Below, one piece after another: positions 1 through 64,000 of a stretch of 64,000 nt of DNA; position 1 is the stretch's first letter, and every line of letters starts with the position of its first letter. This stretch comes from Podarcis pityusensis. Lineage: Eukaryota. Position numbers and translations under genes: made by a program. The notes under the pieces are model-generated. The model was not told the origin of the DNA. It saw only the letters and a list, made by a program, of their open reading frames with translations, and did not search any database. Where the stretch lies: assembly GCA_964106645.2 (NCBI GenBank), contig OZ067046.1, one strand, 5' to 3'.

Positions 1-142
1 ACTCTTTGTGATCAGTATTTCAGAAACTACTTTCCTGTTTGGTTTGGCAAGGATATGTAGGCTTTGAAAAGGTATGTTGTAACTATTCAGGTGAAGGGAG
101 GCCCTAATGTCACCCCGAGGTTAGGAAAAGGGACTCTCTTTG

Positions 143-318
143 CAGGGATGGACTTTGGTAATATGGCGTCCTGAGCAAGCAGAAAATTTGGTGGCCTCCC
201 CTTCAATATTTCTTATTTTCACAATAATTCCTTTATTATTTTTTATTATTTGTGCCCCCCCCCTCAGCTCAGCACCCTGTGCGGATGAACTGCCTGCACC
301 ACCCTAAATACGGTGCTG
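143..318. mobile_element. Degenerate non-autonomous DNA transposon (hAT-like MITE)
   Basis: CAG...CTG ends flanked by direct repeat CTCTTTG (136-142 / 319-325). Confidence 0.5.
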
Positions 319-507
319 CTCTTTGTTAGATATTGAGATAGAAAGCATGCTTTTTGGTAATTCTATAAGGGAAATGGCAAAAGGGAGAGAAAAATACAGT
401 CACTTGTGTGGGGCTGAACTACATGTGATGCATGCACCTGCAAGCGACCCAAGTCAGCACGCATAAATAATAAAATTCACATTGCAACTGAAAAGGATAG
501 CCCCACC

Positions 508-678
508 CAGTGCTTTTCTTCCAGGGGTATGCATACCCATAAACATTTTGTGAATCTTTGTACTTTTGTCCATTTACTGTATTTATTTTTCCTGATTTGA
601 ACTATATAAAATGGTGGTTTCCTTCAGTCAAAATGAAAGTACCCTAAACACATTATTTTAGGGGGGGAGGAAGCACTG
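508..678. mobile_element. hAT-type MITE
   Basis: TIRs CAGTGCTT / AAGCACTG; 8-bp TSD gccccacc / accccacc. Confidence 0.75.
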
Positions 679-1487
679 ACCCCACCAATTCAAATACGGT
701 AGGATAGAAGGCTATTAATCAGATCAAGGAAGTAGTTATTTACTGCGACAGCATTAAGTGAAATCCAATGCCATTCTTTTAAAAAACAAAATCAAAACTA
801 AAGGATGTTTAAGTGCACACTTTAAAATGTAATGTATGAATTGATTTTGAGAGGAACTTGATAGCAATCAGGTTGTTTGGCATAGCTGGATTGTTGCAAC
901 AGGCTGGGAAACAGGTTGACAGATCTTCTGAATGCAGGGAGAAGCAGTTGAGAGTATGCATAATGCAGATCAGAAGGTATTTCTACAGAGTCAGGGGTGG
1001 GACACAAGCAGGGAGTGTTTTACGGTAACGCCTGCAGGAGCGACAAATAGGATGGAGTCTGCAAGTAGCCCACTGGCCTTGCGTTATGCAGGCCTATTTC
1101 ACGTGTTGCAAAATGAACTCTCATCTCTCTATCCCCACCCCCCTTTTGTGAGCGGTGTTCTCAAGCCAGGCATTTAAATCGGCATTTCCCTGGTGAAGAG
1201 GCCTTTCAGCTCACAATTCATTCAGTTTCACTGAATGCAATTTCAACAGGGAACCATGTCCTGCAACTGGCTGCACCTGTCTCAATAGCATTATGTTATA
1301 TATATTTGGGGTTTGTGGATTTAGGGTTTGAAACAAGTGTATATTAGACAATGAGAGCTTAATGCAGCTTTCTCCAGCCTGCTGCCCTCCAGGTGTTGTT
1401 GGGCAATAACATCCCTCATCCATGACCAATGGCCATGCTGACTACAGCTGATGGGAGTTATAATCCATGAACATTTGGTGGGAACTA

Positions 1488-1830
1488 GGACGCGGGTGGC
1501 GCTGTGGGTTAAACCACAGAGCCTAGGGCTTGCCGATCAGAAGGTCGGTGGTTCGAATCCCCGCGACGGGGTGAGCTCCCGTTGCTCGGTCCCAGCTCCT
1601 GCCCACCTAGCAGTTCAAAAGCACGTCAAAGTGCAAGTAGATAAACAGGTAACGCTCCGGCGGGAAGGTAAACGGCGTTTCTGTGCACTGCTCTGGTTCG
1701 CCAGAAGCAGCTTAGCCACATGACCTGGAAGCTGTACGCCAGCTCCCTCAGCCAATAAAGTGAGATGAGCGCCGCAACCCCAGAGTCGTCCGCTACTGGA
1801 CCTAATGGTCAGGGGGTCCCTTTACCTTTA
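1488..1830 (+). mobile_element. Sauria SINE, full length, nested in a hairpin MITE
   Basis: tRNA-like head GGACGCGGGTGGCGCTGTGGGTTAA...GGTTCGAATCC, Sauria body, (ACCTTT) tail; CpG-rich. Confidence 0.9.
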
Positions 1831-3597
1831 GGCTTGGGAAAGGTGGCATCAGAAATTATTATGGCCAGCTTTTGAAAGCCACAGCCATATTAGTCAAAAC
1901 TCATAGAGAACTTCTCTTGCGCTGCACCCTTCAAGTGTGTTTATGCCTTTCCCCAGATGACTATAACCTGTCTGAGGCTCCTGCTGCAGAAAACTAAGGA
2001 TCACTTATCCCATTTTGGTTAGATGTATATCCTTCTCCTATGCATCCACCTCAGGAAAAACACATTTTATAAGTGAAGGGACTCTGCACAGTGCTTGATT
2101 TGCCAGTCCTTGTGACAATCATAAGTCACTCCTGTTACTAGAGCCGTTCTTCAAGGTTTTCTTTTTCCAATAATAAAAAAGGAACCTATCCATTTTGGTT
2201 TGGTTTCTTTTAACACCCTGAACGAATCTCTAATTGGATAAACCCACAAGGCATGCAGAATGGAAAGTCATAGTCTCCCTGAAGCATTAGGGAGCACCAA
2301 AGAAGTCAGCGTTGGATCTGCAGACAAGCACATTTATCACTTGTGGAATAAAGGAGAGACAAGCTAACCAGTGGCAGAAATACACACCAACCCAGTGGAA
2401 GCTGGCCCATAAGGGCAGGGTGGACGTGCTGCTCTCACCAACCTCAGGCTGCCCTCGGACAGTCTCCACCTGCCTGCTTTCTTCTTACTCCCAGTCTGGA
2501 GGGTGATGTTGATTGTCTGCTTCCTCTGTCTATGTTAGGGCTGCCATATGTCTGAGTTTTCTTGGACACGCCTGGAATCAGACTGTCAAAATTGCAACTA
2601 GGGCGATTTTTTAAAAAAGAAACATGCTTTTAAAATGCAAAAAAAAAAACCCTAAAAAACTTCACACACACCCCATAAAAAAGGTCAACAACTTTCTCCA
2701 GATTTTCACTTTGGTGAGTATGACATCCCTATGTTGCCCTTGTACACTCCAGCAGGGAAGAGGATGGGGACAAAACTATAAACAGGTGGCCTTGCCTCTC
2801 ATTGGCCCTAACCCCACCTACTGTTGGTCTCCGTGCCTCTCCCATTCCCAATATGCACCAGCCGCCACTGCACTAACCTGTTTGTAGGGATGTTTGTAGG
2901 CCGCACCCCAAATTTTCCTATAACTTGAGCCGTTATTCTCAAATAATTTACCTCAAAGCAACTTGATTTCCCTCAGTAGATTATTTCATGTTTGGGGGGG
3001 AGGGGCTTTGAGCAGCAATACTTTTGATTCCTTACTTATTTCCAATGTAATATTTATGATGTTCTTGTTAATACTGCATAATATTTTTATGTAATTGTTA
3101 ATTCATGGTGAGAAGCACTTTAGCTTTTTGTCAGTGAGTACTGGGGAGGACTTTGCAACTTGCAGTAGGAGTCCGTGCTGTGACTGAGGGACTTAACAAG
3201 GAAGAGAGTCTGGTAAAGATAATGGTGTAGGATGCACCATTAGGCCCTGGCTGCAGATCCACTTTTAGTGGATCGAACAGATGGGGATGGAACTAGCTGG
3301 CAACAAAAAGACTGCTGCTGTTAATGGAACACAGTGGCTAAGGGCCAAAATATGTTAGCTAAACATCTGTGTTTTGAAGTGCAGCAATTTAAATTGTGTT
3401 ACCCAAACTGTTAGCCCTGGCTGCTCAATCTGGATTGGGAACCTGGGGTGGGGGACTGGGGGAGCTGTATCCCTTTAACCCCTGCTGTGGTCCTGATCCA
3501 GATCAGTACCTCCTCCACCATGCCTTCAATTTGGACTGAGGGGTAATAGAAGTCCCATTCGTTTCAACTGAATCTGGGGCTAGGGGGCAGCTTTCAC

Positions 3598-3628
<31 letters not shown>

Positions 3629-3715
3629 TTATTATTTATACCCTGTCCATCTGGCTGGGCTCTCCCAGCCACTCTGGGCGGCTTCCAAAAAAAAAATTAA
3701 AATACTGTAATACAT
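3598..3715 (-). mobile_element. Short 3' end of an L2-like LINE with adjoining (AAC)n microsatellite
   Basis: Shares TTTATACCC...CCAGCCACTCTGGGCGGCTTCC with the copies at 25800 and 55040. Confidence 0.65.
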
Positions 3716-3844
3716 TCTATCTTTGTTCTCCTGCAATTCCCAGCCACATTGACACACACCAGATAGAATATGGTTCTAACAGAAGGGAGGCAAGAGACCT
3801 GCTCAAACGATGCAAGGGCTACAGTCCTAAGCGCTGTTACTAAA

Positions 3845-4130
3845 GGCTCATCTATAATGCTGTTTAATGTGAATTGTAAGCTTCCTGTGCCTCCATTAAT
3901 TCTCCGTTGTCCATATGATGGTCACCTCTAAATCACTGCCTTCCCATACTTCCTTCTCCCTCAATCCAGATTTTCTCATACCAGGGATACTCCAAAAAAG
4001 GAAGAGTATGAGAAAATCTGGATCGAGGGAGTGGGAAGTATGATTTAGAGGATAATGTCAAACAACTGGGGATTAGTGGGGGAACAGGAAGCTTACTATC
4101 CACATTAAACAATGGTGTGGATGAGACCCA
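3845..4130. repeat. ~285-bp imperfect inverted repeat (hairpin MITE-like)
   Basis: TGTTTAATGTG 3861 / CACATTAAACA 4101; inner stem TCCAGATTTTCTCATAC / GTATGAGAAAATCTGGA. Confidence 0.8.
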
Positions 4131-5616
4131 AGTCCCAAGGAGACTCTCTGTGATTTACATACATGTTGAAGATCGGGCTGTAGATCTCAAAATGTGTGCC
4201 CTCAATATTCAATGGCTTCACCATTTCAAGCCTTTCCATGGGGGGCAAGAAGGGGGGCAGCTGCTCCCCTAAATCAGGAAAAATCAATACAAATCAATAC
4301 AAAGATGAGGTTCTGCTTTCCCTAACAAAAGCCTGTCCCCCCAAGAAAAAATCCTGGCTATGCCCACACAGCCTTTCCATTCTGTTCCTTTTTTGAAGAA
4401 GCTCATGCATTCATCAGTATAGCATTGTACATCTTCCTGAATGGGAGGGGCAGGGGTGGAGAGAAACACAGCCTACTCGTTTTCACATCTACCTTTTGAA
4501 AGACAAATGAAATGGAGAAGTTTGCAAAGGGAGGCATTCCCACCAGCAGCTCTGTTTCATTCCACAGCACCGTGACTGAGGGCTTGGTGTGGATATTGCA
4601 AAGGAATGCATGGAGTTGAGAGGATAAGCTTTAATCCATTTATGGTTTTGGTACATTAGGAATGGTGGGCATTAGCACCTAGAAAGGGCAGAATAGTTCT
4701 CTCAGATTTCCGTGTAAATAGGCTCTGGGGAAGGTGAATGACAGAGTAGACTATCCTGTTTTTGGGGTTTTTTTGTAAGGATGAACGGATTAGTTTTAAC
4801 CCAGAGAAAGGCAATCCTTCCTTGCAGTACTATAAGCCTTTAAGAACAAAATGACTACTTGAAAAAAATTATCTAAGAACAAACAAGTATTACCACACAG
4901 GTATTTACATGTTGTTCTGGCATCATTGTACAGAGCACGTGAAATCCAGTTCTTTGAGAATCCACCCAATGGAGATATATTACCAAGGTCATAAATTTCC
5001 CATCTAGCTTTCTATCTTCTCTTGCATCAGAGTACCCTGATTCAAATATACAAACAAATTGGGTTAAATAATGCATATGTATAGTAGCAATTATATATAG
5101 GCGTGCATCTAATACTCAAAACTATACAATTAAAAAAAAAGAAATAGAAATCATAAATGGACAGGTCTCTCATTTTTGTTTCCTTCTCCTCCTGTTATAT
5201 CACTCTTCAGAAAATGCTCCAATATCCTTCATTTGTTTCCCTTCCCCCTCCCTTTTTGGCAAATAATTTTAATGTCTCACTCAAAAAAAAGCACCCAAAG
5301 GTATATGATGATGGGAACTGGTCCAGGAGTGAAGATGCAGTTAAGCAACCTCATGGGTTATTGTGACATATTTACCAAACATTTCCCCAGATATACAGGA
5401 ATTGACTTTGATATGCAAAACAGGTTTTTATTTAATCAGATCCACACTGCGTAACTTACCATAACTTTAATATAGTCCTCTATAAGCAACAGTGAACTCT
5501 TCTGTCAAACTGTAATTTACAGTGCATAAAAGGGGTATTTAAAAGCACACACAGAACCCTATACAGATGGAGTACTGAAATATTTTGTTCATTACCTTTT
5601 GCTCTATCTTCTACAT

Positions 5617-5865
5617 CATGGGTCAGCAACCTTTTTCAGCTGTGGACCGGTCCACCATTCCTCAGACCATGTGGTGGGCCAGACTATATGGGGGGGGGGG
5701 AATGAACGAATTCCGATGCCCCACAAATAACCCAGAGATGCATTTTAAATAAAAGGACACATTCTACTCATGTAAAAACACGCTGATTCCTGGACTGTCC
5801 GTGGGCCGGTTCGAGAAGGCGATTGGGCTGTATCTGGCTCCCGGGCCTTAGTTTGCCTACCCCTG
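5617..5865. mobile_element. hAT-type MITE
   Basis: Ends CATGGGTCAGCAA / TTGCCTACCCCTG; TSD ttctacat / atctacat. Confidence 0.75.
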
Positions 5866-7137
5866 ATCTACATTAATAAGCAGAAAGGTTTTTTTCTTCT
5901 GAAATGTTTTCCTGGTCAATCAACAGCAACATACTGGTAGTTCCTTTTCAATTTAAAGAGCAAGTCAGTGAACCCCAAAAAAGAGAAAGCGTATTGATAC
6001 CAATTCAAAAACATGGCTACGTGAATACACAAAAGTGCATAAATTAAATATATCTGTTTGGGTTATATATAGGTATAACTCTAGTATCAGACTGCAGCAG
6101 CTTATAGGTAAGATAACATAAGTTAGTGGCATCAGTAGATATGACACAGCTCATTAAAATATGATGTTGTAGTAGCTGGTGTGCAAGAGCTATGATGACC
6201 TTATGTGGAATCAATGCACTTCAGTGCTGGAGTGTTAAGAACATAAAGTTACCTGTACAGATCCCTGCCTTTAAAAATACACACACACACACACACACCA
6301 CCCTTAATTTTCTGGCCAATGAATGGGGACAGAATATGCTTCCCTTCAGTTTTGCAACCCCAGGACACTCTGTTGGAGCAGAGTGATCTTTCTGGCAGGC
6401 AGAGAGGATGGATGCAATGCGAACATTTAGCATTAATAGTTGGATATTGCAACCCCTGGTGTTTGGTTATATTATTGGGGGAGCAATAAAGAATTATGTA
6501 AGTTGGAAATTATGACACTAGTCCCTGCTGAGTATGTGTAGCTATGGGCAGGGTCTCAAAGAGAGGGACTAGTACAAAGATCTGGCTAAAGTTACACAAA
6601 AGCCTCTCTTTCACAGTGGCAGACATAGACTAGATTTTAAAATCTAGTTGCTATACATAGATGCCACTGGATAAAAATGCTCTCCCGAGACACAAAATGT
6701 GAGACAGAGGGGAGAGGTACGAATTATGCCACTTAATAACAGGCTGGTTTAATGGTTTGAAAACAGAATAGCAAAATGATACTTCAAGCATTCCCCCCCC
6801 CCCCAATACTGTTTCAATACTGAAAGAATACCTTTCAGTACTGAAAGAATACCTTTTGGGTGTCTCTCCATCAAACTTTTGCTCATGATAGAGACTTGAG
6901 TCTGTCTCCTAGTCCTCTCCCTTCTCCAGTTCCTCTGAGAGGAACACAGGCAGCTGCATTAGTTAAGACCATTGGTCCATCTAGTGGAGTATTCAGATGG
7001 GACATTCTCTGCCCTACCTGGGGATACATCTTGGCACCTTGTGCAAGTCCCATTCTCACAGGTATTTACCAGAAAGAGGGGGGAGGGATGTAAACTTTGG
7101 CAAGCTCTATGAGTTACCTCTGTGGGCAACTAATCAT

Positions 7138-7440
7138 GTTTGTTGTCGTTTAGTCGTGTCTGACTCTTTGTGGCCCCATGGACCAGAGCACACCAGGCAC
7201 TCCTGTCTTCCACTGCCTCCTGCAGGTTGGTCAAACTCATGCTGGTAGCTTCGAGAACACTGTCCAACCATCTCGTCCTCTGTCGTACCCTTCTCCTTGT
7301 GCCCTCCATCTTTCCCAACATCAGGGTCTTTTCCAGGGAGTCTTCCCTTCTCATGAGGTGGCCAAAGTATTGGAGCCTCAGCTTCATGATCTGTCCTTCC
7401 AGTGAACACTCAGGGCTGATTTCCTTAAGAATGGGTAGGT
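7138..7440 (-). mobile_element. Bov-B (RTE LINE) 3' fragment
   Basis: Minus-strand ORF ILKEISPECSLEGQIMKLRLQYFGHLMRREDSLEKTLMLGK; nearly identical to the copy at 44915; (CAA) tail. Confidence 0.92.
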
Positions 7441-8429
7441 TTACTGAGAAGTAATTCAGCGGCAAATGTGCAGTCAAAGAACACTCTCCCCCCACCCCAT
7501 ATAAAAAGGGTGGTAGGTTTGTTTCATTTATTTGAGGGGTAAGCACTGAAGTGATGCTGCTTCCTAGGATTTGTTCTCCCGGGCCACAGATCCCATGGAA
7601 CTCATGGAGACATGCTTCTGAGTAGACCGTGTAGAACTGCCCTGTTAAGCTGGGTGCTTGAAGGTGTAAGGGGTGTGCGCACGTTTTTGTTTTTGTTTGT
7701 TTTGGCTTGCTCTTGCTTCTTAAAGGGCTTAATTTTGATGGATGCTTGGTTCTTCCAGAGAACCTGTTTTTTCCCCTGAGCAGGTCTCATTCCACAGAAC
7801 ATGTGATGCAATAAATCAGTTTCCAGAGGGCAGTTGCGCTGAACTAATCCCTTCCTTACAACAACAACAACAACAAGCGAGGTGGCGCGCTGTGGAGTCT
7901 TACGCCGCCTTTTAATTATTAGCCGCTTTATGGCGGCATCAGCTTTCGCGGACCAGACCCTCGATCCTTAATGCGCATCCACAGCTAGGTGGCGCGAGCT
8001 GCGGTAGGCGGCGGGCAGGCGAGCGCACGCCGCGGGTCCCTTGAGAATGCGCAGAGCGCAGCCCTTCCGCCCGCGCGCAGTCCCTCCCTCCTCTGCAACT
8101 CCGAGTTCCAGGCCAACCCCGAAACACTGGCTCTGCCCCGTGGCGCCCTGTGACTGACTGCGCCCGGCCTTCCTCCTCGTCCTCGTCCTCGTCCTCCCAA
8201 ATTCCGATTGGCTGTGGGCGCAAAGGAGAGGACGCCGTCTGGTTGACTGGCCAGCCTCCTGAGGGTCCTAGTGCCCCAGCTCTCTTTGCGCTTGCAGGAA
8301 AGGCGGGCCCGACGCGACGTAGCCACACGCTCTGCTGCCCCAGCTCCGGCCGGGGGTGTTTCGTTTCGTTTCCTTTTTTTCTTTTTTGCGGGCCGCTTAA
8401 ATAGGACGGGCCGGGCGCTCCAGCTGCAG

Positions 8430-8498
8430 AGCGCCTCGTCGTTGTAGCCGTCGCCACAGCCGTCGCCGCTTGGCCAGGGGCGAGACGAAAGCAGGTGG
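8430..8498 (+). other. ACSL1: Putative non-coding exon 1 of ACSL1
   Basis: Starts ~30 nt after TTAAATA and ends at tandem donors CAG|GTGGGT (8494) or TGG|GTGAGT (8498). Start position is inferred. Confidence 0.6.
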
Positions 8499-8785
8499 GT
8501 GAGTCAGCCCGCCAAGACCGGCGCCTGTCATCCCGCAAGGAGAGGGTTGAGCCCGGCGCGCGGCGGGAGAAGCTTCCGCGGCCCGCGGGGACTTTCCCGC
8601 TTCTTCCCCCGCCTAGAGCCGCTTTCCTCGAGGCGGACCTTTCCTTCCCGGCCGCCGCCGCCGCCTCTGTGGCTGCTGCCGGGAAAGGGGGCGGGGAAGA
8701 GGGGGTCGCCCTGGCTCGAGAGCCGCACGTCAGGAAGCCGAAGCTTTCCGCAAGGGGCCTCCCCGCCATACGTAGGCCGACTGGA

Positions 8786-8790
<5 letters not shown>

Positions 8791-8820
<30 letters not shown>
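8791..8820. repeat. (GCC)10 microsatellite in the ACSL1 CpG island
   Basis: Ten pure GCC units. Confidence 0.95.
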
Positions 8821-8822
<2 letters not shown>

Positions 8823-9146
8823 GGTTTGCGGGGACCAGGCGAGCCTTGCCATCGAGCCGAGGTCGGTCGCAGCATCTTCGGGGGGAGGGGAGGCCTTGGC
8901 GGGAGGTGGTTTGGGGGAGATGATGTTCCAGGTTGTCTAGAGCTCTGGAGATGGCTGGCACTGGGCACCTCCGCATGCCGCCCCCGGCGAGTCTGAAGGC
9001 GCAGATGGACGCAGATTTTCTCATTATGGTGACGGGGGAAGTGGTTTGTCTTTTGGACAAGCGTTTGCTGCATTCCGAGGCACTGAATGGCAGGGCAGGG
9101 GAAGGGGAGAGTAATCCATTTTTCTCCACCGCACTTGGAATGTGTG

Positions 9147-9148
<2 letters not shown>

Positions 9149-9184
<36 letters not shown>
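9149..9184. repeat. (ATT)12 microsatellite
   Basis: Read directly. Confidence 0.95.
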
Positions 9185-11289
9185 TGCCACCACCCTAAAA
9201 CTAGGAGAGCTTTTGCATATGGGCCTGTAAAAAGGTGCAGCTAGTCAGGTCAACAGTGCTGCCCACTTTACCACTAACTTGCTGTCCCTTGGGCTGGCTT
9301 CTTATCACATGATGGAACTTTCCTGGCTTGCTTAAGCACCATCAGGGTTTGGTAGAACAGCTCAGTGTAACGATATTGTTATTTGGAGGTGGGATCTGCC
9401 TTACAGCGGTCCTTGGACAGCTGCCCAACCAGTTGGGATAGGCATGAAATGCTTTTAGGTAAAAGTGTCTAATGGTAGCATTGCTGCAGAAATAGTAATT
9501 TATTATGGACCAGGCCATTCTGTTCCCATTTAGGATTGCCATATTTCAAAAAGTAAAAACCAGGACACCCCGAAAGTTGTCAAGCTTCTTTTTTTTTTTA
9601 GGAAGCCACTGAAATGCTGTGACAAATAGGTGCAGAATATTCAACAGGTTTAGCAATAGAAGTAGGAATCTTCTTCCTTGAGGATAAAAGGCTGTGGCTT
9701 CATTTCAATATTTGAACAATGGTGATCAGGCTAACCAGAGCTCATTTGGAAGCATATTCATCATGTTTTACTGTTGGATATGTGTCAGTTTTGGTTGATG
9801 GTCAGATTATTGCTGTGGTGGTTTAATGTCCTCTATTTTGGGTGCTTGGATAGCTTCTCACAGGTATGTAGAAAGCAGAAGAGAGGACACTTTGGCGGGT
9901 AGAAGAGGGGAAAAGGAGGGAGTATGATAAAGGAATAGGCAGACGTAACCCCTATAGTATCACAAATTTGCCTAAGAGTAAAAGATGGGGTAGATACCTT
10001 CTGAGTGGATGTTTGCTTGAGTCATATTGCTTAGTGCAAAGTGGCTCCAAAAGCAGCTTAATGAGACTCTTGCTGGGAGTTTTTTCTAGGTAGCTCTTAA
10101 CTACACACTAAAAAGGTAGTGATAATCCAAAATATACTATACTTTTAGTAAGGTAAAATTAGTCTTTGATCTCTTAGTGGAATGCTTTTCGAATTAACAT
10201 TTACTATCATTACTAAGAGTCGTGTTGTGCTAGAGGGCCTTATGCCCCTTGGGTTCCTCGCTTTTAAATGCTCTTATGGTGCCAGAAGTTCTGGTACTGT
10301 TTCTACTTGTTTGCTTGCCATAGGACTAGAGTGGTGGCCTTCCAGATGTTGTTGGGCTTCAACTCCTATCAGCCTCAGCCAGCAAGGCAAACAGCCAGGG
10401 ATGATGGGTGTTGTGATACACTTTCAGTTGAAAGGATAGCCAGCTTAGCCATCACTTACAGCAGAAATAAAACTTTAGAGGCTAACAAATATGTGGTTCC
10501 ACAAATTTTCATCAGTCACCAAGAATGAAGGACTGTAGTCCCAGAAAGCTCATTCCCTAATAAATTGGTCTTTAACAGTGGCAGAACGTATGCCAGTGTT
10601 GCCCGGGGTGGGCGTATGGGACGTGCCCCTGAGGGGGGCGCGTGCCACAGTTCAGAGTTAGGAGAGGGGTGAGGAAGCTGCTGCCCACTCTCTTCTTACT
10701 CTCCACTGTCAGGTCAGGCCTGACCCGGGGCCGGAGTTGTGCCAGGCCCAAGCACTGCAGCCTCGGTGCAGCTCCTTCTGGCCAGGATCCGATGAAGGAG
10801 CCTACTCTGGGGCCACAGCACACACACACCCTCCCACGCTTCACCTCTGATCCTTAATGTTTGTTTTTGGTTGCTCTGATAAAATCATACTGTGGTCTAC
10901 TTTACAGGATCGCTGTGAGGATAAAGCAACTATCAAACACTTTGCCAAACTTAAAATGCTATTAAAACAAGTAGAATGGTGCAGAGAATGGTCCAGATGA
11001 GAACTCAGTGTGCAGAGCCTATATGTAGTATACTTAGGGTCATGGATAGCACCCTGCCCGTACCCTCCACCCAGGCAAACCTGTCCTAGCAGATAGCCAC
11101 ATACTGCATTTGCTGAGGACCCACATGTAAAGTCTGGTTTTTGTAGGTCTGAATATCCTGATTGTGTTCCCAATGCTTTTCTCTTCTTTGATTTTCAGAT
11201 AGACTTTTTCCAAGATTCCAAACTTGGTCACCCCTTTCTCAATTCAAAAATTGGGAGTAAGCAGGTGGGAGACACATTTTATTTTGCTT

Positions 11290-11500
11290 GTTCTTTATTT
11301 ATCAGTTTTACATTTATATCCATTCCACCTTTCATCCAAGGAACTCAAGGTGGCACTTGCGCACCCACTTTCCCCCATGTTATTCTTGCAACCACCCTGT
11401 GAGGTATGTTAGATTGAGAGACTGTGAATGACCCAAGGTCACACAGGAACCTTTGTGCCTGAGTAGGTGACTTTTACCCTGATCTCCCAGGTCTTAGTCC
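11290..11500 (-). mobile_element. Old MIR/CORE-like SINE fragment
   Basis: CCACCCTGTGAGGTA...GACCCAAGGTCACACAG resembles the MIR/CORE core. Confidence 0.55.
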
Positions 11501-14500
11501 ATTTAATATCCTTCTACTTTATTCCACATTCTGGAAAGAATGTGGAACATATAAATGAATAAGCTGGGAAAGGAGAATAATATATTTCCATAGGTTTGGA
11601 AACTTATGGGGTCCCTTTTTTAGCAGTCCTGTGTGGATCACCAATTCCAGCCTTCATTTCTAACCAATTCAGACTGCAATCCTGCAAACACCTATCAGGA
11701 AGCAAACCCTATGGGATTCTGAGTAACATACAGTTACTGTGGCATGAATCTGCACAAACAATTCTGAACCAAGTTAAGCTGCTTGGTTAGGTGCTCAGTA
11801 TTTATATAACTGTGGTGTTTGAGCGTCTAGTGTTTCCTTGAAAAGGAGGATAAAAGAGAGGGCCAGAACAGTTAATGGACACGCGGCTTTTTTCTCCCAT
11901 TAGAGAAGCAACTGTGACAGAAAGGACCTCTTCTGAACCAAAGAAAGACATTTTTCAGTTTAGTTACCCTAGGTCTTTGTAAAACTTCAATGATTTGCAA
12001 GGGAGGAGGATGGGGAGAAATCAGTGACCTCCTAGATGCCCTGCCAGGTCCAGTGACCACCAAAATTTTGGTGAAAACCAAAATTATACTAGCTGTTAAA
12101 TTGTTGTGCTATATAAATGTGCCTGAGGAGACCAAGATTTGCCCATCAAGTACTGTATACTTGTAGCCTTTTTGTAGCAATATAAGTGCTCAAATTTATC
12201 CACAGCTAAGTTACAAATAGATTACTTGAGAAAAAAACATTTAAAAGTAGGAATACACTAAAACAAAATGTATCATGAAAATAACAGTGCAATCCCACCC
12301 TATTGAATTCCCTATTTAAGACCTGTTGAATTCAATGGAGCTTCTCCCAGGTAAGAGGGTTAGGACTTGTGGCCTTAACTATGTGTTTGTTGCATTAGTA
12401 TACTGCTTAAGACTGCAGGTAGGGTATAAACCTTCTACATTTAGCAAGCTAACATGCAGAGCAAAAGATCCTAGCTGTGTAACTGGGCACCAGTTGATCT
12501 CTTTGTAGAAAATGTGCAGAATGTTAAGATGAGTGGAGTAGCATTTGGGCAGGTAGTTCATTCACAAGTAATGCCTTTTTTGTTACGATGATGTTGACTC
12601 TGAAGTACCTATTTCTCAAGGTTATGACATTAATTCTCTAGAAGTCATGTTTGCTTCTGTCTAATGAGGTGTTGTCCAGATGCTGTCTCGAGAGAACATA
12701 ATTTGCAGCTCAGTAACCTGGAATTCTGAAACACTTGTAGTCACTGTAAAGATACACAAGACTTACTGCCATTTTAAATTGTTGGGAACTATGAAGAAAT
12801 GAGTTAGGTTGTATCTAGGTTATGAATCTTTAAGAAACTATAACAAGTTAACTTCTGTATTCATCCTCAAACTAGGGTTTAAAGTGCTCTCCAAACCTTG
12901 TTTCAACAGCAATGGAGATTATACTTGCTTTCAGGCAAGAAAAAAGAAACCTTGTGACTAAGATCTCTGCTTGGTTATAGATGTTTCTATAGATGTTGCA
13001 CTTGGTAACAAAACTAGAAAGAAAGAAATCACACAGGGACAACCAGGAGCTCTTCTGAGAACAAGTATATCAATGTTGAACAGCAGACTTTTTGAAGCTC
13101 AATGAGGGTTGGGGCATTTGTAGCTTATTAATACAAACCCTCTGCGTAGCGCAAGGGTGTGCTTGCCACACTTTTCTCCTGGCAAAGAAAGAAAAGTGTC
13201 GGGAAAGTTACATGGAATACAGAAATCTTTGTTGTTGTTTTTTTGAGAATGATCTCTGCTTCAGAAAGCTAGACTTTGTTTCTTGAAATTGCTTGGGTAG
13301 ATTATTGAATTCCAGTGATACTATTTTAAGACTATCTGCATGGGTAGCTAGGATGATGCTCAGTGTTTAGCAATGCATTGTCTCATAAGCTCCATTGCTA
13401 AGCCTTCATTGAATTTTAGGGCAGTGGATTTTTTTCCTGCTCAAGGCAGAACTTGACCACAGTCAATCCTAACTTTCTTGCTCCATCTTGTGAATGCTGA
13501 AACATCTATATATGTTATTTAAATATCACTTAAATTTCCACACATATGAGCTCCACTGTTGCTACCCAAAGGCCTTGGTACCAACTGAAAAAATGCCTGT
13601 GTAGACCAAACCATAAATAGCTACTTGAAACTGCTGTTTTGCCAGCCTTCCAGACCATGGACCTGAATGCTTGGCTGCTGCTCTTTGTTGAGTGTTAACT
13701 TAAATTGAGTACCACTGGCTGATTCATTAATCACTGTCAAAATAATGTTTCTGATCTGTTTCATTTTCTGTTTCCCTATTGTGCTATTAAGCAATAAATG
13801 GATTATTGGGATGTTTTTTTTCTGACTTACATTCTGCAGAAGTAATAGAAAAACTATTTCATTTGCACCGAGAATTGTTTTAGCTAGCTTGATGCCTGTC
13901 TTAAGACACACCAATGTCTTAATGTGGCTTAGAACAGATTTCTCAAATATGACCACCTGCATTTGTTTTTAAAAAAGATTAGGAGTTCCAAAGGGAACCA
14001 AAACATGAGTAAAAGTTTCCATTTCAATCAGTAGATTCATGTTGATTAAGCATTTCTTAACCCCAAAGATAAGATGGGCTAAATTGGAACTTTAAATGGG
14101 GGACTTGCACAGCTTCTAGTAGCCCCATGTAGGTAGAACTGACTCCAGTAACAGAGCAATGCCTCTGATTAAGCAACTCATGCGATTATTTTTCCCCTCA
14201 ATCAAACAGCAGAGTGGGAGGGAGAGAGGCTATTGGCTCCTGGGTTCTAACGCTATAATGAAGAAGTTGACAGTTGCCCTCGAACGATGTCTGCCTATTG
14301 GCAGACAAAAGGAGAACATTCTGCCTTCTGTAAATAGATTATTGTACTTGTTGGTAGAGGAGGAGGAGCTAGGAATGGCTGCATTCAGCCAACTTGGCTG
14401 ACTTCCACAAAGCTGAGTTCAGCTGGAAAGACCACATCTTGGCTGATTCAGTATTTTCCTTATTCATGTGTCAAGGAGCTTTTGGCTGGCTTGAAGCTTA

Positions 14501-16387
14501 GCATTTATTAACTGAGCATGTTATAAGACAAGGACAGAAACCTGCATGCACAGCTCCCTCACTGAGCACTCTCTTCTAAAGCTAAACATTTTTGGTGGCA
14601 TTTGACTAATTTGTACTCGGAGGAGACCTATTGAGATCAGTGAACATAAGTTAGTCATAACTGACTAGGTCAGATAGCACCCTTTACTGTCTAAGTAATG
14701 ACCGTATTATATTTAAAGGGAGAGTTGAATTCTACCATATACACAAGATGCTAGTCCTGTCCCACATATAAAGTGTGTGTTACCTGGATGTAATATCTAG
14801 GATATTGTCCTTATTCTCAATGGACTTCAATATTACATATGCCTGCAAAAATGTTTTACTTCCTTAGCTCTTGGGTGTAGAACTGAAGTATAATCCCGTT
14901 TGCTATATATCAAGTACTGTATATTAAAATGTTAATACAACATACTAAACTATGTACCCTTGACTGGTTAATTCTACAACATGAGGCCGCTGAAGATCAT
15001 CCCCAAGTAGAAACTATAAACCTGGGAGTGTAATTCAGCATGGACTCACGCTGCTTCAGTCTAATCTAGAGTTCACTGTTAATACAGATATCACAGAAGC
15101 TCTTTGGATACTGGCTTATCCACGGCAAGTTGGACTTTGTTTTTTCTGACTGAAGTGCTATTAAATCTTATTGGCTCCTAAACTTGACACAACAGGAGCA
15201 TAATTTAAATGTAAAAAGGTTTCCCAATAATTTCATAATACGCTTAACCTTAAGTCTGAAATAGGAATTGCTAATTTCAGTGAGCTATACTTCCAAATGG
15301 AGTGTAGGCTAAGGAGAATATTTCTCAAAATATAGGAAGTATATAACACCTCATTGCTTATCTTAATTTTCTCTTGCCATGTCTAGTATCCTTAGATGAC
15401 CTATCTCTGCATAAGGTACATCTAGCTTTTTGGCATGGCTTTTACAGGCACTAAATAAGTTGACTGTATTTAATCTCTTTTTAAAAAGTCACATTGCTCT
15501 TTATCATATGGTCTTAAGTGTTATTTTCATGGCAAATTGGCAAGCGTGTTCTGTTGCACACCAACTCCCACATACGAAAAGGTGGGGCGAAAACAAAATC
15601 AGCAGCAGTACCAGTTGAACTAGGGCTTACTTTTAATGAGGAATGTAGACACAGTTCAGGAAACAAGTTGGTGTAGATTTTTGGCATGTTGCATGTACAA
15701 AAGGGTGCAAGTCGAAGGATATGATGGCTTTGGCTTGATTTGAAGGCTTTGAAAAAAGACCTTGCACCCAAAATATCAAAGAGCTTGGTGAATTGGGGGG
15801 GGGGGGTAAATTGACTGTGGTAAGTCTTTACAGCATGTATAAGAATAACTTGACATTCATGTAGTGATCAAAGCATATTTTGTTTCTGTAAACCTTCCCA
15901 ACTATGATGCAAGCTAGACTGGTTTTCTTGCCATATTGCAGAGGGCAGCGATGAGACTTCGAGTATACTGGCTTGATATTTATTTATTTATTAGAGAAGA
16001 GAAGAGCCTGGGAGGCTTCAGCTGGTAGCATCCTGCCTTACAGCTTGTGCTTCTTAACTCCTGCACTATGCAAACCGTCTTGGCCTTCTGAGGCTTTCAA
16101 ATTAATCTGCTCATTTTGCTGACACTATTATTGCTAGGCCAGCCTTTGAACTAAGGGGAAAAGGCATTATAGACTGGAGAGGTAGGTGGAGGCAGAGTCT
16201 GAAAGGCACAGCAAGCAGATGACCTTAAGTCGTACACATCACTTTGGACCCTGCTCCCATCAGATCAATAAATTGTTCCAGAGAAGCTCAGGTTAATCAG
16301 AAGTTTCCCAGCACCTTCTTATGGAGAACATTGGTGGCAAATGAGCTTTTCTGAAAGACTGTGCACCACTATTGATCTTCTGATCTA

Positions 16388-16631
16388 CAGTCATACCTCA
16401 TGTTACGTTTGCTTCAGGTTGTGCGTTTTCAGGTTGCGTCCCGCGGTGACACGGAAGTACCGGAAAGGGTTACTTCCGGGTTTCGCCGCTCACACAGATG
16501 TGCAAAATGACATCACGCACATGCGCAGAAGCGGTGAATCACGACCTGTGCGCGCAGATGCGGGTTGCGTTCTTTACAGGTTGCGAACGGGGCTCCAGAA
16601 CGGATCCCGTTCGCAACCAGAGGTACCACTT
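16388..16631. mobile_element. Tc1/mariner (Tigger-like) MITE
   Basis: TA-flanked ends resembling CAGTGGTACCTC / GAGGTACCACTG; internal sequence shared with the 32580 copy. Confidence 0.8.
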
Positions 16632-17214
16632 TACTGAACAGCTGCAGAAGAGTGTGAGGTGTGTTCTAGGCTGTGCTAGGCTGAGTAGGTCTAGTCAGCC
16701 ACCGCTTGAACACTTGGAATATGCAGCCTAGAACAGTCAGCAGAATCCTCTGCAATTTGCATGCGGTCTGGCAGCAGACAAACCGATGTGGAAAGTGTTC
16801 ACTGAAGGCAGTCTGAAAACCACTGCCCTAGTGAGAGATTAGATGCCTGCATCAAATGCCCACAGTACAATTTATCACACTCTCAGCTGAAAGACTGTCA
16901 GTAGCATATTTTTGTCTACTGCATACAAATAGCTGTCAAGGTGTGCAAAGTGATGTGCCAAATAAGCTTTGTTGGACTACATAACTGCTGAGGTATCCAT
17001 GCCTTGTAAGTTAGATACATGCTAAAATTTGAGATAGGAAACTCAGCAACTATTTAAAGATGAATCAAGAGGAAAAGTGAATGTCTCCTGTTAATCAAAT
17101 CAACACTTACTTCACCACCAATGTATGCTGATAAAACATATCTATGGTATTTTTATGTGCAAAAGCTTGGGCTGCTCAAATGCACAGGAAAATAGCTTTC
17201 TGCATGCTTAAGAA

Positions 17215-17547
17215 CAGGGGTCGGCAAAGTTTTTGTGGCTTGGGCCGGTTCATGGTTCCGCAGACGCTGCAGTGAGCCGGAGTGCGCTCGCACACACAAA
17301 TGTGCAAACGCTATTTCTGGCGCTTCTTCCAGCGTGGAGGAGGCATGCGCAGCTTCCCATTGGCTGCAGGAGCTTCCTGCAGCCAATGGGAAGCTGGCCA
17401 GTGTTACGGAAGGCGGTCCCCGCTCTGCTCTGCGCTGGTTTAGTGCGGCGCACGGGAGCCGACCAAGCGGGCAGGGGGGCCATGGGCCGGTTAAATGACC
17501 CCCCATGGGCCACTTGTGGCCAATGGGCCTTAGGTTGCCGACCCCAG
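17215..17547. mobile_element. hAT-type MITE, young
   Basis: TIR CAGGGGTCGGCAA / TTGCCGACCCCAG; perfect 8-bp TSD CTTAAGAA; CpG-rich. Confidence 0.88.
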
Positions 17548-17702
17548 CTTAAGAATAACAAAGTGACAAAATAGTGATAAAAAGAACAGCATTGTTTTGC
17601 ATATTTTATTTAGACTCTGCTTTACTTACCAAAACACCCCAGTGTGGCTGGCTTAGTGCTAACACACACAAACAAACGACCCCCAAATATTTAAAACATG
17701 TG

Positions 17703-17922
17703 CAGTAGTACCTTGGGTTAAGAATTCGTTCTGGAGGTCCGTTCTTAACCTGAAACTGTTCTTAACCTGAGGACTACTTTAGCTAATGGGGCCTCCTGCT
17801 GCTGCTGCACCGCTGGAGCACAATTTCTGTTCTCATCCTGAAGCAAAGTTCTTAACCCGAGGTACTATTTCTGGGTTAGCTGAGTCTGTAACCTGAAGCA
17901 TCTGTAACCCGAGGTACCACTG
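17703..17922. mobile_element. Tc1/mariner (Tigger-like) MITE
   Basis: CAGTAGTACCTTGGGTTA ... TAACCCGAGGTACCACTG followed by TA. Confidence 0.8.
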
Positions 17923-19108
17923 TACTCTAGAAGCAAACCAAAAGAGCAATACCTCCTTGAGGCAATTCTATTTAGAGCAACCCTTACCTTTTGACCTTGG
18001 TTTTGAATGTTAAGTCAGCATGTAAACACCTGATTGCTTCCTCCTATCAAGTGCAGTAGAGAGATTAGGCGGCAAGACAGGGTTAATGTAAGCCTTTAAA
18101 AGGGGCCTCTTTGACGACCTGCGTGAAGTAGTTGTGCAACCATGTTGGCTATGGTCACACTGAAATTCTTTATTGTGTACAAAGAGCAGGCCATTCCCGT
18201 ATCAGCCTGCCCCATACACTGTGCCCTTTGTTGGAGGTGAAGTGGGTGGCAAACATTTTCAGTTGCGGCACTCCATTTTGAGAACTCTCTCTTGCAAGGC
18301 TTGCTTGGCCCTCTGCATTGCCATATTTTTGACACCCAGCAAAACCCTCCCAGACCTTTTAGAATCTTTTACAGTCTTCAGAAGACGTGGCCTAACTGAT
18401 TCTTTTACGTACTGTTTTGTTGTTTTCAGAACCATTGTCATTGTGCCCTATATTAATTTTTATAAACGGGGGACCGTAAATAAAAGGTAGTACAAAAATC
18501 CTTAAATGAGCTGGTGGACATGGCTCATGAACATTGGCACTTGCCCACTGCATGCTTAGGGCTGCAGAGCTGATCAGCAGGCTTTGTCCTTACACTGGAG
18601 AAACTGCCGGATAAAATTGTTGCATGAAGGAAGCTTTCCACTGTCTCTCCCCACTATTCCCCCCCCCCCATTTTTTTTAGCTTCAAACCCAATTGCAGCT
18701 CTGTCCTATTTGAGTGATATTTTTTTTCTGGGTATATTAGTAGGTAAGCTGACAATGCTACTCTACAACTGCCCTTGGTTATCACAGCCGGAAAAGGCAT
18801 TGATACGCAATGACAAATGGGTCCAGCATTCATGAGCTTAGTCTTAAGAGCCTGGCTCGAAACGAGCTTGCGTTGCCTTTTCCCACAACTGCATTCATAA
18901 TACTGTATCTCCTTCCCGGTTATAGTAAAACTGTCTTCATCTTGACTGCCTTGTTCCAAAAACCCCACCAGCTTCTGCAAACAAACTGTCCACGCTGACA
19001 CGTTCCCCCCCTCCCTTTGAAAAGCCTTTTTGTCAGCCTTCCTCTGGTGATAGGAATGAGCTGATGATGGGCATTAATGAATGTCACTGCCAGTTGTGAG
19101 TTTCTGAG

Positions 19109-19269
19109 GCAAACATTGTTTGCTTCCTAGCCTGCCACCCTCTGTGTTCAGTGGGGTGACTTGGTGCTCTCTTTCCATTGGCCCTCCTTCTCTTAGAGCT
19201 AAGTATGGACTGTGCCTGCTAGTTACCTTTGCCCTAGTGGGCAGAAACTTATTAAGTGTAGTCACGTGA
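19109..19269. promoter_or_regulatory. Candidate ACSL1 intronic enhancer / alternative promoter
   Basis: Inverted forkhead pair GCAAACA-T-TGTTTGC 19109-19123; ATTGG 19177-19181; DR1 reading CACT-AGGGCA-A-AGGTAA on the minus strand at 19223-19239; GTCACGTGA 19261-19269. Confidence 0.55.
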
Positions 19270-19948
19270 ATCGTGTCCTGAGGGACCTTGGTGTGGAGGG
19301 AAGCGTCAGCTGAGCAGGCACAGCAGGGCTTTTGGAAAAGGAAAAGGGGAAAGAAAGGGCTGTTCCTACTCTACAGTGTTTGCTGGAGATTTAAAGGGAC
19401 CATTAGGATAAGAATACAAGCTTAGTTAAGAGAATTTTTATACACAACTTAGGCTAGCTTGCACTCTAAAAGCACTGGAGGAAAACAGGGGGGGGGGGGG
19501 AAACAATTGCACATAGGCTCTTTTTAAAAAAATAGCTGCCATGGAAGAGAAGGGAAAGGAACTACTGTTGCTTTTTTGTCTTACGGCCTGGCTCTTCCAG
19601 CAGATTCTCCATTTTCCAGAAGCACAAAAATACAGCAAGAATGTATTTTGCAAACTTTGGGCACTATGTCTAACAAAGTGTGGTGCCTGCCAACAGCTGC
19701 CTTAACAAAGAAACAGAAATGTTAAACGTAGTGCCTTTGCCTGTTCAAAATCTCTTGCCTTTCTGGAAGAGGGCAAGTGGCAAGAATGCAGATGTTTCCA
19801 GCTTTGTGTGGTGGTAGAGCATGAGAATAGCTGCATCTCCCTCTCTAGGGGGGGAAGGGCGTTCTTTGATAACACGTTGGGTTCACAACTTTTCTTTTTT
19901 GTCAACAGATTGCTGCATTAAAAAAAAAAGCAAGGACAAGAGATCACA

Positions 19949-20143
19949 ATGCAAGCTCATGAATTGTTTAGGCATCTGCGAATGCCAGAACTTGGTGACG
20001 TAAGGCAGTACGTGCGCACTCTCCCAACAAACACGCTGATGGGATTCGGTGCTTTTGCAGCTCTCACAACTTACTGGTACGCCACAAGACCCAGAGCTCT
20101 GAAGCCACCATGTGATTTAGCAATGCAGTCTGTGGAGGTGGAG
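19949..20143 (+). CDS. ACSL1: ACSL1 exon 2 coding part (exon begins 19909), MQAHELF...QSVEVE
   Basis: Acceptor tttttgtcaacag ends 19908; in-frame TAA at 19919 upstream of the ATG; donor GAG|GTAAGG; 195 nt. Confidence 0.97.
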
Positions 20144-21262
20144 GTAAGGAATCGCCATCTTTCATCCCTTGCGTATTTACTTGCAAGATTAGCATAGCAT
20201 GTTTCATAAAAGGGTTTTTTAAGCTGTTCTGTGATGCAATTATTGGATTAAGGCAGTGCTTTGAATCTGGTTGTATGTGCCAACATGCCACCCACAGTTC
20301 ATACCAGTCACATTCCTTTTGTCCCCAGAGCATATAGTTCTGTTGCAGCATTTTATATAGCTTTCTCATATTGATTGCAGCAGGCTATTCTGGCAAGGTC
20401 TAGGAAGTGTGCAAAGGGAATGACTGCATCATGTGCTCAGGAGCGAGGGCTAGGGAGCTATGCAAGGCAGAAAAACTATGTGTTGGAGTAGGCTTGGTTC
20501 AAAGCATCCATTGATTTCTGAGATGTAAACAGCTCAGAACCTTTTCTGCAGCCATGTAGGTTTGAAACAGATACTTTTCTAAAGCAATGGTGAGGAACCT
20601 TTCTGGCTGGGTGTGCCAGATTCTTATTTCTCCCTACCCCTGCTGGCAAAGTTCGGCAGGTGGCTTATATTGGTACTGTTGTCGATGTACCCTCTGATAT
20701 TTCACAGTGCTGCTGTAGCACTGTGTTGCCCTCCTTAGGCCAACTACAGTAACCACAGATGGTTAGTTTCCAGTTGATCAAGGATAATGTGCACTGTTTA
20801 TTTAATTTATCTCTAAATCTCCCTCCATCTTCCAGGATCCCAGGGCAATTTACAGCATGCACATTAAAACAACAATAAAACCATTCATAAATCAGCAATT
20901 CAGATAATGCAACCATACAATTAAAACAACTATGTCGCACCAGACAACTTCACTTTCAGCTGGTCTCACCAAATCAGTTTCAGTAACTGAGGTTGATGAA
21001 TTATTCGTTTTATTTAAGCGCATTTGCATAATAACACAATTAATAGTAAATTGCTAATAAAACCACATGCAAAACAAAGTGTGCCTCTTCTGTGTTGTTC
21101 TCTCCCTCTGGGCTAGGCGGATGGTGAGTCTTTTTACCCTAGTACAGAGAATGAAGATGGATTTGGCCTCCTCAGGTTGGCAAGATTGTAACTGTTCTTT
21201 GGTTTTGCAGCACTGGAGAGAGTGGAACCAAGTATGCACAGTCGTACTTGGATACTTTAGAG

Positions 21263-21488
21263 CAGGCACGTCCAACAGGTGGATCACTAGATGTCTGTGG
21301 TAGATCACTTTATACTTTGGCTCCCCTAAAAAAACTCAACACTTTTGCCCTGCCCCCCCCCAAAACAGGGCTTTCCTTCTTTAAAAAAAAGCTCAAGAAT
21401 TTGACCTGAACCCCCCAAAAAGGGGGTAGATCAATGCCAGTTTTTAACTGTGAGTAGATCACAGTCTTTTGGGAGTTGGCCACCCCTG
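21263..21488. mobile_element. hAT-type MITE
   Basis: CAGG...CCTG ends; perfect 8-bp TSD CTTTAGAG. Confidence 0.82.
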
Positions 21489-24400
21489 CTTTAGAGGATA
21501 GTTTCTCTTTGTGCTTTCTCCTTCCCTAGCTGTCTGGCCTGGCTCCAATCCAGGCTCATTCTTGCAGTCAAAATATCCCACACAGTCCAATACAAGTGTG
21601 AAATAAAGGTCAGTAGCCATTTCCTCTACGAGCAACTTTAATAAGCAGCTTTGAGCAAGGGGCCTGGGTAGGCTTTCACTATCCTAGTTGCCCCAGACAT
21701 GACCCTTGGCAAACTTCTTTGCATTTTCTATATCTTGTGCCAAGCATAGCTATTTGTGAATTAGGAGGCCGTCTTTCCATATAGACAGAAATTTTCCATC
21801 TACAGGGTCCCTCTGGTATTCCCTTTTCTGTTTAAGCACATGTTCAGGGATTGTGGGGATTTCTTCCAGCCCTACAGGTTTTTGGGGTGAGGACCAGCAT
21901 TGTTACGCTGTGATACAGGCAATCACCACACCACAGGTACCAAAACATTTTGAACACAGAGATACAAAACATTGTGATTAGACAAGGCACCTGAAAATTA
22001 TACTTGATTAGCTGTACTGAATTTCTTTAAATACTCTCCCGTCATTAGTTGTACAGTATATGCATCTAGTTAGATCCATGTGCAGTTTCATTGTGTTGAT
22101 GACTTTGTTTTCTGCATATGCTATTAAATTTTTGGTTCACTCATTCATTTTCATGTTAATGATATTGGTCGTTAATTATTGGTCACTGTGTAGTGTGGAT
22201 CTTTATTTTTACACTATTCTTTTAAACACCATACCCTGACCAGCCAAAGAGGAATTTTGTAATGTTTTGTAATGTTGTAAGTATTTTAATAAAATAAATC
22301 TGAAACAGCCTAATTGAAATGAGCTTGATCTCTTGCTGCAGCAAGCAAAGTATACTGGAGCAATACTTTTCAGGCTCATGGCATTAAAACTGATTGTGTG
22401 GATAAATAAAAACCTTGTGCTGAACTGGCTCATACTTCGCTTTGTCTAGCAAACTATTATCCTGGATAAACTGGGGTATTTTTGCTGAATAGGAACTGCT
22501 AACTTAGGTCTGATAAGGTATTAGTAGGGTCTTTTTCAAAAAGTCAACAGATCTTGCCCATTATATTTTCCAGAGTGCTTGGGAATAATTCTTGCAAATG
22601 AAAATCCATTATCATCTGTTGCTATTTCATTTCACTTGCTGCAAAACCAATTTGATGTGTATGGAAAAGTACATCTGGTTTATGGATTTTGAGTATACTT
22701 TGTACCTTGAAGTTAAACTCTGATCGGGACTTCTGCTCATTTTCTTTATCAATTGATAGGTCTGGAAGTCACTGTGCTTGAGAAGACCACTATTTCTGAG
22801 TGCAGAGCAAATAATTGAGAGTTGAGGTGTGGGAATATGCTTGCTTCTGATTCTAGTCCTATTTATGCTGAAGCTCATAGACTTCAACAATAATTCCTTC
22901 AAGTTTAGGTTAAGTATATCTGAATAAGTACTCCAGTAGATGGCAAGGAATAAATGAGGATGTAGGTCTTGCACTTCTAATAATTATGAATTTTGACAGG
23001 TTCTGTTCTTTTCCTATTAGTGTCATTAAAAAAGAAAGGCTCATGTCTGATGGAAATCCTGTATTTAAGGCATGCACATTAAAGCCATAACTAGTAGTAT
23101 CATATGAAATAATGAGCTTCTATCAGACAATGTTTATGTAAAACAAAAGGAAAAACTTAGAGAAATTTGACTGTTCTTGGTTTCTGCAACTCTTGCTCCT
23201 ACTAGGTGACACTTCTTTACAGGGCCCAGGGTGGGGAGTCATCACAGGCCGGCAGGATTACCTTATATCCCATCAGGATCACTCACTTGCCCAACTTGTA
23301 CTGACCTTACACCGTGATCAGATGTTTGACTCTACTAGCCAAACAAGAAGCATATTTGTGTTTGCTTCCGTGGAGTAACTACCAATTCTTTCTGGAAAAT
23401 TCTTGGAACTTAGCTGCAAATAAACTGATTTTTTTTATTTATGCTAGGGCACACATATGGCCAAACAGAAATAGCTTCACCATTTTCTCCAGGAGCTTGT
23501 GAATTTCGGCTTGTGCATACCATAACCCTGCTCCAGAGGATCTAATGCCACACTGAACTTCAGAGGCAGCGTCCTCTGTGGTCCAGGGTCAGAGATAATC
23601 CTCTGCTCCAAAGTCTGGAGAAGCGTATGGACCTTAGGGACTGCCTCATACTCTCCAAAGTGCAGCCATACTCCTCAACCACCTCCTTGAGCTGCTTCTC
23701 CCCTTCTCACTGCTTACAATTCAAGCACCAGCCAGTGCTTCCTGCAGAAGCTCCCACTTCTGCCCACCAATTGCCCTCTCCCCAATTGGGCTGGAAGAGA
23801 CAGGGATCTTCTTGCAGAATCTTACTCTATATGAAAGACATGTGTGCTGCAGGGTTAAAGGCTTTAGCTTATATCTATAGATATTATATCCTTCCTTCCT
23901 TCCTTCCTTCCTTCCTTCCTTCCTTTCTTTATTTCTTTATTTCAAGGTCCTCCGAGCTGCAAACCAATATTTGTTATAGCAACCAGTTGGTGTCTTTGGG
24001 GGTTTTTCTGGGAAAATGTCTGAAATGCAACACAGAATTTTGTTACTTTAAACCTTGACATAGCCTAATGGAGGAGAGAGAACAAAGCCACATCTTCTAA
24101 AATTCCCCTTTTTCACAATTGCTGCTGTTAAGACAGCCTGCCCTCCTGTGCTCTAATGTTCCTATAAATCCTAGTTTGAAGTCCCTTTGGGCCTCCTTTT
24201 CTCAGCATCCTTGTCAAGGTTTTGCAACTGGGGTGCTGATTTTAACAGAGCCACCTTATGGCACTCTTTCCAAAGAGCGGCTGGTAATGCTGACACTCTT
24301 TCCATAGCCTAATAAACCAGTAGTTGGCAAATAGCTGTTGCAAAATACCAAGTTTCTGATGGTTAGTGGGTGGCTGGCAATCTGGGCACTGCTGGCTGGG

Positions 24401-24797
24401 GTTGTGTGCTCTCCTTAAATCAACAAGAGCTTGCTCACAGCTGACAACACAATAGCTTCCTCAGGCATACATCCAAGGATCCTTTCACTCCAGAGAAGCG
24501 TGCCTGCAACAAAAGCGTCTTGAGAACTACCAGCACTTCTGCCATTCTTCTCCCAACCTCTTTCAGTGAAGCCGCTGGCTGACAGCAGGCCAATTGCTGT
24601 AGTTCAGGCATAGGCAAACTTGGCCCGCCTATGCCTGCTGTAGTTCCCCTCCCTCCTTCCACTGCCAGTAAACTAGGCACTGGAATATTATGCTGTAAAG
24701 CAGCATGCAAAATTCCATGTGCACAATGAGAGTTGCAGTGGTCTCTGAAGAGCCTGAGTTGGGAATTAGTTTAGATTTTTCCTCTTGCTATGAATTT

Positions 24798-24970
24798 TAG
24801 GGGAAGGGTATATAGCTCAGTGGTAGAACATCTCCTTTGAGTGTAGAAGATCTCAGGCTTGATCGCCGGCATCTCCAAATAAGATCCTTTGTCTGAAGTT
24901 CTAGCAAGCCGCTACCTGTCAGTGTAGACAGTACTGAACTAATGGAACAAGGGTCTGACTTAGGTTGCGT
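24798..24970 (+). mobile_element. Degenerate tRNA-derived SINE
   Basis: A-box TAGCTCAGTGGTAGA, decayed B-box, and SINE body CAGTGTAGACAGTACTGA; does not form a tRNA. Confidence 0.65.
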
Positions 24971-25799
24971 ATGCATTAAAACGCAGCAAGGTCCACTCCC
25001 CCAACTCCCATTGCCTTTAAAATAAAATCTGCACATGATTGCACACATCTGTACAGTTGTATGTGTTTCCAAGTCAAGTGCTGCCTGCCCACACCAGTGG
25101 GCGGAGAGGGGGAGTGGTTGTCCTCATACGTTTGCAACTTGGATTGAAATTGGTTTGGAGGAAACAACATAAAAACGCAGTATCTCTCAAGGAACTTCAA
25201 GACAGATGTGGATTGTGGCTAACTTGTGTACACTGCTTCACAAACCCAGCAGTGGGAGCACACTGGATGTAGAGTAAATAGCCTTGTGTGCACTGTATAA
25301 GGCGGCTTCCTATGTTACTACACTTGGCAGTCTTATAAAAGCTCATCCTTTCTGAGCTTCACCTCAGCCCAATTTCTCCTACAGGAAATATTACCGATAC
25401 ACCTTTAAAAGGTGGCAGCGAGGATTTCTGTATGAAGTACTGGACTTAGGAAGTTTAAATGCTACGTATTCACTTGCTAGAAAGTTTTTCTTTATCAGCA
25501 CTGCTTCGTGCCATAAACCAGAGTCTGTAGGGCAGTTATTCTCCAGCTAGCTTGTATGGATGCAAGCTTCTGTCTAAAGAACAGTGGGATGTGGTTAACT
25601 TTGATTATCCTGCTTATATTTTAAGATAAAAAGCCATGCAGACCTGAGGCATTTTTTTATGGTACTGTGTACAGTTACACCTTAAAATTATGGATACAGC
25701 ACATGTGTATGATACAGATAGTGCTCTTTCAAGGAACCACAACCACTTCTACCACCTTGGGACAAATTCAGGTTTGCTATTGCTGCTTCATCTTCATCG

Positions 25800-26050
25800 T
25801 CGTTTTATTATTTATACCCCGCCCATCTGGTTGGGTTGCCCCAGCCACTCTGGGCAGCTTCCAATACATATAAAAACACAATAAGATGTCAACATTAAAA
25901 ACTTCCTGATACAGGACTGCCTTCAGATGTCTTCTAAAAGTTGTGTAGTTATTTATCTCCTTGACATCTAATAGGAGGGCGTTACACAGGGAGGGTGCCA
26001 CTGCCGAGAAGGCCCCCTGCCTGGTTTCCTGTAACTTCACTTCTCACAAT
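25800..26050 (-). mobile_element. L2-like LINE 3' fragment
   Basis: Minus-strand peptide AFSAVAPSLCNALLLDVKE...FRRHLKAVL, typical of the L2 ORF2 C-terminus; similar to the 54850 copy. Confidence 0.8.
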
Positions 26051-27555
26051 AATAAGCAGCAAGGTAAATGAGAACATAGGAAGAAAGCCTGTAAGCTTCT
26101 CATTGAGTAGAGAGCACTTTGCCATCAATTAGTCATATGTGTTAGATAGGAATGAAGCATGAAGCAAATAAAGCATTTCTTATTTGAGGCATTTATCATC
26201 TTGGGGTTTTTTGGGTGCTGGGATAGTGAGTGATCATGATCACAAGACATCCACTTACAAAGCAGGCCTTCACTGAAGAGTATAGTATTCTATAATGATG
26301 ACGAGGAGCTTGTAGTTCATAAAATGTCACTTTGAAAACTTGATCAGCTGACTAATTCTTTCAATGAAACTTTCATGTAAAACTCAAGTAGTATTTTATA
26401 TTTTATTTATTTTTATATAAGTAGTATAGATGTCTGTTCTTGAATATGAAACTCTGTGTGAGAACTAGTTTGAAACCAGCTGAACCAGTTTTACATTGAA
26501 AAATTCTTTTCCCGAGCGAGCTGTTTGTAAACACACCAAAAAGGTGCTTCCAGACAATTACCTTCTTTGCAAGGTGAGCAGTGTGTATTACAGTGGAAAG
26601 GCGTTAAAATACACGCTGCACAAATGTTTAGGGCACAGGTGCAATTCTTATACTTCAATAATGTACTGAAGAGAAATCTGGTTTCTGAGACAGTTTTTCT
26701 CAGCGATTCTAAAGCAGGTGTGAGAAACTTTTGGTCCTCTAGATGTTGCTGAACTACAATTCCCATCAGCCCTAGCAAGCATGGCCAGTAGTCAGGGATA
26801 ATAGGAATTGTAGTTCAGCACCATCTGGAGGGCATTACATTGGCTACCACTGCCTTGGAACAAGGCAATTGCAACAGATTATACAGTTATTGCAGCTTAA
26901 TGTTAGACTTTTCTCAAGTTTGGTCTAGTTTAATTGGAAATGAGAAACCAACCTTTTGCAGTGACTCATTGACCTTGTAGTGTGTAGAGCAGGAGTTGTG
27001 ATGTCCACAAACACACATGTTCCCACAGGGTCCCCCATCCCCTTTGATGTTAGACTTGAAAGAAGCGTTTTGTTTAGCAATGGAATAGGTTGTGGTGTGT
27101 GTGTGTGTTGCCCACAATAATTTGCAGATCTGCCCATGACTGCAAAAAAGCAGGCAACCCCTTTTTAAGTTCAACATTTTATTCTATTCAAGCAAATTTA
27201 TAAGCATAGGATGACTAATTCTAGAATACACTTCCTTTCTGCAAACTGCAACTAGACTACGTTATCAGCACTAATTTTTGTTTTTGTGTACGTATCAACC
27301 AAATACAGCTGAACTTAAATTTAACTATCTGGCATGCCCTAGTATTGTAGCAGAAATGAAACGAGATAGGAACTGAATTTATATCTGTCACACATTTTAG
27401 CCAGAGTTTTGCTTCTTTCGTTGACATGCTTCCTAATTCAATCAACTGTTGCAACAACCTAGTCACTTGGCTGTTACTGTCTGACATCAAAAAGAAGTGT
27501 CACACAGGACGCTTTGGAGAAAGAAATGTGTAATTTAACTTTCTTTTATCTACAG

Positions 27556-27670
27556 GGTGAAGACCATGCCCGAAGATCATCACTACTTGATAGTGATGAG
27601 ACAATGTCATACTACTATGATGATGTGAAGACAGTTTATGATGTCTTCCAAAGAGGAATGCACGTGTCAA
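27556..27670 (+). CDS. ACSL1: ACSL1 exon 3 (GEDHARRSSLL...RGMHVS)
   Basis: ctacag| ... |gtgagt; 115 nt; phase consistent. Confidence 0.96.
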
Positions 27671-27779
27671 GTGAGTATTCATGCTTTGGGAAAGCAAACT
27701 GGAACAGTGCTCTAGTCACCTGAAAGAAACAGTAGCTGACTGCTTTCATAGTGCAGTAAAATATTGTCTGCTGGAATAA

Positions 27780-28021
27780 GGTACCCCTGCCCGTACGGGC
27801 CAGTCGTGTCCGACTCTAGGGTTGCGCGCTCATCTCGCTCAAGAGGCCAGGAGCCAGCGCTGTCCGGAGACACTTCCGGGTCACGTGGCCAGCGTGACGA
27901 AGCGGCATCTGGCGAGCCGGCACCAGTGCCGCACACGGAAACGCCGTTTACCTATAGATAAATAGGCAGTACCTATTTATCTACTTGCACTTAGGGGTGC
28001 TTTCGAACTGCTAGGTGGGCA
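27780..28021 (-). mobile_element. 5'-truncated Sauria SINE in ACSL1 intron 3
   Basis: Reverse-complement similarity to the 1488 copy; TSD GGAATAA 27773-27779 / 28022-28028. Confidence 0.85.
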
Positions 28022-28312
28022 GGAATAACAACTAGTAATCAGAAAATCAGGAATAGCAAATAGTAATCAGCTAAACTTTCAGAACCTGATGATTGAAGTT
28101 TAAAGTGAGAACTGTGTATCATGATGGTTGCAATATTGACATTTTGAGTAATGAAGACTTGCACATGAATTTTTAACTTTAGAATCGTGGTTTTTTGGGG
28201 GGGCTAGAGTGAACCATCTGATGGTGGAATGAACTAGAATCTCCCTTGTGTTTCTTTCTTTTCCTTTTTAGTTGCTAAAATTCTTAAACCTTTTAAACTT
28301 TTATCACTGTAG

Positions 28313-28377
28313 ACAATGGCCCTTGTTTGGGTGTAAGGAAACCAAATCAACCATATGAATGGATCTCTTACAAGGAG
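28313..28377 (+). CDS. ACSL1: ACSL1 exon 4 (NGPCLGVRKPNQPYEWISYKE)
   Basis: tgtag| ... |gtaagt; 65 nt. Confidence 0.96.
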
Positions 28378-29379
28378 GTAAGTGGACACAACTTTATGTA
28401 TGTTGATGAGATTGCTGTTTGATTCTTTTGATGCTTACAGCAATCAAGTTATTTCCTTTCAGAAATGTTGGGATGAGGGAAGTTCAACAGCCACAATTAT
28501 TGGGTGCATACTTAAGTGGCCTATGTTCTTTATGTTTATATTTAATACAAAATTGTTGTTAAATTTCACTAGTATCCAGGCTTTATGTGTTGCACACTTG
28601 CCTAATCTCTAGTTCAACAGACACTTTAAAGTATCTTTCAAAACTTGAATTCTAATCAGTTTTTCCTTTTGTGAACTTCCTTATATTTCCTGTCCCTTCC
28701 TTTCTCTTTCAATCCCTGAAAAGCCTGTCTGGAGGGGTCAGAGGCTCCAGACCCTGTGCACAATGGGGAAATTACCCAGAATGGGTGGGAACTTTGGGCG
28801 ATAGCAGACATCTGATTGGTTTGGGGTTTTTTGAGGGGGAGGACTTTATTCAATTAACTTTCTCAAGTCAGCTTATCTTAGAATCTAAGCCACCGTGTTT
28901 CATTGTAACTTGGCTAATATATATCACAAGAGATATATTACGTGTTGGAAATATTGATCCTGTGTGTGATCCCTATAATATTTCATATTCTAAGCTTTTG
29001 TATTCTTAGCTAAACAGACTTAACAGCATTCCCACCTACATATTCAAACTGAGTATGTCTCAGCTCATTTAAAATCTGATTCTTCTATGTGGTTTGTGAA
29101 TTTAATGGCCAGGGCAGTTGTGGAATTATTCTTAGCTCTGCCTAGGCATAATTTTTTAGAGCAGATACCTGGCTTTTAAAAAACAGGCTTCCATCCTACT
29201 AATTAATGGTATATAGCTTCCCTTAAGCATTGGCCAGTACCTGTGCGAAATGTGTAAAGTGGCTAAGGTTACTGAAGAGGCTGAGCGGGATAAAATGGAA
29301 AATTGAACAGTAAACTCCTACATGCTTTCACAGAATTGGTAAGTGGTGCACCTTTACACAGACATATGTTTTCCCCCAG

Positions 29380-29481
29380 GTTGCAGAAAGAGCAGAATGT
29401 GTTGGCTCAGCACTTCTGAACAGAGGCTTCAAACCATCTCCTGATCAGTTCATAGGAATCTTTTCACAGAACAGACCTGAG
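29380..29481 (+). CDS. ACSL1: ACSL1 exon 5 (VAERAECVGSALL...FSQNRPE)
   Basis: ttcccccag| ... |gtaatc; 102 nt. Confidence 0.96.
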
Positions 29482-30727
29482 GTAATCAAAGGCCATCATT
29501 AGGCTGATAACTCTTGTGGAATAAGGTAGTCCAGTTGTATAGCTTTGCGCCCCTGGGAAGATGAGCTTCCATGATCCTAATTTCACCCAACCCTGTACAC
29601 AGTGCAGCACCAGTACAGAGTGAATGGTTGGGAGGTTGCCATCGTCCGTAAAAATCACATCTTGCTCACTAGGAAACCAATTCACCTGGAAGCCAGAATC
29701 AAGGGTTTGGTCTCCCTTTGCAAGGAAGCTGCCCACCCCTCAGCTGATCAAGCCCCCATACTGCTCTTCCTTGCAGGAACCAGAGCAGTATGGAGCTGGG
29801 TGATATATCTCGGCTGCGTCTTCCTCCCCTAAGGTGTCTCCCCTAAGGTGGAGAGGAAGAAGCAGACAAGATACTTTTCAGACACTGTGACATATCAGCA
29901 TATACTGATATTTAGCTGCTGATATATCATGATGTTGAAAACCAGATATTGCCGAGCCCTAAATAGCAATATCAACTCTTACACACCTGGATATGCACTT
30001 ACAAATTCTGTTGTTAAGAATGCATTGATGTTTCTTATGTGTGTAAAAGAAAACAAAAAACTTGTACAAAGAGTGTTGTAATGCAGTGCACCTATACACT
30101 TGCACAATGTGTAAAAAGAATTCATACCAAGCCCTACTATGCAACCAAGCTCATACCAGGGTGGAACTAATTGCTCATTAGCTAACTTTCAGCAATCCTT
30201 TGTACGTACATAGCTTTATAACTGAGATGTTTTTCAGAGGGAGACTGTTCCTTCATATGCACCCTTTATGGAAATTTGAATTGTGAACTGCAGACAATGC
30301 AAGCCTCTAAGACTTGATACTAACGGACCACAAAACTGAGTCATAACAACTGTGGTAGCTAAGATACCGAACGTTTCTTCCAGTTCAATACTAGTTCAGG
30401 GAGTTTGTTTCCTGCATTGTTTTTGTTGGCATTTGTTTTTTCCAACATTATCTCTTAATCTAATGTGCGACTCTTTAGGAAAGGTGTCCCATTGAACTGA
30501 TTGATCCAGTAATACAATACAGCACATTATAGAGAAATAGGTGTGGAAAATATCTGGGACTTTGGTTAAGAAAGCATTAACATATGGCTTAGCTTTAACC
30601 ATCGGTTAGCTTGCTTATTATAGTATTACTTGCTTAAATCAGCTTTATCCTTTAGGTTCATGGCAACATATAATGATGGAAGTGCCCTCCTATGGCACTT
30701 CCTGATGCACATTGCATTAAAATACTC

Positions 30728-32218
30728 TTTTTTTTTTTTTTTTTTTAAAGCAATTTATTAAATTTTACAGTAAAAATAAACATAATAAACAATGTAACAT
30801 TGATCTTAACATATTTTCACATTTTCTTTGGACTTCCTCACATCTCCCGCTCCCACTTTCATCGTTGTAACGTTTTGTCAGCAATTTATCATCTTGTTTA
30901 AATTCTTATATCCCTTCTATATTTCATAATCTTATAATTCTCAGAAGGAGCTAAATTTCACAATCTTACTTATTTTCTTAAAAACTTCTAAATTTAGTGG
31001 TGCTCAGTTATTTTGATCTAGCGTCTTGTTTAGCATTCACTCAAATTACAATACTTTTGTAAATAGTTCTTAAATTTCTTCCAGTCCTCCTCAATCCTCT
31101 CTTCTCCCAGGTCACGGATTCTGCCGGTCATTTCAGCCAGTTCCATGTAGTCTATCAGTTGTATCTGCCATTCTTCCAGTGTGGGTAGATCTTGAGTTTT
31201 CCAATGTTTTGCGAGAAGTATCCTTGCTGCTGTTGTTGCATACATAAAGAATGTCTGGTCCTTCTTTGCCACCCCTTGGCCGACAATACCCAAAAGGAAA
31301 GCCTCTGGTTTCTTAGTGAAGGTATATTTAAATACCTTTTTCAGTTCATTATAAATCATTTCCCAGAACGCCTTCACTTTAGGGCAAGTCCACCAGAGGT
31401 GGAAGAACGTTCCCTCACACTCTTTGCATTTCCAACACTTATTATCAGACAGGTGGTAAATTTTGGCAAGTTTGACTGGGGTCATATACCATCTATAAAT
31501 CATTTTCATTACATTTTCTTTCAGAGCGTTACATGCAGTAAATTTCAATCCATTGCACCACAACCTCTCCCAGTCCTCAAACATGATATTATGCCCAATG
31601 TCCTGTGCCCACCTTATCATAGCCGATTTAACCGTTTCGTCTTGTGTATTCCATTTCAGCAGCAAGTTATACATCCTTGAAAGTACCTTAATCTTTGGTT
31701 CTAACAATTCTGTTTCTAATTTCGATTTCTCCACCTGGAACCCTAGTTTCTTATCATTTTTAAAAACTTCTTTAATCTGAGCGTAATGTAACCAATCTCG
31801 CACTTTGTCTTTCATTTTCTCCAAACTCTGCAATTTCCAATTGTCTCCATCCTTTTCTAGTATTTCCCAATATTTTGGCCATTTAGCCTCCATATTGGGT
31901 CTTTTTCGGGCCTTGGCTTCCAAAAGTGAAAGCCACCTTGGTGTTTTATTTTCCAGCAAGTCTTTATATTTTGTCCAGACATTAAACAATGATTTTCTGA
32001 CAATATGGTTCTTAAAGGCCTTATTTGCTTTAACCTTGTCATACCATAAATATGCATGCCATCCAAAAGCATTGTTAAACCCTTCCAGATCTAGCACATC
32101 AGTGTCCTCAAGAAGTAGCCAGTCTTTTAGCCAGCAGAACGCTGCGGCTTCATAATACAACTTTAAGTCTGGCAGGGCAAAGCCCCCTCTTTGTTTTGCA
32201 TCAGTTAATATCTTAAAC
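30728..32218 (-). mobile_element. 5'-truncated L1-clade LINE (ORF2 C-terminus, 3' UTR, poly(A)), antisense in ACSL1 intron 5
   Basis: Open ~400-aa frame with GGFALPDLKLYYEA and the CCHC knuckle CWKC...HLWWTC; minus-strand AATAAA at 30754-30759; 19-nt poly(A); TSD TTAAAATACTC 30717-30727 / 32219-32229. Confidence 0.93.
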
Positions 32219-32579
32219 TTAAAATACTCTTTGTACAAGTGATTGCTTTTTACATGCATAAGGAATTGTAATGTGTTCTTCTAAATGCTTGTATTGAACA
32301 AATTCATGTGGCAGGGAACTGGGTTTGATAGCAACACCTGTATACAAGATGGAAGTAGATACGACTGTTGTGGAGCAATAGCCCTTCTTTAACCACTCCA
32401 TGCCCTTGCAGCTGCCAAATGTATGATGTGATCTCACCACACTTTTCCAGTACTGTATTACAAAGAAGAGGAGAGGGAAACTCTTTATATCATTTTCAGC
32501 AGCAGACCTATGTTTACTATGTCCAGTTCCTCCCACAGGGGCAATGTGAAGTAACCCTGAGAAACAAGATGCAGAAGTA

Positions 32580-32808
32580 CAGTGGTACCTCGGGATACAA
32601 ACGCTTCGGGTTACATGTTTTCAGGTTGCGGACCACGGGAAACCCAGAAGTACCGGAAAGGGTACTTCTGGGTTTCACCGCTTGCGCATGCACAGAAGCG
32701 CTAAATCACGTCACATGCGTGTGCAGATGCAGCGCTGCAGGTTACGAATGCGGTGGGTTGCGGACATGCCTCCATCACAGAGTATGTCCGCAACCCAAGG
32801 TTCCACTG
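32580..32808. mobile_element. Tc1/mariner (Tigger-like) MITE
   Basis: TA-CAGTGGTACCTCGGG ... CCCAAGGTTCCACTG-TA. Confidence 0.82.
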
Positions 32809-33367
32809 TAATGTTCTTTTTTTCAGTACTCCAGACTTACAAACTATTTCAACACGAATATGTACGTCCAACTCCAATGATATATTAACAGACTGTTCCA
32901 GGACTGTTTGTGTGTGTCAGGGGGTAATAGTTCTTCCTTATCTTGGTGCCTGTTCAGACTCTCAGCTTGTGACTGAACTGGTTATTAGGCACATGCAGAA
33001 TGCAACAAACTGCATCAGCAAAAGCTGGCTTGTAACTTATCATAACAACAAATCCGTGCCAAACACTCGCATGCATGGGCTGGCTAAACAGCACCGATCA
33101 CAAGCTGTAAATAGCTGCGTGAATGGCATCTTAGCTTCCATGACAGTATTCATAAAGGAAACTGGAATTGCAAAAGCATTGACTTTTCTCCTTACTGCTG
33201 CATACTTCAGTTGATGGCAGCAGCTTGCTTTGCAAACAAACAAGGCTGACACTGGCATACTTGAGTCACTGTTTTAATGCTAGTGTGAAAATACCTAAAC
33301 CAGGCCAGCTGGCTGTAGCATCTGTGCTTGGCAAATAAGCACTACATTAACTCTGCTTCTCTTGCAG

Positions 33368-33467
33368 TGGGTTATCATTGAACAAGGATGCTACTCTTAC
33401 TCTATGGTGGCTGTACCCCTCTACGACACCCTTGGAACTGAAGCTATTACTTACATTGTAAATAAAG
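33368..33467 (+). CDS. ACSL1: ACSL1 exon 6 (WVIIEQGC...PLYDTLGTEAITYIVNK)
   Basis: cttgcag| ... |gtatat; 100 nt. Confidence 0.96.
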
Positions 33468-33945
33468 GTATATTCTGCATTCCTCAACAACTGAATACAC
33501 TTGTCTGTAATACAGTCACTATTAAAAAGTCTACCCACCATAACCTAAACATCATTGAATGCAACTGTAGAGTTCTTTGCAGAATTGTTTTTGAAAGCTG
33601 CTACAGCAACAGAATTGCAGTAGGTAAGATGAAGTAGCCTTTAATAGCTGAGTAGACACAAGGACTTGCTGACTATAGGAAGTGAATCCATCGATTCCGA
33701 CAGTCTGTTTTGGGATATAATGGCTTTGGAGAAGGAGCAGCCTGGAGAGCGTTCTTGGAATGGCCTACATACAATGAGATCCCTGCAGCAAAATGAAAGC
33801 GCCAAACTTAAGTGTACAATATGCAATTTACTCCCAACCTTGGTGACATAGTCTTTTGTGCAGAAGTAGACTAGATAGGGTGAGGGTAAGCTGATTCTAA
33901 TTATTCAAATTTTAATAACTTTGCCCCCTTTCTTCCCAATTTTAG

Positions 33946-34124
33946 CTGACTTAGCATTGGTTTTTTGTGATAAGCCTGAAAAGGCGAAGCTTCTGCTGGA
34001 TAACATCGAGAAAGGAGAAATATCTGTCCTCAAGACAATTGTGATTATGGATCCCTTTGAGAGTGATCTTGCCACTCGTGGAAAGAAATGTGGAGTGGAT
34101 GTAATCAGCATGAAAGAATTTGAG
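33946..34124 (+). CDS. ACSL1: ACSL1 exon 7 (DLALVFCDKPEKA...SMKEFE)
   Basis: ttttag| ... |gtgagc; 179 nt. Confidence 0.96.
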
Positions 34125-34649
34125 GTGAGCAAAGTAGTTTATGGGACAGCCCCAAGTTTTGATGATACATCAAAATCAAGGGAAGAAAGAAGCGAAGTTT
34201 AGCAAGTTACAAAATGCTGATCTTTGACCAACAGGGTAAAGGATAAAGGTTGGACTTGTGTTGTGTAAAAGCTTGGATCTCCTGGCCAGTTTACAAATTA
34301 GTATTTCACAACATGGCACTAAACATTTGCTAAGATTAAAGATACACAACCTAGTATAACTGGTTCAAAGGTTGTGTCAATTCTGGGAGGGGGAATCACA
34401 CTTGAAAAATGTTAACGAGAACCTGTAGTCCTGATTTATAAAGTGTCACTGCAACAAAGATCAGAGGTCTTGTGCGCAAATCCATACTCCAAATGTTCTT
34501 TGTGCTTCTGTAATGTAGTTCTCCAGTAAGCTTTCAAGTCTGACTTTTGAGGAGCCTGAACCTTTAATTGGATGGCATGAAAAAAGATCCAGCTTCAGAA
34601 TGTCTAGCGCTGATGCCTATGTGCTCCCAGTTAGGATTAGGCAAGTCAA

Positions 34650-35040
34650 TTGAGACTCTTATCACAAGACAAACCTCACTGGATCAGCCCAAAGGCCCAT
34701 ATAGACCAGCTTTTCTGTTCTCACAATAGCCAGACGGATGCCTGTGGGAATCCTGCAAGCAGAATTTGAGCACAACAGCACTTGCCCCACCTGTGATGCC
34801 CAGGAACTGGTATTCAAAAGTATATGGCTCTGACAGTAGTGGTAGAACGTAGCCATCATGGCTAGCAACCATTGATGGCCTTATCCACCCTGAATTTATG
34901 TAAAGCCATCCAGGTTGGGACATCATGGCCTCCTATGCAGGCAAACTATTAACTATTTGCTGTGTGAAATACTTTCTTTTGTGTGTCCTGAATCTCCCAA
35001 CATTCCGCTTCCTTAATGTACCTGAGTTCTTGTTTTACAA
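34650..35040 (-). mobile_element. Old CR1-like LINE 3' fragment
   Basis: CTGGATCAGCCCAAAGGCCCAT...CTGTTCTCACA; a related copy lies at ~50845-50990. Family assignment is tentative. Confidence 0.5.
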
Positions 35041-35229
35041 GGGCAAGATCCTCCTTTAGGTGACTGGCTTTCTACTGAAGCATCTACAATATTATTTTGT
35101 GTTGAGGCTCAGGAATGTCCATTTCTGCCTGAACTTTGCCCTACCTATTCAGAATCCTATTGCCAATAGACAGTTACACATGTTTTGGTTACCAAAGTGT
35201 TTAAAAAGTGCTTGCACTTGCAGAAGAAT

Positions 35230-35960
35230 TCCTGAATTTGCCAACAACATGTCCAAAGACTGGGTTGAACTCCCTCTGAAGGAACAGATACACAGTCTTG
35301 GGATGCTTCTGAATCCAGCTTTGTCACTAGGGGCCTTGGCCACAGTTATTCCGGACTGGGATACCTTGGCTACCATTAAACTAGGCATTGGTAACTTCAA
35401 GACTGGATTACTGCAGCAAACTCCATGTGGGGCTTCCCTTGTAGTTGATCCAGAAACTTCAGTTAATGCAGAACGTTGCAGCACAGCTGCTGACAAGAAT
35501 GAAATCTTGTCAATATGTTACACCCGTGCTCAAAGATATGTGCAAATTCAAGGTGTTAGTAAATAAAACCCTCAGTAGCCTGGAATGAGATTATTCAAAG
35601 GGTCAACTTGCCCCATATGTGCCCACTTGATCACTTTGATATGTGGAACTTGCATTTTTGCAGAAGCCATATAATGTTCATTTCACATCTATGAGGAAGT
35701 CAACCTTTTACTGTGGCGGTACCCATGCTGTAAAACTTCCTGCCTGGTAACATCAGGCAGGTGTCTACTGTATTGTTTTAAGTGCCTTCTCAAAACTTCT
35801 GTTTCTTTATGCCTTTTCAAATACATAATTGCATTAGGTATGCTTGCTTTCAATTTCTGTTGATCTGTAGTTTTCTATGCATAAAATATTTAGCTGATTT
35901 AGTGTTTGTTATTGTTGTTATTGTAGCTGTTGTTATTAAATTGTCTATAGATTTTGTTAA
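35230..35960 (+). mobile_element. Degenerate L2 LINE 3' portion
   Basis: Remnant peptides SLGMLLNPALS and RLDYC...QKLQLMQNVAA, typical of L2 ORF2. Confidence 0.65.
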
Positions 35961-37032
35961 ATAAATAATTTGGAGTTCAACACTGCTAAAGTAGTATCAC
36001 TGAAGCGTTTTCCTGGGGAAAAGATGACTTTGCTTTTAATCTGCTTGTTTATTCATCACGGGAACCTGTTCTGACTAGGGTGGAATCTACATACATATAA
36101 AAACAGTTCTGAAAATGCTTTTTTTAAAAGCATTTTTAAAAATACACTGAATTCCATAACAATCTCCATCTAGTGTCACATTGTGTATTGCACTTTAAAC
36201 ACACTTAAAACGTTTTATTTGCAGCTGTATAGCTGAGTCCTAGCTCTTGCCTCCAGACTATCACCAGGTTTATTTGTTTCATTACTGGTAGAAATTCACT
36301 CATCATAGCCATACCACATGCATGTCTTTCGTTTCTGCTCCCCAGCCCAATGGCAAATTCAGAAAACTAAAGATGCCAGAGGCAGCACTGTTAAACTTAA
36401 TATTAAACCAGTTTAATAATTTCTGGCTTGTGTCCTGAGGTGAAGTTTAGGGTGTGGATTTCCAAATGCTTGATTACCAGCATGAGCCTTTCTTCATTCA
36501 GGGAAGGAGCTTTCCTTTACTTATTTAGTTTTAAGTGACAAATTTGAAAACCACAACAAGCAGTGTTTCTAAGTTACCTCATGTATATACCAAGGTGGAA
36601 TTTACTACTAGTTGTATGTTGTGCCAGTTCAGATCTGTCCTGAATCAACTGCATGCAATCAAACATAACTTACTGTGCTCCCACTGGAGGTGCTCCAATT
36701 CTAGTTCACCGAGGGAGGGGAAAGGTCAGAACCTGCGGGCATTTGATGAGTACAGAGCATAAGCCTTGCCAGCTTTCCAAAACTTAATTGAGTTTAAAAC
36801 CTGTCCAAGTGTATAACCTATAAATGAGGAAAGCTGTCATTGTTTTAAGTGCTAGGTGAATAGTTGTGCTTTCCCTTCCAAATAGCTGAGCCTTGGTTAG
36901 AAACCGATGAATGAAAAGTAGTTTTCACTGCTGCTCCTGAGAGAGCTTAAAGTAAGAGCTATGGAAATCCCAACCTTCATTAGCTTCCTAACTTGCATCT
37001 CTTTCTCTCTCTCCTTCCTGTCTTCCTTAAAG

Positions 37033-37065
37033 GCACTGGGAAGAGTCCACAAACACAAAGCTGTA
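37033..37065 (+). CDS. ACSL1: ACSL1 exon 8, 33-nt small exon (ALGRVHKHKAV)
   Basis: Long pyrimidine tract + aag| ... |gtaagt; phase 0 at both ends. Confidence 0.92.
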
Positions 37066-37186
37066 GTAAGTATCATGCAGATTCTAATATAAAAATCTAG
37101 TTTACTTTTTTTTAACCTTTCAAACTGTGTGTGTGATCAGTTGTTAAAGACAGACTGCTAGTCTAATCTCTTACTCTTCTTCTTAG

Positions 37187-37238
37187 CTTCCAAAACCAGA
37201 AGATCTAGCCATAATCTGTTTCACCAGTGGAACTACAG
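37187..37238 (+). CDS. ACSL1: ACSL1 exon 9 (LPKPEDLAIICFTSGTT; first half of the P-loop)
   Basis: tcttag| ... |gtacac; 52 nt. Confidence 0.96.
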
Positions 37239-37659
37239 GTACACCTTAGAAGTATTGTAATGGGGAGACAACATTCGTCGGTTGGGGAAGTGAGATTAGA
37301 ATTTTGAGATACCTGGATTGCAGTCTAACATAGAAAACTGATTTAATGCTATAAAAGCAGATTCTTTACTAAACTGCTATGAGCCCTAGTTTTTGATGGG
37401 GCACAGAGACTTCAGTTGTATGTCTAAGCTGCTGAGAAGGACAGAGGTTTTGGAGGTAGGGGAAATTATCCAGCCTTGCCCATATCCTGGATTTCTCTTC
37501 ACATTTGGTAGGACATTTAAGGAAGTAAAATGGATTATGTGTATTCATTGTATAACCTATCATTCTTAAGCTCTTGCATATGTATACAAGCGTTTCAGCA
37601 GCTTAGTTAGAAACTGGATGTATTCACTATTACATATATTAACACCTTTTTTCCTCTAG

Positions 37660-37733
37660 GAGACCCCAAGGGAGCAATGATTACTCACCAAAATATAGTG
37701 AGCAATATGTCGGCATTTGTGAAAGCTACAGAG
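37660..37733 (+). CDS. ACSL1: ACSL1 exon 10 (GDPKGAMITHQNIVSNMSAFVKATE)
   Basis: cctctag| ... |gtaaag; 74 nt. Confidence 0.96.
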
Positions 37734-39184
37734 GTAAAGTGTGATGGTTGAGTTTTTAAAAGCTTAGAGTGTACCTCACTTGGAATAGAAGCAGCTAGAC
37801 CTTCCACAATGTACTATCCTTTGAGCTTCTGAAACATGTTATAACCAAACTGTTGGAGATAGACAACTGCATTGCACAATTAAAACTTTGTTAGCAATCT
37901 TTTTTAAAACAACAACAACACAAAGCTGCCCAATGATTATTTAATACTTGGACACTGTGGCAGTCTCCCCCAGCCTGGCACTTTCCAGATGTTTTCGATT
38001 CCTACTTGCAACATGCATGGCTGGTTGGCAGGGATTATGGGAGTTGTAGTCAAACAACACCTGGAGGGGTAGTAGATGGGAAAGGCTGCTTTGTGAATTA
38101 ATCTTAATTATAGTTGGGTTTAGAATGCACCCTGTCTTGAAGGTTCACTGAAATTAATTGTAAGGGGAACCAGAACATAGGTGTGTCTGCTAAATTTCTT
38201 AATACTTCAGATTGCCTTATAGCACTAAGTGCTGTAGTGCTCAGAACAGTGTTGTAAGAATTACTGCAATAATATAAGGTGGGTCGGTGCTCCCACATGA
38301 ATAGTGCTCTGAGTGGCTTTCCTAAGGCCACTGACATTTGATGGTTGAGATGGTATTTGGGCCAGATGCTATCTGACATGAAGCCTATCTCCATAACGAA
38401 TGTTCCACCAGTTTTCCCCACATATTTTAATTGTAGCTAACGTAACCTAGTGTTAACTCTATAGCCAAGTGTATTATTGCTTCTCTACTTGCCTGATTCG
38501 AAGAGCTCTTGCATAAAGCACAGTATCAAAAGATATCTGGATTTTTAAAAAAATAACAAGTAGGTCAGTCGGTTTAAGAAGGAGGATCCAATCGAGGGAT
38601 GATTGGACGACGCACTCAGCCCTTTATATCTGATGTTCCTATCTAGCTTTTGATATGATAGAACATCTCACTTATCCACTTTTTCTTGTGACCTTGAGGC
38701 AAGAAAAAACTTTTCTAATATGTTTGTTATCAATAACCCAGGATTAGACGCGAGAACCCTGTTAGCTGTGAAAGCCACACTGGAAATGATTGACACAACT
38801 TTCGAACCCCATTTTGCAGCTGATAGGGCAATGTGGTATAAAAAATAGTCTCCAAATTAACTTGATCAGCTAACTTGGGTTTTTGTTTAATTTGTAGCTT
38901 GCATTCTTTCCAGTTGCTTTGGTGGACATGTGTACTGGTTCTGTTTTAACTGACATGGAATAACAGGCGGGAATAAGTTGGTGACTTGGAACTTCTCAAC
39001 ATCAACAACTTTTAAAAAATACTATAATCAAAAGACCAAACTTTGTTTCAACTCTTTTTAAAAATTCAAGGTTAACCATTAAAAAGATGGGATAAATATG
39101 TGTTTGGGTATCTGTTCTTGCACTAAACAAATTTAACTCTTACATTTTCCTCTTTCTTTCTTCTATTGGTGCTTCCACTGACAG

Positions 39185-39262
39185 AAAGCAGTTTTTCCTT
39201 CTACAGAAGATATTTTAATATCCTTCTTGCCTCTGGCCCACATGTTTGAGAGAGTTGTGGAG
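39185..39262 (+). CDS. ACSL1: ACSL1 exon 11A, Phe-gate exon (KAVFPSTEDILISFLPLAHMFERVVE)
   Basis: gacag| ... |gtagga; 78 nt; gate motif D-x4-F-LPLAH-x2-E. Confidence 0.96.
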
Positions 39263-39314
39263 GTAGGAACCTGTATTTTCTATGTAACAATTAAGTAGTG
39301 TCCTCTTTTTGCAG

Positions 39315-39392
39315 AGTGGCTATATAGTGAGTGCCAGAGACACACACATTTCCTGTTTGCCTCTTGCACATGTATTTGAAAGAATTATGCAG
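39315..39392 (+). CDS. ACSL1: ACSL1 alternative exon 11B, second gate exon with Cys at the gate position (SGYIVSARDTHISCLPLAHVFERIMQ)
   Basis: tcctctttttgcag| ... CAG|gtaaga; 78 nt, same phase as 11A, no stop; motif D-x4-C-LPLAH-x2-E; 52 nt downstream of 11A. Confidence 0.9.
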
Positions 39393-40386
39393 GTAAGACT
39401 CTTTCTTTGTGGGGAAGCAATTTTTTTGTCAGCCTGTCAACAAGCAAGAAGAGCATCTAAGCCGGTATGTTGAAACGGAACAGAAAGGGGGGGGGAATAA
39501 AACTTTTTCTTTTTTTTATTACGATACTGCCTAACAACCCCCCTCCTAGAAGAACCGTCAATACAACCTATAGCAAGTGAGATGGGAAAATAAACTGTGT
39601 GGAAATAAAAATATCAACTAAAGCCTTTCTTTTTTGAAATATCTGGAAAGAAAATAAAAGGCTCTCCTGTGACGCAGTTTTTAATCGGGATGCGCCATTA
39701 TGAGACAGGCTATGCTGCAGAGATTGATAGCCACAACCCTCGGGGGGGGGGGGAGTTTGAGAAGCACCACACTGTTCTGTGTATTTTAAGTGAGATTGTC
39801 TCATCCTCTGTCTCTAATGCTTTCTGAATGCCTTCAGTGCATTCCAAAAGTTGAAACATACAGCTCTACTGTAGACCAGTGAAAAAACGTTGGTGTGCCT
39901 GCTGATCTCTTTAGCCATATGTCTCCAGGCTAATTCGTCAAGCAAGATGTGTAATTCCTACAGCATTTACCCAGCAAGAAATTCAGCGAACTTGCTGACT
40001 GAGTTAAGGATGAGATTTACCAATCTTGGTGTTAGATTGTGAGGCAGGAAACACAGTATGAACCAGACTAGTCAAAAAATTGCATGCTCATTGGTATTGG
40101 GGTGCAGAACATATTGAGGACCGTAACTTTTGTTTTAGTTGGGTGTGTGAGGCAAAAATGATAGAAATAAGTTTCTTAGACAGCACTGTTTTTCTTGGTA
40201 AAGATACTTGGTCAGAGTCTAGCTATGGCTAAGCAGTTAAACCTGTGATATGCCAGAAGAGTGCAAAGAATGCTTTAAACTACACTTAGAAAATATGCAG
40301 AATGTCCCTAATTTTTAACTTGGGCAAATCTACTTGTCCAGCCAGGTGGGTTTGGTTTTAATAATCTATATGGTCTCATTCAACAG

Positions 40387-40521
40387 TGCGTGATTCTCTG
40401 TCATGGAGCTCGGATAGGATTTTTCCAGGGAGACATCAGGCTACTTATGGATGACTTAAAAACTTTGCAGCCTACAGTGTTTCCAGTTGTGCCAAGACTG
40501 CTGAACAGAATGTTTGATAAA
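40387..40521 (+). CDS. ACSL1: ACSL1 exon 12 (CVILCHGARIGFFQGD...PRLLNRMFDK)
   Basis: caacag| ... |gtaagt; 135 nt. Confidence 0.97.
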
Positions 40522-40750
40522 GTAAGTCCACGAGCAATCGAATCCAGTCCGTGCTTTCCTTCTCACTCCCCTTACAAGTTCAGAAGAGCACACTTTGCAG
40601 CTTAGTGAACCTGCCCGTAGCCATCAGGGCGGACATCGCAAGCAAAGTTGCCTCTAGGATTTGCTCGGTGAACCGGTATCAATAAGCCAGTAAATGACCC
40701 GTGCAATTTTTTGCTGCAAACATAATAAAAAAAATGGTCTCTCTTCTCAG

Positions 40751-40885
40751 ATCTTTGGCCAAGCAAATACTTCATTTAAGCGGTGGATATTGGATTTTGC
40801 TTCCAAGAGGAAAGAAGCAGAACTTAGAAGTGGCATAATTAGAAATAACAGCCTGTGGGATAAAATGATTTTCCGTAAAATACAG
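40751..40885 (+). CDS. ACSL1: ACSL1 exon 13 (IFGQANTSFKRW...IFRKIQ)
   Basis: ttctcag| ... |gtaact; 135 nt. Confidence 0.97.
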
Positions 40886-41455
40886 GTAACTATACCCCTG
40901 CATTTTAAAAAATGAAAATAGTGTGCTCACTGGAGGGGGGCAGAAGCAATTGGGTTACAAGTACACCCTGCATGGCAGAAACATCCACTTTCAAGAGGAT
41001 GGCTTCAAACAATCCCAATAAAGAGCCTTCCTCTTTTCCTGGCATAGAATTGCCAAATGGGGCCCACTTACACATTAATTTATTATGCAGTCATCCTGCC
41101 CTCAGCTCCTTTGGAAGGAAGGGCAGGATATACTTCTAATAAATGAATTAAATAAATGAAAATTGCCTTCTACTGTACATGCTTGGTTTTAGAATGGCCA
41201 CTGATCTTCATTGCTGTGTCGTGGAACAATTCCAAATGGTGAATTAACAAGGCAGCCAGTGGTACAGTGAATACTGTTCTAAGGAATAATCTCTTTATTC
41301 ACTTAACTCACATGTACATAGAAACCATCAATGGGATTTGCACATTTGAGCCACATTGAGATGTATATCCAAGTGCCACTCACCATAGCTTTTTCCTGGA
41401 TGCTACTGTTGGAATGAAAATAATTGTGGACACTTCTCCCCCCCTCTCTTTTCAG

Positions 41456-41551
41456 GCAAATCTGGGAGGAAAAGTCAGGCTAATGATAACAGGAGCAGCT
41501 CCTGTTTCTGCCAATGTACTGACCTTCCTACGAGCAGCTCTTGGTTGTCAG
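41456..41551 (+). CDS. ACSL1: ACSL1 exon 14 (ANLGGKVRLMITGAAPVS...ALGCQ)
   Basis: ttttcag| ... |gtgagt; 96 nt. Confidence 0.97.
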
Positions 41552-42424
41552 GTGAGTTTGGACTGTGACTGAACTGTAAATCTGCTCTACTTGTTATTTC
41601 GTAAGTTTCCTTAAAGCATTTTATTTTATTTTTTGTCAAGAGTATAAACGCCATACTTTCCTCATAGTGTTAAAGTATAACCAAAAAGAGTAGAATCTGA
41701 GTAGGAGAGAAGCTGATGTGCAAGTTGTCTCACTCTAAGGATGTATTTGGGGAGTGGGATCACTTCTAGTAACATGTCATTAGATGCCCCGCTAACAAAA
41801 ACTAGCTCTCTTTTTGATAGCACGGTATTTCCATGAAGTGGATAGTAGTCCATGAAAACTTACGCCATAATAAATTGGTTTGTCGTAAGGTGACACAAGG
41901 CCACTTGTTGATTTTGCTGCAACAGACTTACATGCCTGTCCTTCTGAAAGCATTATGCCCATGAGTGGAAATCTCCCATTCCCAATGCACACTTAAAAGA
42001 GAGAGATGTGCTTCCACAATTCAGTGTGTTTGGCCTTTAGGTATAATGTTAGGCCAGGGGCTGGATGCTAATGTTTATTATTAAAACTGCAAGAATGTAT
42101 TTCAGAAAACGCTCCAAATTGAAAGCAGATGGGATTTTGTTCAAATGTTCTAACAAAAGCTATGAGACTTGTGATTACTCACTAAAGACAGTTCTGTAGG
42201 AATGATTGTATATGTTGGAATTCTTACTGAAAATATTTGTAGTGCAGGAGGGTAGAGAGACCATGGATGGCTTAGCAAAAATGAATCCTACATTCATACA
42301 GGGTTTTTGTAAAAGCTTAGCCTGCATATTGCCTACAGTTCTGTTTTTTTGTGTTAAAGGAACAACAGAATAGGAGAGGGGCTATAAAAGCTCCAATGGC
42401 TAATTTCTATACTCTGTTTAACAG

Positions 42425-42497
42425 TTTTATGAAGGCTATGGACAGACAGAATGCACAGCTGGATGCTCCCTAACAGTACCTGGTGACTGGACCGCTG
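42425..42497 (+). CDS. ACSL1: ACSL1 exon 15 (FYEGYGQTECTAGCSLTVPGDWTA)
   Basis: aacag| ... |gtaggg; 73 nt; adenylation motif YGQTE. Confidence 0.97.
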
Positions 42498-42819
42498 GTA
42501 GGGCTTCTGTGTTCTTTCTTGAAACGTTGTTAAAAAGATGGCATGGTAACTCAAGCATGAAGTGAGCCTTCCAAAGAAGTTTATGGATTGTTAGTGCAAG
42601 GAAAGGAAAATTGTATTGCTTCCAGTAGTGGTCCACATACATGGTGTTCTGGAAATAAAGGGAGTCTTGCTGTTCTGCTCTGTGCAATCCCACAGAGGGT
42701 GGAGCTTTTCAATTTGCATTTCATTTCCATATTAGACTGGAATTGATAGTATATTCCATATATCTGGTGGAGATTGGCTGTGGAAGTTCATGATAGCAGA
42801 ACCAGCTATCTTCATATTA

Positions 42820-43450
42820 CACCGTTCCTTGCTTGACTACATTGGCTGCCAATTAGTTTCCAGGCCCAGTTCAAAGTATTGTTTTTGACCTATAAAGCCT
42901 TAAATGGCTCAGGACCACAATACCTCAAGGACCACATCTCTCCATATGAACCTAACCCAGGCTTCCTCACCCTGGCCCTCCAGATGTTTTTGGCCTACAA
43001 CTCCCATGATCCCTAGCTAGCAGGACCAGTGGTCAGAGATGATGGGAATTGTAGTCTCAAAACATCTGGAGGGCCAAGGCTGAGGAAGCCTACCCAGACC
43101 CTGAGATCATCCTCTGAGGTCCTTCTTCGTATGCCGCCTCCTTGAGAGGTCCTGAGGGTAGCAATGCGAGAAAAGGCCTTTTCTGCAGTGACTCCCTGTT
43201 AGTGGAGTGCTCTCCCCGAGGAGGTTCGGCTGGTGCCTTCATGATACACTTTTAGGCCCCAGACCTTTGGCTGATTAACATCCTATTCCTTTTAAAATGT
43301 GTTTGTGGGAAGGGGAGGGGTTTTATTTATTTGTTGTTTTTGTCCTTGTTTTCCAATGTATTTTGTGTTTTTCAAATCTTATATATTTATGTTTTTAACC
43401 ACTCTGAGATCTACGGATGAAGTGCAGTATACTAATTTAATAAACAAAAT
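42820..43450 (+). mobile_element. L2 LINE 3' fragment interrupted by a hairpin MITE (42958-43092)
   Basis: LHWLPISFQAQFKVLFLTYKALNGSGPQYLKD; insert with TIRs AGGCTTCCTCA / TGAGGAAGCCT. Confidence 0.8.
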
Positions 43451-44016
43451 AAAAATAAAAATTACGCACTAAGTGCCAGCTTGCCTGGCTGCACTTGAAC
43501 TCAAGTCGGGTTCCCACTGGTTATTTTGATAAGACCAGACGAACACAGTAGCTAATCACAGATCTAGCTACTTTAATGAAAGTAAGCCTTGGATGCAAAT
43601 GCATACATGGAAAGCCCTGTGTAACGCAAATAAGGCATTGTGGTAACAAAGCACTGGGCATTACATACAGATACAGCAATGCCATCACTGAAGCAATACC
43701 ATACACTGCAGTTTCCAGTGTATCATTTAAGTCACATGGATCTCTCTCTATAGTCAATGACCATGAGCAAATTTGGTATGTATGAGTTGACTCTAGAAGA
43801 GTTTGTTTTGATCAATGTGATGGCTGGGAGCCTTAATACAACTTTAAAAAGTTGAGGTCAAAGTACCCTTTGAAACATTCAAAACTCAGGCTTGGGACCA
43901 TGAGAAAACAATAAAGACTGCAGTCTGAATGACACCACTTCTGCTTATGTAGAGCTACAGTTATAAAGTGAGTACTATTGCCACATGCTTAAAGACATTA
44001 TTTATCCAACAAATAG

Positions 44017-44105
44017 GTCACGTTGGTGCCCCAATGCCTTGCAACATTTTAAAGCTTGTTGACGTTGAAGAAATGAATTATTTTGCTGCCAAAGGAGAGG
44101 GTGAG
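44017..44105 (+). CDS. ACSL1: ACSL1 exon 16 (GHVGAPMPCN...AKGEGE)
   Basis: aatag| ... |gtaagt; 89 nt. Confidence 0.96.
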
Positions 44106-44453
44106 GTAAGTAGCACTCTAAATCCAAGGAATGGACCTATGCCAGGAGTCCTCCATCTCAAATTGTACCCATTGTTTAAAAATAAATACTATCTATATCC
44201 AAAGAAACCATAAAAAACCTCATTCAGTTTAATGACCTCGGATTGTGATCTCGATCAACACAGTTTGTCATACAGAGACAAATGCTCTGGTAATGTCACT
44301 AAAGCATGAGATTAGAGAGAATCGCTCTTGAGTGAGATGCACTGGCTACAGTAAATGAGCTTTATTCCCACTCCATCCTAACACTGAAACACTTAATAGG
44401 AGAAACCTGTCCTGCAGATTTTTTTACAGAGCATGTGTTCCATTCTATTTCAG

Positions 44454-44570
44454 GTTTGCGTAAAAGGGCCAAATGTGTTCCTAGGCTATCTGAAGGAACC
44501 TGAAAAGACTGCAGAAGTTCTTGACAAAGATGGCTGGGTACACACCGGAGATATCGGGAAATGGTTACCA
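44454..44570 (+). CDS. ACSL1: ACSL1 exon 17 ([16 protein letters not shown]...[13 protein letters not shown])
   Basis: tttcag| ... |gtaagt; 117 nt; start of the FACS signature. Confidence 0.97.
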
Positions 44571-44914
44571 GTAAGTAAACCAGTGAATCGATCATTTTGA
44601 GACATAAGAACAAATATCAAGATGGCTTGCCATTGCTTTAATTCCACAGATAGAGATGTCCAGACTTTCCATTGCCCTACATATCTTTCCTCTTTGCATT
44701 CTCTTTTTGAACTTCACAAACATGTTTTATCCTCCTTTAAGAGTGTTTCAGGTTAGAATGGGAAAGAAAGGTACCAGAGGGCTGCTTCAGTCCTTTAATC
44801 AGAAACCAATTAAAATGCAAAAATTAATGCAAGTTAGTAAGAATGATGGATTGCTAATCCTACTCAGAGTAGACCCATTGAAGTTAATGGACACAACTAA
44901 TGTAGTCCATTGAT

Positions 44915-45298
44915 GCTTTTGAATTGATGCTTTTCAATTATGGTGCTGGAGGAGACTCTTGAGAGTCCCATGGACTGCAAGAAAATCAAACCTCTCCATT
45001 CTTAAGGAAATCAGCCCTGAGTGCTCACTGGAAAGACAGATCCTGAAGGTGAGACTCCAATACTTTGGCCACCTCGTGAGAAGAGAAGACTCCCTGGAAA
45101 AGACCCTGATGTTGGGAAAGATGGAGGGCACAAGGAGACGGGGACGACAGAGGACGAGATGGTTGGACAGTGTTCTTGAAGCTACCAGCATGAGTTTGAC
45201 CAAACTGCGGGAGGCAGTGGAAGACAGGAGTGCCTGGCGTGCTCTGGTCCATGGGGTCACAAAGAGTCAGACACGACTAAACGACTAAACAACAACAC
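44915..45298 (+). mobile_element. Bov-B (RTE LINE) 3' fragment in ACSL1 intron 17
   Basis: WCWRRLLRVPWTARKSNLSILKEISPECSLE...; (AAC) tail; 16-bp TSD AATGTAG(T/G)CCATTGAT 44899-44914 / 45299-45314. Confidence 0.93.
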
Positions 45299-46559
45299 AA
45301 TGTAGGCCATTGATTTTTATGGGTCTGCTCCAAGTAGGACTTAGTGGAAAACAACCCAATGTTCTCTTAAGCTTCACTCACAAAAAAAAGTCTGTGTGAT
45401 TTGATGCAGCATCATACTTCTAAGCCTTTAGAAGTAACTTAAGCATGTCCGTGTCTGCATGTGTAGATCAAATTGCTGTTGTACAAGTGTCATCAAGATG
45501 GCAAGCCAAAGCACTGAATAATATGAAGTTAATTACAAAAAACAACAACCCAAGTTAATGACAGAAACAGCATTCAGACTGGAGTAGTGACTACTTGGTT
45601 TAATCCTACAAGGGATGGAAAAGAGGGAAATAGTAAAATAAAGGGAACAGCAACAGATGCCAGAAATGTGAAGCTTCTAATTAGACAAGAGGAATCTGAG
45701 AATAAACAACACTGGTGACAGCAATGCACATTCTAGAGACTATGTCCCTTTTTTAATACTGAACTAGTTTCATTCTGACTTGAACGCAGACCGTTTCTTC
45801 CAGCTACTATAATTAACTTAAGGGTCAGTCAACACCACCATCAGGATTGTGATGTAGAAGCTGGCCTTTCAGTGGAGTTAAGACAATGCAAATTTCATAT
45901 TACCACAATTACTACATTTCTTTATGTTGGCATGCCATCTGCAGCTGTTAGACAACTAGTAGAAAGGCCCAGCTGTGGATCGATATATCAACAACATGAG
46001 GAATGGATGAATGTGTCCATGGATTTAGCAGTGCAACCCTCTGATTACCTGCGACCTGTGGGGGCAGGAAGAGGTGGATCAGTCAAAGCAACTGCACCTC
46101 CAGGAGGTCCCAACTGCTACAGTGGATAAACTGCAGCAAATTGTTGTAATAGAGTGTGCTGCCACCAGAACACAGCTGCACAGTATACCTGAAAGGGTTC
46201 AAACTGCAAAGCTAAGTTGCATAGTATCTCTCCTGGGATACCAACCTTAATACATAGAATGCCAGGCATTTCAGACTCTTCCCCAAGACAGATGATTAAG
46301 CAGCCCAGAACATTTAGTACCCAGCCAACAAATGGAGGAGGGCGACAATATACCACTGCAGTAGCTGAGGCCTCTTTACCAGGAGAACCCGGGAATGCGT
46401 TCTAAATAGTCTGAGGCATTCATCCCATCACCGTTGACAAAGTTGGGACAGTGTATTATGCAATGAATGTAAATGAATGAATCTTTGATTGATTTATTTG
46501 ACACTTGTAACATGCTCATAACTGATACATTAGAACTGTTTGTTCTAATGTAGGCATAA

Positions 46560-46562
<3 letters not shown>

Positions 46563-46604
<42 letters not shown>
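46563..46604. repeat. (AG)n microsatellite
   Basis: Read directly. Confidence 0.95.
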
Positions 46605-46605
<1 letters not shown>

Positions 46606-46780
46606 TCTAGTTGTTCCAGATGATTCAAAGATAATGAGCAAGGTCAAATGCTACTGTGAACTATTCCTTCTATTGAGTCTTCTGCTAGCACTTGTGTTAT
46701 TGTTCATGGAGCAATGTGGTCCTGAATTCATTACGTGAACAGTTTTTAGGAGTAAGCTAACTATTATTATTGTGTTACAG

Positions 46781-46924
46781 AATGGTACACTGAAGATAAT
46801 TGACAGGAAAAAACATATATTCAAACTTGCACAAGGAGAATATATTGCACCAGAAAAAATAGAGAATGTTTATATGAGGAGTGAGCCTGTTGCCCAGATA
46901 TTTGTCTATGGTGAAAGTTTGCAG
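46781..46924 (+). CDS. ACSL1: ACSL1 exon 18 ([31 protein letters not shown]...GESLQ)
   Basis: ttacag| ... |gtatgt; 144 nt. Confidence 0.97.
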
Positions 46925-47618
46925 GTATGTTTACCGTAAATGTCTATTAGAAATAGCCTTCTAAATGGAGCATATAAGCATAATTTTTTTAGTTGTTAGT
47001 GGATTTTATTTACAATTAGATAAAATGCTTACTTCTGGACAGGTTAGACTAGCAAAGAGCTGTTTGTAAAATATAAAAAGTGATATTGCTTATTTGGGAA
47101 AAGCCTATTTTTAAAAAGATATTTATTTCTGTGGTAGTACTAATGTGTACATTTAGGCTACCTGATACAAGCCAGGCTTGATGAATGTCTAATCTATGCC
47201 GGGAAACATTCTTCCATAAATGCTGAGTCTTAAATGTGAAGTCCTTAGAATTTTAGGGCAGATTTATTTAAATATTTACATCCCATTTTCAAACCTGCAA
47301 TGAGACCTTTAAGAAGGGCAACCTAATTTGAGACCATCATAATGAGCTAAAAATGATGACCCAAACCTAATAACTCAGCACCAAGATTTAAACCTGCTGG
47401 AATAAAAATATTATGTTTTGTCATTGAAAGGCCATTCAAATCTCTTCATAGTGTCTTCTCCTACCTGCAGTGATGCAACAAACCCCTCAATAGCATTGAC
47501 AATAGCATAGCTTGCTACCTGACTGTACTTTGCGGGGTGGGGTGGGGGGTTCTCAGAGAAACTTCTAAAATGAATTGTCAGTGGGCAGCTTCTAACATGC
47601 TCCCTTACTTCTACTTAG

Positions 47619-47720
47619 GCTTTCCTAATAGGAATTGTAGTACCAGATCCAGATGTTTTGTGTAGCTGGGCCAAGAAAAAAGGACTGGGAGGCACCTATG
47701 AAGAACTATGCAGGAGCAAG
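47619..47720 (+). CDS. ACSL1: ACSL1 exon 19 (AFLIGIVVPDPD...EELCRSK)
   Basis: cttag| ... |gtaagg; 102 nt. Confidence 0.96.
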
Positions 47721-48234
47721 GTAAGGGATTGGATCTGTGATTTAGAGAAGTCTATTCTTCCCACCCTTTTCATAAGCTTCATCCAGGCATCCATTCTGCT
47801 CCTGAGACCACAGCGTGGCAGGTGAACGGGGGTTACACCTGCTAGCCTCATCACAATGTCTACACATCATCGCAGTCTGCTTTTGTGCTCTGGCTAGCAT
47901 TGCCTAGAGGGTTGACTAGGAGTCAATGTGGCCCTCAGTCCACAAAAGCTTAACCACCTCTGGTCTAAAGGATGTGGTGACTCTACTCATATGTTTCCCT
48001 CAAGCAACTGAGAGTCCTGGATTACTGAAACATTCAGTCTCATGGGGGAGCCTATGCATGTACAGCTAGCTCCTCCCTTTTAGATCTTCAATGAACACAT
48101 GCAGGTGAGGGGTGGATAAAGGTAGATAAATATCCACAATAAAACGTGCACTTTTGATAGGTGGTCCACAAATAGTTCAGAAATACTTTCTTTCAGTATT
48201 GCTTTATAACTCTTATTATTCTGAATCCGAATAG

Positions 48235-48306
48235 GACATCAAAAAATATATTCTGGAAGACCTGTTGAAAGTTGGGAAAGAGTTTGGCTTGAAGTCTTTT
48301 GAACAG
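48235..48306 (+). CDS. ACSL1: ACSL1 exon 20 (DIKKYILEDLLKVGKEFGLKSFEQ)
   Basis: aatag| ... |gtgagt; 72 nt. Confidence 0.96.
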
Positions 48307-49088
48307 GTGAGTATCTCTTTGAAGTTTCAACTATAATATTTGTACTTTGATTTCAAATTAAACTGCTTTATTTGCATAGTTTTGCAGCTGGAAACTTTAA
48401 CTGGTTCATTATTGAATCAAAGCTCTAATTTTAGAACAGACCTGAATCTGTGGGGCTGATTTTTGAGAATACATCTTAATTTCATCCCACTTTTACTGCA
48501 ATAGGGAACAGAATAGAGGTGTCTTTCTCTTTCCCTTTTGAGTGTCAGTTATGTAATTTTATCAGGAAATAAATGACAAAATAAACCTAATGCTGCAAGC
48601 AAGTAATGAAAGCAGTTTTAAGATAAAAAGTTTAAAATATAAATTGACAAAATGTAACCAATAGAATATGCCTAGCACTGTGTTTGTGTGTGTATCAATA
48701 ATAAACCAAATGCTGTAATGTACAAATAGTAATAAATTCAAAGAAAATGCTATAATAACTGGATGTGTTTCAACCCAAGTGATCATCTTCAGTGGTACCA
48801 CAAAATATTACAAAAATTTCAGCCTCATCAACCAGCATGCTTGTGAACAATATAAAATAATCTGCTAGGCGTATTTTATTGGTTTATTTTTTATTTTCTA
48901 ACTTTTCCTTTAGTTTTCATTGTTAAATCCTACTTTGCAGAGTTATACTGCTGAGTATTCCTAACATAAATCACTTAGAACAAACTGTTCTGAACATTAT
49001 CTCATATATTCCAAAATGCCAATTTTGCTGTTAATACTAGTTAATGAAAAAAGTATGCAAAATCTGACTTCCTGTCTTATCTTTCCAG

Positions 49089-49229
49089 GTCAAAGGCATT
49101 ACCCTTCACCCTGAAATGTTCTCTGTCGAGAATGGCCTGCTAACGCCAACATTAAAGGCAAAGAGACCAGAGCTACGCAAATACTTCAAGTCCCAGATAG
49201 AAGAACTCTATGCCAATATACAGATGTAA
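49089..49229 (+). CDS. ACSL1: ACSL1 exon 21 coding part (VKGITLHPEMFSVENGLLTPTLKAKRPELR...IQM*)
   Basis: tttccag|; LTPTLK catalytic-lysine motif; TAA 49227-49229. Confidence 0.97.
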   Translation, partial: VKGITLHPEMFSVENGLLTPTLKAKRPELRKYFKSQIEELYANIQM

Positions 49230-50383
49230 CTGAGGAAAACTGTTGGAGAGAATGGCATTTGCTATTGACCTTCATATCTCTAAATTGACTACAGCAAATA
49301 TAGGGAAGGAAACAGTGCAATCATCAACTTGTACGCAAAGGGGTACTCGACATAGGAAAACTGAAGAAAATGGAACACTGCCTTACTGTCCACCTGTGTT
49401 GCAGACCATTTTTTATGGTGACATACAACTTCTTCAATGCGCCTTAAAACTGTAAATGGTATCTATGTGATTTGTAAGTTATTTAAGACTTCCTCAGCCA
49501 AAAATGTGACTCTCTCCAAGGCATGTAAAGGGATGTGTGTGTGTGTTGCTAGCACATTTTATTGTCTTTAGTATATTGTGCAGCTGGTGGTTTCTGCCCC
49601 ATGGAGATTTTTAGTGCACATTGAGAAAGGCAGGTCCCTTAGGACGCTGGCAGAAACTTGGCTACTTTGGTTTCCTGTTGACTCCTTTGAAGCTTTTCTG
49701 GGTGTGTCTTATGCCCTAGGAATCTAGATGAAACTACCAATGCAATACATGTTGACTTCATGAGCTCCAGAGATGGTTGGGCCATTGCAACATCATGCTG
49801 TAGCATGCATGTGGATGGAATTCCAGTGCTGGGGCTAACTGTCATGCTCATTCATTGTTGGCCACTAGATTGCCAGAGCAGGCTTAACCTTGGACACTTT
49901 TAACTTGATTATCTTTGTGCAAAGTTGGCTTCTGCTTCACACTATTCTCACATTCTGATCTCCAGTATACAAAAAAGCCAGAAACTGGGATGTGGTTTAA
50001 CATGGGACATTCTTTCATTAGGCATGAAGTGGGGAAAGATATATCAGTTACCATGTATCTGCACCAGTATTTCATTGGGTGGGGGGAATGAAATTGAGAT
50101 GCCTTGTAATAATCCATGCTTGAGGGTTTTTCCACATAGCAAGTCATAAATTCCTGTTTAAATATATGTAAACAAGCACAATGAAGTTTGCACTAAAGAT
50201 TGTGTAACTGTAATGCACTACTCAGTTGTATAATTTCATACATATGTACCCTAATTGCACAGCCAAGCCAATACTCATAGAGTATTAAGTCACTTGTTAC
50301 ATTGGAGTTCGAATGTTTGCTTAGTGTTGGCTATTTCTATATTTTATAAACCAAAATTTCCAAAAACCAATGAAGGAAACCAA

Positions 50384-50389
50384 AATAAA
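50384..50389 (+). terminator. ACSL1: ACSL1 polyadenylation signal AATAAA (3' UTR ~1.17 kb)
   Basis: Canonical AATAAA at the end of an AT-rich UTR-like stretch; a second AATAAA lies at 50669-50674. Confidence 0.7.
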
Positions 50390-53296
50390 TATTTCTGCAT
50401 TTAATTTGAGTAAACCTTTTTAAGAAATTGCATCAAATGCTCATAACAATGGGAACCACTGTCTGAAAAGTGTGGCATGGTAAAATGTAGTTTAAAAGAA
50501 ACTGAGTATTACTAATTTATTTATGGGGTGGTGGGGTGTTACTTGAAGTACTTAATCATGTTCCAAATGAAGCCAAAGAAAAAGAAATTGTAGGATCCTT
50601 AAAGTTGCTCTGCTGGATTTTCAACTCTTGCTTTCTCTCGCAGGAGTTCTCTGCAATTATGGTGAAACAATAAACACACAACTCTGTGTACATCTATTGC
50701 AGAGAACTCTTTGCAAATTCAGAGTGCTCAGCCTGTTAATAATCATGGGCTATAGCTTACTACATGAACAAGAGGAAACCAGTAGCTCATAAGAGGAGCT
50801 TGTGGTACAGTTAACATCTGCAGTGGTCTGAAAAAAGCTTGTTAAGAACTTAAGAAGAGCGCTGCTGGATCAGACCAAAGGCTCATCTAATCCAGCGTCC
50901 TGTTTTCAGTAACCACCCAGATGCACTCAGGTCCTGCTTTCAGTTTCCCATAGGCAACCATGCATTTGAGCTTCCCAGCAACTGCCTTATTCAAAAGACT
51001 GCTCCTACAAAAATAACCTGAGGTCATACAATGGCTTTCTCCTTCCCCATCGCTGCTCCATTACCAAAACCCTTTGACTAGCGTGGGGTGTTTGTTTGTT
51101 TGTAGCTCTTATATCTGCACAAAGTTTGGCTCCACAATTTAAAGCAGGGATGGGGAATTTATGCCCCTCCATATATTGGACTAAAACTCCCATTACCTGG
51201 CCATTCCGATGGGACCTGGAAGTCCAGCAACAGTTGTGAAGCCACCAGCTCCCCACCCCTGATTTAAAGAAATAAGTTCCCTACTTCACTCAGGCTGCAG
51301 CTTTATATCCCTATTGGACATGGATTTAGAAAACGCAGGATGTATCCTCGACTCTTTCCCTATTTGAATCAAAACTGTTAACTCTGGTGTCTTGTTTTGT
51401 AAGTTTTTAATGTATGTACTCTGTATTTGGAAGCTGTAAATTGCTCTGTAATATTCTGATACCTTAACAGTCTTTTGATACTCGCTTGCTTTGAGGAAGC
51501 ACCATCTATATTATACTCCTGCTTACTGTAAATTATGTAAAATTTACAAACATTTCTGCTTCTTGTTTGACCAAAAGCACTTAGAAGAACATGGCCTTTA
51601 TTACAATATTGGGTGTGTGTGGAACTGAAAATTAGATAACCTTTAAAAGCATACTCCTGATTCTTTCTAGTTCAAACGGTGGAATGGATGTCTTCTCTAA
51701 CAAAATGTTTGTCTGATTAACTTGAAAAACAGTGACATGAGGTGCTAAGAAGTACCAGGATCCTCCCTTTCCCCATTAAAGTGAAAAGAATAGAGCAGTA
51801 CTCTGCTAATCTAAGATTAGTTGTGCTGCTTATGCCTTATCTTCACGCTTCAGGAACACATCTGTTGGCTCTTGGTCTACCCTACAGAGTACACCAAGTT
51901 CTACCTCACCCCACCCCTCTGTAATTACTTCTGCAATTCAGCCACCATAAGTAAGTGTCTACTGCTGCCCTTTCACCTAGTTTGGCAAGAGACAGAAATA
52001 TGCAATCTCGCTTTATCTTGACATCTCAGATGCTTGCAGACACATGCCCACAGCATGCAGTAAAACTTTAGCAAAAGAGCTTGTTGTAGTTTAGAGTGTG
52101 TTGTAGTTGCTTTCAGATAAGCAGCCTGGCAACTCTGTAGGTGGTGGTAGTATTGTTAGCAAATACTCTGCACTGAATTTGGGGCACCTGGCAGATGAAC
52201 TTGCTTTCAGAAACCTCTCATGGAGAGTGCAGCAAGCAGTTGAACCCACTGAGGAGGGCATCTTGTCAAAAGACCCTCCAAAATTGGGAGATGCCCTTCT
52301 TGTGATGATGCCCACAAGAGAGAAGGCAAGCCATTTCCCTCAAAACATCTAAGGGGGCCCTGAGGACAATTCTTTAAAATTAATCTAACCATGACATGGG
52401 TTCCCTATGTTTCTAAATCTTGAGGGATAGCAAAAGAAGCAGAATGCAGAAAGAATTAGGAATCCTACTTACCCTTTAGATGAAGAAACTTTCTTGCTTT
52501 CTCAAAACATAATTGCTTTCTCAAAAACGACCACCACAAAACAAACTAACTACCACCTTTGCTCACCTCAACTATCCTCAAATAGTTGCTTCTCCCAAAG
52601 TCCTCAGCCAAGTCACTCAGCAGGGGGACGTGTCACAACCGAGGACATGACACCATTACTTTAGCTACCTTGCTTAACTATGGGCATGGCTCTCCTTAAT
52701 ATTCTTTTTTAAAAAAAATACATCTTTTAGTGAGTGAAGTGGTTTTATTTAATTTATTTTTAAAAGTTCTAGACCCCTTTTCATGCAGCACAGTGATTTT
52801 CTGGAAAAGACAGGAAACACCACACACATACACTTTTCAGCATGGTGGGGTCACCAAGGGAAACACTTCTGGCCTAGACTACGGCCGCTGTTTCTCACTT
52901 AATAGTTAAAAATAACCCCTCAACACCCTGTAGTAATCTGTCCAGTATTATGATGGACAGGAGCAAGACTTCACTCTTAGACCTCCTCATCCGTCTGTTT
53001 CTTTCAGTTTCTGCCCAGTGTCTTCCACCAAGAAACAAACACCTTCCAATTCCCCTCCTGTCTGCATGGATGAAGTAAGACAAATCAATCACCTTTACAA
53101 AAGATGCACAGGCTGTCCTTTAGCTTCATAGCTCCTCCTCATTTCTCACTACACACAGGTAGGTAGGTGTTGGTCTGCCGTAGTTGAAACAAAATTAAAA
53201 AATTCCTTCCAGTAGCACCTTAGAGACCAACTAAGATGGTAGTACTGAACTGTATTCTTCCATTCATAGAAAGTTCTTTGATCTGACAAAGAATTA

Positions 53297-53555
53297 CCGT
53301 ATTTTTTGCTCTATAAGACTCACTTTTTCCCTCCTAAAAAGTAAGGGGAAATGTGTGTGCGTCTTATGGAGCGAATGCAAGCTGCGCAGCTATCCCAGAA
53401 GCCAGAACAGCAAGAGGGATTGCTGCTTTCACTGCGCAGCGATCCCTCTTGCTGTTCTGGCTTCTGAGATTCAGAATATTTTTTTTCTTGTTTTCCTCCT
53501 CCAAAAACTAGGTGCGTCTTGTGGTCTGGTGCGTCTTATAGAGCGAAAAATACGG
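53297..53555. mobile_element. Tc1/mariner-type MITE
   Basis: TA-CCGTATTTTTTGCTCTATAAGAC ... GTCTTATAGAGCGAAAAATACGG-TA. Confidence 0.85.
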
Positions 53556-54849
53556 TACCTTGAGTCATATCTGTGTCCTTCCATTAGAGGAAGAGTCTCT
53601 GAGCCAGTGAAGGCTTCCATGAATAAAAAAGGGAGACAATTTTTGCAAATTCACCTCTTTTACAATCTCCTGTTGTTCTGGGGCCCCCAATCTTTCTGCA
53701 ACAGATTTAGGAGGCTGTAAAGCAGGTGTGGGGGAATCCTTAGCCTTCCAATTGTTGCTGAACTACATCTCCCATAAGCCCCAGCAAGCTTGGCCAATGG
53801 CCAGGGATGATAGTTGTTGTTCAACAGCATCTGGATGGCCAAAGGTTCCCCATGCCTGCTAGACAGGGAAGGAAAAGTCAGCAAAAAATACCTTACTCCC
53901 TTTCCATTAACAGAAGCCTTTGTCAGTACTGTACAGTATTGTGCCGAGGCACTTCTTGCAAGATTGTACAACGAACCCTCAGGTGTCCATTGATATTGTT
54001 GCCAAGTACTTTGCGGATAAAATCACTTGTGTCTCACTTGGAAGTCCAAGCTGACTGCACTGCAAATGTTGGGCATCTCCTTAATGTCATTTGGTCCTTT
54101 TTATTTGGATGGCTTTCTATTGAGACAGCCTGACGTTATGGGCAGGTTGATCCAAGACATGTGGCCTATCACCTGTATACTTGATCCTTGCCCATGATGA
54201 CAATTAACAGCTACCATTGGAAGAGTGTGTGCCTCCTTGGAGCTCCAGGATGGTTTGTCGCACTATTGACTTGTGCTGTATCTTATTTGTCCCTAGAGTC
54301 AAGGCTGTGGCTGGTAAGATCCAGAAACTTAAGGGGCAGCCATTTGTATCAATTTCAATGTGGTTTCAAGCCCAGGTTTGGAATTGAAACTGTCTTATTC
54401 TTGGTTGCCACGAAGCTCTTGGGGGGGGGGGACGTATCCCTGTTGCTTCTTGCTACATCTTTCAGTGGCCTTCAGAGATTGACCACAGTATCATTCAGGA
54501 TCACCTGTCTAGGATGAACGTGGAATGCACCATGCTTCAGTGGCTCTGCTGATGGGCAGACCTTAGATGACGAACTTTGTATTGCTTTGCCTCACAGGTT
54601 TTCTGCTCTAGAGTTCTATTTTATCCCTGTGCTATCTATCTAACAGCCCCATTAAGCCAATGGGTAAAAGAAGCAACATACAGATGACGACAAGCTCTGA
54701 GGTGGGACATTGAAATCCAACATTGAGTTGGAATCAATGTTATTGATGGAGCAGAGAACATGTTTATTTGAAACTGTTTGTAATGCATTCCCATGACTTT
54801 CTTAAAAAATAAAAATAAAACCCTCTCCTCCTTTACATCTGGCGGTTCC

Positions 54850-55098
54850 CTCATTGTGCGAAATGAGGTTACAGGGAACCAGACAGAGAGCCTTCTCAGT
54901 AGTGGCGCCCACCCTGTGGAACACCCTCCCTTCAGAAGTGAAGGAACTAAGCAGCTATCCTATCTTTAAAAGTCATCTGAAGGCAGCCCTGTTTAGGGAA
55001 GTTTTTAATATTTAATGCTGTGTTGTTTTTAACACTCGATTGGGAGCCGCCCAGAGTGGCTGGGGAAACTCAGCCAGATGGGCGGGGTATAGATAATA

Positions 55099-55143
<45 letters not shown>
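54850..55143 (+). mobile_element. L2-like LINE 3' end followed by a (TTA)n microsatellite
   Basis: RAFSVVAPTLWNTLPSEVKE...FKSHLKAALF; TTA repeat 55101-55143. Confidence 0.82.
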
Positions 55144-55144
<1 letters not shown>

Positions 55145-55408
55145 CATTAACTGAAGATCAAAGAGCCATCTATGAATGGATGGATGCCAAGAAGCCCTAG
55201 CTGCACTACTCCTAACCAGCCACTCCGTTCTGTCTTCTGGGTGTAAGGTTTCGCACAGACGTTGTTGGCCCACAACTCCCTAGTCAACTGCCAGCGGTAA
55301 CTGGGGTTGTAGCGCAGCAACATCTGGCAACTAAAGGTTGAAGAACGCCAGTACGGTAATGAACTGTGCAGTATTGAGGAAAAATAAGGGTTACATACTC
55401 CCTTCCAA

Positions 55409-55423
55409 CCACTAGATGGCGCT
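55409..55423 (+). promoter_or_regulatory. CTCF core motif
   Basis: CCACTAGATGGCGCT matches the CTCF core consensus; lies between the ACSL1 3' end and the CENPU promoter. Confidence 0.7.
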
Positions 55424-55429
55424 GCTCCT

Positions 55430-56100
55430 CTGTTCTCACAGCTAACGCCGCTCGTCTCCTAAAGCTCTTAGCATACTCTTTCGCCTCTTAGCTCAGAGCC
55501 GACGGACCAAACCAACTGCCGAGATAGAAACAGGGGCGCCCTCAAAAGCCTTGTTCCTTGTACGCTGAGGGAAGTCCTAACAGTTGCGTCTCCCCCCATT
55601 TCCGGGTGCTCGGTGGGACAGTTCCGGCGCGGCCATTTGAGTTACAACGGCGGGAAAGAAACAGCCGAAGGGAGCTCGCGGTCAGTTCGCTTCTCTCGCG
55701 GAAGCTGTCGGGCCTGGCGACTGAGGGGGGCGCGCGCCACAGCCGAATAGTTCAGCTCAAGGGGGCACTTTGGGCGGGGGGGGGGCGCTAGGTGCAGAGG
55801 CCCAGGGGCCCTAGTCAGGGAGGGGGGAGCCGTGGGCTCGAGAGGAGTTATGAGGGGGCGTGGCCAGAAGGAGTGGGGCTTATCGGACGTTAAGGTAGAG
55901 CGCAACAGAGGAAGGGCGTGGCCCCAGGCTGCGTGCCGGGGGCGGGGCATGGGAGCCGTTGTTAAGCGCGCGCGGGTTGTCAACGGTGCCAACGGACGCG
56001 CCGCGTGAACGTTGAGGCAAAGAAAAGAGTTCTGAGGGGCGGCTGCTCTTCCGGTTTGAATTCGCTGTAGCTCAGCGAGGGAGCTCTTGGGAGCGGCTCT
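55430..56100 (+). promoter_or_regulatory. CENPU: CpG island / CENPU cell-cycle promoter
   Basis: CpG-rich; E2F site GGCGGGAAA 55649-55657; MYB sites CAACGG at 55645, 55981 and 55990 and CCGTTG at 55956; GC boxes; ETS CTTCCGG 56048-56054 next to CHR TTTGAA 56055-56060. Confidence 0.8.
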
Positions 56101-56130
56101 GGCATTTTATTTTATTTTAGCCAGAAGCTA

Positions 56131-57735
56131 ATCATAGAAATTTTGGAAGGAACCCCGAAGGTCCTCTAGTCCAACCCCCTGCAATGCAGGAATCTGAACT
56201 AAAGCATCCATGACAGGTGGCTGACCAACCTCTGTTTAGAAACCTCCAAGGAAGGAGAGTCCACCATCTCGGGTGGGAGCCCACTGCTGAACAGCTCTTA
56301 CTGTCAGAAAGTCTTTCCCAATGTTTAGTCGAAATCTTTCTTGCAACTTGAAGCCATGGGTTCGAGTCCTACCCTCCAGAGCAGGAGAAAATAAGCATTC
56401 TCCCTCCTCCACGTGACAGCCCTTAAGATATTTAAAGATGGCTGTCATGTCTCCTCTCAGTCGCCTCTTTTCCAGACTAAACATATATTTCAAGCACTCC
56501 TCATAAGGCTTAGTTTCCAGACCTTTGATCATCTTGGTTGCCCTCCTCTGCACACCTTCCAGCTTGTCAACATCCTTATTAATTTGTGGTGTCCAAAATT
56601 GGACACAGTATTCCAAGTGCGGTCTAAGGCAGAATAGACCGGTACTATTACTTCCCTTGATCTGGACACTATACTTCTGTTGACGCAGCCTAGAACAGCA
56701 TTGGCTTTTTTTGTTGCTGCATCACACTGTTAACTTATGTTAAGCTTGTGGACCCCTAGATCCTTTACACTTGTACTGCTAGTAAGCCAGGTGTGCCCCA
56801 TCCTATATTTGTGCATGTGGTTCTTCCTGTCTTAAGTGCAGAACCTTATATTTGTCCCTATTGAAATTCATTTTGTTAGCTTGCGCCCAGTTCTCCAATC
56901 TGTTAAGCTCATTTTGAATTCTGATTCTGTCTTCTGTGGCATTAGCTACTCCTGCCGGTAGGGGTGCCATCTGCAAATTGGATGAGCATCCTCTCAATTC
57001 TTTTATCCAAGTCATTTATGTAGACGTTAACAATGGGACCAGGACAGAACCCTGCAGCACCCCACTTTTCACTTTTTTCCAGGATAACGAGGAACCATTA
57101 ATGAGTACTCTTTGGGTTCGGTCAGTCAACCAGCTACAAATCCACCTAACAGTTACCTCGTTCAACCCAAATTTTACCAGCTTCCTCGCAAGAATATAAT
57201 AGGGAACTTTGTCAAAAGCCTTATTGAAATAAAGATACACTATGTCCACAGCATTTCCCTGATCCACCAAGTCTGTAATTCCATCAAAAAAAAAGAAGAA
57301 GAAAGAAATCAGGTTGGTCTGGCATGACTTATTTTTAAGAAACCCATGCTGGTTCTTAATTATCACAGAATCCTTTTCTAAATGCTCACAGACCGACTGT
57401 TGAATTAACTGTTCTAGGGTCTTCTCTGGGGTCTTCTCTGGTATCATTGTCAAGCTTGCTGGTTGGTAGTTACCTGGACCTTCCTTTCCCCCTTTTTGAA
57501 GATGGGGACATTTGCCCTCCTCCAGTCTGTAAGGACTGCACCTGTTCTCCAAGAATTCTCAAAAATAATAGACAAAGGCTCTGAAATTACATCCGCAAGC
57601 TCCTTTAGTACCCTTTGGATGCAGCTCATCAGGCCCTGGAGATTTGAATTCATTTAAAGTAGCTAGGTGTTCCCTTACTACTTTTCCTATCGTGGGCTGC
57701 AGCTCCCTCCTTACATCATTTGTAGTGCCAATCTT
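56131..57735 (-). mobile_element. CR1 LINE, 5'-truncated and frameshifted, just 3' of the CENPU CpG island
   Basis: RT peptides KSPGPDELHP, NQHGFLKNKSCQTNLISFF, YFNKAFDKVP, EYCVQFWTP...LEGVQRRATKMI; terminal ATCATAGAA is the reverse of the CR1 TTCTATGAT tail. Confidence 0.93.
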
Positions 57736-58123
57736 TGCTGGCTCAAGAGTTGAAGATAACCCGCTTTTAGTCTTAGCAGCCAAAAAAGAGAGAGAAAACA
57801 CCTCTAGCTTTCTCGCCAGGTTGACTAGCTTGGGGGGCGGCCGGTTACTTTACATGCTTTTACATCCCTGTAAGAGGCAGATAGCATTCCTGTATCTCTG
57901 TCGTCCACAAGGTGGAAGTAGGGAGGAATAGTGGGAAACAAACCAGACGCGATTTTGGTAGCCACACTTGTTCGTGGATTTACTCATCTTCATAAAAAGT
58001 GGAAAGTGTATGTCTTATTGTTCCACCTGAATGTGATTGTGAAGTGTGTGTGTGTTTTTTTCCTCTTTTCAGAAGAAATAAATTCATCTTAAATTAGCAG
58101 TACAGACAAGACAAGAGCAAAAT

Positions 58124-58140
58124 ATGGAAAACGGTGTTCG
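58124..58140 (+). CDS. CENPU: CENPU putative first coding exon (exon starts 58073; MENGV-R)
   Basis: Strong acceptor tttttcctcttttcag ends 58072; in-frame TAA 58079 before ATG in AATATGG context; donor CG|GTTAGT; phase 2 fits the next exon. The true start could instead be the ATG at 58966. Confidence 0.55.
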
Positions 58141-58958
58141 GTTAGTAACTATGAAAAAAAGTATTTATAAGTTCATTTCCACTTTTCTCAACAAAATTTA
58201 CATCAGTCTTGTCCTTGGCATTTTTTTAATAGATTAATTTGTCCTAAGCAAGTGTAAATCACAACATCTGTGCTGGTAAAAGAGTGTATAGATTACAAGG
58301 GAGTGTTAGTCAGCTATAAGAATATGAAGGTGTGCATATAACTGAAGAACTTGCTTCTAGAAGTTGCTAGAATTTTGACCTATTATATGGAAATTACATT
58401 TTTTGCAAGATCATACTGGCTTCTTAATTGAAAGGAGTAATACAATAAATATCATCTGCCTGAGTCTGTATGTCTACTGTTGAGGTAGGTGCTTTTCAAA
58501 AAAATACTATTTTACAATAAGCAGCAATGACAGATCTGCTGTTAAATTTCTCTCAGCAGACATAGCATCTAAGCCCCTCTGTGCCTTCCAGTTCTCATCT
58601 CCCACCATATCTTTTAACTTTCACAATGGCATTCCACAAAATAATAATTTCATTAATATGCAATACACATATGGACAGAACAGTGATGGAATGTGTTTGT
58701 ATAAGGAACAGCAAAATAAATATACTGACTGATTGAACTCCAGAGATGTTCTGCAAGCACCTGAAATACTCAAGCTGTATAGGACTGAGCTTGTTCTGTA
58801 CTTGAATGGGAGACTACATAGGACTGTGTCATTCTGTTTTAGGAAACTCAGATACAAGTGCAATGAAGAGTTGATAAAGGTCCTGCTGAAAAAAAATCAT
58901 AAATGTAAAATATAATATACCCCTTTATGGTAATGTTTCTTTCCCCCTATTTTGTTAG

Positions 58959-59010
58959 TAAAAAGATGCCAAAGAGAAAATCAAGGAGGGACTTCAGAAA
59001 GAAACTGGGA
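58959..59010 (+). CDS. CENPU: CENPU coding exon (KKMPKRKSRRDFRKKLG; basic, NLS-like)
   Basis: ttgttag| ... |gtaagt; 52 nt; phase consistent with neighbours. Confidence 0.72.
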
Positions 59011-59937
59011 GTAAGTGGCACATATCTTTTTCATTCAAACACAAATGAGACGTTTTCCACCTCTGTTTAGTTTTATTTGATTCACAGCCTTGAGATAATC
59101 CATACTGGAGTTTTATGGGGAATTTTGAACTTAAAACTTTTTTTTAAAATGCCTTTCGCTCTTCCAACTATAGAGGTGACACATGATATCCCAAGTGCTT
59201 AAAGAGCATGATGCAATACAGAATCATCCTCCGTTAGGGGCACTATAAGTATACAGAATATGTAAAATACGTGTGTACATAGAATGGGATAATGAATGGC
59301 TGACATTCAGAGGCATGGCATGACACAAAATTGGTACAGTCACTGCTGCTCTCCTCCCCTTACCCAGAAAATCTGCTGCTTGCCACTTTTGGATTGGAGA
59401 TAACACAGTATTGATTCCTCAAATGCACACAATGGTGCTGTTGCTGTCAAATCATAGAGAATTCCACAGTACCAGAAAAAAATATACAAAATGGTTACAT
59501 CCTGCTCACTGACACACACTATACAAATACAGGCCACAAACACACACACATCTCTCACACATACACACTCATACAGCTTGGCTGTGAGTCTTGGAAGACT
59601 TGTTCCCTGCCTTGCAGGCCTTTTCCCACCTGGCCTGGGAGGGGAGGGCCCTGACTGACTCCAGCTATGAAAGCTGAGGCTGCTGAAAAGACTCTTGGGC
59701 TGGACTATTGTTTAGGAAGTTTTGTTTGGCTGGGTGTTTCTGTTATTAATTAAAAAAAGGATCTTTATTTTAGATCTTAAGATATATGTGGAAATTGTTC
59801 AATTTGGTTGTGTACTTTTTGGCGTCTAATTTACTGTTAATGGCTAATTTTGGCTTTGTAATTATGTATTTTTTTCACGTTGTAAGCTGCCTTGAGCATG
59901 GTTTTAACTTTGGAAAGCCAGCATGCAAGTAAAATGC

Positions 59938-59943
59938 TGTATG

Positions 59944-59976
<33 letters not shown>

Positions 59977-60005
59977 CATACACTACATATACACAGCTAC
60001 ACAAA

Positions 60006-60053
<48 letters not shown>
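59938..60053. repeat. Compound microsatellite (ATGT)n + (CT)n in a CENPU intron
   Basis: Read directly. Confidence 0.9.
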
Positions 60054-60058
<5 letters not shown>

Positions 60059-60980
60059 CAGACCACATATACAAGCAGACCACTCACATACTAGCATACC
60101 TTCCCTCACACACATTGCATACATTTCACCCTCTCTGACAGATCATACATACATACCTTGCCTGCCCGCCTCTCCCTCTTCCCCCATCACACCACTATTC
60201 CTCTTTCTATGTCCAACTGTTTCTCTATCAATCACACAAACAGTATGCACAGATCCGGAAAATCCACTCCACAGATGAAATAAGTGTCTGTCATTCACAC
60301 ACACATAAACCCCTATCTATCTCACCCTACCCCAATGTCGGAGCCAGCCGTTACAAGTGGCGCAGTTTAGCATAAAATAAAGACACAGAGAGCCAGCAAT
60401 ATTTTCAGGATGGTATGAGCAGCTCCTTTCGAACTTCTCTCTCCTCCCGTAGCTTTTTTATTATCCTTTGTCTCTCCCCAGCCGCATGGCCGTTTGCCAA
60501 TGTCTCACGTTACCTCATCCGGTCAAGGCTTTTATTGCCCCCATCACCATATAGGGTCATCACTGCCCAGAGGAAACACAACTCCATTTAAGGTCAATAC
60601 ATTCCAATACATTGTAAAGCTCAGAGTGCTGGTCAGCCTAGGTCAGGGGGCACCCTGCAATATTACAAGCCTTTGCCGTGGCTTTATGACTCCCACACCC
60701 CAAAGGCCAATCCCTCCCCCCCCAAAAAAATACATACATAACCCCTGGTTTCTTGTCTTGTTTTGCTTTCTGCGGGTTTTTTATTATAGGAAATAGTATT
60801 TTGATAAAACATTTCTTTCTTGTTGTAATCCAGTATATGAATTTGTTTGAATTCTATTTCTTACGCTGAAAGAAAGAAATCTCAATTTTCAGCTATTTGT
60901 TACAGATTCTGTTTTTTGAGGGTCCTCCCTAGGGATACCATGTCAAGTTGCACTTTCATTTTAAACTGCTTTCTCCTTAG

Positions 60981-61050
60981 GAACCAGATGTATCAGGTAT
61001 TTTGAAAGTTCTCCAAACTGACCAAGCAGAGGAACCTGATGAATTATTTG
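60981..61050 (+). CDS. CENPU: CENPU coding exon (EPDVSGILKVLQTDQAEEPDELF)
   Basis: ttctccttag| ... |gttagt; 70 nt; resembles the DVSSI...ETF segment that precedes PLHST in CENP-U. Confidence 0.85.
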
Positions 61051-61545
61051 GTTAGTGATCACATTTTGCCTTTTTAAATTGACACTAATAGTTACAGAAC
61101 ACAAAATAGAATCTGCTTCAGCAGTGTAAGTCGTGCCCCAAATCCTGTGAACAGTTTCAGGGCTGAAGCATTAGAGTAGTCCAAAATTACAAGGAATTGA
61201 AGTGAGAAATATAAAAATATGTTCTCCTCACATGTAAACAAGCCCATGAGGAGAAATGAATGTGCTGTCAAGCCCACCTCTTCTGACACATTACTGTTAT
61301 CATGTTACTAGCCCTCCATGAGTTTTGAAGGTGAAGTTCTGAAATAGGAGGACTGTTAATTTAATAAAGTGGTTGTGCTGGAAGGGACAGTTGTCACTGA
61401 TAGTGTGCCCTTGCTCTCCCTCATGTATATGTTTACATTCGAGGTGGACAAATGTCTCAATGGCCAAGACTGACCTGTGTTTTTATTGCTCACTACAAAC
61501 AAGATGGTGCAGTTCATTAATGCTAGATTTGTCTATGTTATCTAG

Positions 61546-61672
61546 GTGAACCTTCACAGGAGCCTTTACATAGCACCGCTGTGTCTGCTTATGAGGAAGA
61601 AGATCAGCATTCAGATGGGTCAACAAGCAGTTCATCAGATTCTGAGCCAAAAAAGAAGGATACTAGAGGAAG
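61546..61672 (+). CDS. CENPU: CENPU coding exon with Plk1 polo-box docking motif (GEPSQEPLHSTAVSAYEEED...DTRG)
   Basis: tctag| ... |gtacta; 127 nt; PLHSTA is the PBIP1/CENP-U signature; synteny with ACSL1. Confidence 0.9.
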
Positions 61673-63216
61673 GTACTACAGATGTAAATTTGAAAACATG
61701 TTTATCCTTGTAACACATCATGTACCCATTCCTCATTCACTCACACACCTGTTAGCTTGACTAAAATATGCTAGGCATACTAACATTGGCCATTCATTCA
61801 GCACACTACAGAACCCCCATCTAATTTTCAGGTGCCTTTTCATGCAATTGAGAAGATAGCATCCAAACCATGTGAAATGCTTGGATGGTTTGATTGTTCC
61901 TTTTTAAACTTTTAACTAAGGATATGGAGGAGTGAACACAAGCATGCTCCCTCCTTTATATTCGAAATCTAGGGTGCGGAACTGCAGGCCAGTCTGGTCT
62001 GTTAGGGGTCCACTTTCACCCATGAGGCCATTATCCCCAAACCATGCCTACCTGCCCATCAGCTGACATCACTGGTGATAAGCAGAGATTAAATCCTGCT
62101 CAAAAGCGCAAGGTGAAGCAGTTTGTGTGCTACCTGCTTTCAGGAGAAACGCACGAGCTGCTTCAGACAATGCTTTTGGAACCCAGCACGAAGCAGGATC
62201 ACACCCCGATCGTACCAGCTGATGGGAAGGGAGAGCAATCCTCCTAAGCACTGGACTTGGTGCACAAGAGAGCTTGTTGCAGGTGTTTGCCAGCTTGCTG
62301 CTGTTGCCAGCAAACTTCAGCCTTGTTTCTCTCATGCCTATCAATGGTGGAGAGGGGAGAAACAGGCTCGGAACTGCCCAAAGCACTAAACATGGGTTTA
62401 ACAATGTCCGTTTGCTTAAAGGGGAGGCAGAGCAAAGCACTGTTTGAAATGAAAGGAGAGGAGTGAATGTTTCAGTGGGCACATTGCAAAGCCACAGATG
62501 GGGTTTTGATAGGTGGGCAGCCCCATCCACCCTGTGAGGCCTATGATGCAAAGGATCTGGCCTGTGAAGCCAAAACGTTTCCCCACGTGTGTTCTAAACC
62601 AACTTTTATGTTTCAAAAATATGACTGTAGGAGTATTCCTAACTTTAAGGTCTAAACAGGATTATTATTTGCAATCAATACATTATGCAGCAAAAGTGTA
62701 TAAATATACTGCATTATTTTTCTTTGGCTCTTTGTACTCTACTGTGTCATCAAGACTGAACCTTTAGCTCTTGCAGTACCTTTCTGAGTGGCACATCTGT
62801 GTGACCCCTAGGAACACATTGTAAGAGATATTAGAGATTTGTAAGTTGTCTCAGTGAATTAAGCTTCAATTCCTATCAGCACATACTGTTGTGCAGTATC
62901 AGCTCCTTCAGCTCTTAACCACTATGCAACACGACACTATGCAACACAAGCCATATAGCTTTTTGAGTAACTCAGATATACACAACAGTCGCATCCTTAT
63001 TTTTTTCCTTGCATGCACACATCTACATACCATTCAATTCACATACCCATTTGATCCCCACTATATTCTTGCTGGCTCTTTGATTCTTGCTGTCAGCATT
63101 GGACAAATCCTGTGTGCCAACAATGAAACTTCTTAGCAAGAAAAGAAGTGACCTTTTGATTTTTAAAGCTACATGCCAGAATATACTGTATTGCATTATT
63201 TTATATCTTTTTCTAG

Positions 63217-63289
63217 CAAGTGTCAGCATATCTTGAAATCAAGATCAGAGAGAGAAGTTTCTGAAGAGGAACCTGTGCAAGAGAATATG
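63217..63289 (+). CDS. CENPU: CENPU coding exon (SKCQHILKSRSEREVSEEEPVQENM); gene continues past the window
   Basis: tttttctag| ... |gtaaag; 73 nt; phase 2 to phase 0 and open. Confidence 0.75.
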
Positions 63290-64000
63290 GTAAAGAAATG
63301 AAGTTAAGATTGTGTGTCCTACTTTTACTTCAGGAAAACAGACAACAATATATTGAAAATTCCAATATATTTCCAATATATTGGAAATAAATAATTGGAT
63401 CTCTATATTTTAATGTATATTATTATAACTGGGTAATTAATTCTCCAGATTTCAAGCAAGTATGATTTATTTACTACTAGCTGAAATCTCATGCTAGCTA
63501 AGATAATGAAGAATGAATATTGGTAATATTCACATGGCATGGCTCTTAAAATCATGACTTGGCCTTAGAAATCATATATATATTCCCTTGTATATTATAA
63601 TTATAATTTCCCTTCTAGAAGCTGAAGCTCTTAAATGCATTTACCCCAATCTAGCAAATGCAGCTTTTGAGTGCTCAGAAAAGAAGATTAGCACAAGTAT
63701 GATAGTTGAGGAATGGCAGACATACCAGGAATGGTATGTTTGGTGCACAAAGCATTGTATCTTTGCAGGCACATTATGTGTATAGGCTTTTGCAGACTCT
63801 TGTTTTCTGTGTTGAGATAATTGCATGTCTTCAGACTACACAGAAATTATGAATGTTAGAAACTTATTTTAATGGAAGTTGACACTTAGGCTTTAAAATA
63901 GTGGTGCTCTTAGTCTAATATTTCTACAGTACAGCTCAGCTGCTTCCCATGTGCTCACTATAAACAACTACTTCTATTGGTCCAGTTGTGATCACAGTTG

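Follow-up and report, generated by a model that had tools for sequence, protein, structure and literature searches.

We put a probability of about 0.6 on the reading that exon 11B of ACSL1, in the window analysed here (a stretch of 64,000 nucleotides of DNA from Podarcis pityusensis), is the second of two mutually exclusive gate exons, and that the cysteine at its gate residue reflects relaxed constraint on a minor isoform and gives a poorly active form of it. The change to Cys is most likely a young, tolerated one in that minor isoform and not a new type of enzyme. This reading draws on the anatomy of the exon pair, its conservation, the young and narrowly distributed Cys, a burst of substitution in the exon and its low usage in relatives, all of which were observed.

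The host gene is a complete ACSL1 orthologue, in which tblastn with database ACSL1 proteins found all exons in order (Table 1). ACSL1 comparisons were made exon by exon or with database proteins. Exon by exon, identity was 97.5% to Lacerta agilis and 97.8% to Zootoca vivipara (both named long-chain-fatty-acid--CoA ligase 1 by NCBI), which identifies the gene as a lacertid lizard ACSL1; it was 90-92% to other lizards and geckos, ~88% to snakes and 86% to kiwi. Matches to the AMP-binding (ANL) domain (Pfam PF00501) were to single exons and collinear; the exons being short, each match fell below the cut-off set for the whole protein. The P-loop T-S-G-T-T-G-x-P-K-G is present and spans a splice junction into exon 10, with Asp at x in the window, and a representative search with exon 12 returned 180 proteins at E<=1e-10. 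Positions 8001-10000, lying some 10 kb 5' of the ACSL1 start codon, are G+C-rich (0.56 vs ~0.40 elsewhere) and possibly form a CpG-island promoter or a first non-coding exon. Within an ACSL1 intron there is a 121-residue open frame (44923-45285, + strand), the tail of which we take to resemble the C-terminal part of a LINE (RTE/BovB-type) ORF2. Two repeat patches were also seen: a highly repeated element at 38020-38123 (summed contig depth ~166,000 vs 28 for single-copy sequence), SINE-like and with loose ends carrying a CCAGCATGGCCAATGG-type core, and a second patch at 39476-39787 with depth up to ~1,200.

Table 1. Positions of the ACSL1 features discussed in the text, counted from the first letter of the window.
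Feature	Position	Strand	Remarks
ACSL1 coding span	19949..49229	+	Start ATG 19949; stop after 49226; ~20 coding exons including both gate exons
Exon 10, constitutive, 5' of the gate exons	37660..37733	+	P-loop part ...G-D-P-K-G-A-M...; phase 0 end, then gt
Gate exon 11A, F-gate, main form, 78 nt	39185..39262	+	Spliced contigs; squamate dN/dS ~0.10
Intron between 11A and 11B, 52 nt	39263..39314	+	In-frame TAG 39296-39298 if retained
Gate exon 11B, Tyr/Phe-type alternative, 78 nt, Cys gate in this species	39315..39392	+	Intact in 8 other squamate loci
Gate codon TGT (Cys)	39354..39356	+	TAT in two close relatives; TTT in Lacerta and Zootoca
Codon GTA (Val) at the near-invariant Met position of ACSL gate motifs	39372..39374	+	GCA (Ala) in Lacerta, Zootoca and two relatives
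Exon 12, constitutive, 3' of the gate exons	40387..40521	+	Starts after cag; phase 0; joint 39262>40387

Exon 11B encodes 26 residues with no stop, and its core reads D-T-H-I-S-C-L-P-L-A-H-V-F-E-R. On its acceptor side it has a pyrimidine tract and cag (...ctctttttgcag), and gtaaga follows at its 3' end, so that the original prediction, which had taken this segment for a second, splice-intact 78-nt gate exon, was right in its boundaries and in its reading (ag/gt, no stop). The gate motif D-x4-(F/Y)-LPLAH-x2-E is matched by 11A, and 11B reads D-x4-C-LPLAH-x2-E, in which only the aromatic position is lost. By its sequence, exon 11B is therefore a member of the gate exons by descent that departs from them at the defining residue. 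A PDB sequence search with the 26 residues of the exon gave no match, and a protein search with the 53-residue stop-free read-through around it (39300-39458) gave no candidate. The PDB copy searched held no vertebrate ACSL structure, the best matches being carboxylic acid reductases, and an Rfam search of 36000-42000 on both strands found no RNA family.

Tandem 78-nt gate exons with the F-gate upstream have the same layout in eight squamate loci and in the Tasmanian devil. The intron between them is 41-52 nt long in nine squamates, and 67 nt in the Tasmanian devil (L009 42785-42851); that of the window, at 52 nt, is identical to that of Zootoca. Read from the sequence, retention of this intron in the window would lead to a TAG after 11 codons. 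On established knowledge an intron of 41-52 nt would block splicing, and in alpha-tropomyosin exons 2 and 3 are mutually exclusive, the intron that separates them being too short for spliceosome assembly. The spacing of the ACSL1 pair is similarly short, and from its conservation at 41-52 nt in squamates we infer steric exclusion: splicing could probably not remove so short an intron, and a transcript would then carry only one of 11A and 11B. Database models with both gate exons were P0265 (Apteryx rowi), P0001 (Acipenser) and many mammalian ones (724 aa). The kiwi double-gate model reads through an in-frame 51-nt intron, and the mammalian models splice a longer intron.

We compared the ACSL1 loci of Lacerta, Zootoca, Anolis, Pogona, Elgaria, Heteronotia, Thamnophis and Varanus. 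Exon 11B was found by tblastn in the same place and intact, with ag/gt, in all eight, and is therefore not a chance open reading frame; the stops or frameshifts in related species that would have spoken against the original prediction were not found in these loci. Annotated proteins of the 11B type occur in snakes, geckos, Pogona, Elgaria, Varanus, turtles, a crocodile, palaeognath birds, frogs and mammals, a distribution that marks the 11A/11B pair as ancient. Pairwise dN/dS among the nine squamates was 0.10 for 11A and 0.32-0.35 for 11B, and 0.04 and ~0.2, respectively, for the half of the exon that holds the motif. By these values 11B is a genuine exon, though a less constrained one than 11A. 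The possibility that 11B is a pseudo-exon in squamates as a whole was ruled out by the intact loci, by dN/dS and by the constraint seen in Lacerta and Zootoca (see below). Two of the loci show substitutions of their own in 11B: LPLPH in place of LPLAH in Elgaria (L005 23356-23433), and Gln for His at -3 together with Val at the Met position in Anolis (L003 18262-18339).

The gate residue itself was Phe in 204 and Tyr in 101 of 305 motif instances drawn from 231 ACSL proteins, and no other residue occurred. The Cys gate of the window is thus unique in this sample; the original prediction, too, knew of no described Cys gate. In the second ACSL1 exon the residue is Tyr in frogs, a crocodile, Pogona, Anolis, Elgaria, Varanus and a boa, and Phe in turtles, palaeognath birds (kiwi, tinamou), geckos, colubroid snakes (Thamnophis, Naja), most placental models, Lacerta and Zootoca. 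With Phe in so many vertebrate second exons, the name "Y-gate" fails for ACSL1 in general, and on this point the original prediction is not supported. Across vertebrates the 11B gate switches repeatedly between Tyr and Phe, and yet it stays aromatic.

Four public runs were aligned to 37500-40600 to read the gate codon in the window species and its relatives. Run X2, from the same species and another study, has G at 39355 in a contig covering 37500-39490 at depth 28, with no other letter at that position. Run X12 (species D, ~2.3% intron divergence) and run X15 (species E, ~3.4% intron divergence) both have A at 39355, giving TAT and Tyr, and both also depart from the window at 39373, with C (Ala) in place of T (Val). 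Lacerta and Zootoca have T at 39355, giving Phe, and GCA at the Met position. Within one family, then, a single codon specifies Phe, Tyr or Cys, and only its second base sets the three apart. Because relatives that are 2-3% diverged carry Tyr, the Cys arose after the split from them and is very young. The proposal that TGT lies one transition from TAT is borne out by these two congeners, and the accompanying idea of a Cys that characterises a lineage is not: the distribution of the residue is narrow. A single A>G transition (TAT>TGT) would have given the Cys gate recently, a T>G change from TTT being less likely.

The independent run also bears on two other accounts of the Cys. An assembly or sequencing error at 39355 is improbable in the extreme, and an assembly error can be taken as ruled out by the G of X2 in a contig of depth 28; the Cys codon is real. 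It is unlikely, though less so, that the Cys is a segregating or single-population allele in this species and has not been fixed. Two sources only carry it, the window assembly and run X2, and the closest relatives that were read carry Tyr; moreover a single letter in ~2 kb separates X2 from the window, so that X2 could come from a close relative or from the same animal. Against a segregating allele, the sample and study codes of X2 differ from those of the best holder, X1, and a second allele at 39355 was seen in 0 of depth 28 in X2, a figure to be read with the caveat that contigs can drop a minor allele.

The same runs gave an observation on the P-loop. At its variable residue (37662-37664) the window and run X2 share Asp (GAC). 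Relatives D, E and F carry Asn (AAC), as do the 13 squamate proteins checked besides that of Zootoca, Lacerta's among them; Zootoca has Ser. The Asp is a second young replacement in the window species, in a constitutive exon.

Changes were assigned to branches with Lacerta and Zootoca as references. On the window's branch, exon 11B has five specific changes in 78 nt, four of which are replacements (Met>Val, Pro>Ala, Phe>Cys, Ala>Val). Over the remaining 19 ACSL1 exons 17 changes were counted in 2055 nt, with five replacements in 685 codons, and non-coding DNA has 68 changes in 2260 nt. Replacements are therefore 21-fold enriched in 11B (Fisher p 0.0002); put another way, 4 of the 9 ACSL1 replacements lie within the 26 codons that make up 3.7% of the coding length (p 0.0002). 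Measured against the intron rate, the total in 11B is not significantly raised (5 observed, 2.3 expected, p 0.09). In Lacerta and Zootoca together, 11B shows a single synonymous change, as against the 5-10 expected under neutrality (p 0.0005 to 0.05). These branch counts point to an exon that was constrained in the sister lineages and evolved roughly neutrally on the window's branch, and a near-neutral 11B within an otherwise constrained ACSL1 suggests relaxed constraint on the minor isoform. Three of the five changes are probably common to species D and E, none of them falling among the differences listed for these species. The original prediction had held that the intact motif and splice sites argue against decay. 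The splice sites are indeed intact, and the argument is otherwise weakened by the concentration of replacements in 11B at about the intron rate and by loss of the conserved Met of LPLAH-M-FER.

The counts are small, and a neutral-like rate is indistinguishable in them from weak positive selection. An adaptive change of the gate has therefore to be weighed, in which diversifying or positive selection on the gate of the alternative isoform took it from Phe to Tyr and then to Cys; the Cys isoform would then be a functional enzyme whose fatty-acid (chain-length) preference has shifted, or whose thiol responds to redox state or acylation. Such selection would fit three different second bases in this codon within ~6% neutral divergence, and Phe, Tyr and Cys among close relatives would be an unlikely coincidence under plain drift, which counts against relaxed constraint. 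At the intron rate, replacement sites would be expected to show ~1.8 changes and they show four, an excess over neutral that is not significant (p ~0.1). Selection would also be consistent with the constraint on 11B in sister lineages and with the retention of the splice sites, the frame and the rest of D-x4-X-LPLAH-x2-E; that splice sites and frame are still perfect, and that the intron between the gate exons matches the one in Zootoca letter for letter, are likewise points against relaxed constraint. On the other side, an aromatic residue is universal in the 305 motifs, switching between Phe and Tyr is common and neutral-looking across vertebrates, 11B is little used in relatives, and a non-aromatic gate abolished activity in ACSL6 (PMC2868784). 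A literature search for ACSL1, lizards and positive selection found no relevant paper, and so no link of ACSL1 to selection in lizards. We regard the adaptive account as quite improbable, and relaxed constraint remains the reading that we prefer.

Evidence on usage came from contigs of relatives in the two RNA-like runs, X15 and X19. Joints linking exons 10, 11A and 12 (37733>39185 and 39262>40387) were found at contig depth 253 in X15 and 38 in X19. For 11B, X15 yielded one contig of 430 nt and depth 10.8, which carries TAT and the joint 37733>39315 at exact GT..AG sites. This contig runs past the 11B donor to 39448, and its depth resembles that of the intron contigs of the same run (8-30). 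The joint 39392>40387 was not seen in the RNA-like contigs of the relatives, which show presence and not absence. Of the two junctions put forward for checking in the original prediction, the upstream one was thus recovered in a single contig and the downstream one was not seen. Use of 11B in the relatives is low.

These contigs raise the further possibility that in this genus 11B has become a young pseudo-exon, no longer used productively, whose splice signals have not yet decayed. The neutral-like rate on the window's branch would be expected of such an exon, and the sole contig of a relative to contain 11B enters the intron past the donor at an intron-like depth. That contig nevertheless joins exon 10 to 11B at the exact splice sites, the donor cag/gtaaga is strong and unchanged, and little weight can be placed on missing joints in contigs that record presence from runs of unspecified tissue. 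We consider a pseudo-exon in this genus unlikely, and return to relaxed constraint on a minor isoform.

What a Cys gate would do to the enzyme can be judged from the known gate systems. For mammalian ACSL6 and ACSL1, Soupene and Kuypers (2006; PMC1543647) reported a pair of gate exons, each of 26 residues and mutually exclusive, with the motif D-x4-(F/Y)-LPLAH-x2-E and the F exon upstream; we took the human gate state as given there. The mammalian ACSL1 Ex(F)/Ex(Y) pair resembles the lizard pair in gene, position, 26-residue size, upstream F exon and His(-3) in the second exon. The two are also alike in that the second-exon form is minor, being rare among mammalian ACSL1 clones (1/10 in placenta, 1/10 to 1/11 in human cells; PMC1543647), as 11B is low in contig depth in the lizard's relatives. 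They differ in the Cys of the lizard gate, in intron length (52 nt vs 67 nt in the Tasmanian devil), and in that many mammalian ACSL1 models, unlike the lizard pair, include both gate exons (724 aa).

ACSL6, a paralogous gene, has Y- and F-gate isoforms from mutually exclusive exons with the same motif as ACSL1, and is the only system in which the gate residue has been mutated, to Ala, Phe and Trp and not to Cys. Ala at the gate gave very low activity; in the Y-gate context Phe or Trp in place of Tyr was also poor, His(-3) pairing with Tyr (Soupene et al., 2010; PMC2868784). Because these mutants strongly lower activity, we expect the Cys form to be poorly active. The bacterial long-chain fatty acyl-CoA synthetase has a Trp gate that shuts the fatty-acid tunnel until ATP binds (PMC2868784), and shares with ACSL1 the concept of an aromatic gate, in a residue and at a position that differ from the vertebrate F/Y. 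Against this expectation, transfer of the ACSL6 rule to ACSL1 may be doubtful. The His(-3)/Phe pair is poor in ACSL6 and yet common in natural ACSL1 second exons: it was found in 103 natural motifs among database proteins P0001-P0363, including the second ACSL1 exon of most placental models, turtles, geckos, Lacerta and Zootoca. It may be either that the rule fails to transfer to ACSL1 or that such isoforms are naturally weak.

Under the reading that we favour, an old minor alternative exon would have lost constraint in this group of lizards and recently gained a Cys at its gate. The Cys isoform, if it is made, would be poorly active or inactive, with the F-gate isoform doing the work; given that the F-gate form predominates, a weak Cys isoform would be tolerated.

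Switching between F and Y gates in ACSL1 and ACSL6 is believed to adjust which fatty acids enter lipid metabolism, and the part played by the gate residue has been deduced from a handful of mutants in a single human paralogue. The lizards provide a natural series at this one residue in a near-identical exon, with Phe in Lacerta and Zootoca, Tyr in two congeners and Cys in this species, and thus a ready-made set for enzyme assays. The survey of gate residues also indicates that "Y-gate" is a misfit as a name for ACSL1 in many vertebrates. If the Cys form is dead, exon 11B would be a small example of an alternative exon losing constraint within a gene that is still essential.
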